Position numbers and translations under genes: made by a program. DNA of 55,610 bases, the filler included, from Bipalium vagum (lineage: Eukaryota): assembly GCA_037834085.1 (NCBI GenBank). It is 3 parts of 3 records of this genome, joined end to end, with 100 filler letters (N's around TTAATTAATTAA, not from the genome) between each part and the next. Parts side by side here need not be neighbours in the genome. Positions count along the whole stretch, not along the records: positions 16,259 to 37,420 come from JBBMKC010239426.1; 2 more parts are not named here. One strand, 5' to 3'. This document shows positions 1 to 55,610 of the stretch, in pieces. How positions within the stretch are numbered: the first letter of the stretch is position 1; every line of letters begins with the position of its first letter. Under the pieces are notes generated by a model that saw nothing but the letters and a program-made list of their open reading frames with translations, did no database searches and had not been told where the DNA came from.

Positions 1-68
<68 letters not shown>
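1..68. repeat. (ATT)n microsatellite at contig end
   Basis: Perfect ATT tandem array of about 22 units at the window start. Confidence 0.98.
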
Positions 69-70
<2 letters not shown>

Positions 71-218
71 TTTTAAAGAAAGCAAAATAACCAAATCTAC
101 AGTCGATCTCAGAATGAATAAAAATAAATATATTACTTATCTTCACATTTGAACAATTTAATTAGTCAAATGATCTTGTCATCGTATTTGAAGTTTATTT
201 GATTTAATAAATATACAT

Positions 219-1438
219 TGTAACATTTATTTTTTGAATCCATTTTTACCCACAAAAATAATATTAAATTATAAAGTTATAATAATACTCGTAATAAATA
301 TAATAAATAATGTTAATATGCCACCATCATTTCTTTAACACCATGATGACATGTGACGAATCTTAATGATACAAAAAAATATCATTGTTCGGAGGAGACT
401 TCTGGGTTCCTAGAAAATCAACGAATGATTTAACGGATTGCCCACGGTTGGTCAACTAAAATCCAAACGATAAAGAATATTATTTTGATTATTGACTCGT
501 GAAAACGTGAATATTTTTAATTATTTAGCAGACAATCGAAAATGAAATCTCTAATGCATTCTAGTAATCATGATTTAATGTTGACTACAATACTCAGATT
601 CCATGGATCTCGGCCCATGGCGAGCAACTCGGTAAGGGACTCGTCATTTGGTTACTAATTAGGCTAATATTAAAATATTTTTAGTTCCCAACCCCATAAT
701 GATAATATATTAATTAATTAAAATAGTTAATTAATAATTAACTTAATAAATAAAAAATAATTAAATTACTATAAACATTTCGATGTTCATTTCGTAAAGG
801 TTGCGGATACATGCGACATACATGATTAGTTATACCTCTCAATTAATGTTTCTGGGTTACCGTGAGTATACTTATTAATATTTGATTAATTTATTTGGTT
901 ATTTTTAATCAGTAGCATGTATTTCTAAAATTATAATTTTCAAAATTTTAGAAATTTATCTTATTTTAGTAATAATTAAATTTAGAAAGTACGTCATCAT
1001 TGACAGCTTAACTGGACAATCAGAGACGCCAAAACGAACAGTAAAATAGTATAAAGCCAGAGAAAATTCATTATTTTTCGCCCAGAAAATTTCCAGATAA
1101 AAGGTATGTTTTATTTTGGTAATTTTATTTTGCTGACCAGGGTTTTCCCTGGAATAGCTTTTTAATTAAGGAGTGTTGTTTGTAGACTGTCTCAGCAGTT
1201 TGGTGATTTAGTTTGACTACCAATTGTTCCAGTTTGTTTGAGAGTGACTGCCTATTTCGGTTTGTTTGTGTAATTAAAAGGGTCTCATTTAATTTAACAA
1301 AACTTTATAGTGTTGCTTTTGTGTTTTTGTTAGAGGGTGAGATACGAGCTCTTTAGATAGGCCCACAGCAATCTCAGAGTAGGTAGAGTTGAGCCAACAT
1401 AATATAAAGAGTTTGCAGAGTAAATGAATTTAGTTACA
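219..1438. mobile_element. Possible solo LTR or LTR-like repeat
   Basis: Bounded by TGTAAC (219) and GTTACA (1433-1438). The interior is non-coding and richer in GC than the flanks, with a TATAAA at about 1050. No matching TSD found, so the call is tentative. Confidence 0.25.
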
Positions 1439-2313
1439 ATTTATGTTATTTTATCATCTGTTATCGGATTCTGTCATTCTCTGTAATCTCTTTTTTTCAC
1501 ATGGCCTCATATTAAATTAATTCACTTAAGAACTAATATCAATTTCTATGATGTAAGGAGACGTAAAATTTAAAACTCGTCAACTATCAATGAATTATCT
1601 TTTTAATAACAAAATATCTGCAAATCAAAAAGCCTTTAAAACTTGCAATAAAGAGAACCATTACGTATGATTATTGCATTTTATCTCAGAAATACATCAT
1701 CTGTAAGGATATTTTAAAAATAACCTTTACATTTCAAATAAATAAACAATTTTTAAATATATTAAAGAATTTTTAAAAAAATAATTTAATTATATAAGGC
1801 TTTTGAATAAAATTAAAGCTATCCTTGGTTAATAAATTTATAAATTTCATAATTAAAGTTTTTGAAAAGAATCAGAATAATTAATTTGCTTAAATATTAA
1901 ATTAATAAAGATCACTTTTAAAAACCATCAAAAATATTTTGTGTTGAAATAAACATTGCTTTCACTTGTACATTATGATTTTGTGAAGTCCAATATCATC
2001 CACTTTTCGTAAAACTGGGTCTTATTGACTTAGTATTCAAAATTTGAATAATGTACTTTCTGGATAATTGACATTTCACCATTTTTTTATAATTTGCCAA
2101 TTTTTTATGTCTAATCTTCACTATCATATTCCCAACATTTAAGTATATTATTTATATATCTAATTTAAATAAATAATCATTGGAAATACCTCATCAACAG
2201 TTTCGAAATAGTGAGAATAAACTTTCACAAAATATTATTTATCCTTCTATACAAAAACCAATTCCATAATTAATAATAATTTTAAAATAATTTTAGTATA
2301 TATTCTATATTTA

Positions 2314-3793
2314 CAGGGTTTGTCATGTCATTTCGTAAATTTTTATTTGGTTAATATTTACAATAAATAGCGCCTTATATGCTGTCGTTTAAATAAAGTT
2401 ATGTTATGTTAATTATAAATTAACAAAGATTCTAGTTGCTTAATTGTTTTACTTATTCCTCCATAACAGCAGAATTGTGCTAACTTATGTAAAACTAATC
2501 CTTGTATTTCAACTTCAAAAAATTTTCACTTCATTTTGTAATTATGTAAATCAATTTCAATTTTTTGTCATGTCATTTCGTAAATGTGTAATTCAATGTC
2601 GTTATTTTTATTTCAGTGTAAATTAATTAATTTTATTTTGTTTAATTTAATTGAGTCTTACGTTAATGGACATCGCTAAAAAGACATTTCTTCAATGCTT
2701 GGTGTAAAATATCTGACAACATGTTCAATAATCAGAGTTTATGAAACTGGAGGATTTAAGCATAAATTAAAGATTGGAGCAAGAAAAAGATCCATGGAAC
2801 AGTTTTATATTTATATATTGAAGCAATAAAAACATGTTTTGGTGAAGACTGTGATATTACATTAAGAGTAATTAAAGACATTGCAAAAAAATACGGAATT
2901 TGTGTTTGTGGAAAACCAGTGGATTGATATTTGATTCTTTTTCTTATAGTTTTAAATTAACCACACTAATTCTTTCAAGAAGAAACGATACCCGATCAAT
3001 GGAAAATCCTTTTGCATATGCTAATGACTTTCTAAATCTATTATCTACAATAAATGAAAAAAATATATTTTTGTGGACGAAGTTTGGCTTAATCTAACTA
3101 TGCGAACCAAGAAAGGAAGATTTGCAATAGGTTCACCACCTGTGCATAATGTTTCAGGACTAATGTCTAGAAATATTTCCATATGCTGTGCAATGAATAA
3201 AAAAGGAATATATAAATATACATCCCAAACAACTGGATTCAAATCAATTACATTTGCTTACTTTATTTTAGCATTACTTGAAAAATTAAATTCACTCAAT
3301 ATTACTCACGCTTTTATGATATTAGATGTTCCTTTTCACAAACTTTATAATACCCGTGAAATATTTTCTAATAATCCGAAGTACAGGTTAATATTTTACC
3401 ACCTTATTCTCCATTTCTTAACTCCATATTGCTTGCTAAGTGAAGACAAATGCTGAGGCAAGGCCGCTCAACCAGCGAACAAGAATTACTTGAATTTATC
3501 GGGAATGCCTCACAAAGATAACCAGTTCAGATTATGAAGGTTACTTTAGAAATAAATTTACATTTATTCGAAGATGCATGAATAAGTTGCCCATTATTGC
3601 TGGTAATTAAAGTTATTCAGTTTAGTGTTTTTAAATTTTTTATATTGTTTTAACTAAGCAAAGGCTTTTATATTTTTTTTTGAATTACGAGATTGAATTA
3701 CAAAGTGACGAAATGACATGAAAAAAATATGATATTGAATTACAAAATTAAGAAATGAGAATCAAAATTTATGAAATGATATAACAAACCCTG
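2314..3793 (+). mobile_element. Tc1/IS630-like (DDE) DNA transposon with decayed transposase
   Basis: TIR CAGGGTTTGTCATGTCATTTCGTAAATTTT at 2314 and its inverse ending at 3793, both flanked by TA. Frameshifted transposase pieces read DEVWLNL..RTKKGR, NISICCAMN, MILD-VPFHK and LPPYSPFLN (about 3397-3423). Confidence 0.85.
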
Positions 3794-5109
3794 TAAATAA
3801 ACATCTGGTAAAAGTCTCCATGCAAAGGTGTATGGAACGAAACCCCAAAACATATATATAAAAGAAACAATCAAAGGACCAAGGAACAGTTAATCTGTCT
3901 AATTGTTAATTTTCAACAATACTTTAGTGATCTGCTTGATAATTTTTATTTAATTATAAATAAAATAAAGGCTTACTCAAACCGTCAATGTCTGAATTGA
4001 GAGAAAGTGGATTTACAATAAGGACAGGTGGTATGAAAAGGAGGAAGACTAAGATCAAAGAAGACACCAAAGGAAACTGTCAAAAGAGTCAATTTTGCAT
4101 CAGTAGATGAAATACAGAGATGAAATGTCATTAATAGAAGAGAATGTACGAACCATCTGTACAGCAAGTTCAACCACATGGACGAAAAAACAATTCTAGA
4201 TACACGATCCCACCTATAAGCATTTTTGATAGAGCCAGCGATTCCAAACTGGCTACTGGGTTCTGGATCGTGAAGCTCCTATTTAAAACTGCTGGTCGCT
4301 GGAATTTGTGTTGAGGGTATACCCCCTCTAGTACATACCCAGTTAGAGACAGAAAGCGACTGTTAATCCGAACTTAACCTGAGTAGTCAGAATGTTTTTT
4401 ATTTACTTTTTTACGCCCTTGGTATGAACAACAGTCTAGGACACATCAAACGAGAGCCATAACAGAATCTCTGATTACTTATATAGTTAACTAAACTACT
4501 CTTCTCAACTAAAATTCTTCTCATTAAGTCAAAGTAAATATCCAAAGTCAAATTATCACTGTTTGTCTTTCAACCTCTCTGTGCATTCATCTTTCAAAAT
4601 ACCATAATTATTTAAAGTTCAATTGAATTTTCATGTTCCTATTCAAAGCAATAAATATAACCAACCTCAAATATCGTTTCGACATTAAGATATGAACTTA
4701 CTTAAGTTCATAATTAAAATTACTGAATAAAATTAATTAAGTATAAAATACTTAAGAAACCACTTAAAGTTACTTTACATTGCGAATACCATTTAATTAC
4801 AAAATATATTTTATCACATATTTTTAACTTAAAATTTTTTTTAACTTTTATTTAATCATTTCTTGAATTTTATTTATTAAATTTAAAAATTATAATCATA
4901 ATAAAATTATACTATCACTTAAACATTATTCCTGCTGCATTTATTTTCTTTTTATTAAAATTTCAAAGTTTTTAAGTTTTAATTTAACTTAATATGCTAA
5001 ATGCCTTTATTTTTAAATTTATTTTGAAAGCCTTTGAACAATATTGATATTAATTTATTCTTTAAAAAATTAGGCAGGGTTTTAACAAAACATTAAATTA
5101 TAGTATATA

Positions 5110-5390
5110 CAGGGTGCGCTACTTAAATCGGGAAAATTATCAGTAAAACAAAAGCCGAATATATATTAGTAATGATCAAGCAAATTATAAAATTTATTTA
5201 TAGGTTTCAAAATTTACAGGTTTATCTTTAATGTCACTCAATCCATTCTCCTTTAGCTTCGATGACGACCTCCAAACGGAATCGGAACCGACTACAGGCA
5301 TTAATTACATGGTCGGTGGAAATATTGGTTACTGCCTTCGAAATGGCAGTTCGTAGGGCTTCAATGGTGTTATGGGAATATTTGTTGGAC
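5110..5390 (-). mobile_element. 3' fragment of a maT/DD37D-like (Tc1-mariner superfamily) transposon
   Basis: TA-CAGGGTG terminus at 5108-5116. The minus strand encodes a typical transposase C-terminus, SHNTIEALRTAISKAVTNISTDHVINACSRFRFRLEVVIEAKGEWIE*. Subfamily assignment is from recalled similarity. Confidence 0.65.
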
Positions 5391-7149
5391 TATATATATT
5401 TTGATATGGAAATGTATTGTTGGGAAGCATTCTTCCAAATCCCCCTTCGAGAAGTAGTATCACTCATTTTTATATATATAAAGATACATTTCTTTATTTA
5501 TGTATAATAAATAATTTCATTTATTTCTTCTGATCAGGTATTTCTATTACAGCATTCAATATGCTCTGAATGTCCGCGTAAATGGTGTATCGATTAGTTT
5601 CTATATCGTTTACTTTTCTACATTTCCTGCATCAAATCATAATACTATTCCGTGTAATTTGTCGTAACATCATACTGGAGACCAGAAAACCAATTAAACT
5701 TATATTTAAATTTTATTGTTCTACAGCTACAACGGTTAATTCTTCTTATTTGACCATAAAAGTAAAAAGAGAATTAAAATCAAGATAATAACAATAACAT
5801 AAATATAGGATATAATTAATTAAAGTCCGAAATCACCTTTTTAGAGCTGTTTCTTTCCTTTTATACATACATGATGTAGATAGATTTTCTAAAAAAAATA
5901 TAAGCCAATCTTTTGAGTTCCTTTTTTTATTTTTACTAACTCTAGTGACAACCCATAGCAATTTCCACAAATAATAAAAAACTTTTCTAATTGAAAATTT
6001 ATAATAAATTTTCAAAGCTGTTCAACTTTAATTGTTATTAATTGCTTATGAAAAAATTGATAATAATAATATAAAAGAAAATTATTATTATAAAATAAAA
6101 AACTTTCAGTAATTATTAAAGTCATAAGAAATAATCCTTGAAATAAAATATGGTAATTAATAATAATAATTAAGCATTAGTAATAATATTAAAATTATTA
6201 TTAACAAATTTCTAATTTTTTAGTTTTTCCAAAAGCATTAATCATAGTCCGCAATTATATACTGAGTTTCATAAATAATTTTTCCTCAGATATGTTAGGT
6301 AACAGCAGCATCTTGAGAGATAATGATAAATTTTAGGGTAAATAATAAATCATTCCCACAAATTTTAAAAGCAAACAACAGAATTGGTTGGCTGGCTACA
6401 AAGAATTACCACGTAAAGAAGAGAAACCCCAGCGATAAGTGCCGAAGAAGACGGCAAGATTTTGATTATTGCGTTGCTGAAGAATTAGTGCTAATAGTAT
6501 CGATATTTTGCTGAATAAAAAAGACAAGATTTATATAATTATCCCGTATTTGAAAATTTTATAAAGTTTATTGAAAATTTTCGAAATTTTGTTAGAAGAG
6601 TAGGATTTTGTGTAAGTAGGATTTATTAAAGTATTTGGTCTGACTAAAGACTCGAAACAAGGAGTAAGCATCATAAAAATTACAGGAAAGCTTTTGCAAT
6701 TTTGTTTCTATTAGAGAATATTTTTAATTAAAAAGATTTCTGATTTAACTACGAAATGAATTTTCTAACATATACTGATATCCGTAATTTGTTTTGGACA
6801 GAAGATTGGTTTGTTTTCAAATTTATTTTGCATAAATAAATCAGCTCTCCTTGGCCTCGGTCATCTCTAGTCGACCTAATAGTGTCTAGCTGAAGATCCA
6901 GGATCCGTTGACTCTCGTTGATGAGTGAAGTAAATGCTATACTCAAAATTGGTGAACCATAAATAGTTGAAGTATTATAAAGGATGTTTGTAAATGCCGA
7001 GATTACAATTATAATAAGTTTCATTTAACTTCTTTACTAATGACATAGTTATTAGTTATTATAAAATAAAAATAATTACTTATAATTACGATAATATCAA
7101 AACATGTCCTTTTACATTAAAATCTTGAAATTTTAAATTTGACTGCAGT

Positions 7150-10100
7150 CTAGATAGGTTAACAATTTACTCCATGTATTATGAAATTGATTGTAGTGAG
7201 AGATGTAGAGAGATTGACAAATCTGAGGAAATACAAAGTAGCTAAAAATAAAATCATCAATCATTATAATAAATGGAGGAAATAGACCATCCAAGATACA
7301 AAAAAATTTGGCAGACGAACAAATACAAATGTATGTTGAAAAGCAACGGTCCGTAGAAAATAAAAATTTTACTATGGAAGATTTAATTATTATGTTCAAG
7401 AAACATATATTCGTAAATTATGATGAGTTATGTATATGTTAACATATTCGACAGAAACAGTGAGACTACTTCTCACTTCTACGAAAATCATTAAATATAT
7501 TAACAAGCAAATCAACTAATACGCATGTTGATGCTACTTATGGATTGAGTATTTATAAAATTAAAATCATTATTATATGGTTTTCAGACCATTTACTTTG
7601 CACAGAATAAAGATAAGTACGATTTTAATACGATAATTAATGAAATTAGAAAATATCTTTCTTAAAAATGATTGATTTTTTCGTCAAGAATATAATTGGA
7701 GATGACACTTCGGTCATTACAGCAAAAATTGAAATGTTCGTTTGAAATTTATTGAGAAATTGTTGGGATCATATTGTGAGATTAATTGATAAGAAAGCTA
7801 AAAGTATTGGCAGCAGACGAAAAATAAAAATTTAAAGATATAAATTTCATTCAATGACTTACAGATAAACATTTTTTATGCTATTGAGAAGTTTTGAAAA
7901 ATAAATATGCATAAATGACAAGCACATGAAATTTTAGAGGATTTTTTCAGTTCAATTTATTCTATAGGTAATTTTTATAAAATTTATAAGATATTTTCAT
8001 TATCTACTAATAATGGCTGGGAACTTTAAAATAATATCAATCGAACTTTAAAATAATATTTTTTGACTTTGAACATTTTTAGAAGCAGTCTTGAAAGTTA
8101 TTGACGACTATTTTAAATTAATTTCTTGTCTCGATAAAATCGTCTATATTCAAGATGAATTTGTTTGAGATTCGTTTTGCTGAAAAGAAAATTTGGTATG
8201 AATTATTATGTAGAAAATACAATACAGATGTCGAATCAAGATTTATCTCAAAAATCATTCAAAAAATTGTCGACTATTAATTTTTATAAACCGTTTATTA
8301 TTCATCTAGCAAAAAAATCTGTACTGAGAATATTGTAAGATTTGATTTGCTAGTGAAAGTTCAACTATAAAAGCAGTGTCTTCATATTTAAAACTATTCT
8401 ACTCTCAATTAGAAATGTCGATTTTCTTAGTTTAAAGACTAAAAGAGGAAGATGAAAAAATATACCAAAAAATGTCTCACAAAGATGAGATTAAAAATAC
8501 TTGTGTTCAAATAAAAACATGTTTGCATTAATTAAATTTATGTTTTTATTTATTTTTTATCCTTAATATTAAATGAAAAATGTGTAAAATGATTTATATT
8601 AATGTAATAGTTTATATTCTAGTGTGAAAAAATATTGTAACCATTATTATAATACTGATGTGAACTTAATTGGTTAATATACTTTATTTAAGCCTTTAAT
8701 TGTACTAGTCACATGCACATGTAAGATATTTTTGAATAGCATTTTTATAGTTTAATATCAATAAATATATAATAAATGAATAAAATCCAAATTATATTGA
8801 TTCATCTTTCTTTCCGGAATAATTAATTTAATAAGTCCACGTGCTATAGCAAACAGTATTCTTTTCCAATTGTTCATCTCCGCCAGAAAAAGACTGAGCT
8901 TTATTTACCATTAGATTCAACTTTCAGGTGTATTTAAAACGTTTTCAGACTATTTTGATGTAAGATCGTTCATTGCAATCAAGAAAATCTACTGAAGGAC
9001 ATTTGCACAATTTCAACAATAACACCCATAACCTAAGCAAAACCGCCATAAAAATTTAATATGTGCAATACAATAATCTCAAGAACACTAATATAGTGTT
9101 AGAAAAGTAATTGTTTCAAAAATTGAGATACCAAAAAAATTATGAATCAACTGTCAAGAAAAGAGAAAACGTGAATCGAAGAACAAATGACAAAACGCGT
9201 TCCGCCAAATTCCGCCAAAATGTCTGCTAAATTAGACAGACTAATATAATTAATGTTGATAAATGTAATTTATTATTTTTATTTATTAAATTCATGTATT
9301 CATTTTTTCGTGATTTTTTCCTGTACAGCTTTTATAATATTGAATATTTTTAAAATGAGAAAACCTTTCAAAAAGATTAAGATTCACTGAAAATAAGATC
9401 AAAATTTCACATAGAAAAATTAGTACACTATGCCATACTTTTTTGAAAATTTTGGCATTATCTCAAAACAAAATCATTAATTGAAGAATGTACTCTAATC
9501 GAAAATAGTTTTAATGGGAACAACCAACATCAAAATGAAATATATTCCTAAATAAGTTAGAGAACTTAACCGATTTAGAAATATATTAAAACTGTTTTAA
9601 GTGATAAGACGGTATTCCAAAATTTTAATAGCATGAGATCCTGGAACAGACCCGTTGTAACAAAGGTCGAAGAAGAATGATTACGAATTTTAATCATAAA
9701 TTTATGAAATTTTTTATTTTTCAAATTCAGAAACTCATTTATTCTATTTCATATTTTTATAATTTTACATTAATTAAGATAATAAAAACTTCAAATGATT
9801 AATTTTACTTATTTATAATTTATAAAGAATTATTATCAGAAAATTTACATTTTATAAATTTAAGTCCAAAAAGAAAATGGTAATTATGAATAAAGGAAGA
9901 TAAGCCCAGAGAAAAATAATTAATGGAATGTTAAGTAACCCCGTGTTGTTAGATCTATTTTTCACTACATAAAAAAGGCTCAAGTCAATCACTTTCGCCA
10001 AAAGAATTATGACGATAGTTTGAGTGGTGAGTCTTTTCCAAGCGAGATTGGTAACTGATAAGTGACCGTAAAGACCCGAGTAAAATACCAAAGGAACTGA

Positions 10101-13100
10101 GCTAAAGTCAGCAAAAGTAATTTTAATTGTTACTTTTTTCAAGATTATTTTATTTTAAATTTTGGCTTTGTTGAGACAAGTCGCTTTATTAAGGTAATTT
10201 ATTGTTAATATTATACTTTTCATACGATAATTAGTGTGAATAGATTATATTGCACCGGTTGGTCATTATTAACAAATGTGAACATTGTGTGATATATGTG
10301 TGATACAATCAGTAAAGATTTCAGACTTTTATTTCAAATTAACTCAGCCAAATCAGATAGACTTTTAATGACTTAGTACTTTTTATTTTGCTTATTTTTA
10401 ATTAAAGATTTTTTAATTAAATTCCTTTAAATTTTCTCTTTTTTTGGAAATATTCTTTCAAAAATTTATTTCCTGGCTTTTTACGAATTTAGCAAATTCG
10501 ACTTTGAAAGTTTAAAAATATTTATCATAAATATTTATATAACTACATCTAAAAATTTTATAAAAAGTTATAGTAAAATAAGAATTTGTCTACTACATAA
10601 AATCTATGTTATAAACATTAATATTATAATATGAATAATTATTTTACAATCGAGTTACGACGCTAATAACAATGTTCATTTAATGTTATTATTTATTTTT
10701 AATATTTTCTTTTAAATTTATGTTCATTTGTAATTTTAAATAGAATAAATTTGGATGTTATAAAACTAACTTATTGCTAATATAATTAATAGTCTTTTCT
10801 CTTTATTGTACTGAATTACAGATGAAGATAAAATTTAATCCGACTTGATGACAAACAAGAAATATTCATCAGATATAATTTCCAGAATGAAAAAAATGTA
10901 ACAAAGATCAAATGATCAAATTTCTCAACCACATAAGTTTCGAATAGAAGACTAGATTTGATATCTCTAAGAACACAAAAATTATTTATAACTGAATTTA
11001 AAATGGAAAATGGATGAACTTCAAATTTTCAGACTTGAGGTACTTGTGGATCCCACAAAAAACACTATTTGAAAAACATTGTGGTTTTTTTTAATTCCTT
11101 CTTGTTTTCAATTTTTAAAGATTACAGCTGTCGAATTAGAAAACTAACATTCAATTCCCATCTAGCATTAACACATCTAAAATCACTCACTTTTTAGGAA
11201 CTTAACATACTTATAACATTTGAATGAATATGAAGTTGTGCAGCATCATAATTTGATTTAATAATTTTATTATTTTAATAATAAATAATAATTATAATAA
11301 TAAAAATAAAATAAAATCCCACGAAAAAATAGAAAAACAAATTTCAAAATGATAAAATTTTCGGCAGATATTGATTTGATGTTTTGATAATATTATTTTA
11401 ATTTTGTATATTTCACTGTGATCTTTATTTTATGTACTTTAAATCAATACAGCTCTGAATAAAGATATTTAATGTAAAGTCTCTACACGTGAGTAATAAA
11501 ATTTATCTTATTTTTTTCTAAAAAAAATTATATATTCATATATTATATGATTAATGCAGGGATCAAAAAGAAGAATCAATAATAACCTGATATTGAAATT
11601 AAAATTATTAGAAAATAATAAGTATTATTAACAATTAATAATTTGAAATAATCTGAATCCTGAATTAAGCAAATACTTTGGTCGCCTCAAACCATAGAAC
11701 CATGTGATATGTAGATGAAATAAACATCTAAGATTGATGACATTGACCAAAATATTTCAATAATAAATAATTAACCAAGTTGATTAAAAATTTTGATTAA
11801 TAAAAAATAACAACAACCTTTAAAATATCTTTAAAATAAAAAAAGAATAATATCAGGTGGACCGGAAAGTATTCAATTATTTAATATATCATGTATACTT
11901 ATTTAAAGTTAATTACCTAATATACCATGCATCACAGCCTGTTCAATTTTTACTTTGTTATATAATAAATTTTATGCTTTCCTAGGTTATAATAAATAAT
12001 TTTGTTTTAATTTATTTGATAAAAATTTGATAATTAAATACTCTAGATTACTAGACGTAGTAACACTCGTGGATCAAGTAATTTACTCTTTTTACTTATT
12101 TCTATTTATTATTCAAATTTGCAAGAATTTGAGACGGAATTCGTGGAATTATTCTATAATTAAATATAAATGGACCTCCAAAAATTCTTTTAGTAGTTCA
12201 TCCAAAGTGTTTGTGTGTGCAATAGCTAAGTAGTAATTATTTTGAAGGTATTACTGATAAATTATTGGTTGCAATTTTGGAAAGTTATTGAAGGCGTATT
12301 GAAAATTTATTCTGTTGAAAACATTATTTTCCATATAATGTTTTCAGCTAAAAATTTTTGTTTGGCATGAGTATTATTATATTTCTAGGTGTGTAAATCG
12401 TTTCAAGGATTGTGTTCGAATCCCAAGCGAGCTAGATAACTGAATGGTTACAATAAAGACCCGGACAGAATGTACAAGAATTCAACTGAAATCGACTAAA
12501 AATAATATTATTTTCCATTCCTTTCTTTATAATTCAATTTAGTTTTTTATTGGTTTTTTTTAAACATAAGACATAAAATGTTTTATTGCATTGTAGGTCA
12601 TTAAGTATGGTCATTTTTAAAGTCTAATATCTCTGCGAATTTTTATTCTAAAATAATAAATTTGGTTTAATATTTAGCTAAAGCAACACTCTTTCAAAAA
12701 ATCAAGACATCTATTTTAGATCAATATATGATTTGTAATATACAGGTTATAGATAATGGAAAAATTCAAAATTCGTATAGTAATGGAATAGGAGTTCCGT
12801 AGAAAATCCAAGATAGTTCAGACCGTGCAGAACATGAAGAATGTCTTCGGTGATAATGCCCCTAATCAAAGCTTTGAGATTTGAAAAATTGAGATCTGGA
12901 GATTTTGGCTTGGAAAATCAGCTCGAGGAAGACCTAAAACATCAATTTACAATGAATTGAAAGCTGTCGTGGAAAAATACTCGAGCCAAACTACCACAGA
13001 TTTAGCAACAAAATTTGGTGTTTCCGTCCAACTATTTTGGTTCATCTGCGAAAAATTAATAAAGTTAAAAATTCGACCGATAGATTCCATCGGAATTGAC

Positions 13101-14970
13101 AGATATCTATAAGAAAAAGCGTGCATGCATATCTCTCCTTTTCGGAACAAGAGTGATCCATTTTTGCTCCGTATTGTTACGTGTGACGAAAAGTGGATCC
13201 TTTATGACAATCGTAAGCGTTCTGCACAATGTTTAGATGCAAATGAACCTCCTAAAACATGTCCAAGACCAAAAATTCATCAAAAGAAGCTGATGGTTAC
13301 CGTGTGGTGGACAAGTCGTGGAGTGATGTACCACAGTTTCTTAAAACCAGATCAGTCAATCACAGCAGAGCTCAGCATTCAATTGGAAGAAATGGTGAAG
13401 AATTTGGCAAAAAAACAGCTGAAATTGGCCCATAGAGATAAACCAATTTTGCTCCATGACAATGCCCGTCCGCATGTTGAAAATCGGACTCAATTAAAAA
13501 TGTTGGAGATGGATTTGGAAACAATCGATCATCCTTCTTATTTTCCAGACTTTTCACCTACAGATTATTGTTTCTTTCCAAAAATTGGACAACTTCCTAC
13601 AAGGAAAAATTTTTAATTCCGCAGAGGCTGTTCAAAGTGTCTTCACTCAATTTATTGATTCCCTCAAATCTGAGTTTTTCGATAGAAGCATTTCCGACCT
13701 ACAAACGAGATGGCAGAAGTATATTTTTATGGTGCATACTTCGATTGAATCCATTGTTCCTTCTTAAAGATTTCTTTAATAAATGTTTTGTCTTAAATCC
13801 ATGCATTTCATACTTAATGGCCTAATAATGAGATTTTTTAAACTTTTCAGTCATTTTAGATTTAAACCTTATTTTTGGTTAAAATAATTATTTTTAACAG
13901 TAGAAGTGAATTTTAATTTTTTAAACCTTAAAGTAACAATAATTAGTAATTATATTTATAATTTATTAAAATTTGATATCTTATCTTTATATAAAATTAT
14001 GGAATGTTAACTTTTAAATATCATTGTTTAGCATGGCAACACTACTGGGCAGTTAAAGGACAACTTCTAAGAAAATCATATTTACAAAGGATTTACAAAT
14101 ATGATTCAACTATCTAAATTGAATTTCAATGACCCTAAAAAATTTTCAACTTGACAGCCTTTTGTTTAGGTTATCCAGAATATAATTAATTAATATAAGT
14201 AATAATAATAATTTATTGCACAACTATCAACATGTTTAGTTATTGCTCAGAATATCGAACTTTATTATTATTAATAAAATTATTTTGGATATTACAGTCA
14301 GTGAGAAGTCAAAAGGCACCAAAAAAGAACTCGGAGACCCGAACAACAAAGAAAAATCCAAGCCAACAAAGTTTAAGGACTAATCTTAAAAATGATTAAT
14401 GTGGAAACTCAAAAAGATATAACAATTTTGTGATAATTATAAGTGATTTTTATAAACATTCTATGTGATTCTTTACCTATTATTTTGTATTCAGTTCATT
14501 CATGTATATGTAAAATAAGAAACTATGTAAAACAAAATCCTGTAAAAAATAAAAAAACTAACAATCACTATTATATTATTATTATTATTATTATCAATTA
14601 TTTCAATATATATATTTGTAATTTAAAAATAGAAGCAATCGAGTTACTAATAACAGAAAATAAGGTAAGACAAATATACAAAAAATTAAAAAATTAAATT
14701 TTAAAAATAGATGCGATGTCTAAAAAATATATAAGGTCAGCGTACGTTTGACCAGCGGACACAAATAATCAACAAAAAGATCACGAAAACATCAAATTAT
14801 CAGGCATCTATCAAGCAGAATTAATATATAATCACGAGATATTCATTCGACGAACAGAAGGAAAATTTTACATGAATATTTTTATGCCCATTTGGATTTT
14901 AAAAAATCAACCAGACTACAGATTATCTAGTGCATCTTAAACCACGAACTATCTCGATATAAAAGTAACT
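7150..14970 (+). pseudogene. Decayed multi-exon gene relic of unknown product, interrupted by a mariner
   Basis: Exon-like blocks start after YAG acceptors and several end at GT. They read as protein with scattered stops, e.g. about 7265-7440, 8083-8280, 10822-11039, 12126-12230 (FETEFVELFYN*I*MDLQKFF**FIQSVC), 14032-14170 (WQHYWAVKGQLLRKSYLQRIY) and 14711-14940 (about 75 codons, one internal TGA). No family recognised. Confidence 0.35.
12594..13825 (+). mobile_element. mariner (DD34D) element, degenerate transposase
   Basis: Transposase from ATG 12756 with stops and frameshifts. Motifs are IVTCDEKWILYDN, KKLMVTVWW, LLHDNARPH and HPSYFPDFSPTDY, with exactly 34 residues between the last two Asp. 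Right TIR ...CATACTTAATGGCCTAA-TA ends at 13825; partial left match TAGGTCATTAAGTATG at 12594. Confidence 0.92.
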
Positions 14971-15089
14971 ATTTTCCTTATTATTTATTTATTTTTTTAT
15001 TTACTTATACATCTCTAATCTTGGCAATTTTGCACAAAATTTGCACAAGATAGTTTAAAATCCCATAATTCTCTAATAATCACTAGTTA

Positions 15090-15960
15090 TCAAACACGGG
15101 GATCTTTATTCTTTTTGTTTGAATTCTCTTATTCTTCCCTTTACCAGAGCAGTTAGGGCTGGTAAATTGCTTTAGGACTTTCTACAGCTTACTGGATAAT
15201 TGTGAAAGAATAACAGAGTTTCTTATTTAAAACTAATTGTAATCCTTAAATTTTACAAATAAAGATCTTGTTTACATTTTGATTTTGTTTACATTTTGAA
15301 ATTTTATTGAATTTTAGTTGTTCCAAATTACACTCCATAAAGCGTTCTGATTTGAAATTATTTTGAGTTTCTACCAACCCAATTTGATATTCTTAACCCC
15401 ATAGAATTATTTAATTTTAGTAGGAACTTAACATTAACAATGATTTCTTTTGTCTGTAAACAATTTTGATCCATCATATCATTCTAATTTTATATATTCA
15501 TGAACTATTAAAATCTTTATGTGTATTAATAAGCATTGATCCTGTAATAGTCAAATTTTTATAAGTATGCTAGTAAGCAGTTTATGTTTTGCTGTTCGCT
15601 TGCAAACAACTGGTTACCCAGAATTTATGCTTTCAAAGGCTGACTGAATAAAAGGAATTACTTTTCCTATATCTCTGCTTATTCATATTTATATAACTAT
15701 GTTACATGGTTAATAGATCCCATTTTCAGTCGATCCCATTCCTTTGATATAGAATGAACTTTCAGATATCTCCATTAATTTATCTTGGCTTAAGTGCAAT
15801 AAAATTCCAAAGGTCATTGATTTGTTTAAGTTAACTATTTAATTTTAACTTTTAATTATTTGACAACTTTTATTTTAAAAGTAATCTATCAATGAAACGA
15901 AAATATTAGTTATGACTATGATATGGCATTTCCCCCATTTTTTGTTTGAACAATTTATGT
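15090..15960 (-). mobile_element. Possible highly decayed LTR-retrotransposon protease/RT relic
   Basis: Minus-strand fragments resemble an aspartyl-protease region (..TGSMLI..YDGSKLFT..) followed by an SP..ALVK-like RT start. Heavily broken, weak similarity. Confidence 0.25.
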
Positions 15961-16057
15961 GGAACTATTATTCAATCAAATTGGTTTAATTCGATCTGCT
16001 TACAAAATTTAAGATTCGGTGTATAATTCAATTACAAACTATTTATACAAAAAAATT

Positions 16058-16084
16058 TATTATTATTATTAATAATTATTACTA

Positions 16085-16138
<54 letters not shown>

Positions 16139-16142
16139 TATT
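16058..16142. repeat. (ATT)n microsatellite next to contig end
   Basis: Imperfect then perfect ATT array just before the first gap. Confidence 0.95.
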
Positions 16143-16158
16143 ACAAAAAAATATCTTT

Positions 16159-16258
16159 NNNNNNNNNNNNNNNNNNNNNNNNNNNNNNNNNNNNNNNNNN
16201 NNTTAATTAATTAANNNNNNNNNNNNNNNNNNNNNNNNNNNNNNNNNNNNNNNNNNNN
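16159..16258. other. Artificial scaffold linker (N44-TTAATTAATTAA-N44)
   Basis: 44 N, a 12-mer giving stops in all six frames (16203-16214), then 44 N. Identical to the second gap. Confidence 0.98.
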
Positions 16259-16477
16259 TGTCGAATACTTTGACCATTATCCAGAGATTTGATAATATTG
16301 TATTTCACTTTCAAAGATATTTTAGTTTTTTTCATAGTTATTATTATCTAAAATAAAATTAAAATAAATTTGATTTTTAAATTAAAAGTTTTATCATAAA
16401 AATTATATTAAAATATTAAAATTATCTAATTTTTAAGCCATTATTTAAACAAAAAATTTTTTAATTATTCAAAAATA

Positions 16478-16621
16478 TGTACTTCTTACTGGTGTACTTA
16501 TTATAGAAGTTTATATAAGTAGTAAAATACAATTATAACCAAATCTATAAAAAAATTTAAAAGTCGTACTTAATAAGAATTGTACTTCTTATAGAGTATA
16601 CTTAATACGGAGGTTTGACTG
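16478..16621. mobile_element. One end of a pogo/Tigger-like MITE
   Basis: Ends in GAGGTTTGACTG-TA (inverse of TA-CAGTCAAACCTC), with repeated subterminal GTACTTA(A/T)TA-like motifs. The partner TIR was not found. Confidence 0.45.
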
Positions 16622-17933
16622 TACTTATTAATATATCGATTATATTGATCTGAAATGTGATGACTCAATGATAAGAAAATAAAAAAATGTTTCTATTGAA
16701 GTTTTAAAATAAATTTTAATTGACATTTCTCAAGTCCCTTTCATCTCATATTATTTTTTGATGCGCTCTAGCAGAATTTATCGGCGGCCTTTGATTTCAA
16801 ACGAATCGTTAAACTATTAAATTAAATACAATTGCTTGTTTAGTATTGAGTGAGCAGATCTTGTATGATAATTTATGATTAAGATACGGGTTTTAATTAA
16901 TCACAATAGCAACAAAATTAAATTTCCCAGTCCAGAAAAGTGGAAAGAATCATCGGTGTTCTGATCGATTGCAAATTTATTCATGTCTTAATCAAATCTG
17001 ATCGCCTTTGGTCCACAGAATCTGAAAAATCTTAAATATTTTCGATTTCATGTTTTTGATCAATATTTTATGTATAAAATTAAATATCAGTTTTTTAGCA
17101 CGAATGACGATAATTTTTTGTGAAGATTGATAATTTTTCTTACTATTTCCTATTTCTCAAGTAATGATTCGAGATATTTTATCCTTTTATATTTTAAATG
17201 TTCTCGAGCTCATTTTCCAAAAATACAATAAAAATCCAATACGATTTCAAAATTATTTTAGTGTTTATATTTCTATATTATTTTGGAATTATGTATATTA
17301 TTTTTATAATGATGTTTCTAAATACTATTTAGAGGTAAATAATATGTTTAAACCTTTCCATATTGACATATTTTATATATTTCCGAAAATTTTAAAAAAA
17401 TTTTCTTCGTCATTTATGATTTTTAACCAGAAATTTTAAGTTTAATTTTTTTTAATTTAATCTTCCTAGTTCTTTCCAGTGTATATTATTAAAATTAATA
17501 TTTTATTTCCACAATTTACTTAAAGAGCTTACAAAAACTTCTAATGTGACGGTGTATTGTCAAATAATCAAAGAATTTTCTGTTAAATATTCGTTAATTC
17601 TGTCTCTTTATTTCATTCTATTTCAGTGATCCAATGAAAACTCCGTTTCAATTTTGAATATTGTATTGATTTTCCGTTAATTTGTTTATAAGCTTACAAA
17701 AAAATTTTCTTATAAAAAACCGATTTTTATATGAAACTTATGAATTTATGATCGGTTCAGAATGAAGTATAATTTTTAAAAATGTATTTTTCCATATAAT
17801 AAATATTGATTGAAGAAAATAAAAAAATTCCTTGTGGATTATCAATTCTTTATATAATGAAAAAAAATTTGAACAATCAGCTTAAATTATACCGAAATGT
17901 TTTAATTATTTATATATATTGACATTTTGTTAG

Positions 17934-20900
17934 GGATGTTTAAACAACATATTTTGGCCTTTATCTGCACATTTATTATCGAAAATGGTTTTGAATGTTA
18001 ACTGTCCATTGGTGGACCCGACCCAGAAAATGGGTTTTCCATATACCGTTATAACATTACTGGTTACAATTTTCGATGAGGAGACACAAAATAGTCGGCT
18101 GGCAGCGAAAAATATCGCTTGTACCGCGAAAGTGGTTTCACCTGATCGATTGGGTAACTTAATTCTGGTCATGCAACTGTATAGTGGCGGAACGTTCAAC
18201 AAGGATCATACACAGTGGACTCGTTGCGTTGTCAAATATTTGTATGATGCCTATTCGGAAAGCAGTGCTGAATTATTATCGTTTATCAATCGAGTACTTT
18301 AAGATTTTTGCCTGGATTTAATTCTAATTATACGTTTGATAGATGTTGGTGGAATGTTCGCCGTCTATGTATAATCCAATTTTACAAGTTTTGTGTAACT
18401 TTATTTATTATATAAATATGAATGAATCTGCCGTTATTTGTCAACTTAACAAAATAATCGAAAATCTTAGCCAGATTTTCATAAATGTAAGAGATATTTT
18501 TATTGACACACGAAAGGCCTTTATATGTAGATATTTTTTATCTGCAGTCTATCCAATGGAAAGAAGTGTATCCGATTTTGCGGTTGATTGTATCGAAAAA
18601 TTCCAGTCTCACATTGCCCACAAGCAAGGTTATTGAGAGTTCGGTTTTGCTTGGTTTACCGATGGTACCTCTTCCGGAAGCAGAAACTCCACGATTAGAA
18701 TTGCCTGGGAGAGTTCTCGAATATCAGTTCGATGTCATCAGTTACTGTCACAGAAACTACGACACATTGGATTCTCAAGCAAATGTTCAAATTGATGAAT
18801 CCAGCTTAGGAAATAAAAAACTGTCATCAAATGTGAGATGTTATTTCTTTTTTAAAATTATTTTACAAAATAATTTCACATTTTCAATAGTTTTGTTCGA
18901 TTTTATTAAAAAGTTTTATTAATAAATATTTTTCTCTTTTCATTGTAAAACAAGTTTATAATAAAATGAACAGATAACCAACACTTTATTATCCTATATC
19001 CCTGGATAAATCTTATTTTCCTTTAAAAATTACAGAAATTATTTGAAATATTATTCATGTTTCTATCATAAAACTTATGTAACTATAACTTATTATTATT
19101 ATTATTTGAAAATGTTGACATTTCACAATAATTTGATTATGGAAGGTTTTTCTTATTGTGATTTTATTTAAAATTATTTGGATTCAGATATCCTTCGATA
19201 CATTGATATACAAATTAAGATATTTTTAAATACAATTTTATTGATTATCTCCAATATTATGTGGAAACACTATTTAAAAAGTCGTTCATAGTAAAAAATT
19301 CATACTGGAATATTGGTTTATTCATTTTTTCTAATATTTCATATATTTTTCTGTGAACTTCATTTATCAATATCGTTTTCAAATTAGAATGGTTTGCCAA
19401 AACAACTACAGCCTCTATGTTACATTTTAATTTTTTTCATTTGAAATTTGGTATCTCAATTTTCGTTTAATTATTTTTTGAAAATTACTTTCGATATTTT
19501 TTACACAGATGTACTACAGTTTTAAATTTTACGTCTTTTCTTGTTTCAATTTTAAGCTAGATACTTTACTTTGATATATTATTTTAACTTAATTATATTT
19601 TTCTCCACATTTCTCAGAATCTGAATGATTTTAATTGAAGATAATAAATATATTTATTATAACAAATTACTTAAAATTTTCATTTAAAAAAAATTTTCTC
19701 CTTTGTTTTATTATATTGGCAAAATTTTTTTTGGCGTACGAATTTATCTTTTATCAATGAATCTCAAATTTAGGAGGAAACAATTTATTTTCCATTTATA
19801 ATAATAAATTATTAATTTAAAAAAATTTAACCAATGTATAATATTGTTGGAAAACATGTTTATTTTAATTTTTTTATTACATTGTTTGATGGAAAAAAGT
19901 TTGATTGATTTACATAATCTCAGTATATCATTATTGCCGTATATGCAACCATAATAACTGTAACTGGCTTATTACATTAATAATTTATAAATATATATAT
20001 TATCCCAACAATTCTTTTCGAATATAATTAGTTTAGTCTCCCTAATGGTAAAACGAATACAATACAATCAATTCTATTAATTTTGGTAGATATTTTTTAT
20101 TTATCATATATTGTCATATTTAATCTGTTATTTTTGCGCTTTATAATAAAAACAAAGTTGAAGGATTTTAAAATATTTTATAAAGTACCGTATAATATAC
20201 AAATGAAAATGAATTTTTTGTGATAAAGAGTAACTTTGATAATGATAAAAACGAAAAATATGCAAATCATTATTACTAATCAAAAAACTGAAACTAGAAA
20301 TTAATTCACAAAATGGAGTAAGCAAAAATCAATAAATGATTAATGTTTTCTTTAAATAATATTTTGTATAACAATTTTAAGGAAAATTAAATTTTGAAAT
20401 TTTAAGAATACATTAAAAAATTCTTTTTTGAATTTTAAAAAATGTTCATATTAAGAAGAAAGTGTTGTTACTTTAATCCAATAATAAAGATAATTTATAG
20501 AAATCATGATACTGATTGTTAATGGCGAAGAATATTAAAGTTGACTGAAGAAGATCTAAATTAAAAAGATCAAATTAAATTAAAACATGTATCAAGATAG
20601 TATTATAAAAAATTTTGTTTGTTCAAAATTTTTTAAAAAGCGTGTATTTTAAAAATTATATAATCTCAATTAAAATATTAATAAAATATCCTTATGAAAT
20701 TAGTTTTTTTAAAAAACTTTTGTATTATCTCGTCAATTAAGATAAAATAATTTTTAAGATTAAAACAAATGTTGTTAAACAAACACTAAAACTTTTAAAG
20801 ATATGTCTAGATTTTTGTAATTTATTCTTATTTATTATTATGAATATAATTTTTCTTAGTTATATAATAAATACCATAAAAATGGTATTTAAACTACACA

Positions 20901-23881
20901 AGTTTTAATATACTATACTGAATATATTTATAATGAAAAGTTTACTACTAATTATTAGAAGTTTTATTTTAATAATTATTTATTCTTATCAAAAATTTCA
21001 AATCATTATGTAAAATAATATTTCAACACATTTCAGTTTCACAAATATACTATCTTGAAACATGTTTAGATCTCTTCCTTCAGATCATGATTTTTAAAAA
21101 TATTATCTACATTATTATTGGATAAAAGTAAGAAGAATTTTTTAAAAATCAAAGTAGTGACTCCAAAACCAATGCAAGCTAATATCGTGTACAGATTCCA
21201 ATGTCTTGGATGTGGCCATCTATACACAAGGGAGAAACAACGTCACCTAATGACACGAATTAGTGAGCATTCTCAAAAAAGTGGAAAAAGTAAAGTGTTG
21301 GATCATACTGTTAGCTGCAAAGAAAGGCAAGTAAATAAATATGCCAATGAAAATGAGATTAGTCTAGTAAAGACCAACTTTGATAACGATGAAGAAAGAA
21401 AAATATAGGAATCATTAGTAATTAAAAAACTGAAACCAAAAGTTAATTCACAAAATGGAGAAAGCAGAAATCAATGGATAATTAATGTTTTCTTTAATTA
21501 ATATTAAAAAAAAATTTGTTTAATAATTTTTAAAATATTAAAAAATGGTATTTTTAAAGTTTTTAAAATTAAAAAGTTTTTTTACTTTTATCCAATAATA
21601 ATGTAGATAATAGTTTTAAAAATCATTATAGTGATATCATTTGAAGATAGACATCGAAGACGAATAAAATTGACTGAAAAAGATCTGACAGAAGAGATCG
21701 AAACATGTTTCAAGATAGTAGTATAAATAAGATTTTGCGTGTTCGAAAATTTTTTTTTAAAAAGCGTGTATTTGAAAAAAATATATATATCCAGAACATT
21801 AATTAAGTTCCCATTGATTTTAAATTTTTTAATCAATATTTGTTTACATTGATAAAATTAGAAAATATCAGACATAAAATATAGACTAAAATTACAAGAA
21901 ATCTGAAATATTTATTAAAATTATTATTTTGTCTATTATATGATTATCATTATATGAGATTTCTGAAATTGTTTAATTAGTGTTGACAATATGTGAAAAC
22001 GATTTTTCGAATGAAATTAAAATTAAAATGATATCTTTAGGTTATTGAATTTTATTAATTTGTTTTTTGTATTGTAATTTATATTAATATTTTGTTCAAT
22101 ATATAAGATTAATATTTTATTGATATTGAATAATTATGTTGGGTTTCAAGTAAGTTGTGTACACTTTTAATTTTTTAACTTAAAACAACTAATATTTTTA
22201 TTATAGTATTAAATTTTAAAATTAAATAATTTTAATTTTTAAATATTTGATTATTTATTTAATTAATAATTAAAATTTATGAAGATTTAAATTTATAAAA
22301 ATTTTCTTCTAATTCCAATTTTCTTCTAATTATTTTTTTATAATTTATATTTTTCTAAGTTTAAAATATTAAAATGTTTTTGAATCTTAAGAAATATTAA
22401 ATTTCCATTAATTTTTAATAATCAATTCTTCAAAATTCTTTTTTGATCCGACATTATTCTAGAATAAAACCAAAGAGTTATTACTTCAACTGATTAATTA
22501 TTTTGGAACTTATGGGTACAGAATTGGATTTCCAAAAAGCCCATCGGTAAGTGTTTTTTATTTTTAATTGAAAATTAAAATATATATTTTTCATAATCAT
22601 TTGTTTAATTTGTTACAATTTTAATTTATTATTATTATTAACTTATTCAGATTAAATTAGTGGATCAGGTATTTTGCACATTTTGGATTTGGGAGCTATA
22701 TTTTAATTTTTAATCCATTTGATTTTGTTTTGATGTTTTATTAGCGAACACTTTTCAAACATTACTTTTGTTTATTTTCTGCTTATTTATTATTATAATA
22801 ACAGGACTGCTTATTAATTTTCAAATTATTCCAAATTTTCAGAAAGTAATTTCTTGGTGAAAATTATTATATTTATCTAAAATAATTGTTAAAAAGCTAA
22901 TTTTTAGTGTGCTACTTTCTTCTCTTGATTTGATTAGAAATTTTACATTTACTGACCAATAAGTCTTTTCCATACCTTAGTAATTTATTTTAAAATAAAG
23001 ATGTTCTCTATGATTTGATTTCTTATAAAAAAAATCAAATTTAAGCTAATTATTAAGAATGGAAACTTTAAAAATTGATAATATTTGATAATTGGTAAAA
23101 TTACTATCCTATAATTAAATTCAGTCTAACTACAAGACTGAAAAGTCAAAGGCTTAATCTTTTTTGGAACAGTGATCTCTATAACTGATTACCAAGCGAT
23201 TATTGATAAACCGATAATTAATTTGTTTTTTTGTTAATTCTAAAACTTTAATCAAAATAGTACAGTTTAATGAAATACAAAAATAAAATTTAAGTACTAT
23301 AACCTCGTTTATAGAGTTTCAATTGATTATGGAATTTAGTATTTTTCAATAACCTCAATTTTGATGCCAATATCTATGTATGTACTAGCTTTCATATAAT
23401 ATATTATAGGAAAAATATAGTAAGAACTTAGAAAAAATTCTTCAGTCTGCTTATTGATTGATTTAATAACAATTTTTGATAAATTATTAATTATCGTGAA
23501 TACTATTCACTAAAATTTTACTATCGATTTTTAATCAAGATCTTGTTCTGCATTACTCTAATTGTCATAAGACTAAATTCCATGAAAATCATTTTATCCA
23601 TTTAATTGTTAATAAAAATTCCAATCAAAGAACTGTATAAATATATTTTTTAAAAATCGATAATATAATCCCACACGATTTTCTTGTAACGTTTTATTTA
23701 GGTGATATTTAGCCAATCAACGGAAACTTTAGAGCATCAAGTCAGTCTCCATTCTAGTAGTGAAACAACAAGTACCAATGACATTAGCCTAGCCGGTAAA
23801 AGGATTTATTAATATTGTTTTATTGTTGTTTGTTGAAAATCAGCAAAAATTGCTATTTATAATATAATAAAATTATCAAAT

Positions 23882-23950
<69 letters not shown>

Positions 23951-26900
23951 TAAACATCATTAAATTTCTCATAACTTACAAAAACTTCAAAATATGTTGT
24001 CACAACAAAATTCTCTAAAAACCATTTATCCACTTCCTAATATCAATTTCAACAGGAATATTCCTAAATTTAAATTCCTGTCCGTCCCTCTAACGCTGAC
24101 TGATATTAAATAAGCAACGAATGTCGTGGTAGGATTTTAGAATATCAGATTTATGATCTCTGGCTGGCACCGCGAAATAATAATCAGTAATTCGATCTTC
24201 AAAAACAGACTCTGTTAAGAATGTTATCTTCACTTGTCCAGTCCATGTATAATTTAATGGTAACCGAATATTTTAATTAAAATATCAAACTGAAAATTGA
24301 TTTTTTAAATATTAATTTATGATGCTTTTGCTCATGGTTAATGGCCAAAAAAATAGAATATCGTTTATTTTGTTTATATTTCTGGTTTTTATTTTCAAAG
24401 GAAATATGAAGATAAAATAATTTTGCAAACAATTTCCGAACTGTCAACAACATTGTTGAGAATGTTTGCCTTTCTTCTCTGAGATCCAGTGATTAGCGAT
24501 TCCCTTGTTAATTATTTTTGTCATCATTTTTGTAATCTCAATCAATTAATACTTTATTGAAGAATCGAAGTTTCCAGAAAATTTTCTGTATCCGCCCACT
24601 GACTAAATTGGTTCAGTTTCTACGAGTCTATTAAAATATTGTTTGGCATTTCACATTATTCTTGTCTGTACTTTGATGAATATGAATTTCTGTCTGTAAA
24701 TTGATAGAATCGATTTGACAGTTTTCTTTGACCTTGAGTCATTAAATGTATACTGCTTTCATGCATTAAGAAGTCGGCTTTATGACAACGAAGATATTTT
24801 TTTGTTACATGGTCATCATCAATGGTAATAAATATTAGGGAAAATATGAATTTATTGAATAACTAAATTCCAATATTATTAGTACATTATTTTGACTATT
24901 GAATGATCTTTAAGATGATTTACGTCTTGATGAAACGAGCAGTGTGGAACAGGCTCAAGTTATTCGAGATCTCGATGAATATTTGGATTATCAATTGAAA
25001 ATGAATTTCTTGGATCTACCGGACAACAAATGGGTGTGTTTTTGTCTTCACTTCCGAATTCAGTTACAATATTCTGTTTCAATTTCCATTTTCTCAGGAA
25101 GAGGACAGAAAACCTTCTTGGGGAGTTCGAAGTCAATCCATAATGCATTATTGTGACTTTCCCGAATCCAACAATCTCAATCAAACTACAAGTAAAACGG
25201 TCAACAATTCGTCGACATTGGTTGACGGAACGGAAAGTCAAACAAATTATTTATCATCGCCATCAAAGACATTGCCTTGTCGCAGTCATAAGTCACCCAT
25301 CAGTAAAGCGATTGGAGGGCCCTGTAGCAGCGTTACCAGTCCTCAAATGTCCAGGTGTGAATCGTCTGTTGCAAAACCACAATCGTTATCTTTCATAAAT
25401 AGCACTCCGAATTCACAGAGTTCCTTTCTGTTTAAAACATATTCAGGTATTTTGGTTTTAGTTTTTTCTTTCATATATGTTGTCCGGGGAATGCTTGTGT
25501 TTTTGATTAATTTGATTTTTCTGACTGGAACTTGTAGACAAAATTTTCTCTTGTTATGTATCAAATTTCGATGTTTACTTGCTCTGTTTTACTTTCTTCA
25601 TTTTCAGGGATTATTTTTTACTGAAAAATTTCCTCTTCTAACAATTGATCACATTTCTTTTAGATTACATTGGAAGTAATTTTTTTTTATTTACAAATCA
25701 ATATTAAATTTTTCGGATTTTGAAATCTCAAAAATTACTTGATCAATTGATCATATTCACCTGTGTTTTGTGATATTATGGTCGTTTACATTACCTAAAA
25801 ATTAATAACTTTATAATCCTTTACAATATTCACACAATCATTATATTAATAATTTTGAAAGAAAATTAATTGTAACCATTGATCATTTTATAAAGGTTTT
25901 CTGTTAAAATATCAATAGTTTTAAATATTGAGTTGTATTCAATTGGTACTTATTCCAATGTAAACAAGTATGGTATTTAATATATTTTTAATAAAGGAAT
26001 CCAAGATCGAAAAGTGCATTGATTATCTCTTTTCTTTTTTTCCCACATCTATTAGGAGAACGTTAACAGTCGATCCAAAAAACTTTAATATTTCAGAAAA
26101 ATTGCTTTCACAAATACACATTCATAAGCGTAATTAACAAGATATAGAAATGTATATTTGATATCGGAATGAAGGTTTTCGTGTCTTCTGAATTACTTTC
26201 TGATAGGAAAACTTTTTTCCATTGAGCTGATCTTTCATTAAATATTATCAATATTTTAATGTTACCTCCTGTAAAACCATGTGAAGTCAATGTTTTATTT
26301 TATTTTAATCAAAAATACAACTGAAATTGACAATAACTTTCACTTAATGTCAGATTTAATAATGATAAAACAGGTATTTTATGATACTGAAAGGTAAAAT
26401 AATTTTAGAACGATCACATAATAATAATTATATAAAATAGTATTTATAATACTTCTCAGCATTTTGAAAAAAATAGGATTAATTCATTTTTTTGATTTGG
26501 AAAATATTATTTTTCATTATTAAAGATTGGTCTCTTGTTAAAAAGTTCTAATGGTATATTATTGATATAATTCTTTTAATTGTGTTATTGGAAATGTATC
26601 TTTAGGGAAATAATGACTGAAATATTTTAATTGAATTTTTGATAAAACATCACACCATTTTGCTTGTCTCGTTAAATTAAATTGAAAAACTTTATTGAGA
26701 ATTATTATTAAAACAATTTTGAAGTTATCATTAAAAAATTAATTATGAAATAAATAAAAATCCAACATTCTTTTTTTAAGGACTCATTGATATATTAATT
26801 ACATGTTAACAATAATAATAACTGAGGTCTTATAAATAATAAAATGATGAAAAATTATTTATGTTGTCCATTATTTATTATTAAAATTGTGATTCAATTA

Positions 26901-29900
26901 CATTTCTGATAATCTAAATCTAAGTATAGAATAAAAAATAACTAAATATACTTATAATTGGTGTTCACTGAACATTTTTATTGGTTATTACAAAAAATTG
27001 AAATAAAATTTACTTGATATTACACCTGTTTTTCGAGATAGGTGGTTATGATTAAGATTTTTGTCGTTTTATGTTCTGCTTTAATTCAAAAATGGTACAA
27101 CGTTAATCAGTTTTGATGAAAAATTTTCTTGTTTTTTCACTAATCATTTTTAAATTATCTTTATTGCACTTAATAATTAATATACGTTGTTAGTTGAAAA
27201 TTTATCGGATATGCTGGGATTCGAACACATGATCTGTCACATGCACACGGAGCGCATGGACTGCTATAACCGCTGAGCTACATCACCAAGACTAATTTTC
27301 AATTTATCTCACACCCGCTTCCTTTAGAGCTGACATCAAGACCCTTAACTACCCCAAGTCTCTTTACTTCCATTTCCATTACCATTCCATTCCTTTATTT
27401 TTTCACTTTATACCGCTGGTTGGTGTCCTGGTGTGGTCGTCATGTTAGTTGAAAATTAATCTGAGAAACTGGGATTCAAATCCAGGACCTTTCACATGCG
27501 CACGGAACACATGGACTGTTCTGACCACCGAGCTACATCCCAAAGACTAATTTTCAATTTATCTCACACACATGGCCATTGGAATTTTATTTTTCATATC
27601 TTATAGGTTATTTGTAAATATATTTTCACTATATTTTTCAAAAAAGTTCGCATTCTTTAATATTTTTTTAAACTATTGTAATCAAAGTCTGAATTCTTGA
27701 AAATATTAATTATATTTTAATAATTATGATATTAATTTAACATTTTCAAATTTCAATAACAGAAAATATTTGCAAACCTACAATTTTTCTTATTCATTTG
27801 TCTTCTGTATGGATTCAAGTGAAATTGCGATAGAGAAATTGAGATTTTTCAGGAAACCTATTTTGATGATAAAATCATCATCCAGCACTGGCAGAGAAAT
27901 TTCCCCTTTCTCTCCACATTTCAGTTGATTTAGAATTCATAGAATTTTAGATTTTTTCATGATTTTCAAGGAATATTATTATATCAAAGTATTTTTTCAA
28001 TCTTTAAAATCAGTTAGTATTTCTAAAAGGAAACAAAATGTTCACAGATTTTAAAAAAATTCATGACATGTTTTATACTAAATTGATATAGAGTCAAAAA
28101 TATAAATGTTATGATCCGTAAAACTGATCCATTTGTATAGCCTCGTACATTACTCAATAAAATTTTAATTACACAACTTGAATTTGGATATTATTCAGTA
28201 CTTGTTCCTTAAACTTTTTATGTTAATATATCGTTTTATTTTTAATAATTATTTACAGATTTCTACTATATTTTACCAAAGCCCCTTTTTATTCCAAGAC
28301 ATTCACACAATATGTAATCAAAATATTGAATTTCAATTTTTGTCTTAAAATCAAGTGATTGAAATAATAACCATAGTTAGGGAAGATTCCCAAGATAGTT
28401 ATGAATATTTGTTGTCTCGTTTTAGATGATTTATTTTTAGGTGTTTCTTTGAATAAAGTCTTCGTCCATTAATAGGGAAGTATTTCATTTCATATTTATT
28501 ATATCATTAAACTTTCAATACTGACAGCCAAACTAAATTTTTTCAATAGATCTAAATGAAAACTATAAGATAATTTCTCCTACACTCTTTTGATAAAGGA
28601 AGTCATTATTGTTTTGTAGGCTAAAATTAAACGAAAATTTTGATGTCCAAAAATAGGTTTCATTGAGAAAAAAATTTTTATTGGAGAGAATTTATTTTAT
28701 TATTTTAATGTTTGCCTTTTCATTATTATTTTCCTCTAAGGCAATTTGAAACACAATCTTATATCTCCGATTCAATTTCAATCGAATCATGGTATTTTGA
28801 AAAAATTTAAAGCTCTCAATTCGGACAAGGTTAAGTCCAAAGGAGGAAATTCAATGTCTTCTGAAGAAGAAATTGATTGGAAAAGTAATAAAAAGGCATC
28901 AAAATCAAAAATTAAAGAAGTTTCATCGTCAAGTTCTGATGAGGTCGATGATGATGAAGAAGACATTGATGATGATGAATCTTTGTGTAGAGATGAAATT
29001 AGCAGCGTTTTACATAAAAATGGAAATCAGAGACGTCGGTTGTATACATCATCGATGGTAGGGATTTCTTTCCATTTGAATTGTGCTGTGTATTGATATG
29101 TTTCTAGGAAAGAAGTAGCAGTAACACATATGAAAAAGAAACAGAATCCATTTGGTTTGAAACACTAACAAGAGCTTTAAACAGCAATTTATCTTCCGAT
29201 GAAGCTGATTCTCAGAACAATGTCACTGTTTCCGGTTGTCGCACAATTTCTTCTGAATGGTTGAGTAATTTATGGATCAAATTTCCTCTTGTATTCGAAG
29301 ATTGTTGTTCTAAATGTCGAGTTTGCATCACAGAAGCAAATTATTATCTTTCAGCTGTTAATCATTTGTCTGACATTGGATCTCAGTTTGGTAAGGAGTT
29401 TATTTTTTTAATTTTACTGATTATTATTATTATTATTATTATTTAATCTTGTTTTAATAATTACTATCGGTTATTTGATTTTAATTTTCTGATAGATTTA
29501 AAATCAATATAATCAAGTTGTTATTTACATTTTTATTGATCTTAAATGTTAACTTAATTACTTTCTAAAAAATTAGTTTTTTTAAATTGCTTCAGATTGA
29601 TGTAAGTAAAACATCAACTTTCAGTGTTCCTAGTAAATGTAATAAAAATTAGATCTTTTCTCACTTTTCTCTTTCCAACATTGGTCTACATTTTAGATTG
29701 TTATAAGGTGATATCAACAAATGGTTCTAAATGGCTAAAATATTGTCAATCTCCATTCTTAATTATTTGGTCACCATTAATAAACTGAAATTCATAAACA
29801 TACATTGATAAAGAGCTTTTGTAACATTTTGACATACATTCCATAATTTTGTAATTGATTATACTTTGGATTATAATCATTTTTTTTTTAATATTAATTT

Positions 29901-32900
29901 AATTCATTAACGCAGAATGAAATATCGTATCTTTTATCAATTAATTAAAGACGATTAACATTTTTAATGATATTTTAGTAATTAATGTTTTGAACTTTAT
30001 CATTTTTAACACATCTAACTTCTCTTCAAATATTGTTTAATTGTTGAGGAGATGAGATATGTAGAGGTTTTTGGCCTAATTTAATTTTTCGATGTTTTGA
30101 ATTGTTGGATTTTTTAAACAAAATATATTAAAATTTTAATTTTTTTATTTTCAAGACAGTTGAATTAATTGGTCCTAAAAAATTTAACTATTGAATTTTT
30201 TCGTTTGTTAATTGGATTTATCGTTATTTTATTAAACTTAATTCTGAGAAAGTCTGTAGATTAAATGTATCTTAAAATTTCGTCAAATTTATTTAAAGCG
30301 TCTAACAAAAAATAAAAATTTATAACATTTAAAATAGTCAATAATAATTATTAATATTTTACTAAAATAATGGATCATTGTGAAATAATTTAATAATTTG
30401 TGAAAATCAAAAAAAAATTATAAATATTTTTGTAGAATTAAACCAGTTTTTCAGCAAAAAATAATAAATTAATGTAATATTTGTAAATAATTTCAATTTA
30501 AAATATCATTTTGTCATTGTGTTTGATTTTAGATAATTTCTAATTGCTTTCTAATGAATAAAATCTGTAATTATGAGATTTAGAATTGAAAAAATTGTAT
30601 GAGAAAGATAATTTCTAATTTATTTTGCTCAAATTAAATTTTATTTTATGAAATGTAATTGAATTTTGAGTTTTCAGAGGTAAAATTATTATGTTTATAA
30701 TTAATTGTATTTTAAAAAATTTATTTTTCATTTTTAATTTAATGGAATTGATTATTATTTTTTAAACACACTAGCGGAACTTAAAAAATTATTTTCTTTA
30801 ATTTATATTTTAAATTGCTTAATATGTTAAAATTAATATTTTTTCAGAAAACCCATAGCACCATCATTTGTCCCAGAAACACTTCAGAATAGTTTAATTG
30901 AAACAATTACATTTAAATATACACTCAACTTCCCGATCAATTTTTCGAGCTTTTGAATCTTTTCATCTGCTAGCATTTTCATTAAAATCAATTTCATGAA
31001 ATAAAATGGTTGGAAAATATTATTTTTACCATTTTTAGTTTGTAAATTAGAGAAATAATTGATCATGGACAATAAATAACACGTTTCTCCTAAACTCAAC
31101 GAAAAATTATAAAATTCAGTAGAGTGAAAATTGAAAATTCTGTATATTATGCTTGGAAATATAAAGAATTCATTTTTGTAGATTTTTTTTCTTATTGAGA
31201 ATGAAATCTCATACTTTTAATTAAAAACAAAATGTTTTTTCATTACACTAGTATATAAGGTTGTCTTGGGAATAATAACAATGCATTTTTAAGCATTAAA
31301 ATCATACATCATCAATACATAAATATAAAAAGGTAGTCTACTGACAAAATAAATTTTTTTTAACAGTTGTGCTTTAAAAGATCTGATTACTAAACGAATT
31401 CACAAAAAATAATTTATTTCTGTTGCCATTTTCTTGTTCAACAAAGAAAATATTATTTGAAAAGTAGTACATGCTCAGCATACCTTTTTAAAATATGGAT
31501 ATTAGATAAGTTTTTTTCACACCTGAAATCAATAGAAAAAAACTTTTAATGACTAAAACTAAAGAAAAAAATTTTTAATCGATTCAAAATCCAATACTTC
31601 AAGAATTAAAAGTTTATTATGTAATGTAAGTAATAGTAATAATAAAAATAATTAATTTTCGAATTTTTTCCGTAAACTCAATTATTCCAAATTCTCTTGA
31701 ATCGAATTTTTTGATTTTCACTATATTTTATTTAAAAACTGATATAATATTATTTATTGGATTTAACAAGCAGGAAATCTTTATATCTCTTATTCATTAA
31801 TTTCAAATTTTAAAATTATTATTATTTAAAAATTATTTTATCTTGATTTTAAAGTTGGATTTATATTTTTTTCTAGTGGAAATAATCAACCGTGTTTGTA
31901 AAAATTTAACGACTCCTTTATTTCATTTGGGACGAAGCCATGTAATTTATTTTATCTATTTTCATAAAAATTTTATTGTGATTTTGCAGTTTGTTGGAGC
32001 AGGTTCGTTGCTGGAATCTCAGAAACTGACATTGATGCAACTACAAGAGACATACGACAAGTTTTGCAACCATATGGAATACTCAATTGAGGTAATTGGC
32101 CATATTGATTTTGGATTTAGTTTCGGATAATGTCTATCATTTTATTTCTTCCAGATTCTTGATCTCTTGAAAAGATCCACGAGAATTAATCATCTAGAAT
32201 CAGTAAAACCGGATGAAAAGGTTTCGTTTTAGTTTTGTCTTAGATCTCGTACTACTGTTATTCCATATTATAGAGAATCAATCTCTGTCACCATTTGGAT
32301 AAAATGATGAAACAGTTATTTCTCATGTACGAATCATATTGTCGGCTGCTTTCAGATTTGAAGTACACAGTTCTTGACACCACTAAACCCGTCAAAGACA
32401 TATCGGAATTTGTGAAGAATATCCTCAATCAGTTATCCCCGAAAATAATGTTTCCTGTCAATAATAAAATGTCACCAAATGAAGAATTTGAGCCTGGGTA
32501 CATCACCAACGTTTCAGAAATGGAAAAAGTGGAACGAGAATTGTACAAAGCCATTTTAATCGAAGACATTGGGAAAGTTCAGACTCTATGGCGATTAAAT
32601 CGGTATTATTTCAAATTTTTAATCAATCTCAATTTTGGAAAGTGAAAATAATTTATTTTAACATATAAAAAATCAATAATAATAAATTTTAATCAAAAAT
32701 GAATTTAAAATTATCAAAAATCAATTTTTATTTATATTAAATATATTATTATTTATACATTATATTCTTGGTATTGGTTTTTTATAAAAATTAATTCTAA
32801 ATCAATTTCAAGAATCTTTTACTTATTTTAAAAGAATATTTATTTATCAGAATAAAAAATTTTATGATTGAATTTTCAAACAAAATTTATTGTTATTATT

Positions 32901-33362
32901 ATGTACCATTTTAAAGTTCTAGTTATAATTTTATCAATTGGTAAATTATTGATTTAAATTAAATCATTTTTATTTCAAATCGATTCTCCAGCGTCGGACT
33001 TGTTGTTTTCAATAAAGCCCTAGAGTCAAATAATCCGTCATTTTACCTGATGCAGCTGTTCTGTATTTTATATGCCAAAGACAATTCCGGTGATAATTTT
33101 TGTATTTTTCTCTGCCTGACCTTCATCGTAAATCCACTTTGTAGATATGCTCGTTTACGTGGGTGCCCAGGACACTAATGTCATTTCTGATCAGCCACAA
33201 CAGGTGTCGGTTTTGGCGTCCGCTCTAGTTCCGATATCGTCGAAAATATCAGATTTGGAAAAGGAATATATCGTAGACTCCTCAGTCAAAATCAAATCGA
33301 TCAATCTGGTGGATACGGAGCAGTCCAACATTCACGTCACCTCAGATTCAAGCGTTATGTGA
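17934..33362 (+). CDS. fry: Protein furry homolog (FRY/FRYL), C-terminal about 970 aa; 5'-partial
   Basis: Fifteen phase-compatible GT-AG exons: 17934-18293, 18343-18486, 18548-18832, 22463-22546, 23702-23795, 24915-25033, 25098-25446, 28741-29057, 29108-29390, 31877-31941, 31990-32091, 32155-32220, 32274-32602, 32992-33089, 33145-33362 (2913 nt, ending in TGA). Furry motifs: PLVDPTQKMGFP, WTRCVVKYLYDAY, WKEVYPILRLIVSKNSSL, ELPGRVLEYQFD, IGFPKSPS|VIFSQS, WGVRSQS, NLCHHLDKMMKQLFLMYESYCRLL. Confidence 0.93.
20541..20595 (+). ncRNA. Second, degenerate hammerhead-like motif
   Basis: TTGA-CTGAAGA-A-GATCT...AGATC-(about 10 nt insertion, GAAA damaged)-AAAC-AT-GTA-TCAA. The CUGANGA box is intact here. 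Confidence 0.5.
21670..21713 (+). ncRNA. Minimal type I hammerhead ribozyme-like motif (core G8 mutated)
   Basis: TTGA-CTGAAAA-A-GATCT(GACAGAAG)AGATC-GAAAC-AT-GTT-TCAA. Stem I is TTGA/TCAA, stem II is GATCT/AGATC, stem III is the palindrome ACATGT, and the triplet is GUH. Confidence 0.6.
23883..23950. repeat. (AAT)n microsatellite in furry intron
   Basis: Perfect AAT array of about 22 units. Confidence 0.97.
27188..27568 (-). mobile_element. TRIM-type non-autonomous LTR retrotransposon with tRNA-derived LTRs
   Basis: Two 126-bp direct repeats (27188-27313, 27443-27568), each TGTGAG...CTAACA on the minus strand. The 129-bp spacer begins with PBS-like TGACGACCAC and ends with PPT AAAGGAAGCGGG. 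Each LTR holds GATGTAGCTC(A/G)G(C/T)GG (A box) and a B box (GTTCGAATCC in one LTR, degenerate ATTTGAATCC in the other). Confidence 0.85.
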
Positions 33363-33431
33363 TTTTTGAAAATTGTCTTAAAAGTCCTCGTCACTCTCTT
33401 GCTCTGCTAATTTTAATTGATTTTTTCTATA

Positions 33432-33437
33432 AATAAA
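33432..33437 (+). terminator. Probable furry polyadenylation signal
   Basis: AATAAA about 70 nt after the stop, followed by a GT/T-rich tract. Weak evidence in AT-rich DNA. Confidence 0.4.
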
Positions 33438-36400
33438 TTTCGAATTTTGTGTTTTTATTTTTGTTACTCTATTCATAATATGAGCAAAAAAATATTAATT
33501 TAGAAAAAAGACGTCTGAATATTTTATGTAATAAATGAGATGAAAAGTTAAATCAAAAATATAAATTAAATAAGTAAAATCAATGTAAAAAAATTAATTA
33601 TCACCAATGAAGATGTATTTAAGAAATCAATGAAATTGAAAACAAATGTTTTTTTAAATTATCAATTAATGCAATCCATTCCTAATTTTGTTTTAATTAA
33701 CAGTTTTTATCGGTGAAAAATTTTAATATATTCTCTTTTCGTATTCTAATGGAAATTTTAGTCAATTTTATTTTTAATTCATTTTCTTATTTTTAACTTA
33801 TTACTTAATTTTCAATTAGAAAATCGTATTATTCTCTGAAACTAGAGATGTTAAATATTGTATCTTGGAAAATCTAACTTCATATGTATTTAATTGCCGG
33901 TCATTAACTGAATTATCGCAGTATCGAAAAATGTCTAAAATCTCTATCAGTAGTACATTTTGAAAAGTGTTTATTTTCTCTTTACATTAATTACAAAAAG
34001 GATATTTTATTTTTTTTAACAAATTAATATAATCTCATTTCTTAACGAGTCTAAGCTTCTAATCACTTTGTGTATACCATTTATTCTATTTCACTTAAAT
34101 GATTTGTACATTGCATTTTTCATATTCCCCACACTACCTCTGTTTACGAAGAATTACATTATTTTTTCCGGTTCAAATTTTTTAAATTATAATTTATCAA
34201 ATATAATTATTTTATTTCTAATATAAATAAGTGTGTCAAATATATCTAGAGATTTTTCTCGCATAATTTACATTTTGATTTATAATAAATTTATAAAAAA
34301 TGTTTCATATAATATTTTGACAGTTTGAGTCTGTTAAACTGAACTCTTCTGCCATTTAAACCAAAAAATAACTATTTTCGTTATTTAAATTTAACAGTGT
34401 TAAGAAATTAATTTTCTAACAATCAAATATTGCATGAAGAACTATTCTTTAATTCTTTGAAATGTTTATATTTATTAACAAATAAATATCATGTGACATT
34501 TTTGAATAAATATTTTTTATTCATAAAATTATTTATTTTCTGTTTATAGGAAGTCGAATATTACTTCCAAAGATATTAAATGATAATTATTTAATGTTAA
34601 CGAAAATAATATAATACACGTGTCCCGACTGTTTTAGAATGAAAATAATTTATAATTTTTTTTCATTACAAAGAATATTTATTTATAAATTTCAATATTT
34701 CGTCACGTGAATCAATCTTGCCATAATTCATTATAATTTCTCAATGAAAATGTCCTACACACTGTTTTTAGAATAAATTCGATACACTGACGACTGGGGA
34801 AATATTTGTATTTTTCTGTCCCATTCAGAGAAGATGTATATGGTGACCTTTTATCGATTTAAAGAAACATCCTCAGTGATTCTACGTAGGCATTTCTGTG
34901 ACGTTCTGTGTGTTTGTCAGTTTGGATAACTGATAAGAGTCTAAGAAAAAAAAAGTTTGTAGAAAACAAATTATTTTTTTCAATTTTTTATTGTAAATAG
35001 ATGGCAAGTATTTGACAGATATTATGAAAACTTTCAATCATTGGGTAAAAAGAAAATTATTTTGTTTTAAAGACGGTGAATAAGTGAGCTTTAAAATACT
35101 ATTCACATCAAAACAGTAACACGAGGAAACCTTTTCTTTCGGAAATCTTTTGATTATTATTTAATTTAATTGGTAGACACCATCGAACAATGTCAACGAA
35201 AGAAGTTGGAACTCTCCAATTATTTTAAACAATGAAATTAAAAAAATGAGTGTTGATAAATAAATTATTTTTATTCTATATTATTTTTACTAAGGGTTTT
35301 GTGACAATAGTTTAGTATCTTACCAGATTGATTGTGCACATATATTTAGTTTAATTTGGTTTTCCAGAATAACTTGTGTTTGTCATATAAAGTTAATTGT
35401 TTAAGTAGTTATTGACTTAAAGTTAATTGAATAATATATTAAAATACCCACCGGTTTGTTAGGTTGTGACATAATTTTTTGAGATTTTGAATAATATCTA
35501 TTTATAAGAATTAAAAACTTTATTTATAAATTAATAAATTAATCGATTTTAATTATGCTATTATTTATGACCTTCCATCTTTTTACCAATTTGTCGAAAC
35601 CTTTATTTCAAAAATCTATAGATCTACTCAGATATTGGTCAACCACTTTTTAAGGCCCTTCTCTTTTTCAAAAGTGATGTCTTTCATTTGGTTAGACAGC
35701 AAGCTGAAAAGATAGACATCTACTAACACCATGAAATATGGTGGGTATTGAGGAAACTCTCAAAAGAGCTCGTGGAGAAAGGTTTATGACGATAGTTTTC
35801 TGTGTCGTTTATCCTGCTTATTATCTTTTATAATATAGTTTATTCAATTCAATTTATTCATGTCTAGGAGCTTGTGGATGGCCTGATTTTTCCAAATAAT
35901 TTCCAATTGTTTGAGATCAGCTTAATTCCATCAAACAGAAATTATGATCTTACTAAAATGCAAATTTTGTTTAATTATAACGTTAAAATATAAGCAAGAG
36001 CCAATCGCTTCTTTTTGTGCTTCAAAATAGTATATTTCATTTCTCATGTCCCATTATGGTTAGTTGAAAAAATCGTGACCTTATTTTGTGAAGTTTAATT
36101 TCCTATAATCATTTAATCACCTACAAAAATATTATGACAATTATATAAAAACGACTACTAAATAAATTTATTACATTTAAGTAAAATAATAATAAATGTA
36201 TGGTAATATTAATTAAATATGAAAAATGACTTATCTTTTATATTGTTAATATTTTTTTATTTTATTGTTATTATTAAAAATAAAAAAATTCGTTTAAATT
36301 GATGTTATCAGTACGGGAAATTAACTGACAAAAGTATTACAACGTAGCAAATTCTTATTCAAACTGGTGAAAGGAGAAGTTGAATTTACATTCCAATATA

Positions 36401-37420
36401 TTGAAATAAGAAATAATGAATTAAACAAGAATTTAGAACCGCGATATAGAAGTTTAAAAAGATGTAAATAACTACAGCAACTTTTACGTATATTGTAAAA
36501 CGGAATAATAAAATTAATATAATAATATATTTATCAGTGGTAATAATTCCTATAATATTAAACTTTATTATTAATTATTATCTAATAAAAAATATATTTT
36601 CGAATCTTTTTTAAGCGTTAAAAGTAACAAAGAGAAAAACAATTAAAGTACTTCCTTAAATGATCTTGAACTTATAATAACCTTCCGAGTTCAAAATATC
36701 AAAATTCGTTGACAATTTTTAGAATAAAAGTTAATTAATACATATATCTACGAAAAACATTTTTTCTAATTTATAACAATCAAACAAAAAATCTAATCAA
36801 GGAAAATAAATTTCAATTTAATTTTTTGAATATAAACTGAGATAAATATTAAAAAGAAATCGAAATATTTATTTTTTCAAACATTGACTTTATATAAATT
36901 GATTTTTTTTTAAAATGTTGGTGAAAAATTTTATATCTTTCAAAATCTCGAGGTGTCCTAATAACACTTATAAAATAAATTTTTTAAACTTTAAAAATGA
37001 ACATTCCTTTTCATTGATCTTAAATGTTAAAATATCTTAACAATTAAAAAAGAACACTTTCACTAATTTACTGTTTTTGCTTAATTTTTAATATTTTATG
37101 TCAATAATGCTTGTTGAAAATTTTTAATGACTACTTTAATTAAAATAAATAAATAAATTTTAAAATTTAATGTTTAAAGTCATACAAATATTTTTCTCAT
37201 TATTTAATTAAAACTCATTTTCGATTAAACAAATTTAAATCATAATAAATGATAATTATCATTTAATTATAATTAAAAGTCGAGATTTTATAATAAAAAG
37301 TCATAAAATCTCGAATTATTTTTTATTATTTCTTCCATTTTGTCATAATTATAAAATTCGATTATTATTTTAAAAATAAAAATAATTTTTGTTTCAATTT
37401 TATTATGATTTTTTTTATCA

Positions 37421-37520
37421 NNNNNNNNNNNNNNNNNNNNNNNNNNNNNNNNNNNNNNNNNNNNTTAATTAATTAANNNNNNNNNNNNNNNNNNNNNNNN
37501 NNNNNNNNNNNNNNNNNNNN
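37421..37520. other. Artificial scaffold linker (N44-TTAATTAATTAA-N44)
   Basis: Same 100-nt construct as 16159-16258; the 12-mer is at 37465-37476. Confidence 0.98.
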
Positions 37521-38580
37521 ATTACTAAAACATCTTATCTTAATAAATGACATTATCATTTATGAAAACGTCACTTTCAACTTGTACACCTAATATTTTA
37601 AGAAAGAACACCATGATTGACAATTTAACTATACAACCAAAGACTTTAAATCATATTGCAAATACATATAAAAGCCAGCGTAAAATCATTATTCTGATAT
37701 GTCCGTTAATCATAATGCATCCATTTAGAATAAAAAAACCAAATATACATATTAAAAACGAACTTTTTTCTGGATACCCTAATATAAAAAGAAATTTTGC
37801 AAATTTTATTTTGACACTTTTGGACATAATTTAATAAATACTACTAAAGATTTCGTATCTTTTAACATTTTATCTTTCTCAATATATTACTAAAGTCCAA
37901 TTCATTATTTATTAGACTTAGATGCTTAAAATTTTATTTAAATGACATTTAAAAATGTACTAAAAATCGAAAAATTTTCTAGGTCGTCCGGTTATTAAAA
38001 CTTATCCGACTTTTGGATTAAGAGTGATGGATTTAAGTTGATTGGAGGAACTAACGAATGTTAATTTGTGTAAAAGCAACTCAATATTATTCAAATGAAA
38101 ATAAGTATTATGTGATAAGGAATATTTAGAGCTTTGGTGAGAAGGACTCAAGTGAAGAGATTTAATATTTTCTGTGAACTATTGGATCATTGATTAAGAG
38201 AAGATAATAAATACGAAATTAGATTTGACCACGGACGTGTCAATTTAATCGAAAAATCTGATATATTTTGAACCGAATTGAAAAGTTACTCTAGTGGAAT
38301 CATCAAATGGTTTCATCATCATATTTTCATACAATTTTAATAATAAAATTAACATTAATTTGGAACCCTACAACTTGAATGTAATAAATCCCACGCACGG
38401 TATATTTAGCGTTTTCGTCAGTCAACCGTAAATGAAATTAATTTCTTATTTATTCCTTAAAATTTTTTAAATTGACATTACATTTTTTTATAAAAGAAAA
38501 ATTATTTTTTTAAATACTTCGGCTTGTTCGGCTTTTTATCTTTGATATTATCGTCTAATGATAATGACGGACTTTGAAAT

Positions 38581-38587
38581 TATAAAT
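38581..38587 (+). promoter_or_regulatory. Candidate TATA box of the tyrosinase gene
   Basis: TATAAAT 51 nt upstream of the ATG, which fits a short 5' UTR. Position is the only evidence. Confidence 0.35.
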
Positions 38588-38631
38588 AAAATGTTATTAT
38601 CTTCACACTTTGAAGAAATCACTTGATTTTA

Positions 38632-40205
38632 ATGTTGGATCAAATACTAAGATTTTTCATTTTTTCATTCTGCTTCGTCATTTCAGTAAGATGTTTGATA
38701 CCAAATGTCTGTGTTCATAATGCCACTACTACTGGGGTTTGCTGTCCATCAGCCAAATGGTCGAGTGAAGCTTGTGGAGGTCCCAGAAGAGGAATTTGTG
38801 CCAAAGTTAATTATATTAATCAAAGAATTCCTGAAATTTTTAAGTACGATGACAGAGTAGAATGGCCTAAAAGATTTTTTCATTCGGTTTGTCATTGTAA
38901 AGACAATTTTTTTGGTTTCGCTTGTGACGAATGCTTTTATGGATGGGAAGGAAAAGATTGTGATAAACGTATACTAATTGTCCGTAGAAATTTGAAACGG
39001 TTAAGTCCCAAAGATAAATACATCGTGAGAACCGTGATAGATCGTAGCTTATATTTTCCATCTGATTATAGTATATACATAGATAAGGAAAATAAAGAAA
39101 ATGACCCAATGACAATGCCGACGAAGTGGGTTCCGGCGTCAATTCAGTACATGTTAGTATTCATTCACAGATTCGGAAGTAGAGCAACCATGTTTGAGGA
39201 TTACTTAGATTGTCAGAATTTTGGAATTCTCAATTTTAATCATGAAGCCATAGGATTTCTTACTTGGCATCGTTTTTATATGATGTTTTGGGAACGACTT
39301 CTTCAGAAAATAGCAAAAAAGGAATTTGGAATTAATAATTTTGCGTTGCCATACTGGGACTGGACTGATCAAACGTCCTGTGATATTTGCACAAATGATA
39401 TGGCAGGCGCACCTGGATTGAGACATCTCGATGGTGTACGAATTAGCCAGCAAAGTCCATTCAGTAATTGGACTGAATTTTGCGTAGAACCAGATAATTC
39501 TGATGAATCTCCCTGTTATGGATGTCATGTAACTGGAACTTATGGAACAATTACCAGAGAATGGAATAACCTCGATTTCCCAACCAGTGCTGATATAAAT
39601 TTCGTACTCTCTAAAAGAAGGTAAGACACCCTTTCAATTAGTCTTTAATGTACACCCTAAATTCTGATTGTTACAGATTTCATGTGCAAGGAGAACGAAT
39701 AACCGATATCCAATGTGAATCATTTCATAGGGCCTTAGAAGGAATGTGCGGTCAACAGGATCAAGCCAGTGATTTATTTTATATGCATAATAAGATCCAC
39801 AACATGATCGATGGTTCAATGTGTTGCAGTGGTACAGCCCCTAGCGATCCGATATTCATTTTTCATCACACTCAAATTGACAGAATCTTTGAGGTTAAAA
39901 GATTAATCACGTTTGATACTTATAATTATTTCATACAGGAATACTTAAATCGCTATAAGCCATCACTGGATGAATTTCCTGATAACAATGCTAGACCAGG
40001 ACATTCTAGGCATTCTTATCTTGTGTCGTTTTTTCCTTTGATAACTCACGCTCAACTGTTCAAAATATCAAAACCTCTGGGTTACACCTATGACGATTTC
40101 AATTTCGGAATGAAGAAAATTAATGTTGAACCTATTATCCAGCGAAGACAGAATTTGAGAAACTTCGATGATAAACATTTGGAATCACCTTTTATGTGGG
40201 ACTAA
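38632..40205 (+). CDS. tyr: Secreted tyrosinase (type-3 copper phenol oxidase), 490 aa, 3 exons
   Basis: Exons 38632-39620, 39677-39893, 39939-40205 (1473 nt). N-terminal signal peptide; Cys-rich EGF-like region (IPNVC..CCP..CGGPRRGIC..DDRVEWP..CHCKDNFFGFACDEC..GWEGKDC). CuA His in FIHRF and NHEAIGFLTWHR; LPYWDW; CuB His in MHNKIHN and DPIFIFHHTQIDRIFE. No C-terminal TM helix. Confidence 0.95.
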
Positions 40206-41639
40206 ATCGACATTTAGAGTTTTGAAGAGTTTATAATGACAATTTCAAAGTTCAATAATAATAATAATAATAATGAAAATAGTAAACAATAATAATAATT
40301 GTAATAATAATAATATTAATAATAAAATTTCAACATATTTATAGTTTAAAAACAACTTAAAATATAATTAATACTTATTTAAATTAATACTAATATTTTT
40401 AGACCATTTATTAATAAAGTTGAAGAAAATTATCAAAGTATTGATAATATTTTGTAAATATAGAGTGCAATCAAATTATTGGAATGTTTAATGATATTTA
40501 ATAGTTGTAATAATATACAATTTAAAGTAATAATAATTAAAAATTAAAGAATTGTTCAATATTTAGTGTATCAAAATCTGACCCAGACTCTTATGTGGTG
40601 CAAAATAACAACAATCAGTAAAGCAAATATAATTTGTATTTATATCACAATGGTTCGCACAAACTACGCTGATAAAAATAATAAAAAATTGTCAATTCAA
40701 TAAAAGGATCACCAGAAATAGTAATTGTCAAAAATTAACCAAAAGTTAATAAAAACCAAACAGTTAATGACAAATTTTTAATCGAACGTTAATCAAACTT
40801 GAGTTAATTATAAAAAACAAACAAAATAATAATAATTATTATCAATTAAAGAAAATTAATGAAAACATAATAAATAAAATATCTTAGGGTTAAACTTCAG
40901 CTAAAACTCCCGAGCTATCATCTGACCCCTAACGGTTGCTCACCGATAATCTCAATGAGGAATTCATAACAATAATCTGCGTAATAGTCAAAACTGGAAT
41001 TATGTCTTCATCAAATTCTGGAAGTAATTTAACAAAATTATGTGCTTCATAATAGAATCAAAATAATATTTGCTACATTTATAGTAATTTTATATTAGTA
41101 ACTTTAAACTCATAATTTATATTGAGCCCTCACTTAGTTAACTTTTTCATGAATCAAAATAACCAAGATTAACTTTACCGTATGAATCAAATTAATCAGA
41201 GTGACACTTTCCTTCAGCACATTACTAACTCTATGGGTCGTGTCTTTGGCAAATCCAAAATATTTATGATTTTGTTGAAAGAATTATTTTAATATTTTCA
41301 AGTTTTAAGGTAACTTTATTAAGAATTCACATTTTAAAATCAATATTGCATTAATAATGGAAAATTATAAATTTTAATTGATTCATATTTTAATAATTAA
41401 TGATTAAATTAAAATTATATAAAATTAATTTTTAAGATTAATTATAACCAATTGTATAGAAATAAAACTAAAATAAGAATATATAAATAATAGGTTAATT
41501 AAAAACTAAAAGAAAACATGACAATCAATATAAAGACCATTTAGTTAAATAAATTGTATGAAAAATAAAAAATTAAGATAAAAGTGTTTAATTTTAAAGA
41601 TATGGCTGACATCACTAGTTTTGAGGGGTTTTACTTATA

Positions 41640-42249
41640 AGTTATACCTATATTCTGCGTTCATATTAATATTATTGGGTCCAATTTTCTGGTTTTCATC
41701 AATTCCATCTTTTCGAAAATATTCTAAATTTTTAATATTAAAACTTTCCCCCACAGACTCCATGAATAAATTTCAGTTAATACATCTTCTAAATTTTCAT
41801 ACACTTGAAAAAATTTCCATCATTTCTATAAGCTGATGAACTGATTCATTTTTAATGATGTATTCGGAAATATTATTGAATCCACAATCCCTTGCTTTCA
41901 ATATTTTGCTTTCTCGGAAAATTTAAATGTGATCATTAACGTCTTTCTATAAATCTATAAGGTATTAAAGATTCATAATTAAAAAAATTCCTTCATGTTT
42001 ATCAGTGCAGTTATACTTACTTTCCTATCTGTTTTGTAGACAGGTTTGCTCGATTTTCCGGTTAGAATGAGAGCTAGTGATGTAATTTCGTCCACATATA
42101 CCCGCTTGCTTAACCTTCAAAGTTGAATTATTGTCCAAATTGTTTCTATCCTGTTTACAAGGGATTTCAAAACAAATTTTATAGACGTTATTTACTTCAG
42201 AGAATAAGTGATATTCAAAAGAATTTCGTTGGACATTTCCTTTTTCCAT
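41640..42249 (-). pseudogene. Decayed ORF relic of unknown origin
   Basis: The 74-aa ORF 42249-42025 continues in the same frame past TAG for about 90 more protein-like codons with three further stops, then probably frameshifts. No family recognised. Confidence 0.3.
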
Positions 42250-42479
42250 TTCAAAAATTGATAACTTCTCAAAACTTTGCTATAGCAACTTATATTTAAA
42301 CTATACTTTAAACATAATTATTACACGATAAATGAGTAATCGGATTATATTAAAAATAAGGGTTACATTTGTCTATTATATTAAAAAATGAGGTTTCAAG
42401 AGTTATGTATATTCTCCAAAAATGACACAAACGTTCAAAACCATTTCGCCTCATTAATTTTCAATTTTTAAAGTTACAA

Positions 42480-42960
42480 TTACCACAAGTTTATTCTGCA
42501 GAACAGCTTTTAAGCTACTCTTCGATGCGTCAATAAATAATCTCCACTCCGCATCATTGAGTTCTAAACCCATATATGAAATCAGTCCGGAATGTCAGAG
42601 CAGTATATCAATTCACCATTAGTTTTAAAGAATTTAAAATTGTAGATCACAATATCGAAGTACCTGGAACCAATAAGTTTCTTTCCTTGAGTCTTGAAGT
42701 CAAAAAATCACATGACACTTAGTAAATTTAAATCTTAAGGCTGTCAAATTCGTCTTGTGAAAATAACTTTGGTCGTTTGTTTTCATCGGGATTAAATAAA
42801 TCATTACTGTAATTCTCATTCTCCGAAATTTCAGGAAGCTCCAAAAGTTATATAGCAAAGGTAATATATTTGAGGGAATGATTGGATGTTTACCTTATAT
42901 TTGTTTTGTTTGTTTATACCTTTTAAGTTAGTCTTACAAAAATAACAGTCGGTTGTATAA
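42480..42960 (-). mobile_element. DNA transposase relic, Chapaev3/CMC-like
   Basis: Minus strand reads TTDCYFCKTNLKGIN ... LTSRLKERNLLVPGT ... ELIYCSDI/GLISYMG..AEWRLFIDASKSSLKAVLQN. The DCYFC and EWRLFIDxSKxSLKAVL motifs are recalled from Chapaev3-type transposases. Confidence 0.6.
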
Positions 42961-43046
42961 TTGGTAGGTATAAGGAGTGGTTTGAAATATTGTTTTGAAT
43001 GAATTTTTTTAAAACAGAAAATTAAAAGAATGTCTGCAGCAGAATA

Positions 43047-43252
43047 TAACTTGGCGACATCACTAAGACACCAACCAGCGGACGAGGTCTCGAAAGTTAA
43101 AAAGCAGAGTAAGGAAAATGAAATGAAAATAAGAGACTCGGAGCTGTTAAGTGCCGGGATCTGAGTTTTAAAGGAGGGGGATGTGAGATAAATTGAAATT
43201 AGTCGGGAGATGTAGCTCAGCTTTCACAGTAGTCCATGCGCATGTGAAAGGT
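43047..43252 (+). mobile_element. Partial second copy of the tRNA-LTR TRIM
   Basis: PBS TGGCGAC at 43052; shared internal motif GACACCAACCAGCGG; PPT AAAGGAGGGGGA at 43170-43181. The LTR starts at 43182 with TGTGAGATAAATTGAAATTAGTC..GATGTAGCTCAG..AGTCCATG..CATGTGAAAGGT and is truncated before the B box. Confidence 0.8.
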
Positions 43253-43254
43253 GT

Positions 43255-44225
43255 TTCTCATTATTACATGTCAAATTCGAGTGCAATGAAGAGGGAATCT
43301 GCTTCAAACTGTTTCAACATCTAGATTCAAGCTATGAGAATGAAGCAATTGTGAATCCAATTGATGCAAAAGTTGTATCGAAAAAGCTTCACAATTTAAT
43401 CAATCATGCTTGAAATCGCAGCTGGAACAGCCAAGCAAGTGCAGGTCGGTTTGCATCAACAATTGGTCAATCAACATTATCGAATACTCCAATCTTCAAC
43501 GGTGAAATATCAATCGCAGCTTGGTGTTTCATTCACTGAGCAAGATCTTACTCAATTCATAATAAATGCTCGTCATGGCTTAAAATTCAGTGAATGCCGA
43601 AGGTGCAATGAACAAGAAGAGACATTGTCTCATGTTCTTGTCAATTGCATTCCATCAACGCTGAAAGTCAATACGTCAATTCAACAAAAAGTGTTGACCC
43701 TCAAATTGAGTTCACTGACCGCAAAGTCATGTATGATACAGAGACAAATATTTTCTGGAATCATGAGAAGAATCTCATTCACTATCAAGATCTTCTCGAC
43801 CAGACCAAGAAAGCCCTACCAGATCAGATTGTTTTCTTAGGCACGTTCGCAGTTTGATGCCTTGGATCATGGCAAAAGTGAAATGAAATACTGAAAAGTT
43901 TCCAGTTTCCTAAGTGCGAAATAACAAAAATCGGAAAATTCTGTGTTGCTTCAAATATAAAATGGAGAGCTGTGCAAAGGGAATTTTACAGAGATGTTGG
44001 GAAGCTATCAGTGAACTTCTCCGATCTCCACGAAATTGAAGATGAAAATCTCAATGACAACCAAAATCAATGCCTGAATGATGATGCTGATGAAGATCTT
44101 GACGACTGCGATGACGACCTGATCCAAAATGAAGAATAAAGAAAGTGATAATAGGCGTACATTTATGTGCATACGATTAATTTCTTGAAAGAAGACTCTT
44201 GTTTTTTTAAATAAAATAAACAGCA
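43255..44225 (+). mobile_element. 3' fragment of an RLE-type non-LTR retrotransposon (NeSL/R2/R4-like)
   Basis: FIINARHGL followed by CCHC knuckle CRRCNEQEETLSHVLVNC, then a frameshifted downstream ..FAV*CLGSW..NEIL segment typical of the restriction-like endonuclease C-terminus. An acidic tail and A-rich end follow. Confidence 0.7.
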
Positions 44226-44458
44226 AACGACATGCTTCTTATTTTATCAGAAAACCACTTTGTCAAGGGAGTATCACAAGCAATAAAAATTATGTGAGGT
44301 GTTCAGTTTTAGTCTTGTTTTACAAATTTTCATAATTAGAATAATATATTTTTTAATTTCGTTGGTAATTGATTTTCTCTGATCAATGTTCGTGAAGAAT
44401 TCACAAAGATAACAGATAAAGCATTGTTATGTAAATAAACTCTTAAAATAATTAAGTA

Positions 44459-45624
44459 TTAGGTTGTCCGGAAAGTCTTTTCGGTAATCATGATAACAAA
44501 AAAGTCACAAAATTTTGTTCAACAATTAGTTTCCATCTTGTAAATAAATTTTAATAATTTAAATATTTCCCATCGCTTTTGACACACTGTTGCCATCGGG
44601 ATAATAACATGTGGTCTTGCATCATCCTGAAGCAAGATCGGCCCTTTTCGGTTTACAAGACCTGGTTGTTTTTGAATCAGTTTTGTGTGCATAGCCTCAA
44701 TTTCTTGACAGTATGACTGTGCGGTAATCGTTTCACCTGATTTCAAGAAATTGTAATGTATTAAGCCATCCTTAGACCCCCACACAGTTATAATCTTCTT
44801 GGGGTGAAGGCTTGGTTTAGACATGGTTTTCGGCTTCTCATCAGCATTTAACCATAGCGCTGATCGTCTAAGATTGTTGTACACAATCCACTTTTCGAGA
44901 CAAAAAGGGATCAATTTGGTTCAGATTTATTAATGACGAACAGATTTGCAATCGATTTTTTGTTGATTTTCTGTTAAATCAGGGGGAATCCATGAATCAA
45001 GCTTCTTAACCTTACCAATCTCTTTTAGATGGATGGAAATTGTTAATTTTGACACACAGGGAACTTGAGCAAGTTTTCTCACATTTGTTCGAGTATTTTC
45101 TTCGACAGCTGACTTCAATTGGGCTTCATTTAAGAGGGACTTGGGTCTTCCGCGGTCTTGGTTTTGGAGACTTAGGTCCCCGTCTCGAAATTTTTTGAAT
45201 CATATCTGTGTTGTTCTTTCGCTTATACTACCTTCACCCCATGCAGGATTAATGTTTCGAGTTGCTTCTGATGCATTGTGGTTAAGTTTGAACTCGTATA
45301 ATAAGCATACTCGAATTTTTTGATCAGCCATGCCTAGTAAAGAACGATAAAAAACTTTTACTTTAAATTAATATGGTTACTTTTATATTTATATTAAAGT
45401 TTGAAAGTTACTCTTTAATTTGGTATATATAAACAAACAATTTATTGTTAACCTTTGTGATTAACTTTAATTTGAAAATTAATATAAAAAATCCTCAATT
45501 TTATACTGGACAACCTAATACTATAATTTAAAAAATTACATTAACTGTTTATTGCACTCAAATAAAAAAAGCAATTAACATCTTCCACATTGCAAAAACT
45601 GAAAAGACTTTCTGGACAACCTAA
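44459..45624 (-). mobile_element. mariner element with both TIRs, internally deleted transposase
   Basis: TA-TTAGGTTGTCCGGAAAGTCTTTTC at 44457 and the inverse GAAAAGACTTTCTGGACAACCTAA-TA ending at 45624. Transposase runs from CAT 45331 (MADQKIRVCLLYEFKL..RGRP..KKLDSWIPPDLT..EKWIVYNN..LLQDDARPHV). The YSPDL/third-Asp region is deleted. Confidence 0.92.
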
Positions 45625-48600
45625 TAAATAATTGAATTGTTGTCCAAAGCAACCAAACCAGCTTTCTTATCCGCTCCATGTGATCAGCTCAGACATAACA
45701 GTGAAAAGTATCAATGAATTCTACATGAGACAACGATAATGGCCAATTAAAAATTACAAAATTCGAGTTTTAAATAAATTAATAAAATATTAGAGTAAAT
45801 ATTATAAATGAAATCAAAAGATTTACGAAAACGTGTTAAGATTGAAAAATATGACAGCATTAAAGTTTATTGTCATCGAACAATCCATGTTGACTTAGGG
45901 ATATGTAAAAGAAAACTGGGTTGACCTTGTTAGCAGTCATTACGAGAGGCGCGCTCAGAAATCGATGGACATGAAATATATGTTCTCCCAAATTTGAAAA
46001 GATGCAAAAATTTATATCGGTTTTTGAATCTTTTGCGTCAAGAGATCTACAAAGAGGATCGGAAAGCAAATTCCAAATTTCAACTGAACAGCAATGATAA
46101 ATTAAGAGCGTTTTATTCATTTTAATTAAAATTTAGTGAATTTTTCTTCAGGTAACATCCTGACCGTTGATTATAGTGTTCATTGAAATCCAAATATACG
46201 TCTCCAGCCTCTTCTCATTCTGTCCCAAAGAAGTTGTGAAAACCGTCAATAAAAAACTCTTGCCAACTCTTTTTCCGGAATGTTTTTTCAAATTTTAATT
46301 AAAATCAAGGAGAAAATTTTAATTTGTAAAAAAAACATAAAATGGTAAAAATATTTTTACTAAAACATTTTGACTTAATATTACCATACCATATTTTATA
46401 AATCTATTATGGAGCTCATTATTTCTGTTCATTAATTTCTAATCATTCAAAACAGAGAGACTAATTTCCCAGGAGAATGAACTTACCATGGAAAATTTAG
46501 ATCAGAGGATTTTATAAATGCTTAACCGTTAACTACAGGCAAGGATAATTCAGAGTACCTCTTACCCTATTCAACTATTAACATTAAATTTTATGATCTC
46601 AGCGTACACTTCATGGCCATGTCTCTTGTTAATCAGAATCTATTAGCGATCAATTAACAAATGAGTTTTTCATCTAATTTTCTCTTTACGGCTTAATATT
46701 ATACATTTTCAAAATTAAAATTCTTTCGAATTAATAAATTTCGTTAATTAATTTTTAAAATTGCAAATTTAATGCGAAATTCAAACAAGTTGAATTTCCA
46801 TTTTTTATAGAAACACCAAAAATTTTAGAATTAAGTGAAATTGAAATATTAAATAAAAATATTATTTTTCTCAAGACTTGAATTTATTTTGTTACGGTAT
46901 TTCAATTTTTATCAAATACGAATAAATAATAATTTTTAAAAATAAAATGTAATAAAATAATAAATTATTTTAATTTACTTTCTTTTTATAAATTTAATTA
47001 AAATCATTTAAAATTGATATTTATTGATTTGAAAAAAAATTAGACAAAAATTCGTTTTACAAAATGGGAAAAACAATTGAATGGTTTCAATAAACATTTA
47101 TTTTATTATTATTACTATTAATACTTGTTTAAGACTTCTATTTAATTTTTCACTTTTAATTAAATTTTTAAAAATTATTTCTCATTGGTTAATATTTAGT
47201 CTAAAAAAATGCCACCAATATTCTCTGATTGTTGATAATATTTTTATTATTATTTTTATGCACAGAATCCTGATAGCCAATTTGAAATAAATAATAATTA
47301 TTGAAAAAGGGAAAAAATAAAACAGGAATTATTAATTTTTTGTTTTATTAAGGTCTAAATTTACTCTTATTCAATTAAGAGATAATTGAATATTTTGATT
47401 TTATTCAAAATATTTTTATCAGTATTCTAATCTAATGAATAATGTTATAAACCATTTAAATTTAATGGATATTTATGGTTCATTAAATCAAACAAAATGA
47501 CAAAGTATCTAAAGGAAATAAATCTAAATAAATATCAAAACTCAATTTTCAAAAAGATAATGTCAGTGTTAAACTCTTCTATTAATGGACAATTAACTTG
47601 ATATCACATTCAAATAAATTTAGATAATTAAATTGATTTTACTTAATATCAAAGCCGACCTACCTAGACTACGTCTGACTTTAATAGAGTCGTCTCTCAA
47701 ATCATAAAAAATAGCTATTTCTGACAAATTTAAATTATTATTTTTGAAATAATCAATGGATTATGGAAGTTATCGATATTTATGAATGCAAATGATTGTC
47801 CTTCTCTTTTCCTGCTCCACCTTATGCTCTTACCGAGACTATTTTTACTCATGATACTTATATCGTAATAATAAAAATATGGTTGAACTTCGATATCAAT
47901 ACAGGTCTTCTGTCAAGGTTAATCTATTATTTCTAATGTTATACAATTTATTTTAGAATTCAGACTTACACAGTGATTTTTTAATCAGCGGAGTTATATA
48001 TATAGTTACAAAGTGAAGCTAAAAATTAATATTACTTTGAATTTAAATAATCATTTAAAACAAAAACAAAATGCTTTAGCTATATCGAATGAGATCACAC
48101 TAGTTCGGTTGGCTATTAGTACCCAATAATGAATAAACACATTTAGTGATTTTATTTTTTTTTAAAACAAGAATTTAAAAAAAACTCTATTTATCTTTCT
48201 GTATAGTTTTTTTTCAAATAATAAATATTTTACGTTTTAAATGAATCGAAAACAATTTTTTCTTTATTTACAACACATTAGCCAGAAAAATATGTCATGG
48301 TCAGTATATTTTTTAATGAAAAAATTAAACAAGCCCAACGATAATTCTTTTAATGTTTTTAATTAAGAAAAGTGAAAAAATGAATTAAAGAAAAAATTCA
48401 GTAAAATCAATTACATTAATTACCATCCTCTTATACTGGATGAACTGTTTAGTGAGCCAGAGTCATTTCAAAGGAAGAGATCATATTACTAAAAATCATT
48501 TATATACAATAACTTTAATGATTTTCCCTTATCTCTGTTTAATCTTATCGGGAATCGTTTTTCTTTATAATTATTTTTATCATTTGTGTTATTGTCTCAG

Positions 48601-50299
48601 ACATTCTCTTTGGATTCTTTTTTATCTTTCTATTGCTGTAAAATTATAAAGTATTCTTTATGAACATTATAATGAAAATAATGGATCAGTTGCACTATAC
48701 GTGCCACCACTTGTTTAAATAATTCAAGTTCACTGTTAAATAAAAATAATGACAAAATTTTCCCACTGTTTAAAAAAATTAACAGATTTTGAATTTTTAC
48801 AATGTTTGGTGACTATAATAATACCATAGGAAAGAAGCAAAATTTTAAAATTAGTTATTTAATATTTAAGTTTAAATTGAATGTCGATTTAACAGATTAT
48901 TTTAAACAAACAAAAATTATGTAAGACCTATAATGTAACTGATCCGAAAATGGTTTTATTTAAATCTTAATTATTTATTATTTTCTAAATTATATAAATA
49001 AATAAAATTGACAATGGGAAAATTATTTGAGTTTTATTTTTCCAAATAAAAAATATTTTGTTTATGGATTTTTATAACTTTATAATTTTTATCAGGAATT
49101 TTACACAAAGGATCAATAATAATTATTTTATTTGATTTCGTGCAATTAATTAATTTAATTAAATAAATTAGTGCTATTGATTAGTCTAATCAAGTAGTCT
49201 AACTATTTAAATATTTAAAGATCAAGTTAAAAATTTATCAATAACTTTTTTACCGTTGTAAATTTTAATTAAACTTGAAAATAAAATATATCGATTTCAT
49301 GTCAATTTACCAATGAAAAATATTTATTATTCTATAAAATTAATCAATAATTTCAACTAAAATTTATGAATATTTAAATAATTAAGATAAAATATTTTTT
49401 TTATTTAAATAATTTTCAATTTTCCATTTCTTAGATGGAATATTAAACACCATAACAGATTATGTCGGATAATATTTACCGAGGAAACACGTCGATGTCT
49501 TTTTTTTTAATAATATAAGTGAGCTCTTAAAGATATGTATACCTCTTTTCATAAATTCACTGAGAATTGATTCTCATAGTTTAAACAAAGTAAGAAAAAT
49601 AAATATAAAAAAAAGATAAAATAAAAACGAAATCAAATTTGAGATTGAATGCCACAATATTTAATCAGAAAAATTACGTTAATTTCTTCAAGAGTATCCA
49701 ATCTCAAAAAAGACCAATGTATGGTCTTTACCTTTCTATCTTATTATTTTATCCACGTGTTGAATAAGATATGTAAGAAATGAAAATTTTTAATGTTGAT
49801 CCTATTTGGATCTGATTAAATATTATAAAAAGCTGATTGATATAAAAGAATTCTAATTCCTTTGCGATGACATTTATTGATTTTCAAGATAAAAGACTCA
49901 AGTCACCAAGAAATTATCGCTTTGAACAGAATTTCTGTTTTTATGGAAAATCTTTCAATTAATTAATATATTAAGATGAATATAAAAGGTAACAGAAGAA
50001 TTTGACATTTCTAATTTTTCCAAAAATTCTCAATTACTCAAATATTTTCAAATTTTTAATAGAAATTAAGGTTTTTATTTTCCTTCTTTAACAAATATTG
50101 GTTTAATAATTATTTAATGTTTTCAACTTTGTTCTTCTTTAATAATAAAATTTTAATAATTACAAATTTCAAATATAAAATATTTAATTAATATTTATTT
50201 TTAAACTCTTAGCTCATTGGTTTATTAATTTTTATACTCAATAATATTTATTTAGGTTTGTCTTATTTATTGTTCACTTTGGAATCCGTCATTTAAATC

Positions 50300-50520
50300 A
50301 TATCTCGAATTATTGAGCTCTCCGAAAAATTCGAATAAGCTAAGTGCTGGATCACATTTTTCGCATAGGAAAAAGATATACAAATGAAATTGAATTTTGA
50401 AGTAATGGTCAACGTTGGTAATGATGAGGAAAGAAAAATCTATGAATCATTACTAATCAAAAGAAATGAAATTAATTCACAAAATGCGGAAACCAATAGA
50501 TAATCATTGTTTTCTTAATT
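50300..50520 (+). mobile_element. Penelope-like GIY-YIG fragment
   Basis: RIIELS..VLDHIF..GNDEERKIYESLLIKRNEINSQNAE is clearly homologous to 21255-21495. Confidence 0.7.
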
Positions 50521-52543
50521 ATTTCGTTTTCTGCACTTCTCTTACTGTTATTTTCGTATTTGATTCCACTAACTATTTCAGTTGATCATCATACCTTTTA
50601 AACTAAAGTATACCATGATTCTGATTTCCAAGATTCCAAAATATTTTAACAAGCAATGAGTTGTGCGCTCTAAAACTGAAATTGTCCTATGCTTTGTTGA
50701 TAATTCGTGTTGAGTCTGTTGCATTATGGCCACGTTTAAATTTGTGAGATAGAATGGTGCGAAATTCATATTTAACCAATACTTAACTTCAATTCCTGAG
50801 ATTCACAAAATGTAATAATGTAAATGAACAATTATAATGATATTAAAAATAAATTTTAAATCTCCCATTTAATATATTTAACTAGGCAATTCAAACAATT
50901 CTTTTCTAAAACGAGGCATTCAAAAATAGTTACCAAAAAATCGATAATTTCAAAGGTAACAACCTATTATCATTTATAATAACAATTCTTTTTAGAAGAA
51001 TAACTTTAAAACTTTATTTATTTAATCAGGGAACACACTGAAAACTCATTGGGTTTTTAATTTCCCCGGTTTGTTAATTTTTAGTAGCGGATCTTTTATA
51101 ATAGAATAAAAATAATTCAATTTAAAGGAGATCAAATGGGGATTGTTTACAATAATAAAAAAGGAAGTACAGTGACAGTTCCAAAAGAGGAATTACATGG
51201 GAAAATTTTAATATTTTGTTCATTGGAATTGGTTAAGAATAATTTCTTATAAACTTCTTCCATGAAACCAAAATTAAATTATGTTTATCTACACTTTGGT
51301 GATAGGCTGAGACAGCTCTTGAATAAAAGCTGTAAAACCTATCAATGCTGTACCACAAAATTCTGTTGGACTCTTAATAAATAGAATGTCTTGAAGAGAA
51401 TATTTTTATACATCATTTATATTCTGATAATATAATATCTTCCGTTCATTGTCTTTTTTGAGTGTTGCAGAATTTCATAAATGGAAAACATTTGAAGTTT
51501 TTGATATTTCTAAAAGCGCGGTGTATCAGTTTTAACTATAAAACATTTTGTACGGTTTGAAATATGAAGGCCTCTCAGAGATGATAGACGATTATTGAAA
51601 ACAATTAATGTTTTTAAATGCCTTATAACAGTATGCATCAACACAATAATAACAAAGTCATTTAATGTAATTTTTTAAACCTTTTCCATTATAAATTATT
51701 AACATTTTTTAAAATTTTTTTTATTAAATATATGAATTACACATTTCATTCGTTTTGAAACGTGAGCAATTTCAGTCGATATCTATACTATCCTTTTAGA
51801 GCAATCTGATTAAGAAGTCAATAATTTGATCATGATACTTTTAAACATATGTGGGTTTTAATGTGGAACTTAGTGAAACATAACAATGAAGTTTTGTGGG
51901 CTTAAGTGTGTGTCAGGTTGCGTTTGAAATAGTAAGCTCTTCTGTAAGATTTGATATATCAATCTTTGGTTCCGGTCTCAAAAATTTAACTTATAAAAAA
52001 TTCATTTCAACTAAAATTTCCAGATCGAAATATAGGATGATTAGAAAGAAACATGTTGATTGATATAATATTATATAAATAATAAAATTAAATGAAGTAG
52101 CATATGGAAGTAACCAAGTTTTAAATTGTATATTTATATATTTATTTTATTAATAGTTGTTAAAGGCATAATAGAAGCAATGAAACAATCAATGAAAGAT
52201 AAAAATATAATATATATAACTTTAAATATGAAGGAAAATACGTGAAGTCTTTTGAAGTTTGCCGTCTCAAAATTTTAAATATTACTCTCATACCTGATCA
52301 ATGATATCAACGAGATCAACTTTCAAAATTGAAAACCGTTCTAATCTTTAAAATATATTGATTTTCTGAAATAAATAACTTTTTCAGATCAATTCTTATT
52401 ACATGTGAAACAAAATAGTATTTTATTTACAAACAGTAATGAGAAAAAAAATCCAATTGCCATATTTTGTTTTATATTCGAATGAGAGGCAAAAAGCTAA
52501 AATTAATTATATATATTAGGTAATAATTTAATTTATAAATTTA

Positions 52544-52781
52544 CAGTATTGTGAGAATTAATGTGAACACACAAAAATGTTTTCGTAGTTATGTCAAAAG
52601 CAGAGGCCATTTTGTTTTTTGTTGATATTTAATGAATCAAAAAGTTATGAAGACGTTTTTAAAGCCATCGGAGGAAATATTTCATATTAAAACTAAATTT
52701 AATACATTTTTCTTTGTTTATAACCAAAAAATGATTTAATGATATTATTCAGTTGTGTTCACATCAATTCGCACAATACTG
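52544..52781 (+). mobile_element. 238-bp Tc1-derived MITE / deletion derivative
   Basis: 27-bp TIRs CAGTATTGTGAGAATTAATGTGAACAC and GTGTTCACATCAATTCGCACAATACTG, with TA on both sides. The interior keeps a transposase tail, VFKAIGGNISY*. Confidence 0.85.
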
Positions 52782-53942
52782 TACAATATAAATTTATATA
52801 TTTATTTTAGTATAGTTTGATTATTATAATATTTTCGTAACTTTTCACTTATATTTTCTAGTGTTTTCCGATATGATAGAAAAACATTTTAAAAATAATT
52901 CAAATATATGGAGAAATACTTATTTCTATGTGACTTAATAAATAAACAGAGAATAATTAGATAATGAAATTTGATCAAATTATTTAACGAAGTTGAGTTA
53001 ATATTATGCCTTCATACATAAACACGTAATTCAAAGCCGCTTCTCTAATCTGAGGATTTTCCTTAAGACTTTTGACAAATGGTTTTCCCAGGCTCGAATT
53101 TGTTGATTTCTTTTTAAGGGTTTCTGCAAAAAGAAATTTAATATAAAGTTTTGGTAATTAAAAAGAAAAATATTTCATTTCATTTATTAATTTATGAATG
53201 TTAACGTTTTTATACAATTTGTGTTCATTATTTTATTGATTATTTTAATATCAGAAATAATATTTTTATTATCTTTTATATATTTTTAAAATGTTTTACA
53301 TTTTTTTTATTTTTACATTAAAATTAAAATTTTAATCTTGTGAACATAATCAGTTTATTTTTTAAATATACGTTACTTTTAGAATTGAAGATCAATTGTT
53401 TTTTAATTAAATTAATAATAATTAATAAAATAAATAATATCTAAAATCTTTATAAATATTTTTTCCATTCTTAAGATTAAAGAAAGTTTAACAAATGCTA
53501 TAAGAGACCTCCATTATAAATATGAGAAGGTCTAATTTAATTCTTTAATTTATAAATATAAAAAAATTATTATTAATCCGTTGATTTTTTTACTCAGTAT
53601 AATCGGTCTTCACAAATGATAATGATATGTTTGCCAGTCACCTATCAGATCAGTTATCAAATCTAATCATGGATTCTACCAAATTTTGGCAGAATAGGGA
53701 AGAGTTGTGGATGCTTGCTATTTGCATACAATAGCAAACAAATTATCCCTAGTTCCATTTAATGTCTATTTTAACACGTCTGTGCAAACCAACTCAACGC
53801 TCTACAAACTGGGAAGAGAATTGTCTAGCATGCAGGCCATATAAATTTATCAAATAAATGATAAATAATTAGTATTCATTTCTTGAATCTACTGATCACT
53901 ACTGACAATAATAGTCTCATCCTTTCTGCTGTCGTTCTGTAG

Positions 53943-54764
53943 ACCATGTATGTTAACAAAAGTATCACCAGTAGGTCCACAGCGTCTTCGTCCTCGATTG
54001 GCGCTCCTGGTGCAAAAGGAATGATGAATTCCTATTTCGCAAGCAAAGGAATTGATTTATCACCAACGAAAACCACTAATAGAAACAAGAAATTTCTAAC
54101 GAGCGCCAGACCTCCACCTCAAAAATCAATTCAAAAGCAAATCAGTCCGAAAATATTGGAAGGTATCAGAATTTATTTTACACGCAAAGTTGATCAGTTG
54201 AAAAATGAATTAATTTCCGTATTTCAGCTGGAAAAGGGCATCGTGATTTCTTTTCATCTTTACAAAACCGACAATGATTATTTTGAACTGACAGAGAGGC
54301 GACGTCTTTTGTTGTATCGATATTATGGACAAGGTAGTCAATTTGTACTGTTATATCTCAACCAGATGCATTTCGAACACTATTTGCCTGTTAACATTTG
54401 TGTCTTAAACAAGATTCTTCAGTCAAAGTCTGTGCTTCCGTTGTCAACCAATACCGGTTCCGGTAGAAAGTTTCTGTGCAAATCCAAATCCATGACGGCC
54501 GGTATTAGGCTCGTAAATTCATCAGTGAAACAAACTGAAACTAATTCGACAAACTCACTGAAAAGCAGTAACAGCAGCCAAAGTTCACCGCAATCGAGTG
54601 GTGCTCTCAATGAATTGTCTCAGAAAATAAAATCGTTCCATATTACCGACGATGGTGAACAAAACATTCGCCCTATAAGCTCAGTTTACTCAAAATCTTA
54701 TCCGCAAACTTTTGTACACAGTTGCTCAAAAGATCTCAATCCAGAAAAATCCGATCACAGTTGA
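53943..54764 (+). CDS. Terminal exon(s) of an unknown gene or pseudogene; Ser-rich tail, weak katanin p80 con80-like stretch
   Basis: 272-aa open frame after the acceptor TTCTGTAG (53942), with coding-like composition. It contains intron-like segments 54163-54227 and 54334-54365. The spliced reading ILEAGKGHRDFFSSLQNRQ..*QRGDV..LNKILQSK needs a frameshift and passes a TGA. Confidence 0.45.
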   Translation, partial: TMYVNKSITSRSTASSSSIGAPGAKGMMNSYFASKGIDLSPTKTTNRNKKFLTSARPPPQKSIQKQISPKILEGIRIYFTRKVDQLKNELISVFQLEKGIVISFHLYKTDNDYFELTERRRLLLYRYYGQGSQFVLLYLNQMHFEHYLPVNICVLNKILQSKSVLPLSTNTGSGRKFLCKSKSMTAGIRLVNSSVKQTETNSTNSLKSSNSSQSSPQSSGALNELSQKIKSFHITDDGEQNIRPISSVYSKSYPQTFVHSCSKDLNPEKSDHS

Positions 54765-55534
54765 ATTTCTATAAATTGAAAAATTAAAATAGATTTATTT
54801 TCGATTTTCGTAATATTGATTAACTTAAACAAAACTTTATTAATGGCTTAATTGAAGGTTATTTTCATAGAAATTGGTTGTGTTTAAGAAATTTCGAAAT
54901 AACATTTGGAATATTGCAAACACTTTAACCGTTTACATTTTTTTTCTTATATGTTGTACATTTATTTTCGATTTTGATTTTTAAGTTTATATTTATTCCA
55001 AATACAAATGAAAACGACTTCCAAAAAAAAAACATCAATACGAAAACCAAAAAGTGTTTTACTTTGTTAAAGACTTATTAATTCTTATTGAGTTTCTCTA
55101 TTTTGCTTCATGTCAGATTGAACATTTTATTTTCATATTGTAATATACATTTAGAAAAATGATATCAATATTTTACAAATAAATTTACTTTATGACATTG
55201 ATTTATAAGATTATAGTTTTTACAAGAAGTATTCTCATTCTATCATTTGAAGAAACAAAACAAAACATGTTATTACAGTAACAATAGGTAAGGGAAAATT
55301 AAACATTAAGTCATATTTTCTGTTCTTGAATCATTTTTAAAAGATGAATAAAGATTTCCAATTTAATGAATTTAAATAAATTTTAATAAATTTTAATTAA
55401 TTTTATAAATTTAAAATTTTTAAAAATTTTTTTTAATCAAAATTATTCTTAAATTAAGAAAAATTATTTATCATTATAATAATTTATAATTAATTATAAT
55501 TAATTTATAATTATTGATTTTTAAAATTTTACAA

Positions 55535-55552
55535 TTATTATTATTATTATTA

Positions 55553-55610
<58 letters not shown>
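55535..55610. repeat. (ATT)n microsatellite at contig end
   Basis: Near-perfect ATT array running to the window end. Confidence 0.97.

Follow-up and report, generated by a model that had tools for sequence, protein, structure and literature searches.

Three damaged minimal hammerhead motifs of a Penelope-like family in a furry intron of Bipalium vagum, and the likely neutral origin of their lesions

The hammerhead ribozymes of Penelope-like elements (PLEs) are said, by Lunse et al., to cleave as dimers. The closest described system to the one considered here is the minimal hammerhead of the PLE terminal repeats (pLTRs) of metazoans (Cervera and De la Pena 2014, PMC4209133), with which our family shares the type I topology. 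According to the sections of that paper drawn on here, the points in common extend to a short helix I, of 4 bp in our family and 4-5 bp in theirs, an unpaired nucleotide that separates position 9 from 10.1, a G10.1-C11.1 pair, a palindromic 15.2-16.2, and a loop 3 into which a palindrome of 2 nt is inserted, as it is in D. virilis. Likewise the sequences are highly variable within one genome, and most copies are dispersed and truncated, with opposite-strand pairs lying 100-700 bp apart. Helix II differs, having 5 bp here and 6-8 bp in the published examples, as does the cleavage site, which is GUU or GUA in the present family, unlike those examples. In our GUU copies the palindrome reaches 12 nt and takes in a likely start codon, a feature that does not figure in those sections. 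The metazoan minimal hammerheads described there have low activity in vitro, and an active-looking variant with U3 and A8 is unlike our copy 2, in which A8 is combined with C3.

A second relative is the PAc (Poseidon) hammerhead of Anolis carolinensis (Frangieh et al. 2024, PMC11167929), which also belongs to a PLE with a C-terminal GIY-YIG endonuclease. In the parts of that study used here, the hammerhead likewise overlaps the start of the ORF, the tail extends into the ORF and G8 is essential. It did not cleave without protein, and its protein-assisted activity was measured, whereas the family here is described from its sequence and predicted folding. In our family, by comparison, loop III holds the likely ATG, and cleavage would occur 2 nt past it. 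The EN+ PLEs of Craig et al. (2021, PMC8557442), as far as their description is used here, resemble the present elements in 5' truncation, an adjacent inverted 5'-truncated copy at the 5' end, a one-ended tail, a CCHH endonuclease and the lack of a linker zinc finger (the Penelope/Poseidon pattern); the tail asymmetry is about 58 nt here and 30-40 there. Functional intronic ribozymes, i.e. that of CPEB3 (in the portion of PMC10919898 considered) and the ultraconserved amniote intronic hammerheads, are also self-cleaving motifs in sense orientation within an intron of the host. They are conserved and intact, whereas the furry-intron motifs are broken, belong to a high-copy repeat and give no sign of conservation.

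The window is the whole stretch of 55,610 nucleotides (three joined parts of assembly GCA_037834085.1, filler included), of which positions 16,259 to 37,420 come from JBBMKC010239426.1. An earlier note on this DNA had placed three hammerhead motifs in it, and they were found at those places. The features are:

17935-18293, 18343-18486 and 18548-18832, + strand: furry exons 5' of the intron (Pfam MOR2-PAG1_C, tblastn/blastp matches to homologues, AG/GT boundaries, stop-free model)
18833-22462, + strand: putative furry intron of 3630 nt containing all three motifs (exon model, from homology)
20194-20656, + strand: copy 1, an old 5'-truncated PLE fragment of an older GUA subgroup (endonuclease end, 3' UTR/pLTR and tail; sequence comparison)
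20541-20595, + strand: hammerhead remnant 1, in copy 1 (CUGAAGA intact, 10-nt insertion, G12>A, GUA site)
21048-21145, − strand: inverted piece with a hammerhead remnant (55-nt deletion removing CUGANGA, plus G12>T)
21132-21501, + strand: coding part of copy 2, a C-terminal GIY-YIG endonuclease fragment with CCHH-type residues (family copies with Pfam matches)
21502-21778, + strand: copy 2 3' UTR/pLTR and tail, the start of the next ORF unit (family alignment, nhmmer)
21670-21713, + strand: hammerhead remnant 2, in copy 2 (complete apart from G8>A at 21679)
22463-22546 and 23702-23795, + strand: furry exons 3' of the intron (tblastn matches of furry homologues, exon model)

The host gene on the + strand is furry, with a match to Pfam MOR2-PAG1_C (E = 1e-11) plus a weak match to Fry_C. 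The six-exon model is stop-free over 360 codons, and its exons 1-5 have 34% identity to a furry homologue over 356 aligned columns. The homologues were recovered with a HMMER search; a word-based search with a furry exon gave none. A TAG aligned to Gln just before the exon at 22463 might suggest a changed genetic code, and this was rejected, the TAG being the splice acceptor and the exon model having no stops. Two of the motifs are sense and one is antisense within 18833-22462. Both sense copies are therefore in one furry intron, as the note had it, and the exon model contains no plausible exon between them.

On sequence grounds each of the three motifs is a minimal type I hammerhead deriving from the pLTR of an abundant Penelope-like family. 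The consensus that the note had drawn from the three copies is identical to the genome-wide family majority; the exact core pattern has 163 matches genome-wide and none for a reversed control, and a looser pattern has 511 and one respectively. The family consensus has CUGANGA, the GAAA core and an NUH site, together with an extra nucleotide between 9 and 10.1, the G10.1-C11.1 pair and a palindromic stem/loop III. The proposed ACATGT stem III is indeed a palindrome, but one of 12 nt rather than 6 in the GUU copies. Stem covariation, to which the note had looked along with the core, takes the form of a compensatory U-A to A-U swap in stem II of sister families; it is a single event, in that stem, while stem I has just 2-4 bp in those families. 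Across 10 hand-picked sequences 94.5% of cells are paired, a value reached by 2/500 shuffles.

The PLE origin that had been proposed holds, given the linkage of RT to GIY-YIG and a pLTR position as published. RT followed by a C-terminal GIY-YIG on one strand occurs in family copies L073, L085, L101 and L245, of which L073 matches Pfam RVT_1 (E = 2e-7) and GIY-YIG (E = 7e-5) and L245 has a DKG motif. The endonuclease family search gave 2116 candidates, 150 of them scored. The translations have the CCHH endonuclease motif and no CX2-5CxxC linker finger, which is the Penelope/Poseidon clade pattern in the account of PMC8557442 followed here; the pLTR with its hammerhead, the tail and the inverted 5' piece are all seen, as in EN+ PLEs. 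The window itself holds just the endonuclease end of the coding region, with a premature stop at 21406-21408 in copy 2. The best 40 of 1099 candidates for the copy 2 3' UTR/pLTR, excluding the window's own, are at 85-92% identity, and the copy 1 fragment has 73% identity to a young family copy. Adjacent inverted pieces are found in 4/71 family copies examined (the window's own counted), and at this locus a target-site duplication is not distinguishable from AT-rich chance. No full-length 5' end of the element was recovered among 8 contigs, and so we infer its start codon. The motif architecture is already published, and this is another family of a known ribozyme type.

None of the three window copies individually has a complete CUGANGA and GAAA core with an NUH site, and each is damaged in the manner that the note had described. 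Copy 1 has its 10-nt insertion at 20572-20581, 3' of stem II, and a GAAA altered by G12>A. In copy 2 stem I reads TTGA/TCAA and the core, with G8>A, CTGAAAA; the extra A is there, and stem II GATCT/AGATC is followed by GAAAC-AT-GTT. The GUU site of this copy is at 21707-21709, with the would-be cut after 21709, and its palindrome at 21700-21711 includes the likely ORF start codon at 21705-21707. The antisense inverted piece is the most damaged; it has TAAA, from G12>T, and its 55-nt deletion takes the 5' side of stem I and CUGANGA and is flanked by two GAT microhomologies. The junction is found once in the genome, and the deletion was rejected as the mark of a CUGANGA-less subfamily.

The three motifs are all present, but they likely stem from two insertions rather than three, and the inverted piece likely belongs to that of copy 2. 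The two sense copies are separate insertions, copy 1 being about twice as old; divergence from the group majorities is 13.6% for copy 1 (old group) and 6.2% for copy 2, and copy 1 has a long branch in the tree. An older element would have left copy 1. Later a younger element would have inserted about 480 nt downstream, as a 5'-truncated copy whose 5' end bears an inverted piece, a footprint known from PLEs in the relevant part of PMC8557442. Both insertions would then have mutated like any non-functional DNA.

By analogy with published relatives, the motif of an active element would, as a dimer, cleave the tandem precursor RNA of the retroelement, and such cutting would probably be slow and aided by the element's protein. 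In the furry pre-mRNA the inverted piece would be transcribed before copy 2, and is predicted to pair with it from stem II through the cut site. The hairpin of copy 2 and the inverted piece has a predicted energy of −193 kcal/mol (z = −10), and the copy 2 palindrome is predicted to pair with the inverted piece with a probability of at least 0.998, and with copy 1 with a probability of 0.000. Given this predicted pairing, a dimer of copies 1 and 2 would probably never have formed.

The frequency of core lesions was compared with that in 30 family copies picked by their endonuclease, blind to ribozyme state. A core lesion is present in 21 of these (70%), and 18 carry a core substitution, compared with 19.1 expected from their own flanks. 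Substitutions amount to 39/491 in the core and 266/2883 in the flanks (Fisher p = 0.39). Core sites are not mutated more than flanks, and the lesion frequency is the family background. The probability that both sense copies were hit by chance is 0.55, and that the copy 1 core was hit before copy 2 arrived is estimated as 0.69. For copy 2 the neutral chance of a core hit is 0.29 from its immediate non-polymorphic flanks (2/87 diverged) and 0.62 from a longer region. G8>A, its sole core lesion, affects a catalytically critical base, and also occurs in family copies L008, L026, L029, L030, L094 and L139; inheritance from the source element is unsupported, as no private variants shared with the other carriers are evident in the alignment. 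At loci with a host gene, intact cores are divided as 8 on the same strand and 9 on the opposite (a small sample, n = 17, 3 bracketed by exons on both sides). Intact single cores are sense in other introns in L203 and L223; the sole intronic tandem pair found, L194, is antisense, and the sense intronic cores sampled are single ones. The T-versus-A skew is a weak proxy for the direction of transcription (correct in 12/17), and was positive for 14/23 intact and 12/26 broken copies (p = 0.32). We conclude, with a probability of about 0.88, that the three motifs are damaged minimal hammerheads of the terminal repeat of an abundant PLE family, likely in two separate dead insertions in the furry intron, with lesions that are likely neutral and no effect on furry.

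The note had raised neutral decay as an alternative to selection, and it fits these data. Its favored suggestion, that host selection inactivated two sense hammerheads able together to dimerise and cut the furry pre-mRNA, is not borne out by the rates or the strand distribution, since neither a core-lesion excess over flanks or background nor an orientation bias of intact cores was seen. The core is broken in both sense copies, but so it is in 70% of unselected copies, and two would be broken by chance with a probability of about 0.5. G8 is essential in the related PLE hammerhead (G8C abolishes activity in the experiments of PMC11167929 drawn on here), and the nearest flanks of copy 2 are little diverged; yet one lesion is enough to block the dimer, making two unneeded, the copies differ about twofold in age, and copy 2 would, by prediction, be sequestered. 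The heaviest damage is in the antisense piece, though furry cannot select on it as a ribozyme. A fast intronic ribozyme can abort splicing, and introns cut by a hammerhead are still spliced, both as reported in the portion of PMC2995048 used. A preprint reports a depletion of tandem hammerhead retrozymes in the introns of Xenopus, so selection on dimer-competent genic hammerheads is plausible in general. Among the papers listed in a literature search, we found no direct test of selection on intronic retroelement hammerheads, although paywalled papers or supplements may cover it. With one locus bearing on the question in furry, we consider host selection very improbable there. That AT-rich repeat DNA came to resemble hammerheads here by chance is almost inconceivable in view of the pattern matches against the control, the covariation between families and the location in a PLE terminal repeat, as published. 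Rfam covariance models gave no hammerhead at E ≤ 10 in positions 15000-28000 of the window, as chance resemblance would have it, nor in the intact family copy L206; being blind even to an intact copy, such scans are uninformative on lesions.

It is possible, if unlikely, that the motif was already largely inactive in the family, its 3' half being kept by coding and translation-start constraint (a start codon then Phe/Tyr) and not by catalysis. Such a vestigial or default-off state can coexist with neutral decay of the copies in the intron. A reading frame begins at the loop III ATG and is conserved as protein in four families, despite codon-length differences, and codon 2 (H17 and the next bases) is nearly always Phe/Tyr: of 103 copies with the intact pattern, 93 have TTT, 7 TAT and 2 TTC. 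Yet CUGANGA, the extra nucleotide, G10.1-C11.1 and stem II are kept across families upstream of the ATG, and the compensatory U-A to A-U change is not explicable by coding. The stem I of merely 2-4 bp in sister families fits inactivity, as does the predicted dimer: in 6/7 real copies it favors, by 6-16 kcal/mol, an inactive 12-bp duplex in which the cut site and G12-A14 are buried (in the remaining copy stem I is damaged). Nearest-neighbor energies, though, leave out non-canonical core contacts and hence penalize the active fold. A literature search on start-codon overlap gave two papers and one on GUU/A14-U17 mispairing none, though paywalled papers or supplements may cover these points.

The likely neutral decay of the two insertions in furry is an ordinary case, and matters little in itself. 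It adds a small negative result on the harm of PLE hammerheads to host genes: in B. vagum the core decays at the rate of the background, and introns of the genome still contain single intact cores in sense orientation. More speculatively, and we hold it rather doubtful, these PLE hammerheads may be default-off switches around the start codon of their own element. The 12-nt palindrome that four families in the genome have in common would lock two copies in an inactive duplex, in which the cut site and the catalytic GAA are hidden; the element's protein would need to remodel it, and the cut 2 nt past the AUG would turn the mRNA into a non-translatable template. If true, this would allow a direct test of the reasons for which metazoan PLE hammerheads act weakly in vitro and depend on protein, and would explain both that weakness and their harmlessness in host introns.

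Direct inspection of the window shows three hammerhead motifs, located and built as the earlier note described:

20541-20595, plus strand: copy 1, with the first core half intact, a 10-nt insertion 3' of stem II, and G12>A
21048-21145, minus strand: the inverted piece, with 55 nt deleted between two GAT microhomologies, and G12>T
21670-21713, plus strand: copy 2, a complete minimal type I hammerhead bar G8>A at 21679

The deletion in the inverted piece took out CUGANGA together with the 5' strand of stem I. A search of the genome for the deletion junction found it to be unique. Rfam gave no hammerhead match at this locus, nor in an intact family copy, and the identification is therefore based on pattern counts and covariation. 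Querying the genome with window 21560-21790 gave 1099 candidates, of which the best 40 were scored; these are 85-92% identical, the window's own excepted. The majority sequence of aligned genome copies is the consensus drawn earlier from three copies, with a GUU site. An exact core pattern has 163 genome matches versus 0 for a reversed control, and a looser pattern, built to leave out N7 of the window family, has 511 versus 1. Nearly all of the 100 looser-pattern matches listed belong to two sister families (stem II GAACT/AGTTC versus GATCT/AGATC), and nearly all have AT at two unconstrained loop positions. Stem covariation, the lack of which the earlier note would have taken as a refutation, is present: standard pairs fill 94.5% of pair cells across 10 hand-picked sequences, a value reached by 2 of 500 shuffles. 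The signal is one compensatory change in stem II. Stem I of the sister families is just 2-4 bp long. Another repeated family resembling a hammerhead, seen at L229, L234-L237, L241 and L243, lacks the extra nucleotide, has a long region at stem II and carries a loop before GUC that is not palindromic; of 42 matches to its pattern (control 15) it contributes about 12.

The accessible text of PMC4209133 describes the minimal hammerheads of Penelope-like elements (PLEs) as having an extra nucleotide, a short helix I and a palindromic helix III, with pairs on opposite strands 100-700 bp apart and with low activity in vitro. The three motifs are a real feature, another member of this known type. Window 21132-21501 codes for the end of a GIY-YIG endonuclease, and longer family copies have reverse transcriptase followed by endonuclease on the same strand. 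One such locus (L073) matches Pfam RVT_1 (E=2e-7) and GIY-YIG (E=7e-5), and another (L245) has the DKG motif. The endonuclease has CCHH-type residues and the linker zinc finger is absent. By the definitions in the accessible part of PMC8557442 the family has the Penelope/Poseidon pattern, as judged by motifs. According to that text, PLE insertions are typically 5'-truncated, with an inverted 5' copy alongside and a tail at one end only; a single insertion is therefore the best reading of the inverted piece plus copy 2. Short fragments of the same or a related family lie at 50367-50521 (plus strand, endonuclease end) and 53319-53384 (minus strand, tail without hammerhead).

The window has other features. 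Two 127-nt direct repeats (27188-27314 and 27443-27569, 83% alike), one overlapping a weak minus-strand tRNA match (E=1.3), are possibly a tRNA-derived SINE. Broken open reading frames at 12885-13764 and 44522-45367 look like mariner/Tc1 transposase in their motifs. A Tyrosinase gene with two long open reading frames lies at 38614-40202 on the plus strand (Pfam E=3e-19). Elsewhere in host DNA, locus L215 (2205-3594, minus strand) holds fragments that resemble a Monjiviricetes-type viral glycoprotein by Pfam, likely an endogenous viral remnant.

The domains of furry are on the plus strand (Pfam), and its homologues match exons flanking the locus on both sides. A six-exon model is stop-free over 360 codons, and its exons 1-5 are 34% identical to a homologue over 356 columns. 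This homology would place all three motifs within the 18833-22462 intron, where the stretch separating the two sense copies holds no plausible exon.

The earlier note proposed that these sense copies could dimerise and cut the furry transcript, such that their core lesions may reflect selection, with neutral decay as the alternative. Background copies were chosen by endonuclease, blind to ribozyme state. From 150 endonuclease matches listed, 70 loci gave 37 distinct terminal-repeat matches, the window's own not counted; removal of 7 in which the motif was not cleanly spanned left 30. At least one core lesion is present in 21 of these, and 18 have a core substitution, where the flank divergence of the individual copies predicts 19.1. 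With looser coverage (35 copies), substitutions number 39/491 in the core and 266/2883 in the flanks (p=0.39). The base-matched expectation for the core is 54, and the core is therefore if anything less mutated. Six other copies also have G8>A, and no private variants common to them are evident; most of the six were retrieved with window copies as search seeds and are thus biased towards G8>A. A recurrent 3-nt deletion in the GAA-repeat core, likely slippage, loses G8 and A9 in 3 of the 30 unselected copies and several others. The neutral chance of a core hit in copy 2 is 0.62 from its 6.2% divergence over 419 sites; the nearest non-polymorphic flanks, differing at 2/87 sites, give 0.29, which counts against neutral decay. 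The neutral model gives a probability of 0.55 that both sense copies are hit.

A tree of 44 sequences groups copy 1 with old, long-branched copies and copy 2 with young ones. Copy 1 differs by 13.6% from the majority sequence of six old copies; for copy 2 the figure is 6.2%, measured against the majority of 36 young copies (median 6.0%). A rough clock with a small old group gives a probability of about 0.69 that copy 1 had taken a hit by the time copy 2 inserted. Sense RNA 21030-21790 is predicted to form a long hairpin (-193 kcal/mol; z=-10, 20 shuffles) in which the inverted piece pairs with 29 of the 32 bases at 21682-21713, 28 of these at p>=0.98. Transcription reaches the inverted piece ahead of copy 2. 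With copy 1 included in the predicted fold, palindrome-to-palindrome pairing is 0.000. The inverted piece is the most damaged motif though antisense, and so unable to act as a ribozyme in furry RNA.

Orientation was examined at 40 loci that lie on longer contigs and have an intact core pattern (36 of the window family, four of sister families), with 290 of 2131 open frames scanned against Pfam. Host genes match at 17 loci, 8 on the same strand as the motif and 9 opposite (p=1.0). Exons match on both sides at three:

L203: growth-factor receptor gene; intact core, sense, single copy
L223: EGF-repeat gene; intact core, sense, single copy
L194 (same place as L140): kringle-gene intron; antisense local tandem duplication, two intact cores 123 nt apart

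The sense cases are single copies, not sense pairs in one intron. The L194 pair is a natural dimer-ready arrangement, but has a mismatch in stem I.

The depletion of tandem retrozymes from Xenopus introns, reported in the available part of bioRxiv 10.64898/2026.07.22.740005, favors selection in general. As far as the accessible texts go, published PLE hammerheads cleave poorly (PMC4209133) or depend for cleavage on the element's protein (PMC11167929); introns cut by a hammerhead were still spliced, while a fast HDV ribozyme blocked splicing (cited second-hand in PMC2995048). Lesion rate, copy ages, predicted pairing and orientation counts lend the selection story no support, and it is very improbable that selection inactivated the sense hammerheads in furry. 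Neutral decay accounts for every observation at the locus (probability about 0.88).

In an active element, palindrome pairing would join the motif to the following terminal repeat of a tandem transcript, with cleavage after GUU or GUA. The loop III ATG opens a frame that encodes a peptide conserved across four families despite whole-codon length differences, and is therefore likely the start of the open reading frame; the full-length 5' end was not recovered from the contigs examined. If so, H17 lies in codon 2; of 103 copies with the intact pattern, 102 have Phe or Tyr there. The palindrome of GUU copies reaches 12 nt. ViennaRNA, whose energy model leaves core contacts out of account, favors a dimer in which the cut site and G12-A14 are buried; for family copy L206 the energies are -27.8 versus -13.8 kcal/mol. 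We found no statement of this arrangement in the accessible literature. The two sister PLE families (L155-L184) are abundant and share both the hammerhead architecture and the palindrome around the likely start codon, and dimers between families are conceivable. Coding constraint could be the source of the palindrome.
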